A stretch of DNA of 64,000 bases from Lingula anatina (lineage: Eukaryota; Animalia; Brachiopoda): contig CM120641.1 of the NCBI GenBank assembly GCA_051362555.1, positions 24,434,401 to 24,498,400 of the forward strand. Direction: 5' to 3'. The translations under genes and the position numbers were made by a program. Shown here piece by piece: positions 1-64,000 of this stretch. Below the pieces are notes generated by a model. The model saw nothing but the letters and a program-made list of their open reading frames with translations, was not told the origin of the DNA and did not search any database. Position 1 is the stretch's first letter. Each line of letters opens with the position of its first letter.

Positions 1-66
1 GTAATATATCCACACTTTTGCCATAATATTTATGCTTTGTATAACAACCCTTGCTTTTTATTTTAG

Positions 67-3000
67 AACATTTTGTCAAAGCTGCAGGCCACATATGGAG
101 ATTTTTTGAGAGAGAAGTTAAGCAAATTGCCAGGGTTTACCAGAGCTGTGGAGGTGTACAGGGATTGGAGGGTAGGCCAGCAACACATTTTTTTTTTTGA
201 TTAGCATTTGTGTTAGAGACAGTACAATACATACTAACATACAGAGGAATTTTATGCATTTGTAATGGTTGGCTTTCGAGTTGTAAAATTCTTAACGTTT
301 GGGCTTTTTTAATCCAACCATTACTTCAACTATACTTAGTTTACAAGTGCAATTGCCAATCTATTCTCTGTTCTTTGAAGGCCAAGAAGAAAGCCACAGT
401 GTCTGACATGCGCACAGCCACCAATACTTGCCACAACTCTGTGAGCAGTGCTTTTCAGATGCTGCAACAGGTACAGAATTCATAAGTGGTCAATGTCTAA
501 AAGTGCCCTTTCAGTTGTGTATAGGCTAGTATATCACATATACATGCATGTACACATTTGTCCCTGTCATAATTGACACGGGCATGGGATGGGATGGGAA
601 TGTGGTAAAGCAGTGGTTATATTTTACATTTCAGCAAATAATGTTTCATTTCATCCAGTCAATCCATTTAGCACTGAGGGTTTGTATCATAATCCTGCCC
701 CAGGAAAAATGAGAACATTTGTGATCAGACCCATTTAATCAGGCCCAAAGCCATATAGGTTGAAAAGTCAAGAGGCAATCGAACCATGCCTAGCTGCTAT
801 GAAGGTCTAGGGGCAAGGCCTAGGACATCAGTTGTGAGATTTATAAGACTTTGGGGTGATTCGGGCCATTACAAGCTTTTAGCCTGCCTCCTGCTAGCTG
901 TTGGTCAAGTTGTAAAGCATTTAAATGGCTCTTTGAATGAATAGAGAGAACATTGAAAGTGTAGTGGACAAGGTGTATGCATGCTTAATGCATATTTTTG
1001 TACTTCAAACTCAAAAATTTTATATGTTTTATTTTGAACCAACATTCATATTATTGATTGCTGTGAGGGTTCCAGGTTTTTATCGTTTCCTATATGAGAT
1101 TTAATTAATATATATTATATATGATTTAATTAATATATATATTATATTATATTATATATTAATATATATATATTGATATATAATATAATATATTATATAT
1201 TAATATATATATATATATATGATTGCTCTTGTCACGTAGCAACTCGAGTTGGACAGTTCTTCGTCCAGTGAATGTCCCTCTGGATTAGTCAACCTTGACA
1301 CCCTGCTGTCCAGACTAGAACACAGGATTGCCGAAGAAATCAAAGTCTCAGATTGGGTAAGTTTTTTCAATTTTTCATTTAAATATTTAACAATTTCCCA
1401 AGCATTTGCATTCCTAATCCTAACAATATGCCACACCTGTCATGTTAGAATGATGCACTATGTTTTTTTTTTTTTTCTTCGCTTCAATCAGTTGGTACTT
1501 GTAAATGATTGCTAATCAAAAAGGTCCTGTTAAACAAAACTGAAGTCTTAGACCCTGTTCACATGAAAAATCTATTTTCTATTTGTGATATCTTGTGATC
1601 ACAACGAGCGCAGCCGAGAATTAATTACAGCTTTGGAAGTAACTGGCTCGCGCTGCCAGTAATTACGCCACGGGTATTCAGGGCACAGACTGTGATCACA
1701 AGATACCACGAATAGAAAATAGATTTTTAGAAAATAGATTTTTCATGTGAACGAAGCCTTAGTATAATATATTGTAAACCCAGATTTAAGATTTGTGTGA
1801 ATATTATCTCAACAGGACATTAAGTGATCCTCATCATAAACTTTGCAGTAGCTGTTCAGGGATGCTAGTTCTTTTTATTCCAGGAGCATTCCCCTGATGC
1901 CACAGTGGTGAGCACAATACTCCAGACTCTATTAGCTGCGGTGGAGGAGGAAAAGAAAGACATTGCCAAGTTGCGTGAGATGAAGTCGTACTACTCTAAG
2001 CTTCTGTATGACATAGAGCCTTGGCTCCTCAATAAACCAAGTGTGGAGGAGTTGACGAGAGTGAGAAAGATGATAAAAGCCCTTAAGTCCAGACTTCGTC
2101 ACAAGATTGCAGATCTTCATGATCTTGAGGATGTTAGTATTTGTAGTCACAGTGGATTCAGCAAAAATGACATTAGTTTCGTTTTTACAGTACCTCTTTT
2201 TCAGTGCCCTATAAATTCAACATATTAAAAATATTCAACAAATAAGAATACAGAGATGATTTTCTTCTTTAATTAAAAAAAATTTCCCTCACAAGGCGCC
2301 TTCTTTTTTTACTTTCAAGATTTTTATTGGTCTATTTGATTTCTAAAATAGTGGTTGTTGTGTCCTCCAAAGATGTTTTTTCTTTTCAAATTTACTAGTC
2401 CCACAAGAATTTTCTTTTATCATTTTATCCCTATTTTTCAAAATAGTTTTCACTTCGAGATCTGCATCACATATTGGGTATGATTGTGTTCCAGAGTGAC
2501 GAGAGCCAGGGAGATGAGTTACCTACTCTGCACAAACAGCTGGCAGAACTGAGACAACAACTGCATCAGGCATCAACAGAAGAGCAGGAAGAACTCGTAA
2601 GAGCAGTTTGATATCTTATTACATATAGGGAATGCCATTATTAATCAGAAAATGCCAAATTTAGTAGTCAAGCTAGTTGAATTCCGTTTTTTTTTTTAAG
2701 TTACGAAATTAAATTTTGTAAACCCTAAATGAAAATTTATCTTGTGATTTGAAATATATTGGGTATATTTTTCTTTAGTCCATATTATTTTTGATCATTC
2801 AGAATTTTAACCAAAATGTTTCTGCAATGTTTCATTTTAGCTCTCCAGGCAACATATTTTAGTTTTATTTGTCACTTCATAAAAACATTTTCACTAGAAC
2901 CTGTTCAGTGTTTTTAAATTATTTTGTCTTTTTAGGCAATACTAGCAGACTTGAGCAAGAACAGTTTTCCAGAATTGAACTTGGAATACCCAGAATTTGG

Positions 3001-6000
3001 TATTAAAAATTATGTGGTAAGTTTTCCTATGGCATACCTTAGTAAAAGACAAGGCATTTCAATTTGAAATCTGCAAAGAATAAATACACTGTATCTCTTG
3101 TGCCATTAACATTGCCATTTTAATTTGCCTAAATGGTAATTTTATCCATTTTATATCATTTTCATTGTGCTATAGGAAAAAGCACATTTTCAGTATTTGT
3201 TTTCTTTACGATATTATTATTAAGTAAAATTTTGCTTAACCTTACAACACTTTTTCAGACTGCATTTTTTTAATACGAGACATAACTAATATAAAATAGT
3301 AAGTTTTGCATTTAACATTTTAATTAATTTTTTTTTCAAGTAAATATCAGTTTGTTTCTCTTCATTTTTCAGAAGTAAAGATAAGTTTTTCACATGCCAC
3401 ATATGATAATGGTAAAATAATGGAATTATTTTATGTATAACTACATGTAACTCTCCTCACCAGGATTATGATGGTTTAGTTCTCCTTGGCTGTGACACAA
3501 CACACTTTGACATGGTTGCAGTGAAGGATAGTGCCACTGTATTTAAAACAACATTCAGTGGTAGAGATGCTGTACTGAGAGTAAGTGCCTTAATATGGAT
3601 GGAGCTGTTCTGCCTTTTGCATGTGTTTGTGTGTGTGTATGATACTTTACATAAGTAAATGCTACTTGGTTTTCTTAATATCCACATCTATATAATAGGC
3701 TAACAAATTACTAAACTGCTTTTTTAGTTATTAGTATAAAGAATTCGACACTTGGAATAGTTGTGTTAATTCATCATGCTTTTAATTCATATATTTATAT
3801 ATGATCATTAAAATTTGATATATTGCAAAATTCTGGTGTTGATGTGTATATATTACATGTACATATTTCTATTTTGTTTTCCTCAGGAGTATATAGTAGG
3901 TAGTCATGGAGGGGGAAGCCAAGAAGAGTTCCTGAAGAAAGCAAAGGACTACAAAGCCTTGGGTAGTGGCAGACTGGTGCCTTTGGAAGCCATCTTCTTT
4001 CAGAAGGTAATGACATAGTTTAATGGAGCTGAACTTTAAAAAAAAAAGTATTGACAACAGCAACAGTTTTGTAAATGCACTTCAGACCAAAAGATTATCT
4101 TAACTTTAAAACAAAAGATTGTGGTCCTCACTTTAGGGTAAATCCCTAGTAGTCCCCTGCAGTTAAGTAATTACTAGTCTAGGACATAGGGCATTTATTT
4201 TAATTTTGTCAAAGGGACACAATATATTTGGGATACTTTTAGTTTAACTTGGTCCAGTCAAAGGAGACTGAAAATATTTTATAACTATTTTCTGTGATAC
4301 TTTTGTGAGACTGGAATAGGATCTGATTTGCAAGTATGTGCTCTACTAGTATGTATTGGAGTCCTTGCACCATTTAACATTTTCAAACACCATATCTTAC
4401 ACTGAAAAAACTTGTAATTGTTATCTATGAGATGCTTCAGAAACCTGCTGGTGATGATCTTTCACTGTTTCAGAATGGGTGCCAGTGCTTTGCCAGAACT
4501 CCTTACTATAAGTTGAATGCTGGAGGTTTGTCTGCTAAAGGAGAGGCCTCTACAGAGGTGAATAAAAGATTATAATGATAATAATAATACTTAAAATTTT
4601 TATTAATTTTGCTTAATGGATACAGGACCTCAAAATGCACAGTGCAGTTTTTGTTCATTCAAGGTTTTGAACAGGGTTGTTCTGTGTCATAATAATGTTG
4701 TGTCAAGATTATAAGCATATTACATTATGCAGATCAAATCGGGGAAACTTCATTTTACCTATTTTAAGTGCTTCCACCATGCATATTATTCATGCAGGTT
4801 ATCCGTATTCGTTGACTGAGGATGCAAAAATTAAGACACCAATTCCTTGCTCAGCACAGTTGCTATATTTTTAGGCTTTCTACAAGCTCCTGTATGGTGC
4901 TCTGGAAGGACTGTGTGTATTACATGGTGCTGGACTGGTGCATGGTGCCCTCCATCCAGAGAATGTCTTCATTGGGGAGGATGGCTATGGTGTCCTAGAC
5001 TTCAACTGGAGCCTGACACCAGTAAGTGGAGCATCAGTAAGATTATATTAAAGAATACAAGAACTGGATGGGGAAGATTGGCCAATTTTAGTGAAGATGT
5101 CAGTCTAGATATTAGGGACCATTCCCACATATATTTAGATGGATCTATCTCCCTGGGGAGTCTCACTAAATTGCTATCAATGTAATCTGCTTAAATGTCT
5201 GACACACCTAGTAAAGCTGATTCAGTAGGCGTGACAGACAGTTAAGTTGATTGCAATTTAGTGAGACTCCCCAGGGAGTTAGACTGATCCAGATGGATCG
5301 ATCTAGGCATGGGAACCCAGTCTTAGTCTGGGGCAACTGACCATGGCATAGTGTAGAACTATATGAAAATTTGATAATTTTTAAGTTTTACTGTTGTGTG
5401 AGTAAACTGGATTTTAAAAAATGGAATGTTTTACTATAGTCTGTAATTTTTTTTTCTTGTAAAAGATTGTTAATTTGCATGACGTGCTTTATCTTGTCTT
5501 GAATGTAACCCAGGAGGGAAGGGGGTACTTTTGCCATATAGTATCTCAATGTTACAAAGATTTAGTAACACCTGTTTTTCCAGGAGCAGCGTGCTGGAAC
5601 TGTGAAGACATTCTCCAATGGGTTGAAGTTTTGCCCCCCAGAGATGAAGCCTGGTGACCCACCCACCATGCAGGGGGATCTCTACTGCTTTGGACTGCTG
5701 ATACTTTGGGTAACACATAGATTTTCTCTCTATTTAGGTCTGTTGTTGGATTATAACATGCTGATACTTTTGAGTAATTTATTGATTTTCTATCTATTTG
5801 ACAGTGATGCAGTGCAAACTTACAGGACTTTCATTACTTAATCCAGAGTTATATATATGTATTTCCTGTTCAAAAGGTTTTTGTATAGCAAATATGTGTT
5901 TTCCAGTGATTTTTTTCCAAACAACTCTTAACATAAGCCTGCTGTAAGTATGTAAGATTTGTACCACCAGTTTTCATCCTATTTTCGTTTCAGCTTCATT

Positions 6001-8396
6001 TTCCAGAGGTAAACATGAGTGCAGTAGACAGTGATGGAGTTCAGTATATACCTGCATATGGTGTGGTAGGTCAACCACCCCAATACTCAGAAATGATTTT
6101 GGGTTGTAAGATAAAAACTAAGTAGACAGAATGGCCTCAATGATGGCCTTACAACTCGATGGACTGGGGGCTGTTTGTAAGTCAGAAAACTGTCTTGAAA
6201 AATATGAGATTTCCAATTACAGTGGGGAGGGGGGGGGGGGGGGGAGAAACATCTCTGAACCCACAATCTACAAAGAAAAGATATTAACTGTAAAGAGTGA
6301 GTAATGCAAGTAACTTGGAATTTGTTTATAAAAATTTACAAGATATTTTCTTCTTTTTTCACTATTGTAACTAAACAATTTTAAGATATGGCATTTGGGC
6401 ATTTAAATAATTTCTAGAATACTTTTGTATGTCTTAATTTTTTATGACAAATTGTTATGCAAAAAAGCATTTATATTTCAAGTCTTCCCCGGTGAAAATG
6501 AATGCTGTCTTTCTGAAATAGTAAATTGAATTTTGTAAAGGTCATATGTAATGTGCCAAGTAAAGTCTTAAGACTGCATTCACTATAACATTCACTCATA
6601 CAATCACCCCAGCAGGCTATAGTTAAAACATGAAATACATGACAAGATGAACATATTACGGTATTATATCTTTGGTCCTTTCTCAATGTCACTTCTTGAT
6701 CATAGTAATAGTTTCTTTAAAACAACAGCTATAAATGGTTTGGGTCATTGTATACCATACTGAAAATCTCTCAACTGAATTTCCTTTGAGTAATTGGTCT
6801 TCTGGTTGTTAGACCCCCACCTTGAAGTTGGTACTGGAGGCAGTGCTGCAGAGAAATCCTGCACAGAGAGCTACAGCAGAGAGACTGCTTCAAAGTGACT
6901 TTTTCACAGAAACGCCCCTAGTAAACTCTGAGGAATTTGAACCAGAGACATTGCAGCTTAGGCGAGTAAAAATTAATAACTTTACATTTATATGAATACA
7001 GATTTTCTTTATTTTATTATATATTTATTTGGTGCCCTGTTGTCAAAAACTTGACCAGCATCAAAGAGTGTAAAATAAGTGGCAGTAATGAAGCTCGTAA
7101 CACTTTTGTGAGAATGATAATTAATTGCATCAGAGTCAACTACTTCATTCTTATTATAGTTTTATATTATGAAATAAAAAAAAAGGAGTATTGAACAAGA
7201 CTTTACAATACCAGGCCCAGGGGGTTGTCCCCATCCCCCACCAGTCAGGGAAAGGGAATACTGAAGAATGGGACAGCCAAGCTTCAGAGACCAGAGGTTG
7301 TAGAAATTAAGATGTGGAAGTCTGACATAGATGTCACTGCGATTCCCCTGCCTATAGAGAGTGACAGCCAGGAATCCTTTACAGTGAGTAATATATTGGC
7401 TGGTATGTGTTTAGCTTTGTGCAGTAGAAAATTTTAGACTTCATTATGGCAATTTATGGGAAAAAGCACTACTGTACCAGTACAATTGCCTAACGTTTAT
7501 GCTAAAGTCTGACATAAAATTGTCTTCATTTGTACAAGTGCCCATCATTGCTTTAGATTAAAAAGAAAAAGCAAGTGGGAATTATTTTATAGATGAGGAA
7601 AATATTGTATATATGCAGGATTTTCTCTTTTTTTATGTTATCCTTAAACTATGTAGAACTAGAGAAGTTAAATTTTATCTTTTTTATTTGTATCTTTTCA
7701 GTATGTTTTTTCTTGTGGGTTTGTGAAAATGTGATTTAATAACTGTTTAATTACTGAACATGTTTTATTTTGCAATAAGTACTGATTGATTATATAATAC
7801 CAAAAAGTATGGGGAAGTTTGGCATTGATGCAGTACTACATCTGTGAAAGCTCTATGCATTCATTTATAATATTTATTTATAAGACTTCATAATCCGTCT
7901 TATTACAGGAACAAATGGATACTGAGCAGATATCATTCAAGTCTGTGGATATCAAAACAGGTACAATGTCAATGCTATATACATGTGTTAAACACATTTT
8001 TTTTTCTCTTTCATTAAGATAGTGTTGACCCAAAGTAATATGCACAGACTATTCCAGCTAGAAGAGTGCTCTTAAAACAAATACATTTAAACTAAACATA
8101 TTTGCAGTATTTATTAACAAACAGATCAAAAATATGAGAGATATCTGAACATTATACTAAATAGTCAACATTATACCATCCTGTATAGTACAAAAAATAG
8201 ACAAAAATAAAAAATCAAATTATGAATTGATTTCAAGATAAAAAGGAGTGGATACAAAAGTAATATAGCCCTGTTATTGAAAAAATGTTGAATATGATGT
8301 CACTTTTCAGAAGAAAACCGAGCAGCAGATGGTGGTAATGTTACACCCACAGGCGATTTAGACATTTTTCCAACCAAAATAGCACACAGAAACTAA
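67..8396 (+). CDS. STK31: STK31/TDRD8-like protein, 3' part (coiled coil + C-terminal pseudokinase); 5' Tudor exons presumably lie upstream of the window
   Basis: Phase-compatible exons: 67-153, 381-470, 1240-1356, 1884-2132, 2495-2596, 2936-3016, 3464-3580, 3887-4006, 4474-4557, 4875-5021, 5584-5709, 5994-6065, 6813-6961, 7215-7383, 7909-7960, 8311-8396 (TAA). Translation includes WLLNKPSVEELTRVRKMIKALKSRLRHK, FPELNLEYPEFGI, GLCVLHGAGLVHGALHPENVF and PEMKPGDPPTMQGDLYCFGLLILW. These match vertebrate STK31 as I recall it (FPELPLLHPEIGL, HGSLHQNNVF, SDLYAYGCLLLW). The last three exons are less certain. Confidence 0.82.
1100..1220. repeat. TA-rich low-complexity / (TA)n microsatellite
   Basis: Run of imperfect TA dinucleotides directly visible in an STK31 intron. 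Confidence 0.9.
1551..1758. mobile_element. PIF/Harbinger (Tourist-like) MITE, family A, degenerate copy
   Basis: Ends GACCCTGTTCACATG...CATGTGAACGAAGCC, flanked by TTA (1548-1550) and TTA (1759-1761). Shares internal sequence (AACTGGCTCGCGCTGCCAGTAATTACGC) with the copies at 10296 and 30386. Confidence 0.85.
5115..5322. mobile_element. MITE family B
   Basis: TTA on both sides. Internal inverted repeat CTCCCTGGGGAGTCTCACTAAATTGC...GCAATTTAGTGAGACTCCCCAGGGAG. Related copies at 9881-10093 and 22349-22604. Confidence 0.75.
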
Positions 8397-9861
8397 AAAG
8401 ATGAAGAAAAATCACATCTGAAATTGCAGTGTCCAAAGGGAACTTTTGGGCCTCTTGTCTTTATCTCTGGGGCCTATTTCACAAAAGGAGTCTTATTCTG
8501 CTAGGTCATGTTTTAAAGTTCTCTAAATTGCAATCTATTGAAGGTTTGTTTTGGTCTTTTAACCAAGCCCCAAGAATAAGTCATGCTCGTTTTGACAATG
8601 ATTATTGCTCTCATTGGTGGCATTAGCCTATTTAGTTATGTCAGCCAAATTTATTGACGACTTTTGTTCATTTTACACACCAAGACCAATATTCTCATAA
8701 GTGAACTTTACATATAGTTAAATGTACTGGTATATCATTTCAGTGGTTTTGGATTAGTCTTCAGTTTTTGAAAAAAAAGGTATATCTTGTTAAAGCCCTT
8801 TGTTATATTAGAACAGGGATATCAACTCAGGATTTTAAAAGTTGATACGTTAAGTTTTTAAGCAAGTTGTAATGTTGAATTAATTATTTTAATCTTGTCT
8901 AAATTGCATTTTCCACTCAAGAAGTACACGTGGTTTCCAACTTTTAAGAAGACAACTTTCTGTTGAATAGATTGTTGAAATAAAAATATTTCAGGAACTT
9001 GGCAGTTACATTCACTGTTTCCTTCTGCCAATAATAGACCTTTGCCCCAAGATTTTGTATTTGCAAACAGTTCTAGGTCTGGAAAAAATTTGCAAAAGTT
9101 TTGCATTGTAAATGAACGTTTTGTACACCAGCTTTGACCATAGTACTTAAACATAACCATATGTGCTTTTTGTACCAGTATTTTTTTGTGTGTGTGTTAA
9201 GATTTCATGGTAAAATAAAACGTTAGAAAGCATTTTTCTTTTTGAATCAAATTAAGTACTTTCCAAAAAGGATGGAACATTTATAAAGGGTTTCATTTAC
9301 AATGATGACAAAATGCTAGGAGCTGAATTTCAATAAACCTGTCCTGAAGCACAGAAAGTAAGCAGAAAATATCCTTTCAAAGGGCAATATATACAATATC
9401 TTTTGCTATTTCTGTAAGTTATACTATTTGAAACTATATGTGAGCATTTGGGTGCCTTTTGTGGCAAAAACTTCAATCGTATCTGTACACATCCGAGTGG
9501 GAGAAACCAATAATGTTCCTAGTAGCTAATAATATGGGTCAAAACTTTTTGCCCATCATAAAATTTCATTTTGATAACTATAACACCACTGTTAGGTTCA
9601 GGTTAAGAGACAAAATATAAAAGAATCTTGATTTATAGAGCTTCTCTTCACTGGATTAACTGTTGACATCATGGCAACATCTAAATTGCCTTACATGTTA
9701 CTAGCTAGTACAAATTTCATAACTAGAACAATGAATCCTCAAAAAGTTATTTCTACAGTATATGATCATCTCAATGCAAGTTAGCAACATTTTAGTCCCC
9801 TTTCTATTAGCTTCTATTCACTTTTGAATTAAAACCAACAATTAAATGCTCTGAAGACTTG

Positions 9862-10292
9862 GGGTGTGTTCAGAAAATAAGACCCCATTCCCAGAAATTA
9901 GATCGATTTAACTAGATCGACATAACTCCCTGGGGGTTCACGCTATATAGCTGTCAGCCGAGCAGGCACAAAAGTTAATTACCCCCCTTACAGCTTGAAG
10001 TAGTAATGACGGACATTTTAGCCGTATTATCTGACAGTAATCTAGAGACTCCCCACGGGGATAGATCGACCTAAAATCTATGAGAATGCACCCTAAGTTA
10101 TCATACAAGCAGGACAGATCTATCTCAGCAGGTTTCTATTTCCTAGACAACATGAACAATATCATGGACCACTAGTTTTTCCTGAATCTTCCCGAGCACT
10201 TTAAGTTATAAGGGGGCATGCCAGGCAATTAGAATCCCCCCCTAAGCTACACTGATCCTGCTGGTATGCTAACATCTATTTTGAACACAGCC
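9862..10292. mobile_element. MITE family C, interrupted by a nested family-B MITE
   Basis: After removing 9881-10096 the left arm GGGTGTGTTCAGAAAATAAGTTATCATACAAGCAGGA pairs with the reverse complement of the right arm TCCTGCTGGTATGCTAACATCTATTTTGAACACAGCC. Confidence 0.7.
9881..10093. mobile_element. MITE family B, nested copy
   Basis: TAA at 9878-9880 and 10094-10096. Ends GACCCCATTCCCAG...TGAGAATGCACCC; internal CTCCCTGGGG / GAGACTCCCCACGGGG arms as in the 5115 copy. Confidence 0.7.
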
Positions 10293-10295
10293 TTA

Positions 10296-10562
10296 GGCTT
10301 CGTTCACATGCAATGTCTATTTTCTAAATTCTATTTTCTATTCGCGCTATCTTATGATCACGGTCTGTGCACTGAATATCCCGCCGCGTAATTACTGGCA
10401 GCGCGAGCCAGTTACTTATAGTAACTTATAGTAACTTATAGTAACTGGCTCGCGCTGCCAGTAATTACGCGGTGGGATATTCAGTGCACAGACCGTGATC
10501 ATAAGACATGCCGCAAATAGAAAATAGAATTTAGAAAATAGACATTGCATGTGAACGAAGCC
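10296..10562. mobile_element. PIF/Harbinger (Tourist-like) MITE, family A, near-perfect palindrome
   Basis: TIR GGCTTCGTTCACATGCAATGTCTATTTTCTAAA; the whole element is a roughly 125-bp-arm inverted repeat around tandem ACTTATAGTA units. TTA duplicated at 10293-10295 and 10563-10565. A 3-bp TTA/TAA TSD is typical of PIF/Harbinger. Confidence 0.92.
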
Positions 10563-11004
10563 TTAGTCCCAGGCAACTAAATTAATTTTTGCTAGTGGTT
10601 CAAACAAAACTAATCTATGTCACTTCCTTCTAACTCTGCAATGAAAAAAGCCACATATACAGTTTAAAAATTATTTCTGAATCACTGGTGATTAAAAAAA
10701 ACTGCATTTGGGAAACAACAGAAATGTACACTTCTGTGTCCATTTGATTAGACTTCTCAAAGCAAAACGTAATTACAATGATCTGATTAAAATCAAAACC
10801 CAAGTTTCTTGTAGACTTGATTAAGAAAGCAGGTATGCTACTCCTCAAATTGCACTACAAAGGGCTTATTAAACAACAAACTTATCTGAGAATGCAGTGG
10901 CTCCATCATAATATCATGGCACTACTAAAACAGTTTATATACTATATCAAAGTGTACTAAAAACTCCACCAACATTTATAAAGTGTCTTTTTCAACACAT
11001 CTTG

Positions 11005-11293
11005 GGCCCCATTCAGAATAGATGATCCGAGTACCAACTGATCCGCCGACTAAATATGGCAGACCACACTTCAAAAGAGATGCTGCTTATTCCTGATGGC
11101 CTACCCAACTCCACACGCACCATTAAATGGATTAAATCTTGGCTCCAAGGTTTAATTGCTAGGCCCCCTGCAGCAATGGCCCATGTGGAGGCAGGGGACC
11201 ATCAAGAATCAGTGGCCTCTCTTTTGAAGTGTGGTTGGCCACATTTAGTCAGTGGATCAGTTAGTACTAAGGTCACCTATTCTGAATGGGGCC
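11005..11293. mobile_element. MITE family D
   Basis: TIRs GGCCCCATTCAGAATAG...CTATTCTGAATGGGGCC with long imperfect inverted arms; flanks TTG/TTA. Shares TAAATATGGC.GACC and TTTAATTG blocks with 17059-17350. Confidence 0.75.
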
Positions 11294-11640
11294 TTATGCT
11301 CACAATTGCTAGACATTGGGAGCCAATGTTCAGATGTTTTGCCTACCACTATTATAAGTAAAGCTACATGTACAAGTACACGCATACAACAGAGCCACAG
11401 CATGCACCCACACATAAACAGCCATGATATGCATGCAAACACATGTACACAAGCCTAATTACCAACACAGAGTGGACAAATGCACACAAATACACATGCA
11501 AATTTAGATGGCTAAAAACTTGAATATCAGTCTTATGAGATACAGTACAAGGATGAGAAGTAACACCTGCACTGAAAAGGCACATGAAATTACCTAACCA
11601 AACAAACAATTTGTAACAGCCAATGGAGCTACGGAGTTTC

Positions 11641-14600
11641 TTATGTATAGTGGTAGCTGAGAATTGCATCATCATAACTTGGTGCCAGTGGCCTTTCATT
11701 ATGGCTAGATTGCATATGCATTGTCACTGGTCTTTGACAAACATCCATTCCTGGTAAATCCCGATGCACAACCTGGCGATAGCTTGGAAATGCAGTCTGC
11801 CTTTCATAGTCCACTTCATAAAAGGATGATTGGCATGTGCCAACATTAAGCAAAGCCACATTCTCCAACTGCCTCCATGTTTTGGGCTCAGTGCTGCTCT
11901 TTTTCAAAGGCACTTTGGACTCTCCAGAAAAGCCAGCTGATGACTTTGCCTCACTAGCAAACTCAGACAATTTTTCCTGGCCTGCAATCCCACATGAATT
12001 TGGTTGCTGAGTTAAACATTTGGTAGACGTGACGACAGTTTGTATCTTCTGACCCTTTGGAGTAGGACTTTCACCACATTTCTTTCTATGTGGAACATCA
12101 GTACCCAAATATTTTTGTTCATCAGTGTTCCTATCTGATAACATACTGAACAGTTCATTCTCTCTTCCGAAGAAGCTCATTTGAGGATTTGGCGGCAAGC
12201 CCACGTCTTGTCCACAATAATCTATAATCATTTCTTCACTTTCAGAGCAAGATTGGAAAGGTTTTTTTCCCTGTTGTAATGTGGAAATGAATCTTTTCTC
12301 TGCCTTCCACTCTTTCTGATCACACTTACTTGAAGATAATTGCTTGTCATCATTTATGGCAGTTGACTCTTGGTTATTTTCACCTGGGAATTGTAATACA
12401 GTTGTAGTCACAGCATCATTTGGAATTTTAGACTTGGGATCCGACTTTGGTATTGCTTTTTTTCCAAGTAGAGCGTTCATTAGGAATTTCATCAGGTCAC
12501 TACCACTCCGTGGTTCTTTATCCGACTCTTTGTTTGACAGTGTTTCTGAATCAACCTTTCCACACTTGGCATCAGAAGTATTCACCTCATCGGAAAACAC
12601 CTCAGATTTCTTGGGATAATTTGGAGGGATCCATTTCTCTCTCTGGGGATATACTTCAGCTCTAGGATCTGCCAGTTTACACTCCCCTTTTGCTTTCAGT
12701 GGAATGTACCTTGGAGGGACCTCCTTGCCCCTCAGCAGCGTGCGTCCATGGAACTGACCAGCAGTCTCTGGTGCTGTTCTCCGCACTGCTGTGCCCTCCT
12801 TTTCTTTCAAATTGCCAATTTGTAAACTGGGATTCACACCACTGGTTGTGCAACTTTTCTTACTGAATAATCTGCTGGGATTTTTATCCTCCTGTTGGTT
12901 GCCACCATTTCCAAGGACAGGGGAACCTATCTGGTGAAGATTAGATTGATTATCATAACCTAAACTGACAGATTCTGAGCCCGAGATTTCCATATCCACC
13001 ACCTCCAAATTTGTATTGTCCCCAGTGTGGGCCTCTTCTTGCATGCCCTCCTGGAGACTTGAAAGCAGGATATTGATGGTCGTTTGTATGGCAGCTAGAT
13101 CTGCCTCAGACTTTGCATTTTTCTTTTGTTCAAGCAGCAGACCTATTGTAGACTCTGATCCTCCATAATTTACCTCACAAGCATTAGGTTTGACTGTGCT
13201 TTCAGGATTAGAAATTTGCCCCCATGCCACATTTCTAGGGTCTGTATGATGAACAATGGTTTCATGATTAAAAATTTGCTCAGGCACTTCATATCTTGGA
13301 GCTGTCATCTTTCTTGGCCCCCCACTGAGTTGGTCACTGCATCCTGGAGGTTTTCTTAATCCCCCATACTGACCCATCAAAGAGCTTTGTGATGGACCAG
13401 CTCTTGGAGAAGGTGGCATACGCAGGCCTGAATGTTTTCCAGCATGCTCCAGCATCACCAAGCTGTCATCAGATTTGTTGTTTACAAGGGGTGGAGTGTG
13501 CAGTCCAGGATAGTTTCTTCTTTCAGGTGCTTCCAAATCTTTCTGCGACCTCTCCAATTTGCTTGTAGGTGGTGTACAATATGCTGAATATTGCCTGCTG
13601 GTTTCTGCCATTGGAACATGTTTAGGCTTTGAAGGTGTCTGCAATCCATGATTCACAATTATCTCTGGTTCCTTTGGGAACTTTGTAACCAGGCATCTTT
13701 CAGATGTATCAGGTGGGGTATGTCGACTAGTAGGAGGGTGGTACATATTGGATGTCCAGTCGAAATTTTTAACAGGCGGTTCCTCAAAATCCCTTCTTTG
13801 TTCTGCCATGTATGTTGATGGTGATGGAGCTGTTGGACCCTTTGACCTCAACTCTAAATCAGTCTGGCCCTGGCTTGACATATGCCCATTGCTGGATACA
13901 GAACGAATATGAAGAGGCTTTCGATCAAATCTTGTATTGCTTGTATACAGACTCATCTCCCATTCAAACATCTGGTCCTCCTCTGCTTTCAAAGCCTCCT
14001 GATGCGACCTGGAAAACACATCCACTGTTTGGCTTCTACATCTGGACTTCTTTCTTCTTTTAGTAAAACCGGTACCTTGGTTTTGTCCACAAGTCTGGTG
14101 CAGTGACTTACCATGTGTGTCTCCAAGTTCTTTACCTTGCCTGTCAGAAAAAAGATGCCTAGATACACCAACTTTATGGGCAAGATTCTGACCTTCCTGG
14201 TCCACAGGTTTTGCCATTTTCAGACATTCTGCATATGGTTGTTTTTTACCTTGAACTGATCCAATTGTCCCTTTGACATCCTTTATTCCATCCTTTGAAT
14301 GGCCAGGTACTACATCTTTACTATCTTTGGAATGTATTTGTGCAGAAACTTGATCAGGGAGTGAAATATTTGGCAAATTTTGGGCTGATTGGACATCCAC
14401 AGCACCTTTTTTATCCACATTATGAAAATTTTGTGTGTCTGCCTGTTTTAATGAAGTACCTGTGTCATAAAATACATCTTCATTCTTGTTTATCCTCTGC
14501 ACTTTATTCTTTCTTTGCTCTAAAGTATTTTCTGGGTGAAGTTTAGCTACCTTGGCTGGTAAAAGGCCACTTGTGTCCCCAAATTTCTTGTTCAGAGAAG

Positions 14601-15925
14601 CTAGAAAAGCTGCATTGCTTTCAGCCTCTTCACATTCCTGGTGAACAGTAGCAAAACGCTCAGATAATGATCGAAACATCTTTCTTTTAATCCCAGTATT
14701 TGGCACATTTGGTAGCTTTTGACAGGGACTGGTATTCATACTGTTGTTGTTCACTTCTGAAGGCTGCTCTTCACTTATTTCTTTTTTTCTCATTTCTTCA
14801 ATTTCTGTTGTACTGCTGACCAAATTGCTGTTCTGCTCGGCATCCCTTTTAGACTTCCTCCTCCTCCTTTTCTTTTTCTCTGATTTTACACTTGATTCAT
14901 TTGCATTTGCATTTTGATCTTTATTCTTTTGTTTCTTTTTTGAAATCTTTGACTTGACTACTTCGTAGAAATGAGATAATTCTACGAAATGAGATAATTC
15001 CCTGCCATTTTCCTCTTGGGTTTTCTTGTGACTTTCACTAACCTCATTGCTGATACTCAACTTCTGCTCAGCTACAACATTCGTCTTCTTCTTCCACACA
15101 CATCTGCTTGTATCTGAAAACTCTTTTTTCACAAGGTCTGCCTTTTTTGTATTAACTTTTTCTATGATTCTCCTCCCAAATCTACTTAACTGGTCAGTTT
15201 CTTCAGATCCTTGTCTTTTATGTTTATTGCCAGGCATTTTCTTGTTGAATGGTAAACTGTTATCCCAGCTGCGGCTTCTTTGCAAGGTAGCCTTGGCTGC
15301 TTCTGTTTTGCTGGACTGCCAGAATTCCACAAGTGCTACTGGAACACAATGGCTGGGACAGCTTGAAAAACCTTTTTGCTCGCAAAACTCATAAAGGTAA
15401 ATCTGGAATAAAAGAGACAGTCATATGTGTAAGAAAAGGCAAATGTTTTATGCATTTAAACTCACTACAGGAATAAATTCACAACTCTTGACAGATTTTT
15501 CTACCACTAACAATTAAGAAAATCAAATTTGTTATAAAGTAGAGCAACCTGAAATGAAATATTTGTTGGTAAAAAATAAGCTGCCACACCAGGCTGACTG
15601 TTTAAAAATAGGGGCCATTATACAGAATGTCAATCACTGAATGAAGTTTAAATAAAAACTTGATGAAATATAATCAAATGAAATAATGAATAAAATCTCA
15701 CCCTGGATTTATTCACAGCATCCTGAAGCCTATCATTGCAGGAAGGTTTGATTTTAGGGATGTGACTGTGATACCCCAAGGTTGGTTGAACTAAGTCCAG
15801 AGACGTCCATCCTGGATTTACATCAACATACTTTGCCCTACCTAACATTATCTGAAATTTAGAGGAAACAATTGCATAAATTACAGTTTCCATATAATTG
15901 TTTTAGTAAGAATACTGAGACAAGC

Positions 15926-15972
<47 letters not shown>

Positions 15973-18410
15973 CCAGCTAGTAGAAAGATTTCATCTATAC
16001 ACCATCATTATTCACATGATAAAAAATAATCAGATTACTTCTCGCCACTCAGAACATAAAGGCCATTCCTAAATCTTTTCTTTTAATTAACAACCCTTTT
16101 CAAATTCATGCCGATAAAATTATTTATTAGTAATACGATTCTTTCCCATTTTCATAGAGATATTTTCAGAAACTTAAAGAAACGCTTAAAAAATACTAAA
16201 GCAGCTAATTTTTCACCTTATACACCACCATGTATATTGGCTCGGAATATCTTTGAATTTCTGCCCAACCCTGACACACATCTGAATACTTGTACACCGT
16301 GACTCCTTTCGTAGGATCTCCTAATAGGTATTTGCCTCCATTCAGATTGCTCTGTCTAGATTTCAATCCATATGTGCAAATCTTTGTAGCCACAGATTTC
16401 TTTTCAATGGAAAATGCATACCACTCTTCTGTTTGCCATTGACTACAGCCCTGAATAAAAAGAGGTTAAACTATGGAAAATGCTGATTTCATCAATAAAG
16501 CTGTCAACATTTTAAATTATGATGAAAAAAGAACTGACTTGATACTAACTGGCAATAATCAGATGTTACCAAACAATCAGCAAACAACATTTTACATACC
16601 CCAAGACTATGTCTGACAGGATGTAACAATTTTCTTGACTGGCAAATTTATCAAATTGATTATTTGAAAGTAAAGTTGGAAAATCATCCACTTTATAAGT
16701 TAATAATAACGATATGAATGTGAACCTTAATTTCTATTTCATGAAGACGATGAGTAGTCTTAAATACAAATGATAATCAAAATTTTCTAGACTCTTAAGC
16801 TGTACACTTGAATTGCACACTTTAAATCAGCTATCTTCAACCATAACACTGGGATTTTTTAAATTAGATTCCGAAAATAATACTGGATATTTTTTCAATA
16901 CTTTTTTTTAGGACTGTACCCTAACACAGAATTCCGATTTCAGAAATCTTATGAATCTATTTTATGTAAAACCAATGATCTTACAATGACAACAAACATT
17001 ACTAGACATGAAATTACCAAAGGCCAAAAAATTGAGCCAAGGTCTGATAAATATAATAGGGAGCATTCACATCGAGAAGAGCCGAGGACTATTAAAGGCC
17101 CCAACCTAAATATGGCGGACCCACATGAAAGGGAAACCGCTTAATCCTGTAATTGTCTCTCTACCTCTCACATGGCTCCCCACGCATCGTCCCTCGACCA
17201 GTTGAATTGAGCCAAGATTTAATTGGGGACATGCAGGGACAATACATGGCGGAAAGACTAATGGATTAAGCGGTCTTCCTTTCATGTAGGTCAGCCATAT
17301 TTAGGTCACGGCCTTACTAGACCTCAGCTCTTCTCGATGTGAATGCTCCCATAATGAACCCTTTTTCTTCATTCACAAAATAGTGAAATGAAAATGGCAA
17401 AGGGTTGATAATGATGAACTACTTAAAACTATGCTATTTATATTTAATGGAACTAGTAGGCTTTGACATATTTGATATGATCAAAAGTCACTATACTACA
17501 AAGTATCCTTGATCTTTTATGGACTTAAGTATATTATAAATTTTATACATTGTGCACAAAACGAAAATATAACAATATGATATCACCATTATTTGAATCC
17601 CAGAAAAGTTTTTTTTCAGAATTCACAAACCTCTGCAATCATTTCCTGTTTCTTGGATTGGAAAATCTCCATAAGATTATCATTATAAACACGTGCCACT
17701 TTTCCAACCTCCCAGTTAGACTTCTTCTGATATAGGTAGCCACCTTCAACAATATCTAAGACTTGTCTTTCCTCTGGACTGCCTTTTTCTGTAAACTCAA
17801 GCACATCTGAAAAAGAATTTATTCGTGGTTATTATTTTAAAGAGATATAATGCCAGCTGAAACAACAAATGGCACTTTAATTCGCAGTATCCTGTAACCC
17901 CCACCCACAGCCTTTAATTCTAAATGTTTATCAAAATAATGTGGTGACTTTGATCATTGAAATAAATTAGATTGGAAAATTCACTCCTTTTTAAATCTTT
18001 TTCTACCTTTATCATTCAAACTCTATGGCAAATGAACTGATTTAAACCCTCCTTTGACCTTAGCTCTCCCATTAATAATTTAAGAGTTTGTACTTTCTTG
18101 TGAGAACGTGGAAAATTAACAAGTAGATTACCAAACACTTATGTTTGAATGTCATAGACACTGATCAAAGTCACCACACAATTAAGAAAGAAATGAAAAT
18201 CAAAGATTTGTTTGGAGGCTGCAAAAGTACCCAATAATCTTACCCAAATGGCAAGAAAAGAAGATAGAAGAAGAACCATGAAGGTTCCATGGTAAAAGGC
18301 CCACTTTTCAGAAAAAGAACCCTCCTTTTGAAATTGCTGGCTTGGAGTCTGATAGCCCATATCAACAAAGTGTAAAAATCATAACTACGCTTGAACCTGT
18401 ACTTACCCAT
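11641..18410 (-). CDS. DUF3715 (TEX15/TASOR-family pseudo-PARP) domain protein with long disordered C-terminus, about 1441 aa
   Basis: Exons (minus): 18410-18407 (ATG+G, in-frame stop upstream), 17806-17631, 16450-16217, 15851-15702, 15402-11641; phases consistent. The N-terminus contains VYNDNLMEIFQSKKQEM, EEWYAF, KICTYGL, LGDPTKGVTVYKYSDV, MVVYKIMLGR, PTLGYHSHI and IYLYEF...PSHCVPVALVEF. These parallel TASOR/TEX15 DUF3715 motifs as I recall them (ESYAF, ICEKGL, LGSPSMGVYLSRYAD, YYFYEY...PRHVCPYAVVSF). The remainder is the S/K/Q/P-rich 1229-aa ORF of the track. Confidence 0.8.
15927..15968. repeat. (TA)n microsatellite
   Basis: Perfect TA run in an intron. Confidence 0.95.
17059..17350. mobile_element. 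MITE (family D-related)
   Basis: TIRs GGGAGCATTCACATCGAGAAGAGC...GCTCTTCTCGATGTGAATGCTCCC extended by about 85-bp imperfect arms; 3-bp ATA on both sides. Confidence 0.8.
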
Positions 18411-20018
18411 TATCAAGAAATATTTATTTTGGATACTGAAGTATCATCAAACCCATGTAATCTGAAATGAAAAAGGTTAATATTCCAATATTTTTCTACT
18501 GTTCAATAAACAGATCAATGTTTGACTGATATGACTTTGAATGATATAGACTCTTTAGCACTTACATTTTGTTATTAACACTGAAATAAGGATATTTACT
18601 GATGTTGTGAACCAAGTTAACCGGCATTTCAAAGTTATAAATTTAACTTAACCAACAGCTAGACTGCATATACAGAGGATCTTGCAGCCGACGATAAATA
18701 TCCTACGCAGGCGATAGTTACAAACAAATAAGAGCTATTTTAAAGTAATAACAACTGATAACAACTTGTCAAGACATGAAAGCAAAATGCAATCAGTCAT
18801 GAACGTCAGAGCCATCCACACACAAATGATTCGTCATGACCGCAAATCTCTCTTGCAAGTTTTTTATCCAATGGCAAAAAGTACCGAAAGTTAATGTAAT
18901 GTACTTTTGTTAATCAATTGTATTCTATCACTCCAAACTGTCAAAATATACACCATACTCACATGGCACTGCCTGATCTCCTTGAGCAGAAAGTTCATCT
19001 TCTGCGTGCACACCACGGGGTGGCAGACGTCACAGCCAATCCTGAGTAGTTGTCGTCTGTCACACCTACCACAATGTCTCATTGTGCTGTGGCACATCTG
19101 AACTGAATGCATTTTGTGCAATGCAGTATTTGCTTGGGCTGATATAAGATATATATTTTGGATCCTAGGCTTGGGTAAGGGGATTGGGCGCTGATTATGT
19201 GTAGAGTCTACATAACTATTAAAATAAAAAGGGACTCCACGGTTGTAAAAATAGACAAAATCCTAATGAAATATATCTTTATTTGAATTTCAGTTGTTTT
19301 CCAGTGCAAGAGTCAGGGCAGGTGGGAAGTACAGGAGTTTTCAAGCTATGATCTTGTTATTAAAAACGTTTTGGACTAAAATATTTTAAGAGCAACAGTC
19401 AGACTGAAAGGGAAGTGATACCAAAGACCTAACATATAATCACCACTCATTTCTTTTTTCTCATGAAACATCTAATTCCAACTCAAGCTTCAAATCTAAC
19501 GCCAGAGGTATGACCCCCAAAAGCCAACAATATTCTTCTTTATTCAAGATGACCTTGTAAATTTACATACAAGAATGTACAATTTTCTCTACAGATAAAA
19601 ATATATATTCTTTAAAAATCATCCTATTAAAGGATATGAAAGGTTTTATTATAAAAGCAAGTCATTGTGGGAGTCCAAAGAGTTGGGTGATACTGCATTT
19701 TTTCTTTTCCATATGTGTAAGTTCTGATACAGGTTCTTCTCATGTTTCATGAACTCAATACTGTAAACTGATTCAAATTGGGGTGATATAAAAAATTAAC
19801 CTTCCTTATCAATATCCTCCATCAGCCTTCGCCATACACATATGAATCAAATGGTCTCAATGGAACAAATTTACCCAATATCTTACATGCATCTATCTTT
19901 CATACAAGAAAATGCAATGTTCATCATCATCATTAATTTTTTGTATAACATAACATATTCATGAGCCATTTCATTGCCTGTCTTTACATTTCAAAAATCT
20001 CCACACAGTATGCTTTGG

Positions 20019-23000
20019 TTAGGTGCTGTCTACTTCTTCTAAGTCTTCTTTCTGCATCTGTTCTATTATTCTTTTTCTTTCTTCAGCTTGCCTCATTCTC
20101 ATAAGCACTACACTTTCAAAGTCTCTCTCTTTAGTAGGAGGGTTCTGTAAGTTGTAAGATTTGGAATCTTCTTTCTGTGCACTTTGCTCCTCTCTTTTTC
20201 TTCCTTGCATGTGTTTCATTTTCAGCAAAACCTGACTTTCAAAATCATCCCCAGTGGATTGTGAATTCTGGAATTGAAATGGGAGAAGTAACTAGAGGAT
20301 CAGAGAGGCAATACTGCCTCAGGATATTGAAACACCAGCTGGAGTAAGCACATTCTTATGGACAGCAAAGAAAAAAAAAGTGACACCACCAAGTGTTGTG
20401 CTTGACAAGCTCTACAAAATGCAAAATCAAGAGTTCTCAAAATATGCTGAAAAAAGCAAAAAAAAAACAAAAAAAAAAACAGCATAACTTTTGTAAAAAT
20501 GGTTCAATCAAGCTGATTTTCAAACTTTACCTGTATTTTCGAAAGACTGATCACTCCTGTGATTTTCAAGACCTAGGCCTATTGATTATTTTTGAAATGT
20601 GTTATTAGTATTGCAAATGTGCTAAAAAAAGAGAAAAACAGCATAACTTTTGAAAAAATGGCCCAATCATGCTGATTTGTGGACTCGACCTGTATTTTAT
20701 GAATATTCATCAGTACCATAAGTCTGAAGACAGAAGGTTAAACAGTTTTCCACTTATTGTGTTATCACAGAAAGTGCAGGGCAACAGTGATGGCAGACGA
20801 CTACAGCAATGACAGATGAAGGTGATGGCTATATCTAATAAAAACAGTGTACTTTACAAAAACTTGTGGCCCATTTGACCTTGAAATAAAGGTCAAAGGT
20901 CAAATCCAAGGGCATATTTGAAATCTCCACATTCGATAAGACTTCTGTAGTAACTTTTCCCATAATTTCTTCAGTTTAGGAGATATTTAGAATTTAATTT
21001 TCAAAAATTTTGACAAGGGTGCATTTCAACGAGCGCCACACCTAGGCCCATGCACTGACTGAGATAAAAAAAAAAAAAACAGGGGGTTCAAGTTGAGATT
21101 ATATGTGACCTATATCCCAGAGATGGGGACACATGCCCTTGCGGTCTAGGAGGAAAAGCAGTGACAGTGACTTGTATCCGGTGCCAGAATGCAGAGACAG
21201 CAGAGCTGTATGAAACGAATTGGGACTAAAACTATTAGTACAGCCAGCATACACGCTGGTGGTACTAATTACAGGTAAGCAATGTGCTTAAAATATTGAG
21301 CTCTATCTCCCTCCTTTCAAACTTTCATTTTTTTATTCATTCTTTAATCTGTTCATCAATATAGTAATAGAGATTTTTAACAATAAGAGGTTACATGCCA
21401 AAGTAAAAAAATCTAAAAATACAAAAAGAATTTCTTACAATATTAAAAACCTTGCAAATATGTAAAATAATCTATCATCAACATTTGTATAGATTTCATA
21501 TTTGACCATTAATATTACTGCCAGGAAATTATTTTACTTACACTGGCGGAAGCAAAATGATCTTGTTCCGAGCTATGCTCCATCTCTGTGGGTTGCCCAG
21601 ACAACCAAGTCAAGGTCAAAGGATTGGTTGGGTTCCCAACTTCATTCTGTACAGCTAATAGCTATGAAGTATAATCAGAAAAGATCAAACACAAAAAGAT
21701 GAATGGATGCATGTGCATTTTAATACCAACAATTACAAATAAATAATGTCATATTCAAATGCTCTGGCTGGGATAGGTTTTATAACTATTATTAATAAAA
21801 TAATCTGCTTATATGGACAGATTTACATCAGTTACATAGTTTTAAGTAATTTAAAAATTAACAAGAAGGCATATTACTTTATCCAGATTAACACGATTTG
21901 AAATGCTAATAGGACAACCACTCTAAACAGAAATCTGGTTACGTACAGCACTGTGTGCAGACTTGAACTCAACAATGGCACTGCCTTTCTTTTTATTTGA
22001 AACCAAGAGACAAGTAACTTCCCCATGCTGAAACAATAAAATAGTTTTATCAACAAAAAATTTCAGTTAAAATTCACAATTTTATGTGCAAACAATGGAG
22101 AAGACAACAGATATGGTGAATCAAAATGCTAGTATACTGATATAAGCACACTGCAACTGGTTCTTTTAAACCTTCAGAAGGGCAATTATAAACAATAAAG
22201 AAACCTTTCTAAAAAGTCTGTGAAGTTTCATTAATGTTAAGCATAAAAATGCAAAACAAACAATATTATGCTGTAAGTGATAATCTTAAACCTAGGCATC
22301 AATGTACCAACAAAATGAAAGGCTATATCAAATCAAATTGTTAACTACGACTGGGTTCCCATCCCTAAAGCGATCTAACAGGATCGGTCCATCTCCACGG
22401 GGTCCCTTGCTAAATTGCTTTCAGCCCAAGCGGCTTAGACACCTGGAAGGCCCACTAAAGCTGCTTAACGATAGTTAATTACCCCCTTTCAGCCTCAGCA
22501 GGCATGACTCAATCTAAGCTGCCCAAGTTAATTGCAATTAAACGAAAATCCCTTCGGAGATAGTTCGATCCAAAGTTAGTACCATAGTCTCTGGGAATGG
22601 TCTCTACTATTTTATAGTTCTGTTACCTATGCTGGCAATTGAATTAATATTTAATCTTAACTTACCTTTTTAAAAATATTATAAAGATTATCATATGAGT
22701 ACCCGCCATTACCGTCATCATTTTTCTTTGACTTCCATTTCACCTGAAACAATCAGGTTTAATAACATATGTTCCTCTCTCAAATTTTCTATAGATTAAT
22801 AAGGCAAAATCAATCATGGTGTTGTTCGTGAAGAAACAACCTGAAAAAACATACATACTATGAACTTTACAATATTTTCATCTGAGTCATTTTCATCAAT
22901 TGTTTACATATTCTGAAATATCTTTTTTTTTGCCACATTAAAATCAAATGACTTCAAGGAACTTCATAACTACATAATCTATGAAGAGTAAAAATTAAGA

Positions 23001-26000
23001 CACATGTAAATAAAATAATCCATTAAAAAACAATTCATGTAGGCTGAAGAGTAAAATATCTGTTACATATCATGTGCAGATATTTTGGTGTTATTACTCC
23101 AAGAGTGCAATACGTAGCAAACCTTTAATTTTGGCAATGTAGTGTCTTCCGAGTTTTCTTCTGAAAAAATGAAAAGCAAATGGAACTTAAATACTTTGTT
23201 AGACGTAAAATGCAACACCACAATGGGTCACTTATCAGAGAAGGTAGAAAAAAAACTCTTTCACATACTTCATGGTTTTCAACAATTTTCTATTTTTCAC
23301 AAATCATACATTTCGTTTCATAAAACAAAATCATGGACTGTATTCTTAAGTTAAATTCTCATTTATATACTTCAAAAAAGGGGGCTTAAGACATTACAAG
23401 CATGCTATTTTTAAAAAATCTTTCCTGTATGATTTTTTCTTCAAGTACCAAATTTTGGGCAAAAGAAAATATCTTTAAAAATCACAGAAACATCTTATCT
23501 CCATGAAACAGACAACAGTTCTTAGTATCATCCATAATTATGTTTACCTTTGTATTGTTCTTTATCTTGCTTGTGGATTTCTTCTCGAAGCCTGACTTGT
23601 TCATCTTCTAATAACCTAGAACCTTCTTTCCTTAGCCTTTCTATCTGAAAATAGATATTTTCTTGACTCAACCATGTTAGCACAGTACAACAGCCAGTAC
23701 AGTGACTGAAATATCCATGGGTGATGTGACCCAAAATAAAGACCTTACTGGCCGAAAAAGCCTGTAATATTTTTTCTAGATGAGACATTCATGCCATCAC
23801 AATTTTGGGCAAGTATATACAAGATTCCATTACTCTTGATATCAAGGTGTCTTGAAACTTTTATTCAACATTTATAAAATCATAAATGACGCATTTGATA
23901 TGTGTAAACTCTCAATAAAAGTCTAGGTTTAATTTGTTGTTTGTTCATCTGCTGAGAAAGATTTATAAGATTTATTTACATCAAACTAAGAAATTAAATC
24001 AATATACCTCAGATTCATGATGCAATTTGCCACAATACTTGCGGGTCACAGTTTCAAATTTCTATGTAATCATATAATGTTTCAGAGGCACTTATATTTT
24101 CCCTCAATGTAAATGATTAACTTTCCAAACATGTTCAAATAATTGTCCAACAGGGAGCCTCACTTTAATACACACACACACACATGTATATGTAGAGAGA
24201 GACACAAAAAGCAAAAAGATGTTACCTCTGCTTGCAAATTTCTGGCAGCTGTGGCATCTGCTGCCTTCTGTAATCCTGCAGCACTTTCCCTAGCCTCCAA
24301 ATCTATTAAGATAAATATACTGCTTTCAATATTTTAAAACAATTAAAATAACTTATGTAAATTCTATATCTTTTAAATACTGAATCTTTTGAGACAAGTA
24401 CACATTATTGACTCTAATATAAAGTTTGAGCAACAGTGTTCAAACACTCTCCTGGCACCAAATGTTTTTAGAAGAAATTTTGTTCAGAAACTTGAAAGAA
24501 TGATCCAATATATTAACTCAAGATCACTACAAATATCTTTACTTGAATGATGTAAATTATGAAATTAGGCTTGATTTTTTCACTTAAGTCAACGATGTTT
24601 TTCGTACAGACACAGTTACAATTGGCACTAAAAAAATATTTTAAAAAAAACACATGAAAAATACTTGTGTCTGGATGCAAAAAATGCAATCCCCAGTAAA
24701 TTGTAAAGGGGCCCGCACACGGTGAGCATTTGGCGCGCGCCCCTTGGACTGCGCTGTTTTCTCATCATTTGCGGGGGTATTTTGGTGAGATTTTTGCCTC
24801 TCACGCGGCTGAGCAAATTATCCCACATGTTTGATATTTTTGGTCTCTTGAGGCAAATGTCTCAGCGTGTGCAGGGTGCAAGCGCCGATTGCTCACACCA
24901 TGCTAACAATGCGCATGTGCCGGTAGCCAGTGAAGTCAACAAAAATGTACACAGTTATAGTTAGTCTGGTTGATTAACGTGGTCACCTTTTTCCAATACT
25001 ATCAGAATAAACAACAATATGTAATGTTTCCTTAAACACATGATCCCACAGTTCACAGTGCATCTGCTAGGGGCAGGCCGGGAGGCACCTCTGCAGAGCA
25101 GAGAGTGCAGCGTTTGCAGGGAGATGAGGAGCGCGAGCATCTGGCTCAGCGCAAATGGCGTGCACCAATTGCTTACCGTGTGCGGGGTGCTTAAGCTAAA
25201 CACAAAGTAAGAAGATAAAAAGGTTTGTCTATGCCATGATTAATATATGTGATAGGCCTATGTATACTGACCTTCCTTGAATTTTTTTCTCTTGCTGTCG
25301 AGCAATTTATTTCTTTCTTCTGCTGCTTTTTTAGCCTTGAGGGTATTGTCATAAGCTGCCTTAAAATATATTTCATATTCTTCTATCAATATCTAAAGAT
25401 GGTCACAAATTCTTTTGTGACACTTTTACATCAATCAGGTTAACAAATTATTCAATGAATATTTTTGAGTGTAAATAGAATTTCAAAAAATATCAATTTA
25501 CATTTTATTGACACAATATTGCACTTTTGTGAAAATTATATTACAAATATTCAAAATTGTTAAAATGTATCTAAAAGTATTTTTTTGCAAACAAAGAGTA
25601 CTACTACTACTTAGAAACTAGAATTGAAAGTGTCTTACTCTTGCTGCTGCATCTGTCAGAACTTCTAGTGCTTTAGACAACTGATGAAAGAGTTCAGCTA
25701 AAACAAAAGTATAACACATCCAATAAATGTCTATGTGGTATCTTTATGGTCCCGACTATAAAAGTTAACAAAATATAACATTTTTAAAAATGGATTTTAA
25801 TAAATATAAACAAAGATCTTAATAAATATAAACAAAGATCTTTTGCAATTACAGAATGAAAATATATATAATATATAAGGATAATACCCAATCACAATTC
25901 TTAACCAATTATTTAAAGTGTGTCATTTCCAAAGGAGCATACCTGCTTGTGGGTTGTCTGGATTTTTGTCTGGATGACACTTCAGTGCCTTCTTTCTGTA

Positions 26001-26792
26001 AGACTTCAATATCTGTAACACAGACAAAGAAGGATAAAGCAAAATAATATGACTGATTAACTACCTAGTTAAGTAAGTTAGGCAATGTGCAACTCTTCTT
26101 AGTTTGCTTTTGTTTTGATCGCTTAATGATTTTTTTAAAACTCAAAGACATTTGTACATATTCTATTTGCAAAAATTAAGCATTTTCAAAAAACAAAAAA
26201 GGGGGGAGGGGGCAAAACATGTATTTCAACTATTTATACAAAATTACCATATATCTTCAAGTATCATTTTCAACTGTGTATTGTGATGTTACAAAGGTTG
26301 ATTTATTTGTTCAGAACTTAAAGGTTTATCAAGGCGACAGACCCTACTTGACCTGTGTTCAAGTCAAGTCAGGTACTTTCCCCAAAAAGTAACACTATGG
26401 TTGGTTTATCAACTTAGGAGGCAATTTTATTGAATTCGTTTCAAACTTGACAGATTTCAAGCGGTTTAATTTATTCTTTTCTTTCTTTCTTTTTTATTTA
26501 TTTTGCGTTATGGTAGACTAGTGTGGTATTATGGAGTTGTTTTCTGTGGTTTTTAGGTCTATTAACCAGATTGATTAAATAATCACATTGACACAAGGCA
26601 CAAGTGGCCTGACCTCACAAAGTAGCAGTGCTTTTCTGTAATGTGAAGCATTTTACTATTTTTCTACAATGAGCCTGGAATCTCTGAATGAACGCAATAG
26701 TCATTTTACTCTATGACGGTTACCTCTTTCTGCGTCGATTCGGGAGAAACTCCAAGAACCCCATACAAATCTAACTTCAAAACGTCTGCCAT
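20019..26792 (-). CDS. DNAJC17: DnaJ homolog subfamily C member 17 (J domain + coiled coil + RRM-like domain)
   Basis: Exons (minus): 26792-26724, 26012-25943, 25697-25639, 25359-25272, 24302-24226, 23644-23548, 23160-23123, 22743-22666, 22027-21947, 21661-21542, 20267(or 20144)-20019. Translation: [15 protein letters not shown]...[43 protein letters not shown]...[13 protein letters not shown]...PKLKVKWKSKK...GSAIVEF...AVQNEVG...[19 protein letters not shown]. Colinear with human DNAJC17 as recalled; HPD motif intact. Confidence 0.93.
20375..21271. mobile_element. Probable Helentron-associated (HINE-like) non-autonomous repeat(s) with internal ~158-bp tandem units
   Basis: Two copies of AAAACAGCATAACTTTTG.AAAAATGG..CAATCA.GCTGATTT (about 20476 and 20635), TTTGACCTTGA...GGTCAAAGGTCA motifs (about 20874-20902) and a terminal hairpin TAGTACAGCCAGC...GCTGGTGGTACTA (about 21237-21268). 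Family assignment is inference. Confidence 0.45.
22349..22604. mobile_element. MITE family B (opposite orientation to the 5115 copy)
   Basis: Starts GACTGGGTTCCCAT, the reverse complement of the 5322 end, and ends CTGGGAATGGTCTC; TAC duplicated on both sides. Confidence 0.65.
24708..25190. mobile_element. GC-rich ~480-bp TIR element (MITE) in a DNAJC17 intron
   Basis: Left GGGGCCCGCACACGGTGAGCATTTGGCGCGCGCC versus the reverse complement of the right end GCACCCCGCACACGGTAAGCAATTGGTGCACGCC; AT-rich flanks (TAAA/TTAA). Confidence 0.7.
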
Positions 26793-27290
26793 CTCTCCAT
26801 GTGAAATATAGATTAAACCTTCCTCCTAAAACCGAAGAGCTGTGCATTTTTCCTGACTCCTTTACTAAAGATCTTTATTTATTAGACGGGAAATCACCCG
26901 GGGATGTCCAGGTTTGGCGATAAAAGATCGATGTCATTGTCGTTTTGATTGAAATTAGATTACGGGCTACTGCAATCGAAACTGCAGGGCCTTTTATTGA
27001 GAAGTGTCTGTGAGTCACAAAAACAACAAAGTCAAATGTGAATCTTTTCTTGAGACGTACTAGTATCTGTGAGTCACAAAAAAAGTCAAACATGAATCAT
27101 AATTTATTTCAGAAGACCTGAATACGCCTTGACAATTTAATTATGAATTAAAATTTTGACCACAACTTACATTTTGTATTTCTATCGCCCAGCAAGCTTT
27201 TAGTATTTATTTTTATTGCTATTGCTTAGGTTTAAACATGAATAAAGTGGAGTCGCATACGCACTGGAAACTGTGAAGTTAAAAAGGTAA
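26793..27290. promoter_or_regulatory. Probable bidirectional promoter between DNAJC17 and the Bak-Roc-COR-caspase gene
   Basis: Head-to-head arrangement and locally more CpG. TGAGTCA at 27011-27017 and 27070-27076 inside a duplicated block. Candidate 5'UTR-exon donor AAG|GTAATT at 27287. Confidence 0.55.
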
Positions 27291-27620
27291 TTTGCTGGCC
27301 TCTCTTGTACATCGTAATACACTTGCAGCCAGCCAGTTATTACTGTTATGCAAATATTCTGAATATGTGTTGAAAAAGGGCACTGAAAAGCGACACTAGC
27401 AAAAATTTAATTAGGTGTACGACATAATCAATAATATGAGGTATTTGTGTAAAAAAAATATGGATCTTTTTGTACCAGTTTAAAAGGTCGGTCTAACTGA
27501 CTCTGGATTTACTTTTAAATTCATTAATTATGCATCTTGACTCATGTTTTATTGATTTTGTAGACTATTCCTCAGAAAAAGCCAAAGGATAATTTGTGAT
27601 GATTCATGACAAGGCACTCT

Positions 27621-28050
27621 GGGTTACGCCTTATATTCCGAGGGTTTATTGTTCTGAGGGTCCGATATTCTGAAGATTGTAGAATTCAAGTTCAAAAATC
27701 AACTGCTGTTCTGAGATTTCAATATTCTGAAGGTAGAGGGCCCATTATTCCAAATGATTTTTAGTGCGAGGGTCTGTTGTTCTGCAAGAGGATAGCTGTG
27801 CTTAAATGCAGTGTTATTACTTGCATTGGCAGAGAGGCGCTTTTAACTGTTATTTCGCAACATGTGTGTTACTTTTTTCGGGTATATAGAGCAAATTCTT
27901 GATAGCAGTATATTCAGTGCATGTTTAATTCCCAATGCCACTATGGCTTCGGAAGAGCAGACCTTCGGAGCCAAAGTCCATCAGAACAAAAAACTTCAGA
28001 GCAAAAGTCCCTCGGAAAAAAAGACCCCTCGGAATAAAGTTAGGCCATAA
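27621..28050. mobile_element. Degenerate foldback-like element with inverted arrays of short TTC(C/T)GAGGG repeats
   Basis: Left side repeats TATTCCGAGGG/TGTTCTGAGGG/TATTCTGAAG; right side repeats the complement CCTTCGGA/CCCTCGGAA. Confidence 0.45.
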
Positions 28051-28698
28051 GCCGTCAGAATCTCTATTTGTTTACATCCGAAGAACTATAGCTAAAGTAA
28101 ATGTGCTTAGGAAACTTTAAATATCTTCCAAGTATCTGGCAAGTGGCAGTTACAAAATGTAGATACTGGTAGGAAGAATCATAGGGAAGACTGTGTTTTC
28201 AAATAATTATTTGCCTCTGTCTAGATTAAGTTGAATCTTAGATCATAAACTTCATTTGTTATTTGACGTTCATGAACCTTAGTGTTTACGAACTGAGACA
28301 ATTTTTTTTATTTATATCAATGTTAATACAAACAGTTAATTCCCAAGCCACCATTTCTTTTCTTAACATTAGTGATGATTGTCTAATTCACTATGTTGTA
28401 CTGTTTGGTGAGATCAGAAATGGAGATACCATTATAAATCATATTTCTCTACCATTTCCTTCTTCATTTTTACTCAGATTTGTGAAAGGTGAACAACAAA
28501 CAATATTGTATATGAACACAGCAAACACATTGCCGACCTTGAGTTGGTGGGCAAATTTGTTCATTCCCCAACAGAAAGCGCAAGGAGACTCAAAATTTAG
28601 TATGCAAACCTTGTTTATGAGTTAATTTGTTTGTTGATAGGAATGCCCATGGTCCGAGTTCCCACTGTATTTTTTATCATCATTTGTAGGTGAAAACC

Positions 28699-29384
28699 AT
28701 GTCAGGTAGACCAGAGACACTGTCTCAGGACAGGGTGAGGAGTGTCAGTGAGAGTGCTGCACAGTCCCAAAGGAATCGGAACAACTCCGAGACACATCCA
28801 GGTAACTTGTAAGATTCTGCTTATGCTGGGCTTGACCCCAACTGGAAAATGTTTTTTTTGGCTACGCATGCCATCAGTCACAAGGAATCATCCTGGGGTT
28901 GTAAGGTGGTGTCCAAGTAATCTGCGATTGTCTCCCTAGCTATTTCTCTTGCCCACTATCCACCATAATATTGGTTTTGTGAGTATATAGAACTGTTGAT
29001 ATTAATAGAAACTATAAATGTGGTCAATTCATGTGTAGTCAGTAACTTATTTGTTTAACTATAATTGAACTTCACAATTTGATATAGTTCAACTTTAGTC
29101 AGATTTTTAAAGTTCTCTTTTTTTAAACCATTTATTTATTTATTTATTTATTTTAAGGCTCTGGGCGAGCTCGCAGCAAAACAGAATTGGATGCGAGCAC
29201 CAGAACAGAGGCAGTAGAAAATGAAGTGGTGAGAGAAGACATTCATGCTGTTTTTGACTACTTGGTCAGTGATTGGTTAAAAAATGACTTTGCAGAGAAA
29301 GATGACATTCCTTTAGGACTGAGAAGTTTATGGAATGCTGATAGACACACACTGAGGTGATATAAATAGTGCCGTGGTCTTGGT

Positions 29385-29422
<38 letters not shown>

Positions 29423-32400
29423 GTGTGTATTTAAGTAAGTTTTTTTTTTCAAAATAAGATGTGGTTATTTGTTATGTTAGCCTCTTTACTAAACTATTAC
29501 TAATCAATATTGTTCAATAATGAGAAAACTGATTATCTGAAGAATGGAAGAATAACTGTTATATAATGTCAGTGGCTCTAAAGATGTTTCTTGGTGATTT
29601 ACTTTTTCAGACCATGTGTTGAAAGTTTGGCCTTTGAACTTAAGCATGTAGTAGATGGTATTAAAGACCCTGGTGTTTTTGATGATGCTGTTGGAAAAAC
29701 ATTATTACCACGGTAATGTTTTCAAATTTTTGATTGTATTTTTATGGAAATGATAGAAAGTTCATGGTACTAGTATTTTCATGATGTAAATCATATAGCC
29801 TGAAATATAATGTATTTACTCCTTTCAAACAGTGAGACAGTCCATGACAAATAAGAAAGTATTTGGTTTTAAATTTTCAGAGATATGAAAGATATGATAG
29901 CCTACGAGTTGACTTTACATGCCTGATTTTATGATTATAATATTGATATTCCAGTTGGACTTTAAAAAGTATTGGTGATTCATGCAGGGCTGGTTATATC
30001 TGTCAGCGATTGTGAAATCATTCCTTTTGCTCCTTGTAAAAGGAGTTTCAAAACTTAAGATACTTACCATTCATATTCCAAATTGATATATTTTTCAGGG
30101 GCACTGTGTCAGATTTTAAACCCATTCCTGTCAAATATGAAAATTTTGCATCTCTTGCAAGAGAGACTGTGTAAGTAAAATGTGTGTTATTTTTTCCTTG
30201 TAATTAGTTTTCATACTCCAGTTTTTTGTGGTTTAATGTCATTGTGGAAAAGGCTGAAATATATAGTGAATAATTATAACACTAAAATACATATGTACGG
30301 CAAGTAGACTATTTTTAATGTTTAGCCCCATTCACTAGCCTTTGGATTAGTAAAAGCCTTTAACTTTCAGCCAACTGGTCACTTAGGCTTCATTCACATG
30401 CAATGTCTATTTTCTAAATTCTATTTTCTATTTGCGGTATGTCTTATGATCACGGTCTGTGCCCTGAATATCCCGCGGCGTAATTACTGGCAGCGCGAGC
30501 CAGTTCCTATAAGTTACTATAAGTAACTGGCTTGCTCTGCCAGTAATTACGCGGCGGGATATTCAGGGCACAGACCGTGATCATAAGATAGCGCGAATAG
30601 AAAATAGATTTTTAGAAAATAGACATTCCATGTGAACGAAGCCTTAAACTAGTATTAGACTGATAAATGCAGCCCTTATTACAAACCACAAGAAAAGTAA
30701 AATCCAATTGCGTAGATTTCTTGTTGTGTTGTACTGTTAAATTTTCCCTCTCTTTTTCTTTTTTTTTTTTTTTTTTTAATTTCTTGTTAACAATTTCAGG
30801 ATGTATGGAGATGCAGTAAACCTAGGACGAATAGCTGCTTTGATGTTCTTCAGCTATAGGCTTGTCTTGAAGGCAGGTTCAGATATTCATAGTGACATTA
30901 GGAATCATTTAGGACAATTCTTCCAGGAAGAAAACCTTTTCAGATGGATCAATGACCCAAAGAGGTGCTTTTTTTGTTTGTTCATTTGTTTATGTATGTA
31001 TGTATGTATGGTATGTATGTATGGTATGTATGTATGTATGTATTTGTTCATTTATGAGGCAAAGTTTTCATATGTATGTCATACAACTTGTATTCCAAAA
31101 CTAAGTTACTTAATGCTCAAGTAAAGAAGATTATTACACCAAACAGTTACAGCCTGATATGAGTTTATATAACCATTGAATAGTTGATTAAAAGATAGAA
31201 CAGTTTTACAACTTTCATTATGTCTAATCATGTTAATTCAAATTGTTATGTTTAACAATAAGGTGTAAGATACTGCTGTGTGATTTAAAAAGTTTTCTAT
31301 TATTTTTATGAATTAATTAATTTTGAACTTCGAAAGATGTTGGAATGGGCCATAATCTTGATATCATAAATATATAATACTTTTTCTTTCAATGAATTAT
31401 TTAGTTTTGAGTTTGAGAAGATGTTGGACAGGCCAGATTATCTCCAGGTGTACAAGAAGGCCTGTGCAGAAGGGACGAGAAAAGTGTATCGCCTCAGAGT
31501 GATGATAGTAGGACAGCATGGAGTAGGGAAAACCAGCCTGAGAAAGAGGCTCCTGGACGAAGGGTTCTCTGAGGAATACAAAATCACAGATGGGATAGAT
31601 GTTGATCCATCTGAGTGTGTGGTGGATGTGAAGAATTCTTCAGTGTGGCTAACTTCTGCTAAAGGTATTGATGTATAACTAAAGCAGACTTAATGTAAAA
31701 AAAACTTTCATAAGAAATTGTGTGGAATATTTTAAATACATGTATTTGAAGTTGAAAATTGAATCCAGAATTTTTTATGAAAATTTTCAAAAATTTTGAC
31801 CATTGTTGATGATGTTGAAAAGTATCTGAGATCATCTCAGACCCAACATACACATATTCCTGTATCCATGACCATTGCTTGTCACAAATTATTTTTTGAC
31901 AGTATTACTAGTTAACTTAATTACAGACATGGGGGAAAAGTTCAGAGCCAAAGCCACTCACTCAGGCTTTCAAAGTTTTCAATATTGCTAGGCCAGATGA
32001 ACAAACTTTGGTCTAAATGTTTTTTGATTGAGAATTACTTACTGCATACCATCAGGTGGGTGGTCTGTTGGTATGCACCAACAGTTCTAAAGACATTTTA
32101 TTGTTCTGTCTGACCCTAACAAGAAGAATTTTTTCCAGGATATAAACCTGAAGTTGATGAGGAAGATCCTAAAGAAATTTATGAAAAGGCCATTGCCAAG
32201 GTTCTTCTTGAGCATTATCAAGAAGGGACACCTGGTGAGAGAAAGAATTATTTATATCATCATTATTTGTATTTCGTGTTTATTTGTATCACCCAGCCAA
32301 GTTTTTGTTACATAAGAAGAGTGTGTATCCATTTTGCAATATTTGATACAGCTCAGATAATTTATTTGATAACTAAGTAGACCAATGTTGTTTCGTATAT

Positions 32401-35400
32401 GGTTTTTGTTCTGCTCTTGTATTGTTCCAACATGTCTTTAGAAGCCATGTATTAAAATTGTAAGTGTTCATTGCAGTTGATGTGCCCCAGATGATTCCCA
32501 GCAGTACCTCCTCTGAGGAAGATGTTATGCCAGACAAGCTCAGTAAAGGTTCGTGAGGCCATATTTCACATCAAGAAGTACACTTAACTGGCCCACTTAG
32601 TGAGATTGACAAATTAATAGCCTGGTCCCAAAGTGAATGTTTTGTTTCAAACAGTTATACTATACCAATGTAATGAGAAAATTAAACCTAATACTAGAAA
32701 TGGAGATCAAAATGTTTGGACCTTATCTGAAGGCCCTTTTCATTTGGAGTTGTCACCAGGGTCACCATATCTGTGGGACAGGGCCCTGGGAGACATCCCG
32801 TGCAAACTGTCATTACGTGACACCATGACAAATCCAAATTAGTCTCATTATTTTAGTAATGCCCTGACCATTACATAAGAGGGTCATTTAAATGAAGTCC
32901 CCACTCTCAGCACGTCCAATTAATTTACTTAACAGCAGGTATCAAACTTGTGAAGGACTTGTTAAAGAGAGAAAATACCCTCTAATGTTTTGTGACGTGA
33001 AGTGTGAGATATTTTTTTTCATAATTAACATAATTTTCTCAATTAAAAATTTTTGTTTGTTTGTTTGTTTTTGGCTTCTTAAAGAAAATTCATTGTCTTT
33101 GAAAGTGCAATTCCTTATCTTTTTAGTCAACACACAAATGGTCAAACTTTCTTTAGTGAACATTTTTAATATTTTGGCTATGGAAGAAATGTCATGTCCA
33201 TATTATATTCATCATTTTACGTATTGGCTTCTTGTGATTTGGATGATAATAAATCTGCATTTAATTCACTTTTGCCCTGACCAACAGATGAAAATGGTGC
33301 TACAAATACAGAAGAACCTTTTGGGCATACTAGTACACACATCACTGCTGGAGGGGAAGAAGAAACACCACCTTCTATAACAGCACCAACTGGAAAGCAA
33401 GCTGATGTCAAAGAAAAAAATTACAAGGGTTCAGACAGTGATCTCCATTCTCAACGAAATGGGAAAGATACTGTGGATTTCTTGCAGATTCCTGCCAACC
33501 TGCCACAAGATATCAAAGCCAAGGTATCAGAGCTGAAACTGAAGATGGAGGAGAAGTTGAGGCTCCATAGAAAGGGTGAGTGAATACTCTGTCTGTGCTC
33601 CTCTCAGGGTAAAATGTGGGAGGAATTCATGTCTTTCCTTTTTGTTCCATTTTTTAAAATTTTATTCCTTTATTATCCCTGCACTCTTCTGACAAAAGCC
33701 ATTTATTCTCTTTGTCCATGCAATGAAGGACAGTCCTATAATCCGTTTACAGCTTATTTTTATATGGAAGCAATATAACCAATATACTAAAAATAGGATC
33801 AAACATTCTAATTTACAGCATATAATGTAGCAGATTCAAATTGTCTATCAAAATTGTCCTTTTTTTTTTGTAAATTCATTCATTTAATTATGCCAAAAAC
33901 AGTTAAAGTACTGACTGTAACAGGGTTTGAACTATAATTCTACTTCTTGTTCTTTTTTATAGCTTTCTGATGCAATATTGTTAAAGTGGCAATTCATTGG
34001 CATTTAATTTATTGCCTTCGTGCTACTTTTTCTCTTAAGACTCTTTCAAAATATCTTTTTGCTGCCTCCTACAATAAAAATTACCTGTGATTGAGAAGGT
34101 ATTTTACATGTAATATAGATATCAATGATAGTGTCATTGGGTGTAATACTATACCAAAACACATGTAGAACAGATTAGACTTATATGTCACTTTATATGT
34201 GTTCAAAGTGTGGGCATTGGAGACAGTTACTATTAAATCCTGACAAGTAGATTTCAGGAAAAAAATCTATTGTCATACATACACTGTACAGTATGTCCTT
34301 ATATCCTCTTCTGGATGTTACAACACATGTAGATAAAAACATATACAAGTTGGTAGAAAAAAGAGGATACTGAATTACACTAAGGGTAAATAGGGACATT
34401 TTCATCCAAAGTCTTGTAAAATCAAATGAGATTTATAGGGACTTGCAGGAGAGTGGGCTCAGAAATAATGGTAGATGGTCATAAGCAGTGGCAGCAATGA
34501 ATAAAAGCCGACAGCATATTCATCCAGGGATATTTTTCTGCTCATTTTCTCTTAAGTTCTGTCAATTTACAGACTATAACAAAACAGTACAAATTTACTA
34601 TGGTCTGGGTGTCACCTTTGTATCACTTTCTGAGAAGACATTCCTGGCACATAGAGTTTCACCTTCGCGGCTTTAATGTTGACCTCAACTTATGAAGATT
34701 CTTGCATGTTTTCTTGTCTCATGTGATATCACACATTGCCAAAGACCTCAAAGCTATCTTGGTTGATTCCCATATTCCATTACAAACAGGGTATTTCATA
34801 CACATTCAGCACTGGTACTGTACAAGATTTAACAGCATACATATTTTGCACTATTTTATTGTTAGAGAAGGGGAACATAGGTATGTTAGTTATTACTGAA
34901 GAACCAACCCCTCAGTATAATTTATACACTTATGAGAGTAAAAATAATTATTTTCCTAAATACTTGAGGAAATATAAAGAATGAGGAAATATAAAGAATG
35001 ATGTGAATAAATAGCTGGATTCCACACTTCACCCAACTGAAGAAAGAAGCAGTGCAAAAGTGTCAGTGGGGATTGTACCTGCAATAATGATGATAATCGC
35101 TTCAAAATTATCGTTATTAATAACACATTTAAGGTTTACAAGTGATCTGTTAGCACAACTTATAAGGTTGTGGAGGGTAGAAATACAACAATTAGTGACA
35201 TGAATCACACTGGTACATGTATTATGGTATTATGCATCTGCACAGGTTTATCCACGCATTTTAAGAATCTTTGAAACAAAATGCCTACAACCCCACTGTT
35301 ATGAATCATTCACTCACTCTTCCATTATTCACCAATAAATTGCTGGAGCCCTTGCACAAATTTTCACAAACTTTGAATAAAACCAACTTTTTTTCTAAAG

Positions 35401-38400
35401 TTTTTGTGAAAACTGTTCTAATGGTGCTTATTGGTCCATCTGTAACATTTTAAATATTTTTTTTACAGGTTCCACAGATGAAATTGACAGCAGTTCACTA
35501 GATGAGCCAAAATTAAAACTTTCTTTTTGGGACTTTGGTGGCCAGCATGTCTTTTATACAACACATCAGACATTCCTGACCAGCAGAGCCATCTACTTAC
35601 TGGTGATGGACCTGAACAAGGACATGTATGCAGCAGTGCAGACCTTTCGCCAAGGGAGAACAGAGAGGGTGGTTGACCTTATTGCACCAAAAACAGGCAT
35701 AGGTGGGTGTCCTAACTGTCAGTTATAAGACCATTATCCCCTCTTTATCTCTTAAGAGATTGTTACAAAAAAAAACTTTTTAGAACAAAAACAGGGACTA
35801 ACTTTGTAGAAATGGATTCATTAAGCATTGGTAAGTATGGGAAAATTGGCATTTACCGCAGGAAAATTCATTTTTTGGCCAAAGTGAACAGTTGTTATCC
35901 TTTTAACTCTGGTAAATGAATCCGTTCCAACACTCAAAGTTATTCTGCTTTTTTTTTCCTCTGAAAAGTTTTTCTTTTATAACAATCTCCTTAGAGATTA
36001 TTACAGAAGGTCACCACAGATAACAGGAAAATTGTGATAACTGCCATTTTTGGTGGTGAAATAGAAATAATTATATTTCATTTCAATGTATTTATTGTGA
36101 AGTATAGCTCATACGAAAAGTTGTTTTCCTTTTACTCCATATGGTGATTAGTGTTGTTAGTGCATTTGTAATTAAGGATGGACGTCTTGCGTGGTAATTG
36201 CAGTACGTAAGACAACGCCAAGTGTCTTGTTGTTTTCAATTTACATTCTTGGTTTGTCTTTAATTAATACTGTGATTAGTGTTGCTAGTGTATTTGTAAT
36301 AAAGGATGGAGATCGTGTGTGGTAATTGCTGTAAGACTACACCAAGTTTTATGTCAATTTATTTTTGGATTGCATATAAGTAGCTTAGTTATCTGCTTGC
36401 AACGTGTGTAATTATAGTATTGAATAATTAAGTGTGATGATGTAAATTTTTTTTATTCTCACCAAGGATGTTATGTTTTTTGCCTTTGTTGGTTTGTTAA
36501 CAGCCTCAGAAAATCAATAAAATTTTCAGGATGGGTCAGATATGGGCTTACTAATAAATTAATATATTTTTGTGGTGATCCATCTTTAATTAATAAATTA
36601 ATAATAATGATGAAAATTTAGATGCGTTGGCTTAGGTGTATGCTGTTGCTTTACTAGTTTTACTCTGTTTCACTATAATGCTCTTTTAAAAAGGTTCTTT
36701 TGCTTTGATACTCATATATGTTTCTTTGAAAATCATTTCTAGACTACTTAGATTACTGGCTGAACTCTATTCACACCCATGCTGTGGACCTGAGGACATC
36801 CACCAATAGTCTGCTCAGTCCCCCTGTCATCATCGTCTGCACCCACAAGGACCAGGTAGACCAGGTAAGAGTACGTCATGGTTGACTGCACCAGGCCTGA
36901 TTTGACTAGAATAAGAAGGTTGAATCTTTCAGTGGATATACCAGTATATCAATGTGATGGATTTTTAAATTTTAGAGTATTTTGTAAAAGAAGTCTGCTT
37001 TAATGGTTTAACCAGTTGAGATAGAGTAACTGTTAAAAATGGTTGGGTTTTCCAGAGGAGATGTGGACATATCTTGATTTCCTATAAACTTGCATGATAC
37101 CTAACAAGAGTATTAATGTAATGATTTCAGCCCAGTCCTCAAAAACCAGTAGAAAGATCTTTCATATTTTTGGACTGACTTACATATTCTTTTTCACAAA
37201 AATGAACCTGTTATGGCCATGGCAAATTATTAATTTTTCACATAGTTTATGTAACATGGCAACATGTAATATGAGAAGGTTTGATTAAATGTTTTTAAAA
37301 TTCTTATAGATTTTTGTGAGCAGTCTTCCCTGGTACAAGAGGTACTATGCCAGATATTCAGGCAAAGCATATTACAGTGAAGACCCAGAGTCTGTCTCTG
37401 ATACAGTGAAGTCCTTTTTTAAAGCCATCACAGAGCACTTGGAAGGCAAAGTCTACAATAGCCATGTTTATCACAGGTATTTCGCAATTGACAACAAAAA
37501 CACAGGGGATCCAGCATTGGAGCAACTTCGGCAGACGATTTTTCAGCTAGCACAGCAACAGCAACACTGGGGTGAAGATGTTCCAATCAAATGGTTGAAT
37601 TTGGAGCGACAGCTGCGAGAGATCAAGCAGTCCTCCATGGCAGACGGCAATTTTCTTCCTTTGCAAGAGGTCATTGTTCATGGAAGCTCTGTTGGAATGA
37701 CAGAGGAAGAGGTGATTGCATGTTTGGTATTTTACCACGAAGTTGGCGAAATGGTATTTTTCAACGAAGATCACTTGAGGGAAATTGTCATCCTTGATCC
37801 ACAATGGCTCATTGATGCCTTTAAAAGCATCATCACACTGAAGGAGTTCCACAAAGAAGTCCATGGGAAAAATGGGATCAGCAGAACATACTGGGAGATA
37901 CTGGACAGAAGAGGGATTTTACACGAAGAGCTGGTGGACATGATATGGGAGGAGGAGGACAGGCTGATCAGGTACAAGATTGTCATCCTGCAGTTAATGC
38001 AAAGCTTTGATCTCATTTGTCCACTCAAGAGGGACTTCAGGGAGAACCCACGGGTGTATCAGCCTACCAAGTCTAACCAAGCAGATGAAACAGACCTTGC
38101 ATCTTCCTCACAGACATTTTTTGTGCCATGTTTATTGTCAACTCCATCTGCCAGTGACATCATTCCGGACAAATCCAGGGATGTGTCAGCTCTGTACTTC
38201 AGGTTCTCCTTCTTGCCAAATGGTCTGTTTTATCGTCTAGTTGCATGTGCTGCACAATTCCCAGGTTGGCATGTCTACGGCAAGATGCTGTTTCATGGTT
38301 ACGTCCGCTTTGAGGTAGATGAGGAAAACAAAATGTACATACTGGTCCTGACAAAAGAGGACGACACCATTGCATTCAAGATGCACCTGTTGATGGCTGA

Positions 38401-41400
38401 CCTCCCTGGGTCTCTGACCCATGAGCTGTGTAGGCAGACATGTAGTGACCTGGTGAAGATGCTGAATGGTGAGATAAGAAAGTATTGTCCCCGAGTGACC
38501 TATGACCTCTGTGTGAAGTGTAACTGTGAGGGAGCAGAAGAGAGTACCCTGGAACCCATAGGGTACAATGGACAGAAGATTGTGTCAGGGATCCCAATGC
38601 TTTGCCATGATCACCATCAGGCCATCAGAACCACAGGGTACAGGCCCTGGTTTGTGGAATGGGTAAGAATTGTCTTTCTTAATTTTCTTTATTTCTTATC
38701 CCTTACGAAAAAGTCCTATAGGATCCTATAAGATTTGTGTTTCAAAATCATTCCATTTCTGATAAACCAAATCATTAAATTTTTAATCTTTGTGAAGTAT
38801 TAAAACTAAAGATCTTTTTAAAATTTATTTCCACATGTAAGGGAATATATCACCATTACTGGCATATTTTATAAATGGGTTTATATTTTATGTGACAATC
38901 ATCCAGTACATTAATTGTACAATACATTTTTTTTTGCTAGAAAGAAGAAGATTTGCCAAAACCTCAGACATTCGCAGGAGCACAAGATATCCCAGTCCTT
39001 GGTGAGTTGAAGCGACCTAAATAGTCTTTAAGTTTTTCACACCAAACCGTAGTTTGCAGTATCACTGAAACAGAGCCTCATATTCATCATGGCCAGTTGA
39101 CTGGATTAATTTCTATTGGTACATATATTAAAATCATTTCTGAAATAGGCCTAAAATGGAGAAAGGTTTAACAAGCAAGTGAAATGAGAAAGTAAATTTT
39201 CCTTAGTGGTTGTTTACTCTGTCTGAGGACTAAAATAATTATCACAAATAATTAGTGTTGTTAGTCTAGCTTTTTATTGCTACAGAGTGCTGTATTGCAC
39301 ATATCAAAAAAAGAGAAAATATTTTTATATGATTCTTCCACAGAAACTCTGATGATTTCTTTTTTTTTTTTTTTGTTTTTTGGTTACAGAAGAAAGTCTG
39401 CCAACAGAAAATGAAGAAGAGTTTGTGGATGAAGTCATAGTAAAACCCTGCTTGGACAATTTCTACGATATTTATTCAAATGACTTGAAAGAGGTGAAGT
39501 TAAGAGAGTGTATTATATCTCAGTTAAATGTTTGTATTAATTTTGTACAATTGAAGACATTTAAATAATTTTATACAAATGATATTTCTTAGATATGTTT
39601 ACGCAGCAAGTAAATTAAAAAAAAGATAACACTTATATAATTCACGATAAGTTTCTGTGATATCTAAAATCGGTGAAAATCATAGTTAATTTTTCTATTA
39701 TTTTTTGTGAACGATACTACAGGAAATATTTAAGAACAATTATTACTCTTATTTAAACTGTTGAGTGAGTAAACAATCAATAACTGGGTGATTAACACAG
39801 CACATGAAATTCTTATTGAAATATGTTTCAATATTGCCAAATATTTCATATGTAATTTATGTTAGCGTAATAAAAATTTCTGTACAATTTTTATTAGTAA
39901 TACCTAATATCATACAACCACAACTTCTGCTTTATTTAAGGTATACAAAAATACCTCCACACCAAGAGGACGCTCACTCATAATCAATAACCGCACATTC
40001 AACTGTGACACACCCAAACTGGCCAATCGTCATGGCACGGAGCTTGATGTGGACAAGATGGAGGAGCTCCTTCATCAGCTTGGCTATAGGGTGTCAGTGC
40101 ATCATGATCTCACTGCAAAGGTAGTAATGATGCTTTGATGTACAGGATTGTTTGTTGGTTCTTTTTATTTATCCTTCCTTAATTAAAGTTTTCAAAATAA
40201 TAATTAGGATAAAATTAGGAAATAAATAAAAATGAAGAAATAGTGAAATTGTACAGTTGTACGATATCTGATAGAGCTTTCTTGTAGCAAAAGGAGTAGT
40301 GACGGACAGGATTATTTGTTTAATCATCAACATATATACCTAGCAGGCAATTGGCGATGATTTTTTAAACTAAAATGAATGATGGTCTTTAAGGTATTTT
40401 TTGCTTAATTGACAATGCACATAATGCAATGGTTTATTTACTGAAAATTGTTTGTTGAAATGTGTGTATATAATTTATAGAGGACCTATAGGTATTTGAG
40501 TGTTTGTGTACGGTTGCTTGTATGCGTGCTTGCATATAAACAAATGGTCACTTATGCACATTTAGAACACATTGGCTAGTTCTATTCATTCAAAATGTAC
40601 AAACAAAATGCACAAATGAAAAGATGATAACTAATCAATATTATTCATGAAAGAGCAACAAAATACATTTGTCTGCACTTTAAAATACTTAATTCCACCG
40701 TGCTATATAAATATGCATATTTTTATCTACTGATTCCATCATATATTATTTATATATTTAATTTTCTAGGGAATGTCTGATCTGCTTAAAGAAGAAAGTG
40801 AGAGACCAGATCACCAAAAATATGATTCTTTCATACTTGTTATACTGAGTCATGGAGCAAGGGGGGCTGTCTATGGCACGGATGGCTTTGTGATATCATA
40901 CGAACAAATTACAGAATATTTCAATAACGCCAGCTGTCCTGCTCTGCGGAGTAAACCAAAGATGATATTCATTCAGGCATGTCAAGGAAGTGAGTAACTC
41001 TCATTATGCATAATTTTCTTTTTACACTTTTCGCTTTCTATTGCAGAGACAGCAACACTTTATTCAAGTGCATTGTTATTTAATTGGTTCATTTGGGTCA
41101 AATTTGACTAAAATTTTGGTCTTAAATTTTTAACCAACTTTTGATCTGAATTCCCTATATATGAACTAGACTCTGACTTTTTATCTCATTTGCAGATGCC
41201 AGGGATCATGGTGCTGGCCATGTGCCATTACCAGACCCTGTCAAGATGTTACCTAGCAACCAAAACACAACCCATGATGCACCAGAAGATGAAGGAGAGA
41301 TAGTCCCCACAATGGCAGACTTCCTGGTGGCAAAAGCCACTACACCTGGTGAGAAAGTGAAAAAATCTACTGCTTATTTCAGTCATAAAAATATTTGATA

Positions 41401-42220
41401 AGTGTACAGCAACACTGTTTGTATATAATTTTTACAGACATCTGTCTGGTTAAAAAAAACTATATATACATGTATTATACTAGTATATTATAAGAGAAAC
41501 ATGAAAATGAATAGACCAGAAGAGGATACTCTGCATGAATTACAAGTACTCTAGATTTCTTTTTAATTAAATGCTTTTATCCAAAGCTTTTTTTTTGTGA
41601 ATTTCTAGACTTTGTGTCTTGGCGAAACAAAGAGAAAGGCACTTGGTTCATCCAGTCCATTGTGACAGTATTCTGCAGATATGCATGGAAAGAGGATGTG
41701 CTCTCCATGTTCTCAAAGGTGTGTTTTACATTCACAACTAAGTTAAACTAAGAACTGGGTGACAGAGGTGAGCATGGAGTAAAGATCGAAGCCCAAGTTG
41801 TGTAGCACAAGCTCGACCACACATACTGTAATGCATAGTTTTTGACCAATCAGAGCAAAGGAAACATTTTTAATCACAGAACAAACAATATGGCAGATTG
41901 CAACGATGTTGTAATATTTGATGTTATCTTGGAAGACATTGATGTTCATGTTATAAGTTATATGATAAAACAATTATTGACTTTTGCTTTAATGGAATAA
42001 GTTGTTTGGCCAGTGGTCACCCTGTGGTCATGTTGGATAACTTGACAACACTGCACATGAGTCTCAGCTGTAAGATGTCTTTGGATAAATTTTATCATTA
42101 ATTTTTTTTTTTTAGGTGAATGCCCTTGTGGCAAAGTCAAAAACATCCGGAGGAATGAAGCAAGTGTCCCAAACTGAGTCAACTCTGTTGAAGAAAATCT
42201 ATTTCTTCCCAGGGAAGTAG
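28699..42220 (+). CDS. Bak-like Bcl-2 domain - Roc GTPase - COR - caspase fusion protein (ROCO family), 1332 aa
   Basis: 19 GT-AG exons, all phase-compatible with no internal stop: 28699-28801, 29158-29356, 29611-29712, 30099-30170, 30800-30964, 31405-31664, 32139-32234, 32477-32548, 33288-33575, 35469-35702, 36743-36864, 37310-38662, 38941-39001, 39390-39493, 39941-40120, 40770-40989, 41196-41348, 41609-41718, 42116-42220 (TAG); total 3999 nt. Motifs: BH3-like LAFELKHVVDGI, BH1 NLGRIAAL, P-loop GQHGVGKTS, WDFGGQ, THKD, COR WGEDVPIKW / ILDPQWLIDAF / LPNGLFYRL, caspase LSHG, [16 protein letters not shown]. Confidence 0.88.
29385..29418. repeat. (CT)n microsatellite
   Basis: Perfect CT run in intron 2 of the fusion gene. 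Confidence 0.95.
30386..30643. mobile_element. PIF/Harbinger MITE family A copy in intron 4 of the fusion gene
   Basis: GGCTTCATTCACATG...CATGTGAACGAAGCC with TTA at 30383-30385 and 30644-30646; nearly identical to 10296-10562 in the opposite orientation. Confidence 0.92.
35755..35990. mobile_element. MITE family E
   Basis: Ends AGAGATTGTTACAAAA...TTTTATAACAATCTCC with TTA on both sides; a truncated homologue lies at about 59764-59922. Confidence 0.7.
36145..36350. repeat. Diverged direct duplication (two ~80-bp copies about 128 bp apart)
   Basis: GTGATTAGTGTTG.TAGTG.ATTTGTAAT.AAGGATGGA...GTGGTAATTGC occurs at about 36145 and 36273. Confidence 0.8.
36455..36660. mobile_element. Degenerate HINE/Helentron-like short repeat
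   Basis: Pattern TCACCAAGGATGTTATGTTTT...GTTTGTT...AAATTTT...TGGTGATCC...TTGGCTTAGGT...CTAGTT resembles the CCGCCAAGGAGGTTATG...CTTGGCGGAGGT...CTAGTT layout of such elements. From memory only. Confidence 0.4.
39941..42220 (+). other. Caspase (peptidase C14A) p20+p10 domain of the fusion gene (exons 15-19)
   Basis: YKNTSTPRGRSLIINN, NRHGTELD, ILVILSHG (His codon 40851-40853), CPALRSKPKMIFIQACQG (Cys codon 40980-40982), [44 protein letters not shown]. Confidence 0.95.
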
Positions 42221-43785
42221 ACACTGATGTACGTTATGCCTGGGAGACACTGAAATCACTTTACCACTCCAGTGTTGATGATTACAGGCTAAAGAGTCAC
42301 AAGAATGTTTAGACTCCTATCTCTTTTAAACATACTGGTGCTGGTACATTGATTTATTTGACTTTGTATATTTCATGTTTTAGATTTAATTTATCAAAAT
42401 ACTTTATCGAAAGATTTAAATGGTGCAGAGGAATCATTAGCATAAAACATGATGTCTTCAGGGATCTATGTGAGGAAGATGCTATTCACTTGTCTTCAAT
42501 GAAAATTAAGTCTTTAAGCTTTTTTTTTTATTATTTTGAGGATTTTGGACTTAGCACTAATTGAATAGCTGACTAAGTAAAGTCAAGTACAGTTGACAAA
42601 CTGAAATGGACACAAAGATTTCGGAATAAGAATCATTGTAGAAGCAATAAAAAAAGACTTTAAAAAGGTGAAATGCTGGTTAGCTGGCTTAAGTTCCTAG
42701 CAGTCTTTGCTTAGACCAATATTCATTATGTCCCAGTTATCCTAGTGATGTGATACAGCAATGACACAAGTGTAATAGGTTTAGGAAAGCCCAATGGATG
42801 ATAGGTCAGACAAATGGTTTAATTTCAGTAAAGATTAATTCTTTTTCAATTCTTGCATTGTAATATTTTATTTATTATTCATTTTTTATTATTATTATTA
42901 TTATTATTTATTTATTTATTATTATTATTTTTTTTTTTTTGTGAATTGCACACATAAAATGTGTTCCACGGGTACATTTTGTTACAGTTTTCCAAAAGTA
43001 CTTAGTGAAAAACTTTTAATGAGGTTTAAAGGGTTTTTAATTTTTTAAGTCTGTATTATGGGTTGGTAGGCTATGAATTGTATATATCAAAAATGCTTCT
43101 GCATTTATTATTTAATTATTTATTTATTTTTGTTACCAAACCTAGTATTTATTGATGTAATTACTTTTTGATGAAGTTTTAAATGTTGCATAACTCATTA
43201 ATGTTAAATCAAAGTGCAAAAATATTCATTGTATGTTTTAAAAAATAATTGGACATTAATTAGACATGATGGAATTACTGATTGATAATGTTCAAACTAC
43301 CATTCACTTTACCGGGCTGCATAATTATAAAAACTCAGAAACATTGTACAATCAGGCACACTGAATAAAAACAAACTTGTTTGATCCAAAGTTTTTTTCG
43401 GTACTCTTCTGTCCTCTTTCAGTCTGACTTATAGGTAATGCCTATTGAAAGTTTTCTGTTCAACAAAGTTGACTAAAAAAAAATAAATAAATACCCATGT
43501 TTTGGTCTGAATTTGAAGACGAGTTCTCTTGTTGTAGTTTAGTCTGATGATGACTTATAAATTGCTGGCATATTAAACAAGTAAAGCACGTTCCCAAGTG
43601 TACAACGCAGAATTAGTTGAGTAAGAGGAAATAAATCCTGAAGAAATATATTCCAAAAGTGTGCACCTAGAAAGATACGCATGTGACGATTTCAGTAGTA
43701 CAGATGTTTTATGCAGTTTAACTGGTACAGTAGTATTTGTTTCCATACGATTGTTGACACCAGTTAAAATATTTATTAGCCCCCC

Positions 43786-43788
43786 TAT

Positions 43789-43835
<47 letters not shown>
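43786..43835. repeat. (ATTT)n microsatellite
   Basis: Visible tetranucleotide run. Confidence 0.9.
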
Positions 43836-46800
43836 TTACTTGAGAAAGATAAGGTTGAACACACTTTAAATATAAGATATCGAATTTTGTCCGTTCACTG
43901 GGAGTTCTGCTCCAGTCTTGTATACTGTGATTATGTATAACTTAAAACTTGTACAATATCACGAATTATTTGCCCAAGCTTAGATTAATACATGTAGCAC
44001 ACATTGCGTCCAAGGACCAAGACAAAACTAAATGTATATTTTATTTCACGAAATAAGTCATTAAATACTGAAATAAGTCATTAAATAATGATCCTATACG
44101 AACATGGATATGACGTAGATGAATTTTCCAAAAGAACCGTAATTAATTGGAGTAACAGTCTTCTGGCAAGGTTTGAAGATGACCAACAGAAGCCAATATT
44201 CAAAACAATAAGTGCGGTGGTCCACCTCGAATGACAAATTTTTAATTGTCAAAATGTTTTTGGTACATGAAGTTTTGTTGATGACAGGTATGAAGAAACC
44301 GTGCTTACACCTAAAGCTCTCATTAACGGTATGTACATCGCATTTGTTATCATACTAAAATGATTTAATTTGATGTAAGAAAAGTGCTAATTTTGTTATT
44401 CATAGCTTAATAATGTCTTATTAATTTCGCACCAATGGTTCAAATTCATGAATCTTTACTGGTTTTGCTTGGCGTTTTTGTTTGATGCGAAATGTCCACA
44501 TCGTTGACATTACGAGGAGAGTGTGTTCGTAGAGTAACTAGGCTATATTTGTGCGTCAGCCTTCGTATAGAGAACTAATTCTATAAGGAATTTGCGCTAT
44601 ATCAGTTTCTTATATAACATTAGAGTATAATTACAAGTAACAAAAGACATGTATTTGGTCGATTTTGTTGGGAACAATACATTCAATTTGGGGTTTGTTT
44701 TCTTCCAATTATCCTCAAATGATTGATCAGAAACTTCCCCACGCCGGTCTGTCCTAATGCAACACAGATACAGCAGTCAGAGAACAGTGAAATAAGGACT
44801 ACCGAATTTTTTGCCACCCCCCCCCCTCCCCCTCAAAAATGATGTAAGTCTCCATGTTAATTTTGTTTTTATCCTGACGCACAATTTCAAATCAGATTTG
44901 GTAATAGCAAGTCGTTGTTTCTTATTAGGCTAACGCAATACGCGCGGGGAAGGTTTAAAAATAAATTTCTCTCAAATTACATCTCAATAGCAACTTTATG
45001 TAAGAACAAATGTAAGTTGCGTTGCAACGATTGCACAATAGGAACAGTTGTATAGGCTCGCCATGTCTGGCATACCTTGGTGAATAAACTTGCCCCTTCC
45101 TGCGTCACCTCTGATAGGGGCTTCGCGAAAGTCACAAATCCAAATGTTTGCATCAACTGTTCAAATATACCGGGGTCAACTTTGTTGTTGTTCAGTGCAA
45201 ATTCTTCTACCTCCACACTGCCCAAACAAAATTTACTACCAAAAAGAAACTAGGGCAAATGATGCAATATACTGCTCCCCGCTGTTGAAAGTTTGCCAAA
45301 AATCCAAAGAATGTAGATCAATTTGAGAGTTTCAGAGGTAAATTTGGGAGGGTAGGTTTAAGAAAAAACACACCCCTTTAGCATTTGCTACGCACGTAAA
45401 CTTGTCAAATTTGGTATTTTCACCCTGTGAATTCCTACGGTGTTTCGTTTCATGCACGTAAAACTACTACTCTGTGCGTAGTTCGTGGCAAGCTGTGAAA
45501 GTCGAGCAATCTGAAGGTCAGATTTGTTGACGCTCGGTTCATTGATCCAGAACACCTTGTTCAATCACTCAAGGTCACATCGCTATAAGGCGCGTCATGG
45601 TCAAGGTCTTCTCTATTAAAGGGCACGAACTTTAGACTATCGCGGGCGTGAAAATATTCACAAAACGTATAATTTAAATTACATGTTTACCCGTTGATTA
45701 ACATTTGTTTTCGCTGCTTGAAATAAAGTCGTTTGCTGTACCCCCAACTTGGTTTTGATGATGTTTATTGTTGATCTTTTTGTTTACATGGTGGAATCGG
45801 TCACACTGACCATCGAAAATATTTAGTGCTGGCGCAACAGTCACGAGTTCATTACGTACATAAATACAATAAACCAAGAATGTACGACAGCTTTTAAAGG
45901 CACGTGTGTTTTGTTTTCAGGTTTTTCAGATCAGCGATTTCACTCAAAGATTGGTATTTAGGTAATTTGTTTGTAAATACCGTGTGCCTTTTTATTTGTT
46001 TATTTGGGGTGGACAGTGGGGAAGGTGATTGCAGCACATGACATACGACCCCATGCTGTGAGGTGACGTTCGGTTCCGTGAAATTCAAATCTGCGTCTCC
46101 AATTTTTTTGTTTTGTTTTACGCAAGGTTCAAAACATTGTTTGATGCCTGATATTAATTACACGTGTTTACATTGCCTGGGATGTTATGACGGAATTCTC
46201 GGAAGAAAAATAACCGTATTTGTTTTGATACGTTTGTCTTTAGTTTGGACAGCTAGGAGTTGGATGATGTTTAGTTGGCAAACCAGATGTTTTGCTTGGG
46301 CTCTTCCTTAGGAAGTTGTGTAATTGCACCATTTCCGCATTTCAGCATATCAGCTTTTTGGTTGTCATTACTCATATATATGATTGGTGATTTGTCACAG
46401 GTAGTTAACATGATTTTCAGGGCTGTATGTAACGTATAGTGATAATATAAATTACGTTGACTTTAATTTCTGAATCGCGTTGCTCTTTCCTACTTTATTT
46501 CTTTCCTGTTCTAAATTGATCCGTTATATGGTTATTTCTTTATAGATCTGTTTATTTTATTATTTATTCATTATTTATTGTCTGTTCATCAAGTAACACG
46601 GTTGAGCTGCCCTGACAATCCGTGGTGAACGCATGCGCAACAGTAAGCTGTGTTTCAGAACAGAGGGCTTGTTCTTATATTGTTCGATTCTGAAGAAAAT
46701 TTATAATTTCAAAAAAAAAAAAAAAATGAATAACGACTACACGTGCCAATCCGAACTTTACTCCGCAGGAAGCAAAGCCGTGTAAAGCATGAAACACCGA

Positions 46801-47492
46801 CACTTACAGTTGTTAAATGTGGACACGGTCACTTAGTTGTCAATACGTGATCTGTAGATGTGTCAGCGCCTCTCTGTTGGCGCCAGGCACAGAGTGGCTG
46901 GGTACAGTCACACCTGCAGAGGGGAGCAGGGCACTGCAAGGCTACGATCCCCTTAGATAACGGTAGGAGGCAATTAATGATAATTTCTTGCTGAACAACA
47001 TCCGGGCGATACATTTCGGTGTTTGATGTGATACTGCACCGATGGTGTTGCGTGGTTTCGCCCCATAAATCACGGGATGTGATACAGCGCTCTATACACT
47101 GGGATAAGGCCTGCGAACAAACCGCAGCCATTTGACGGAATCAGCGGCACGTGGAGGGAATATGTTACAATGGGGTAACGTCGCTCCTATCCGTCCTATC
47201 CCTAAGAGTAGAGTAACCACGACGGTCAGCCGTACAAATGTTAACAATGACACGACCAGTGTCCAGGCTGACACGGCCCTGACCATTGGTCACGGACGAA
47301 ATGATGTCGGTGTTGTACTTAATTAACTTCCTTCAAATAGGGCCTCTGTCGTTGTTCGTGTGCGCACGCACACGCACACGTATAACAGTTATGTGTTATT
47401 ATGCGTATATCCTGCATGCACGCTCGCGCGCTCACACACAAGCATTTGTTTTGTACATTGAATTACGTTCACAGAATTAAAAGGTTTGTCTC

Positions 47493-47493
<1 letters not shown>

Positions 47494-47539
<46 letters not shown>

Positions 47540-47570
47540 TCGTTTGTTGGTTGGTTGGTTGGTTGGTTTA
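47494..47570. repeat. (ATTT)n / (GGTT)n compound microsatellite
   Basis: Visible tetranucleotide runs. Confidence 0.9.
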
Positions 47571-49789
47571 TTTTTATGAGATATTAAATTATCACGGTGT
47601 TTTAAGTCATTTCGATCGAAAAAAAATAGTACAAGCTTTGTCAAGAATAAATAAAAATGGCAACACTTAGTATGATATACTGTTATGTCTGTCCTGAATG
47701 AAGATATATTTTTCCTCTACAAGTCAACCCCAGTGGAGTTCAAGTTGCGTAGTGTATCGTTTTGATGGTTGTAGATCAAGTAAAGCAGCAGGCCGGAATA
47801 CGGTGTCACCGGGAAGAAGCGGAACAGCGGGCTAAAACCGTTGAAAGAGCTGCTGCACCTCGTCCGTTGCATTGGACGTCTCTTGTTATATTAAAAAACT
47901 GAACTTCCTGCGTCTCAGTGATGCGCTCTCGGTTTAGCGCCGACTGGACGATCTCCCGGGGATTTGCCCTGACTAAGATCACGAGCTAGTCAGCGATCTT
48001 CCTCATTGCTACTATTAACAGTATACCTTGTCATCCTTGCAGATCAAGAGTGGTAGCCTTGCCCTTAATATTGACTCCCACTACTAGACTCTACTCATAA
48101 TTTACAGATTCCCCCACTCTCGCATATTAGATTCAAGAAGTCTGCACAGTGAAGAGCCAGCGTCAATATACACACCCGCGTCGAGAGTCAAGTTACATTT
48201 ATGTTACGTGTGTCTGTAACCTATAAGAACGTTTGGGGTTATAATTCAAGTATCCACTAAACTTTGAAGTACTCTAGGCCGACATGTTTGCACATAAAAA
48301 GGGTAACTCACCAGCACGTGTATATCGAATTTAAATTTAACATTAAAATGTGCATGATGAATTGGAAGAATTAAACAATCAAGTTTGGGGGCCTTTTTTT
48401 GATCTGCCCATTTGATAGAAAACACGCAGCAGGGAGAGATGGCTGTTAGTAAAACCAGAATAACTGTCACTGTCTGTGTCCCAACTGAGAAGAAAAAAGA
48501 TTGAAAGGCACCTGGTGAACTTTTCTGGCCCCTTGCCAGCCCCGGCATCGTCTTTACAACTGTATGCCCTTTCACTAATTTTGGCCGGTACATGTAGGTC
48601 CATTTAACAAATGGGAACAAGTCCTTCTTGTTTTGGAGGTGATTGACTACCCAAGTGTGCACTTGCGTGTACATTTTTGATCCCCTATTCCTTTTACAAA
48701 CGGCACACCGAAACGCCTATTACAAGAATTAACACGCGCCAAAATTTGTCAATGCCAGCTATCAATGTCAATTGGAAAGTGCATTATTCGTGAAAGGGTA
48801 CGTTTAAGCCAATTTTACCAATACATTTTTAATGCTCTTGGGTATAATCATTGTGTTGTTGAACCACTTAATAAGTGAGCCACACCTAACCGTGCCCTCG
48901 CCTACCATTAGATACGGGCGGGGTATACCACGCCCTAATGTGCACATATCATTATAAGGGTGGATTCAAAATTTTTAAAAGGGAGGAGGGATTATTCTAT
49001 GCATTACCTTACTTCTTAGTGAGAACCAATAAAAACGCACACCACTTAACACGAAATAAAATCCTGCAGGTATTTTTAACATGGATTGAAATGTTAGATG
49101 TAAAAGAATTCATATTCGCAAGTATAACTACCGATAAGAAAAAAAAGAGTAAATAAAAACAGGTCAATTCTAAATTGATTAGCCTGAGAGGCCGTTCAGC
49201 TGATATGTTTGTAGGGTATTGAATTTCTCACTCCCACTACCTGTAACTCGATGCGTGCCAAATACGTCATAGCCCGTAACTTCTGAACCCCTGATTGAAG
49301 GAGCTCATTTTTCAATGCACTACATAGAGATATGGTAACCTAAACCTTTGTGCTGCAACCTTTTTTAAAACCGTGCTCTGCTAGACTTTATCCTTTTCAA
49401 AATATTTGAGGAGGGTGGGCGAAAGAAACACGATGGAATTCAGCTTTCAGATAAACTACAACTGTTTGAAATGGGAGTTAAAGACGAGATCCGCTTTTCG
49501 GAGCATTGTCCTTTGCGTTCCCTGCCTATAAATGATAATGAGGGAAACTCACTAAGAGTGAAATTGTGGATTATAGACCATATATTGTTGACACAATTTA
49601 AATAAATCACTGGCAAATTGTGTTACCATCTGCACTAATGTTAGGGGTGCAACGCTCTATCAGTCACCACATATAACCAATCCAGCAGAGTTTCAGCTTT
49701 ATCAACCTTAGTATGCAGGCATACTGAAGTGTCATTGCATTGTTATATGTTATATATGTATAATGTATCTATTATATATGCATATTGTC

Positions 49790-50090
49790 CCTTATATAAT
49801 TATATGTATATAGTACCTGTTAAGTCACAGCCAAATTGTAAAAAAATTTTACTAGTGCTGAAATAGATAAATAGATAGATAAAGAGATGATGATAATGTA
49901 AGTGTACGGACTAGCGACAGAAGATAGAGGCAGGGGATGCCTTATGTAATTATATTTATATAGTACCTATTAAGCCACAACCATTATAAAAAAATATGCT
50001 AGTAATGCTGAAATAGACAAGTAAGTAGATAAAGAGATGGGGATAATTCAAGTTTAAGGAATAGAGACAGAAGATGGAAGCAGGGGGCAT
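49790..50090. repeat. Diverged ~150-bp tandem duplication
   Basis: CTTAT.TAATTATAT.TATATAGTACCT.TTAAG.CACA...GCTGAAATAGA...AGATAAAGAGATG...GACAGAAGAT...GCAGGGG repeated at about 49790 and 49940. Confidence 0.85.
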
Positions 50091-53000
50091 CTCCCTGGTG
50101 TCGGTGCCGGTTGAAAAAGTCCCCTGCAAGGAGAAACATTCCAACTCTAAGTAAAACCGTAAGATCCTTTCTTTTTAAAATCATTCCATTTTATATAAAA
50201 ACTGGTAAAAGAGGGCAGAAATGCTGGTAAAAAAAGATTCAATAGAGCTTTAACAACATTTTTCTGAAAAGGTTTTTTTCCCCCAAAGTAGAAACGGATA
50301 CGTGTTTCATCAAGGGTCATGTCATATCAAAATTCTTTGAAGTGAAGGGACAGCATTTTTTCAAAATTCCATAATATCTACCACTGTGCCGGTTCATAAA
50401 TTGCCCATTTCACAAATACGATAGAAAACATTGAAGAATCCGTTATAGACATTACGGTGGGTGAAGCGGCAAGCGAAAACACGTGAAAAGGTGATCGGGC
50501 TATTTTTCCCAATGCTGCTTTCTCGGAATTTCAAATAAGGCTTTTGATACTCCAAATCGATTTCACTGAAAACGCACAGGTGGTTTCTATACTTGTACAC
50601 GGCATATGTTTTTCCCAGGCCTCACAATCAACGAACATATTGAAAAATTGGTCTACCAATGTAAGCTCGTGCGTAAAGCAAGACCATAGCGCCCATCAGT
50701 AGTTCACTCACCTGAAGTATGAGCGAATTTATTACAGCCGAGGAGCATCCGACTTGTGAGAGAAATACATATAATAGACTCAGTCAGTCTGTGTTAGCAT
50801 ATAGAAAATAGGGCAATGGCCCAATGGCGGGGAGTGGGGGGGGGGGGGGGGTATTCTAGACATTGTGCAATAGGCAGTCATAAGTTTGAATGTGATGGGG
50901 AAAGGGAATACGAAGAAGAAAGCGCCACTTTTCGACAAAGATGGAAATGTAGTTCAAGTGAATAGTTAGAAGGACGAATACACAGTAGACAGACAGACAG
51001 ATAGAAGAATGGACGGACAGACAGATAGAAACGGAAGAACGGATGGTGAAACAGACTTCAGGCAGATCTGCACTGATTTATATTACCTCCATCTTATTTT
51101 ATTTCATTTTGTGTCATTTAATTGGAATCTCTCTTTTAATATCATTTTATTTGATCATTCTTTTCCTATTTTATTCTTGCTATCTCTCTCTCTCTCATCA
51201 TATATCTCTTTGATCTAAAAATATCAACTTGTTGACAGCTAATATATTAGCTTGATGGGGGAATTATCACACCATGCTTTGAAAATTACTCACGTTTTCG
51301 TCTGACCTACTTTCTTTAGCTTCCGAATACTTTACTGTATAATCATAACGCTATCAATTGAACAAATATTTGTATGCTTTAACATATATTACTCAAATAT
51401 TTTTGTGTTGAAATATACAACAGATACAGTTATTTAGATCAAATAATGACTTTCGTATTATCAAAAAAAAAGAGAATGAAATTGAGAAACCATCCACCCA
51501 CCTGCAATACAGTGTTCTAGCTTGCCAGACAAAACAAGGTAAATAATAAAAAGAATAAGGTATATGATAACGTGCGCGATATGGAGAGAGAGCTATGTCA
51601 ATCAATAAGAGTATAAGTTTAATTGTCACGCCATGTCACACCACACTGGCGTCTTGTTTCACCGACTTAAACATCCCTCATCTATTCATTTCCGAATTCT
51701 TGTGGCGGCGTGCCAGGTAAAATTATAAATAAAGCGAAAGGAAGGGTGTTATAAAAGGTACCAAAACAATGCATTCGCTCTGTATCTTTTGCTGTTTATA
51801 CTGCTTTGGTTACAACCGGCCGACTACCACCACTGTACTACTGCTACCGCTACCTGGGATCGATTGATCTATCGACATAACGGTGCATTTAAATAAAAAA
51901 ATAAGTATTTTTTGGACTCCAAGGTCAACGCATTCTCTGTTAATTACGAAGACCATTAGCCCGCGATCTGTCTGATTCGTCATCACGAAGATGAGTTTAT
52001 CTCGGTTAAAAGAGGCAGGCAAGAGGTATGTAATGGTCCGGTGTGGAGGGGCATAAACACATTGTAAACAGACCACTTTTCGCGAATGGCATGCGGAAGT
52101 CTACGTAAAGAATATCTGACTGATTGCCACACTATTTCTAGTTTCTTCAACAGGCTTGGACCCCTTCAACAGGCTTGGACCCCCGCCCCCCAAAACCGCC
52201 CGATAATTGCCTACTTCAAACGAAGACATCTTGGCAGACAAAGCCACGCATCCACTGAGTTATTATTATTATTATTATTCTGATAATTCAGAAGTCTCTG
52301 TATACAGTGTTTGGGCTCATAATTTAAACTGTATGTACTGTAACAACAATATCAAAATCTAGTTCAAAAGGCCCCGTAGTTTTCTACGTCGATGAAAAAA
52401 TACTTTGCTTTATTGGCGAAGCGGTCACGTCTCCACTCCGCCCCCTTCCCCCTACCTTAAAGCAAAAATAAAAGCAATTGTTTTACACTTTTTTAAAATA
52501 GTTTGATGTGTCAGTTCATGCTATGCGGCATCAGTTCATATTGTTATTCATTGTGACAGTTCAATTCGACAATCCTGTCAAGCAATGATGTGTATGTGGC
52601 ACTTGAGTTTTTGTGTTGTTTGGTTATTTGTTTATCTGTCTTATAGCCACATATCCATATTTCAATTGCTTGATTGCCGATAAAAAAAGTTTCAAATGAG
52701 ATTTGCTTTCTTGTATTTCAATTATCAAACTACGTCAATTTCAGACTTGTAGACTAAAAAAACGGCATCACATTTAACCGGATAGCAAATTTAATGTTCT
52801 AATGTATTTTTCTTTTTTTCTTTTAATTTATAATTAGATAACGTTGCGTAAAGCACATGGGAGTACAAAAGTAGACAGAAGTAGTTTTCAAGGTGTTACT
52901 GCTCCTATATAGAATTATAATGTTGCCCTTGATTTTATTGCAAACAAGAGACAGGTGCGAGCATTTAACTTTTTAGATAGTTGTGGTATTTCCGTATAAG

Positions 53001-53825
53001 TCGTAACAATAGTTGAGATAACGCTAAGATAACGATGCAGACATTCATTGCCTTATTACCCCACTTCATGGATGCAAGTTAAGCCAAAAATAAGTTGTTT
53101 TTTCAACGAAATTGAAGACAGAAGCCACAGGGTGTCAATACAATTCAAAGAAAATGGAAGGTCTCCGAGAACGTTCTGCGCGCTTTGAGGTGGCTTCAGC
53201 AACATCATTAGCACATAGCATTGAAGATAACTCTGCGATTACAGCTATCTCACCTAGTGTCAGCGATAGCGAAACGCTGACTCAACCTTAAGTAAAAAAG
53301 TGTGAAAACTATTGCCGGTGTTTTGTATTTAACCAATTTGGGTCGGCACAGACGTTTCTGGTTGAAAAGTGGCAAATATCCGTGACTCATAAAACGAGGA
53401 ATCTTATTAAGCCAACACCAAGTAATTGGAGATAATTTCACCCCCGTTTACTATCAAAACATGCAGAGAAAAGAGCTATTCTGCTAGTGGTCGTTAATGA
53501 TTTAGCAGCTCATGATGTCCAGTTTGCTGTCTACCCAGTACACGTGGTCTTACCTTGAAAAAATATTAAGCTGAAAGAACAGAAAATATTTCATTTTTCT
53601 TTCAGAATACATAATATGAGTTCATCCATGCAGTTAATCTCCATTGTGTGAATATAAAGATATAAATAAATGGCAATTAACTCTAAATAAAGCCACATGT
53701 GAGATCAATGCATCGTCGTTATTAAAAGCTAAAAATGAACGCCATTATATAATCCAACGTCAGGTATATACATAACAGATCATACATGTGTGAAATTACG
53801 CGCGTAATCGTTTTACTCGCATAAT

Positions 53826-53831
<6 letters not shown>

Positions 53832-53862
<31 letters not shown>
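53832..53862. repeat. (TG)n microsatellite
   Basis: Perfect TG run. Confidence 0.95.
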
Positions 53863-53865
<3 letters not shown>

Positions 53866-55305
53866 GTTTAGGCAAGAAGTAAAAAAGTTCTTGATGTAAA
53901 GGAATGAGATTTATCAAGCATTTTATGATGTGATCCAAAATAAAATACCCGATAGATAAAATGCAATAGAAAAAATATAAAAATTCCTTGCCCTTAGCTG
54001 CGGATCTTACTACCCTCTATAAGGAGGCAAATTTTTAATTCTTGACAATTTACAAAAAATACGTAACAATTACGGATTTTCAGTGATTTAAACGATCGAA
54101 AGGAACTTGTATTTGTTTTGTTGCTATTGGATACTAAAATGATAAACAGTGAGTTTCTATGGTAATAACACTAAGAAAGACTGCGGTTTAATGGATTCGA
54201 TAATATTAATATTAGTGGCTGATCTACCAGTGTCTTCAGCTGCTAACGTGAAAGACGAAAGCTGGCGTTCGCTTGTAATAAAATCCACACTAAGCCACTG
54301 TGAGACCCATAAACGGAAGTGATATGTTATTTTCTCGTTATTTTCAAGTTTGTCTGATTAGATTAACAATAATAGCGCCGTAACATTCAAGCACTCCATA
54401 ATGCTAGTTATGAGTACCCTTATTAATGTTATATATAACTTCTTTTTGTAACAAGAAGGGATTGAAAATAATTGCCTCGCGTTTGGTAATAAAAAATGTA
54501 TCAGCCTGTGAAACATGATAAAGTAAGATTAACAATTGACTTACTCTACTATTAGAAGACTTAGTTGAAACCACTTGTTGTAATTAAATGCCCATTTACG
54601 AAGTGCACTTGTGGCAACGGGCTTTGGTGAAAACGACACGCGCCGTCGGCCAAGTACCGACCACCAGATAGACGCTTTACAAGGCTTAATATGCCTTGGT
54701 ATGTTTACAAACTTTCCAATGGCGACCTTCCGCATAAAGGATCAAGCTTTTGACACCGCGGACCGCAACCGGGTGATTGATTAAGAATTTGTGATTATTC
54801 AGTCAATTCCGATACCCCCGAACAATGTCTGGTACTTCTTCATGACTTACCTTTTTTTTTTTTTTTTTGACAACCGGTAATATTTGGAGTATGACGCCGC
54901 TTGGTTTCATTGTTTGGGTTACGGCCACATGTTTTATTAACATTTCCGATGCTTTGTGTGACCATTTGTTAGAAACATAATTTTGGTATCCAATGGAATA
55001 TGCGGCAACGAGTATCGATAAGTTTAGGGTGGTGCAGAATGACACGAATGATTTATTCATGAATTTCCTGTCATTCTATGTCATTGTATTTTAAGCTGTA
55101 TGATGATATAGCTGGGCCTGTTTTTTTTTTCTGAAAAATCATTGAGCTACAAAGATAGTGTACACAATAAATGTGAGACTGCAGAAAATCTGCGTTTTCC
55201 GGGTGCGCCTAGATACGCCAGGAAAACAAACTATGGCAGGTAAGACAATAAAACTTCACAAAATTGAAGCCCGAGAGCGTGGAAATTGGAGAAGAACCGT
55301 TGTTT

Positions 55306-55306
55306 G

Positions 55307-55357
<51 letters not shown>
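55306..55357. repeat. (TAA)n microsatellite
   Basis: Perfect trinucleotide run; it produces the poly-Ile ORF in the track. Confidence 0.95.
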
Positions 55358-55361
<4 letters not shown>

Positions 55362-56336
55362 TTATTAACAATTATAATAATCGAACCTTGACCCTCATGC
55401 TTAACGTCCAATGTCATCGGACAGAGAGGTACCAAACTTCAATTGTCACATTATATTCAATCCTTATATTTAGATTATTGAACCCTAAAAAATCTATAGG
55501 GATTACAATAAAAGCATTAGGACAACGCCTTCAGACATGAGAGTCAATATACCACGGTAAAGAAAAGTCACTTCAGACACGTAAACCACACAACAGAGGA
55601 ATGTAAAACAGATTTTATCTTTTAATGCTATATTTCACGCTCGTGTTTAACTTTGTTCGACATCAATACATCTACATTTTAGTTCGGGTGAAATAGCTTT
55701 CTAAATTTAGATCCACCCGCACTTCATTACATCAGAATAAATAGTGAGAAACACGTGCGTGGTAGGAGCTTAGATACGGTTGTATAGGTACACGGTTACT
55801 TCTGCGTGGCCTTACCTACCATTGATTGGCTCAGATACAGTGTATTACAGCGGTGAGTGTGAGGGTTTTGACGAGAAATCTGTCTTATTAATAAGTTTGT
55901 TTATTGTGTCATTATGAGTATGGTGGCGGCCAAGCGGCCACTTTGACAGTCAGTATAGAGTTAGCCTAAATTTCATCCACTCATCAATTTCATCACTATA
56001 TCAGAAACTGTAATAATTTTGAGTTTTTTCTGCATACTTACTGTGTACACAGAAGCGTGACTTAAAGCATTCACTTGGGCGCTGCTTAACAAACATTAAC
56101 GACATAAGGAAACACATAATTAGCAATTAATAAAAGGTGGAACCCCATCCTATCCAAAAATATTATTTATTATTGCGTCAAATGTGGTTTTACTATTGTG
56201 CAATCTTTGAGGAAAAATAGGTTTGTAACTGTCTTAACTCTTGCGCCCCCCTCTTCTCCGTACCCACCCCTGTCAGTGATTTGCTCCCCCTAGCTTTCAC
56301 TTCTTCCTCCCTCGCTATCTCCTTCTCACCTCTCTG

Positions 56337-56342
<6 letters not shown>

Positions 56343-56379
<37 letters not shown>
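56343..56379. repeat. (CT)n microsatellite
   Basis: Perfect CT run. Confidence 0.95.
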
Positions 56380-56380
<1 letters not shown>

Positions 56381-58893
56381 AGAATATTCACCTATAAGCT
56401 GATCCTTCCTTGTCGTAGTTTATAGGTAATTCCGCGTGTCTTTCCTAGAAAGGATCTTGTTAAAAAATCATTAAAATTTCACAATCTTACTGATGACACA
56501 TCAGAACCACTGGTCAATCAAATTCAGTTTAAAATAGAGTACAGAGTCGACCACCCACAATTAAAGAGAACAAAATTGTTTCCCTCCTTTCTCGAAATAA
56601 CATGCCTAACCTATTTACTTCGTTAATGGCGAATTAAGAAAATTTTAAGGAATAAATTTAAGGAAGACATTCCACAACCTTTACCAAACATATAGGGAAA
56701 ACAGTCAGGAAAAGATAAGCCAACAAGAAGATCCTTTATTGTACTGAATTGAACAGCGGTTTGAAACGATAAAAATCGACTTTTGATTGCTAATAACATC
56801 ATACGGGTAATAAGGCAATTAGCGCTTGGGAAAGGTGCTGTTGAAAAAACGCATTTGTTTATGATCGTCTCTTCAGGTGGTTCTAGATGCTAGTCATGTT
56901 AATCAGTCATTCCTACGCCTCCGCGTCTCAATCCACCAAGAATATTTCAGTCTATTCATACACATTTTCTTTTATTGTTAAGTTTAATGCGAGCTCCACC
57001 TATTTAAGTTTTGAATTAATGTGAATTAATTTTACTCACACTTCAGTTTTTCACGTACGTTCAAAGATAGCCATAGTGTTCAATGTGACCGAGGGCTTCA
57101 AGCGCCCAGACGCCCAGACGATAATCTGAAAGGGGTTCCAAAAACCTGCATTATTGATATTTTAAGCATTCAAACTTATTTATAACTGCGTGCAAACATA
57201 TAAAATATGATATTAATCTTTTTGAAAAAGAAAGAGACCACCTGTAACACAGTGCGAGAGGATTTGCTCAGACGAACAGCCCGCATCCCAACTTCAAACA
57301 CACTGAATATATTGCACTTTTTGTGAACCTCCATGTGTGTATATGAATACTCAACCTGTAAGCAGAAACAGACTGGTTACGGAATATCTAGCCATGATAA
57401 GTTCTTGGAACAGTAAGGCTCTGACCATATTCCTATCTGTTTCCTTGAAATCATAACTAACTTTCTCTCGGAACGAAGACAGTAATGCACTGCCATCAAA
57501 TCCTTGTTCAAGACACGTCTTCCTTTACAATGTAAATCACCACATGGATCATAACTCTGGCTTTATCGTTATTACCGCGTGTGCTTTAAAGTGATTCGCA
57601 CACTTTTATGTTTGTTTTCACAAAGGAAAAACATTTAAACCTAGAAGAAAATGGATTAGACAACTTAAGAAAGACGGCGATGTTTGCCACACACGTATTA
57701 CAGGTGGGGACAGAAAGTTGGACCGAACATTAATACCAAGATTTTAGTCTTTTTCGACCTAAGAAATTTCAATTATGATACACCTTGATAAAATATGGGC
57801 CTGATTTATAGCATAAATAGATACAAATTCAAATCTCTTATAGCAAAGCCTATCTCACGCTTTCGGTTGTTCTTGAGTTGTTAACGGACTGTTGCTAAGT
57901 CGATTGAAATTTACTCAATTCGTTGTCTGTATTTTCATCTATTTACAAACTTTTGAAAATCAATCATGACTAAAAGCTAGGATCCAAAATAAAGAGGATA
58001 AGAAAGCGGCAAATCGCCTTTGAACCATGATACCTTCGGGTAAACATTCCCCTATTGTCTAGTTAAGCTGTTTTGATAGCTTAGACAGCGTGTGGTCAGG
58101 CTAGCGTGACGAAGCGTGCACAGGCAGTTATCGCACATTACCGTATATTCTCGCGGTTGCTACGTTCCCGTCCGCCATGTTGGTTGTAAGTTTCAAAACG
58201 CGGTTGATTTCGTGAAATGTTTTAACGTTAAATATTGCAGGAAGTATTAAAAATGGGTCTGTATACCATAACGTTCTTTTTTGATATTGTGTTTAACAAA
58301 AAATAAAGTTGTCACTGGAATATTATGAAGAACAGCATGCTTTCATACAAGAAGAAAAAAGGGCTATAACAGGTAATTGTAACACGCAGACAGGCGGTGG
58401 AAACGCGCTACTTATATGATTAAGACGAGCCTAGCCGTCAGTACCGGATATTGTTGTGTGACCTTGAGGAGCAATTTGGTTTGGTCTTTGCGGCACGCAT
58501 GAACAGTAGTCGAACTACCACACCTGGGTCTTTTGTTTTTGACAACTGTTCACTCGTCATCGAGGCGCTTGTTCAAGACTACAGGCTGATATCTACTAGT
58601 ACTACCAGTGGCTTCATTAGTAACGTTCCCACAATACTTAAGTTTTCTGTCTGTGCGTACATACCCTGAAAAAAGCCAGCCTCGCTGACGAGAACAATGG
58701 ACGTTTCTCACCCCTCTCTAGGATTACCCCTGACGCAGACATGAAATAGATGACAATGTGCATTGGTTTTGCCAGTCGTTCCGGCGATTTTTGAATTATC
58801 TATGCGACATGAAGTGTTCACTTCGTATCATGTTACATTATTGTACGTAAAATATGTTTTTGTTAGAAGCTAGGATCCAAAATAAATTATCAG

Positions 58894-59304
58894 GCTGCTG
58901 GGTATTTGAAGAATACATGTAAGTGGGTAAATACTCTTGATAGAGGAGGCCTATTTCACATATCAGATGAGTTATTTCTGTTTTTAAGATTGCTTGAGGA
59001 GATTGTTAGCAAACAATTCTCGACACCAATCCTCATTCACTACCATCATGGCAATTTAACTTCTCCAATTTGGGATTCTGCTCTGAAAAATTCTTTACTT
59101 CTTTCTTACTGGGAGAAATTGACAACAGGTGCAACAACCAAGGTAAAAATGGACCTTATGTACATGTTCATACGTCTTTATATTACCATTAGAGGGAACT
59201 CTTTTCGAAGAAAACTCTTGGAAAAGTACCAACAGATCACAAAAACTACTCTGAAAGAAAAGGGGCTAAGAAAATCTCTTAAGAATAAATCATCTTCAAA
59301 ATGA
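58894..59304 (+). pseudogene. 5'-truncated second (convergent) ORF of the P-like element
   Basis: KWVNTLDRGGLFHISDELFLF...IRGNSF...KGLRKSLK. The W..(D)RGGL motif is associated with P/THAP9-type elements. The frame opens at an internal TIR fragment and has no obvious own start. Confidence 0.55.
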
Positions 59305-59763
59305 GTCAAATTTGGAACATTAAGTATTTGTGAAGTGATGTGAACAGTATATATACGTCAAATGTAGAAAGTTATATTTTAGTGCATTTTAAGAGATTAC
59401 TTGGTAGTAGAATATTACTGTTTGTATCCGAGGTGGAAATTATTTAGGGCGTGTTAAGTAGATGATTTGTTAGTAAATAGTTACTGTATCTTGTAAAGGA
59501 AATTCTTTAGCACTCTTTTTACACTCAACTCAGATTTGTGTAATTTGATAGATTGAATAGACATTGGGTTTGTTGCATTTTTCTGTTGCGTTGTACTGTC
59601 ATTTAACTGTCTAAGAGATCCAAATTTCACAATGAATGCATTGATCATAGAAATAAAATAAATGCTATTATACCACAACAACAGCGGTTAATCAAATTAT
59701 TCTGAAATCTATGCTTGCCATCACTTTGTGTGTTCTCCATAGATGTCTGCACTCTGTAATAAT

Positions 59764-59922
59764 CTCTTAAGAAAATACTACAAAAAGAAAACTTTTAGAA
59801 AAAAAATCAGGGACTAACTTTGAATGTCAGAATGAATTCACAAACCATTGGTTAGCACGGGTTAATTGTCCTTTACCCCAGGAAAAGCCATTTTTTGGCC
59901 AAAATGAACAGTTAATATCCCT
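59764..59922. repeat. Truncated MITE family E copy inside the P-like element
   Basis: CAGGGACTAACTTTG...CATTGGT...TTTACC.CAGGAAAA..CATTTTTTGGCCAAA.TGAACAGTT shared with about 35750-35900. Confidence 0.75.
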
Positions 59923-60331
59923 TGAAAGTTCTCTCTCCCCCTAAACACTAAGTGAAAAAAATCCAGATGTACAGTTCAAATAAGTTTATTAAACGAATTC
60001 ACTTGTTCATGCAATTCATCACTGTAATTTCCCAATAAGATGCAGCCTGTTAAATGTAACCTGTACACATTTACTTATCTAAGTTTATCAACAAATTGAA
60101 ACCCCAAAAAACTTCAAAACATTTCATTTATGATCAACAAAATTGTCACCACAACACCATTTATCTATTAATCATGGCTTATACAGTTAAAAAAAAAGAA
60201 CACTGATGCTAACTATTAAGTGCCAGCTGATGACACATGGGCTGATGTATGAATAACTAATACTAATACTAATAAAGTTACCTATCATTCTACAACATTC
60301 TATAATAATTGGTATCCCCCATTGAAAAGTG

Positions 60332-61232
60332 CTAGATGATCTTTCTTCTTTTGGCTAGAGGTGTACTGTCAATTTCTCTTTGTGGTTGTGCCTGGCGGGA
60401 ATTTCCTCGAAATGATGCCATGGCAAATGATTTCTGTATTCTAATTGCTGACGTGTTGTGGTGGAACGATGATACGTTTGGATTTTCATTGGCACCACCC
60501 GCATTTCTCTGCATGGAAAAGTACTGCTCCAAGGGGTCCTGATTGAAATGGTCTGCTAGCACAAAAGCAACTCCTTTGCTCAGTAAAAAACGGCAGGATT
60601 CTATAAAAGACAAGACTGTTAATTCACCTGAGGTGAGGAAACATCTATAACTTAATCTTAATTAATTAAACATCTAAAATGAAATATTTCAATGATTGAA
60701 CAAGATCATAATAATAAGATTGTAGGGAATAAGGTAGATCAAAATGAAGCAATTCATTGTAAAAGATTCTCACCATTTGACTGTTGAGTATCTGAGTTGT
60801 CAGAAGAAACATCCTTCAGGCTGCTTAAAGACATGTCATCCTCAGGTTCACTAGATTGTTGACTTGACACGACACATTCTGCATAAGAAAGAAACATTTA
60901 GAACTCCAGTTTTAATAATAATCATAAATAACTTAATGTTACAGGCATCTAAGATGATAATAATAATATACACCACATTCACAGCATTCCAAAATTAAAG
61001 ACTCTGGTTGCAAGCTGGCAGATTAAATAAGAATATAACAGCAACATTTTGTTTCATTTATAAAATTCACCTGGTTATTTGTATAATACACAATGCAAAA
61101 ACCTTTACCACCGTTGTCATTTGTCCCTGGATACGTAGTTGTGTCTTTGGAAATCTTTGCTGATTTACCATATTTCTTGGCCTGGGCATTCTTAACCTTC
61201 TTGCCTATCTTCTTTCTCTTTTTAATTGGCAT
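60332..61232 (-). pseudogene. Internally deleted P-element/THAP9-like transposase; three exons still in frame (176 aa)
   Basis: Exons (minus) 61232-61103, 60878-60774 and 60627-60332 splice in phase 1-1 to give MPIKKRKKIGKK...SNGELTVLSFIESCRFLLSKGVAFVLADHFNQDPLEQYFSMQRNAGGANENP...PLAKRRKII. Only the final catalytic Glu segment (QDPLE) of the RNase H-like core remains. Confidence 0.7.
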
Positions 61233-61378
61233 CTGAGGAAAGAAATATGTATTACTATGTACCCGACCAGTTAGTGTTATACTAACTCTGGACCACATTG
61301 TTAAAAAATAAATAACATATATGTTTTTATGAAGAAAAAGGTCATGTTTTTTACCATTCAGCCAGGTTGACATTAGAT

Positions 61379-61882
61379 TGATTAGGCAATTTAAGTCCTT
61401 GATATCTCTGGAATAAAAACTCTAATCCACTAATATCCATCGTAACGTCTTTTGTCCCAAAACATACAATATAGATGCAGGTATAAAATGAGACATATCA
61501 GTTATATTTGTGTGCATTTGTATCTAAAAGAAGGGGTCCGCGGCGTTACATCGTTCGGCCATGTTGAATTTAGAGTGATTAGGCAATTTAAGTCCTTGAT
61601 ATCTCTGGAATAAAAACTCTAATCCACTAATATCCATCGTAACGTCTTTTGTCCCAAAACATACAATATAGATGCAGGTTTAAAATGAGACATATCAGTT
61701 ATAATTGTGTGCATTTGTATCTAAAAGAAGGGGCCCGCGGCGTTACATCGTTCGGCCATGTTGAATTTAGAGTGATTAGGCAATTTAAGTCCTTGATATC
61801 TCTGGAATAAAAGCTCTAATCCACTAGTATCCATTGTAACGTCTTTTGTTATAAAACGTACAATATAGATGTGGGTTTAAAA
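61379..61882. repeat. 197-bp tandem repeat, about 2.5 copies, inside the P-like element
   Basis: TGATTAGGCAATTTAAGTCCTTGATATCTCTGGAATAAAA starts at 61379, 61576 and 61773; copies are nearly identical. Confidence 0.95.
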
Positions 61883-64000
61883 TTAGCAAGCCAGTCCCAT
61901 GTAAAGTTTTTTTGTATAGGTAAACTACCTCCCAGAACTATCGCTCCGCCATTATTGGCGTTGGGGGCACTATTTCTACGCTCTTTTTACAATCCAACTT
62001 ATTTCGTTTCCCACATTACAAGGTGTTGCCATATCAAAACTGTACTCCGAATAACTCTGCATTGACAAATATTCGGAAAGTGCATCCGCCAAATAACAAC
62101 GAGAGCGTAAACATGCACGGCAGTGTAAATTTGCCCGCCATCTTTGCAAATCTAACGGACGGGGATATTGAAATTGATATTACTGTCTATTGAAGCTACA
62201 AACTGCAATATAAATACTCACGGTGCTTCACTGCATATTCCTTAATCAGCTCCTCTTGTCTTTTGACGAAATTCTCCGGATACAATGAAAAAAACGCGAC
62301 TAAAGCGGGACCTTCGTTTCACTCTGCCGTAGACAAGCTACCTGGTCATTTGAAAACGAGGCTCGCCGTACCAACCCGAAGGCATCATGAGACGCGCGCC
62401 GCGGGAGACTCCCTTTGAAGTTTGAGCCACTGTCTTATCCTCTTTATTTTGGATCCTAGCTAAAAGATATCTTAAGGAAGTCATGACAGCATGAAAAACA
62501 AATACTCGACAGCGTGTATATTGTGTAGCATTCTCAAAACATCTTCGTGACAAACGGCGATTTAGTTTACATGGGTGATATCTATCATAGCCTTCATTAC
62601 AACCATTACAAATAGGCGTGCACTAAAAAAAAATCTGTAATGCCAAACGACACGATCATTTTAAGAAATCCAGGGCCTTAAATTCTAATTTTTGGAAATA
62701 AACCAAAGCATTTCGATTTGTTAAATGTTTATTGTCTTACTTGCACTTTGAACTACCAATTTAAGTACTTTTTCTGGGTAACTTTAGTCATCATCGTTTA
62801 GACAACGGTATTTCACTTGCGCATGTAGTTACGCCTTTTCACACATTGATGGCAAATTGTTGCATGCGAAAAAGGTAGCGAGGGGAATGCCGAATCAGGG
62901 GGTCATAAATTCCCTCCCTGGTCTATTCTTAGAACAATTTATACAATAGCACGGTCGCTAAGTGCTGACTCATCACTGTAACGAGACGCAGAGACGATGA
63001 GATAATCAGTGGCATCCCGATTACTTTTAAAAGGGGCGATTTTTATTTATTTATTATGGGAATTTACCCTCGCCCTTTTTGTCCACCGTTTGGCAGGCGA
63101 ATGAGGCATACGCTTGGAGACGTTCTCTTATGATTAAACCAGTAGATAGAGGACAAACAGGAGGACAAAAGCACCCACCAACCTCTCTTGCCACTCAGCT
63201 TCACTCTCTGCAAATTCAACACCAATCTTTATCTTTCTACCCTGCGTCTTCTAACTCCACACCATCTACACAACCCTCTTTGTTGTGATAAAGTTATAGA
63301 CCGTAAACGCTACATCCACGAAGAAATGGGAACCGTTTTAACGTCCAAACACTTAAAAACATAAATCATGCTGACCTTCGAGTTAGCTTAACTATTGTAC
63401 GGATTAAGAGTGAGTGTAGCGTTTATTTCCTTATAGTGATGGCTTTAAATGAATACCTGTAATTTTCTTTAAGTAAAGATGCTGAAGGCTTACAAAGTGT
63501 AATTTACCGTGGGTGTTATGGCAGAGTGCCAGATATACCATAGCTGATGGGCGCAACCAAAGAGCGGCTCCAGCATTGTGGAGAGGCGGAAGAAGGGGTA
63601 GAGGAGATGGAAAGCCCAAATAAAATGGAGCCAAACCCCAAAATTTTTTGACTCCAGCTCGTCGTTGCGAAAGTTCTGTGTGAAATTCGCCCCTGGATAA
63701 GCGGTCCCGTTTCAGCTGCTCTTTCACCCTTTCTCAGCCTTTCATTAAGTGATATAATCTTGACTCATTCTCTTCCCGTTTGTTTAATATCGCCCGCTAC
63801 ATCTAGCCTTCGAGCGGATAATGCCTGCGAAAGATGAAAATAATAATTATAACGAGATGTTCCCGACAAGTTCAACTGGCATGAATCATACTGCTGTAAC
63901 TACCGACTGCGCTCCCCGTGTCACCGTACGGATAACAGTATATACAGCGGTTATCTATGACTCCATCAATTCCAAATATATTTCATAAGAAATATATGTT

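Follow-up and report, generated by a model that had tools for sequence, protein, structure and literature searches.

Proteins that combine a sensor, a Roc-COR switch and a caspase-like protease in one chain have been described in bacteria as LRR, AP-GTPase (Roc), COR and effector arrays (Kaur et al. 2021, eLife, PMC8195603), and the Runella Roc-COR-CHAT protease, which accompanies a bacterial gasdermin, has the same design (Johnson et al., bioRxiv 2021.06.07.447441). The protein predicted here, from a window of 64,000 nucleotides of Lingula anatina DNA, likewise has these three elements; however, the bacterial sensor is an LRR array, whereas the Lingula protein has no Pfam LRR match and carries a Bcl-2-type domain in that position, the bacterial protease is CHAT-type and that of Lingula an Asp-specific-type animal caspase, and the bacterial Roc lacks the long insert of the Lingula one (~47-50 vs 223 residues from P-loop to G3). 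In the annelid Owenia fusiformis, the ROC-prodomain caspase CAH1787638 has been described as species-specific, with a ROC pro-domain only and no function test (Horkan et al. 2024, GBE, PMC11463336); it has, as here, Roc-COR followed by a caspase (41% identity; same clade, SH-aLRT 100) but no Bcl-2 domain. The supplement of that paper leaves the pro-domain cell blank for the Bcl-2-bearing Owenia protein CAH1786849, and the Lingula accession is absent from it. The Roc-COR tandem with its G motifs is also common to animal Roco proteins (LRRK1/2, DAPK1) and to expanded Roc-COR families in molluscs, hemichordates and sponges, but the Lingula protein, unlike other animal Roco proteins, has no kinase, LRR or ankyrin repeats. 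By functional analogy only, it resembles CED-9/CED-4/CED-3 with EGL-1 of C. elegans, where BH3 binding is the trigger and a Bcl-2-family domain controls the NTPase by which a caspase is gathered. The C. elegans components are three separate proteins: CED-9 is anchored in a membrane, the STAND ATPase forms an apoptosome and the caspase is recruited through CARDs, whereas the Lingula protein would combine a BAK-derived domain and a Roco GTPase in one chain that has neither CARD nor anchor. The architecture had been put forward in an earlier note as one not known to have been described; its Roc-COR-caspase half is known (bacteria, PMC8195603; Owenia, PMC11463336), and for the Bak-derived sensor no description was found in the literature.

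The coding region (28699..42220, + strand; LOC106171421-type allele) was rebuilt by coordinate into 19 exons, namely exons 1-5 at 28699-28801, 29158-29356, 29611-29712, 30099-30170 and 30800-30964, exons 6-10 at 31405-31664, 32139-32234, 32477-32548, 33288-33575 and 35469-35702, exons 11-15 at 36743-36864, 37310-38662, 38941-39001, 39390-39493 and 39941-40120, and exons 16-19 at 40770-40989, 41196-41348, 41609-41718 and 42116-42220. All 18 introns were GT-AG, and the stop-free frame of 3999 nt encoded 1332 aa plus a stop, as previously claimed; the claim was also borne out by RefSeq XP_013407220/221 of L. anatina (1332 aa), identical to the spliced protein at 1321 of 1332 positions with 11 substitutions. 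These entries and CAH1786849, the full-length proteins, are predicted models.

Stranded RNA runs of the same species revealed transcription of the gene from the + strand, and at least 10 of the 18 introns were spliced exactly where predicted among the junctions listed. These were 1) 31664/32139, 32234/32477, 32548/33288, 33575/35469 and 35702/36743 on the Roc side, 2) the COR-to-linker joint 38662/38941 (19 reads, 4 runs) and the linker-to-caspase joint 39493/39941 (26 reads, 4 runs), and 3) 40120/40770, 40989/41196 and 41718/42116 inside the caspase part. The remaining eight (introns 1-5, 36864/37310, 39001/39390 and 41348/41609) had no read among those listed, so that, of the joints singled out earlier as critical, 38662/38941 and 39493/39941 were read-supported and 39001/39390 and the Bcl-2-to-Roc joint 30964/31405 were not. 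Because 4 and 2 further rows lie outside the two junction lists and joints at repeats masked beside exons 2 and 5 were dropped, these eight, 30964/31405 included, are unconfirmed rather than refuted. The gene is thus transcribed, and its spliced frame is predicted to encode a single protein with a tail-less Bak-derived domain, Roc-COR and an intact caspase.

Following a low-complexity N-terminal tail (aa 1-54, exon 1 and the start of exon 2, 28699..29216), which had no similarity to that of Owenia in a shuffle test (z = 0.9), the Bcl-2-type domain spans aa ~55-214 (exons 2-5, 29217..30964). Its own Pfam Bcl-2 score was below the cut-off (18.7-20.8 vs 31.4 bits), whereas the Owenia counterpart passed with 81.9 bits; the profile check therefore held for Owenia alone, and the Lingula part is assigned by homology to the Owenia domain (30% identity, z = 17.8 in 1000 shuffles; exons 2-4 alone, z = 5.3). 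The Owenia domain matched BAK structures best (87 bits, vs ~70 for BCL-2 and ~60 for Bcl-xL) over the whole soluble core, including all of the BAK-type BH3, BH1 and BH2 motifs, ending just before Roc, and a profile of the two sequences also had BAK as its top match (67 bits), although Lingula exon 5 alone scored higher with BAX (19.8 bits) than with BAK (15 bits). The Bak-like ancestry claimed before was thereby borne out, on the Owenia counterpart. Compared with human BAK, the domain is fused to Roc and lacks the helix-9 anchor, and in the Lingula copy BH3 and BH2 are eroded: BH1 is retained as NLGR (aa 166-169; NWGR in BAK), whereas the BH3 Gly-Asp and the BH2 Gly-Gly-Trp with ~12 residues after it are lost. 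Since both species retain the groove-side BH1 Gly-Arg but only Owenia the ligand-side BH3 Gly-Asp, the shared part is the receptor face.

No transmembrane helix was found in either protein: no 19-residue window exceeded a hydropathy of 1.4 (peaks 1.28 in Lingula and 1.39 in Owenia, neither at the Bcl-2/Roc junction). BAK lacking helix 9 is cytosolic, forms no oligomers and does not kill cells (PMC4840302). A pore role, and with it the membrane permeabilisation that the earlier note cites for Bak, is therefore unlikely. Read-through of intron 5, giving an isoform with a hydrophobic tail, was also considered and rejected, as the tail was a reading of a TATG microsatellite and the intron bin had no reads. 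A predicted model of the Lingula domain from the two-sequence alignment was all-helical but too poor for fold searches to be decisive either way (mean pLDDT 45.5); with it, VIA-align gave unrelated helical bundles (best Z 6.0) and Foldseek gave nothing at E <= 0.001 and three Bcl-2-family entries at E 6-9. An ESM Atlas search with Lingula aa 52-225 returned Bcl-2-type clusters at 0.76-0.77, taken as a lead only, and a predicted complex between the Bak-like domain and Roc-COR of Owenia, made with no alignments, scored 0.00 and counts neither way.

The Roc GTPase (aa ~215-650, exons 6-12, 31405..37546; Pfam Roc 62 bits vs a cut-off of 27) contained G1 GQHGVGKT (250-257), switch-I TDG (275-277), G3 DFGGQ (474), G4 THKD (564) and a G5-like AIDN (630), every G motif being also present in Owenia, and a long variable insert (aa ~331-464) between switch I and G3. 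Directly behind it lies the COR domain (aa ~651-1022, exon 12, 37547..38662), with Pfam COR-A at 61-65 bits, above the cut-off, and COR-B at 14.7 bits, below it. Searched by sequence among solved structures, exon 12 gave no match, but the predicted model of the Owenia paralogue matched LRRK1 and the C. tepidum Roc-COR at E ~2e-18, and LRRK2 too; ESM Atlas placed the Owenia protein with Roc-COR clusters at 0.75-0.81 (a lead only). The C. tepidum Roco dimerises in its nucleotide-free and GDP-bound forms, whereas with GTP it is monomeric (PMC5714945). Of the GTP-dependent dimerisation proposed before, the intact Roc-COR and G motifs stand, but the direction may by this precedent be the opposite one. 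The direction of nucleotide-controlled Roc-COR dimerisation differs among models.

An acidic linker (aa 1023-1077, exons 13-14, 38941..39493), with both flanking joints seen in RNA and no conservation with Owenia (z = 0.4 by shuffling), leads to the caspase (aa 1078-1332, exons 15-19, 39941..42220). Pfam Peptidase_C14 scored 203 bits, above the cut-off, and was covered over 1-233 of 233, so that p20 and p10 are both present. The catalytic dyad is His1165 in SHG (40851-40853, + strand) and Cys1208 in QACQG (40980-40982, + strand), and Arg1107, Gln1206 and Arg1267 are present, which we take to form the pocket for the P1 Asp; all of these residues are retained in Lingula and Owenia, whose caspase domains are 47% identical, and TTHD/A is a candidate inter-subunit cleavage site. 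Pfam found in neither protein the CARD or DED pro-domain of classical initiator caspases, in agreement with the earlier note, as were the four-domain layout, its Bcl-2 call resting on the Owenia homology, and the intact GTPase and caspase residues.

CAH1786849 is a colinear counterpart of the Lingula protein (40% identity over 95%), with Bcl-2, Roc, COR and caspase all above Pfam cut-offs. Since an annelid shares the layout, the comparison supports a real rather than a chance fusion. In a quick Roc-COR tree (34 rows, midpoint root) the two proteins grouped with SH-aLRT 100, and the Bcl-2-bearing copy branched first among four Owenia copies, an order that would fit an ancestral three-part gene. 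The other three have no Bcl-2 domain in their gene models, one having a Death domain at its end, and the module is therefore dispensable or swappable in that lineage. Word-seeded searches over proteins of ~730-2380 residues found the full layout in Lingula and Owenia only, with one Bcl-2-bearing copy each, and in none of the mollusc matches; lophotrochozoans in general therefore cannot rely on it in place of Apaf-1. A profile of the two Bcl-2 domains matched 2 of 112 fetched proteins, these two themselves. Related Roc-COR proteins carry Death, CARD, DED, TIR, HEPN, OTU or caspase modules, a sensor-switch-effector pattern. Independently derived pairings of Roc and caspase are found in a sponge and, as a truncated protein, in Mytilus; a single origin of all animal Roc-caspases was rejected, these two lying elsewhere in the tree with caspase parts 25-35% identical.

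By analogy with CED-9/CED-4/CED-3, the protein may be a BH3-sensing, self-activating initiator caspase with that logic in one chain, to which we give somewhat less than an even chance. The soluble Bak-like domain would be the receptor, its groove binding exposed BH3 helices of BH3-only proteins or of activated mitochondrial Bak/Bax; binding would cluster the protein or free Roc-COR from a restraint, and the nucleotide cycle of Roc-COR would set the balance of monomer and dimer, the dimer corresponding, if C. tepidum is a guide, to the nucleotide-free or GDP-bound form. The dimer would unite two caspase domains for proximity activation, and the activated caspases would first cut themselves after an Asp in the inter-subunit linker and go on to downstream targets. 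We suggest more tentatively still that it replaces the apoptosome with one chain and dates back at least to the brachiopod-annelid split: a BAK that lost its anchor would have become a Roco sensor wired to a caspase, and BH3 helices, e.g. on Bak/Bax pores, would trigger the caspase without Apaf-1 or cytochrome c. The protein had been thought to shortcut the Apaf-1 chain, which does not hold because Lingula and Owenia are tabulated without APAF-1, and Lingula also without caspase-2 (PMC11463336); it would rather stand in for Apaf-1.

It is rather unlikely, but worth weighing, that the same switch is an immune tripwire, the Bak-like domain serving as an integrated decoy to catch those pathogen proteins which bind Bcl-2-family members or mimic them, and the output being inflammatory or lytic death, not developmental apoptosis. 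The clade swaps and duplicates modules in the manner of immune receptors, a counter-invader role is predicted for the bacterial LRR-AP-GTPase-COR-effector proteins (PMC8195603), the Runella protease has been used to cleave a bacterial gasdermin (bioRxiv 2021.06.07.447441), the Owenia ROC-caspase belongs to the caspase-Y group with a proposed role in immunity (PMC11463336), and the sensor is the least conserved folded part (30% vs 47-48% identity), evolving faster than switch and protease. A single Bcl-2-bearing copy per species and a layout persistent since the brachiopod-annelid split argue against it. In keeping with the BH3-sensing reading, among 39 exonic variants, the best-supported ones of the RNA variant tables (94 and 132 further ones left out), the folded domains had 19 synonymous and 6 replacement changes and the insert plus linker 5 and 9 (chance expectation 21% synonymous), but the Bcl-2 domain had only 2 (1 synonymous, 1 replacement), with no demonstrable replacement excess. 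The eroded BH3 and BH2 and sub-threshold Pfam score in Lingula would also suit a working Roc-COR-caspase unit in which the Bak-like domain, instead of gating, is carried along in decay or acts as a passive localisation tag, as would the Owenia paralogue CAH1787638, complete without that domain, and the separately derived Roc-caspases of sponge and Mytilus; yet the frame is open across four exons with homology along the whole length in both phyla, the Owenia copy is BAK-like at 87 bits and BH1 Gly-Arg is kept in both species, and we consider this unlikely.

Still less probable is that the Bak-like domain is itself the effector or dimeriser, which once unlatched would form BH3-in-groove homodimers or, as in the membrane-sensing version of the earlier note, insert into the mitochondrial membrane, pulling caspases together or making a pore. 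The Owenia motifs are those of BAK, and helices 2-5 suffice as the minimal unit for BAK/BAX homo-oligomers (PMC4840302), but there is no transmembrane helix, BAK without helix 9 is inert, the BH3 Gly-Asp pair is missing from Lingula, neither species has a caspase-type site separating the domain from Roc, and the read-through that would give a hydrophobic tail has zero read depth. A tandem Bcl-2-like gene and Roc-COR-caspase gene joined by gene prediction only would agree with the absence of 30964/31405 and the four upstream joints from the listed RNA junctions and with both full-length proteins being predicted models. Horkan et al. say that odd caspases may be chimeric predictions (PMC11463336), but order and colinear junction sequence are common to two phyla, a stop is missing from exon 5 and a leader from exon 6, the intron bin between them (31005-31349) had zero depth in 4 of 4 runs, and the two exons had the same depth in 3 of 4 (in run X5, 1.6 for exon 5 vs 8.0 for exon 6); such a merge is highly improbable.

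The protein bears on the question of how animals without Apaf-1 couple Bcl-2-family decisions to caspases (PMC11463336): where Apaf-1 is reported to be missing, it may let Bcl-2-family signals activate a death protease. Although it is known from only two species and predicted from sequence and RNA, a one-chain apoptosome substitute would, if true, be a third Bcl-2-to-caspase link beside the mammalian and nematode ways, and would extend the bacterial sensor-Roc-COR-protease design to animals with a repurposed BAK as sensor. As the Bcl-2-type sensor, the NTPase switch and the caspase form a unit that can be expressed and mutated as a whole, the link is directly testable, and a protease output that requires dimerisation gives a clean read-out, relevant to LRRK2, of whether GTP makes or breaks Roc-COR dimers. 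Weighing against the BH3-sensing reading, CARD caspases and CRADD, which offer another route, are retained in both Lingula and Owenia (PMC11463336).

The gene at 28699-42220 (plus strand) is real and transcribed, and its unusual layout is common to a brachiopod and an early-branching annelid. Rebuilding by coordinate joined 19 exons across 18 GT-AG introns into 3999 nt, i.e., 1332 codons plus a stop, and thereby reproduced the single 1332-aa frame claimed in the earlier note. A search with exon 12 found the RefSeq Lingula anatina protein (XP_013407220/221, 1332 aa, labelled 'uncharacterized'), which differed from the rebuilt model at 11 of 1332 positions. Checking the spliced protein against Pfam bore out Peptidase_C14 (203 bits), Roc (62 bits) and COR-A (61 bits) but not Bcl-2, which scored 18.7 bits, under the cut-off of 31.4; no Pfam match to CARD, DED, LRR or kinase was found in the Lingula protein. 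The domain anatomy proposed in that note, including the absence of a CARD/DED prodomain, was correct: a Bcl-2-type domain (exons 2-5), Roc (exons 6-12), COR (exon 12), a linker (exons 13-14) and a caspase (exons 15-19).

Seven L. anatina RNA runs were aligned, and in the stranded runs among them every exon was transcribed from the plus strand. Ten of the 18 introns were seen in RNA reads at precisely the predicted sites, including joints inside Roc and inside the caspase. On the predicted passage from COR to caspase, the COR-to-linker joint (38662/38941, 19 reads) and the linker-to-caspase joint (39493/39941, 26 reads) were each found in 4 of 4 runs. The other eight introns (introns 1-5, 36864/37310, 39001/39390 and 41348/41609) were absent among the joints listed from RNA reads, a partial set that leaves out joints at the masked repeats flanking exons 2 and 5; for this reason, the Bcl-2-to-Roc joint (30964/31405) is unconfirmed, though indirectly favoured by read depth. 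The intron 5 bin (31005-31349, of which 31005-31056 is masked) had zero read depth in 4 of 4 runs, hence neither a 3′ end behind exon 5 nor a leader in front of exon 6 was indicated. Depths per base of exons 5 and 6, by rough arithmetic on bin means to which a repeat adjoining the exon-5 bin may contribute slightly, were 8.8/9.0, 3.6/3.6 and 4.6/4.6 in three runs and 1.6/8.0 in the fourth.

The Owenia fusiformis counterpart CAH1786849 (1362 aa) was 40% identical to the Lingula protein over 95% of its length, with Bcl-2 (81.9 bits), Roc, COR-A and caspase all above the Pfam cut-offs and in the same order. By domain, Roc-COR was 48% and the caspase 47% identical, against 30% for the Bcl-2 part. 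In comparisons with 1000 shuffles, the Bcl-2 parts were homologous by themselves (z = 17.8; exons 2-4 alone, z = 5.3; exon 5 alone, z = 13.5), and no homology between the two species was detected in the tail, insert and linker (z = 0.4-1.3).

Among solved structures, the N-terminal domain of the Owenia protein matched BAK best (87 bits), followed by BCL-2 (about 70) and Bcl-xL (about 60); its BH3, BH1 and BH2 all aligned with BAK, and the match stopped where the crystallised soluble core stops, a few residues ahead of Roc. The Lingula domain retained Gly168-Arg169 of BH1 and had lost the Gly-Asp pair of BH3 and the Gly-Gly-Trp of BH2 with about 12 following residues. With Lingula exon 5 alone, BAX ranked slightly over BAK, and with a profile of the two sequences BAK ranked first. 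A structural model of the Lingula domain was all-helical, with a mean pLDDT of 45.5, too low for a comparison of folds. No transmembrane-like stretch was found in the whole sequence of either protein. Judged by its sequence, the first domain is BAK-derived, yet it falls outside BAK membership, being without an anchor and, in Lingula, having eroded motifs. Another Bcl-2 domain in a multidomain immune-type protein, Saccoglossus GT4-GTase + TRADDN-DEDD2 + Bcl-2, was noticed in the portion consulted of the PMC8195603 supplement.

All G motifs of Roc were retained in Lingula and Owenia, split by a long variable insert, and the Lingula caspase had His1165, Cys1208 in QACQG and an Arg-Gln-Arg pocket, which we take to be its catalytic and pocket residues. 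A structural model of the Owenia paralogue CAH1787638, a Roc-COR-caspase protein without the Bcl-2 domain, had a mean pLDDT of 52 (289 residues at 70-90) and matched LRRK1, C. tepidum Roco and LRRK2 (E about 1e-18 to 1e-17) as well as caspases (E about 1e-6). By every sequence test run, the protein is both a Roco protein and a caspase. Among the best-supported 39 exonic variants listed, 19 synonymous and 6 replacement ones lay in the folded domains, and 5 synonymous and 9 replacement ones in the insert plus linker, the random expectation being 21% synonymous; only two were in the Bcl-2 part. It was also noticed that the P-loop-to-G3 insert is about 130-280 residues long in most of the fetched non-LRR animal Roc-COR proteins versus 45-75 in LRR-type ones, and that in the Lingula gene and its Owenia counterpart it contains Asp-Ser sites, which a caspase might cut as a possible feedback.

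A quick Roc-COR tree built from 34 fetched proteins, with two short rows excluded, a midpoint root and SH-aLRT as the sole support measure, united the Lingula protein with four from Owenia in one clade (support 100), in which the Bcl-2-bearing copy branched first among the Owenia proteins. This is most simply read as a single three-part gene in the ancestor, of which the Owenia duplicates dropped the Bcl-2 part or exchanged the caspase for a Death domain; alternatively, the missing N-termini could reflect truncated gene models. An Owenia Bcl-2-plus-P-loop query against proteins of 749-2384 aa matched those five clade proteins only, and a profile from the two Bcl-2 parts matched 2 of 112 fetched proteins; the searches were word-seeded and length-limited, and the species range is therefore a minimum. 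Owenia has no fewer than four members of this Roc-COR clade. One of them, P0010, carries a C-terminal Death domain in place of the caspase, and Roc-COR-Death is likewise the layout of P0011, the sister protein from Lingula; the output module is therefore exchangeable. Separately derived Roc plus caspase proteins (the P0044, P0045, P0106 and P0034 group) comprised a glass-sponge (Vazella) cluster and a further relative whose QACRG caspases are intact, together with a Mytilus model in which the caspase ends before the catalytic Cys.

As to function, we tentatively prefer a BH3-sensing, self-activating initiator caspase in one chain. The Bak-like domain would act as a BH3 receptor, since the groove side (BH1 Gly-Arg) is what both species retain. 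Initiator caspases activate when brought together, and Roc-COR would be the sole plausible dimeriser for the caspase domains. The C. tepidum Roco protein is described, in the part consulted of PMC5714945, as monomeric with GTP but dimeric with GDP or without nucleotide, versus the GTP-bound dimer of an older model (PMC4104024, in part); therefore, the sign of the switch may be either. Molluscs, annelids and brachiopods are reported to be without APAF-1, and Lingula without caspase-2 (PMC11463336, in part), from which the one-chain reading gains weight, and it loses weight because the range is narrow and both species keep CARD caspases and CRADD. That the gene product is a direct BH3-to-caspase switch is possible but somewhat doubtful.

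Bak-type membrane permeabilisation by this protein, in a pore role, is unlikely because BAK without helix 9 is cytosolic, forms no oligomers and does not kill (PMC4840302, in part), and neither species has a transmembrane-like stretch. The same two points weigh against the Bak-like domain as an effector, so that this reading, with its variant of the domain as dimeriser, is improbable. An immune decoy for pathogen proteins that target the Bcl-2 family is rather unlikely, the more serious of the rivals to BH3 sensing, and a mere passenger on Roc-COR-caspase, the layout that CAH1787638 has by itself, is distinctly unlikely. Least probable is an annotation merge of a Bcl-2-like gene with a Roc-COR-caspase gene at the unconfirmed joint, against which stand the empty intron 5 bin and the equal depth of exons 5 and 6 in three of four runs.

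A search of full-text literature, most subscription journals lying outside it, found no paper on a Bcl-2-Roc-COR-caspase protein; such a fusion was likewise absent from the parts covered of reviews of the Bcl-2 family (PMC8998228) and of coral apoptosis (PMC4715348), and caspases from the part covered of a Roco review (PMC6337361). The sensor-Roc-COR-protease design as such is already known from the bacterial LRR + AP-GTPase + COR + caspase proteins listed by Kaur et al. 2021 (PMC8195603, in part; Lingula accessions absent from the 12 of 13 supplement files searched). The label Roc-COR-CHAT is given to a Runella protease with which a bacterial gasdermin was cleaved (bioRxiv 2021.06.07.447441, in part), and Roco domains accompanied by TIR or Death domains are noted in Aplysia (PMC9334734, in part). 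In the portions consulted of Horkan et al. 2024 (PMC11463336), one Owenia ROC-prodomain caspase, CAH1787638, is called species-specific and placed among caspase-Y, CAH1786849 is listed with an empty pro-domain cell, and the Lingula accession and its first residues are absent from the supplement. What is new is a BAK-derived sensor on this design, in animals reported to be without Apaf-1.

Several minor features were also observed. RNA reads upstream of the start codon (about 26724-27230) included a GT-AG joint at ~26911/27230, and a splice acceptor lies 9 bases 5′ of the ATG, possibly marking untranslated 5′ exons, which would fit two RefSeq isoforms sharing one protein. In the acidic linker, run X5 had an additional acceptor lying 3 bases inside exon 13 (38941-38944; 3 reads), and its exon 14 lacked 3 bases, in frame, at 39413 in 5 of 8 reads. 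Read-through past the exon-5 donor (30965-31125) would give the Bcl-2 domain an anchor-like hydrophobic tail rich in Cys/Met/Tyr/Val; it was rejected as a membrane anchor, the tail being translated from a TATG microsatellite and the intron being empty of reads beyond the masked repeat. Multi-copy elements drawing reads from other loci lie in intron 4 (about 30380-30650, a long inverted repeat, MITE-like) and intron 10 (about 35760-36105). A 1259-codon open frame on the minus strand (11644-15420), with no Pfam match, is probably one large exon of an adjoining gene, and a transposase remnant at 58867-60661 contains a TNP-like RNase H C-terminal domain (60335-60661, minus strand).
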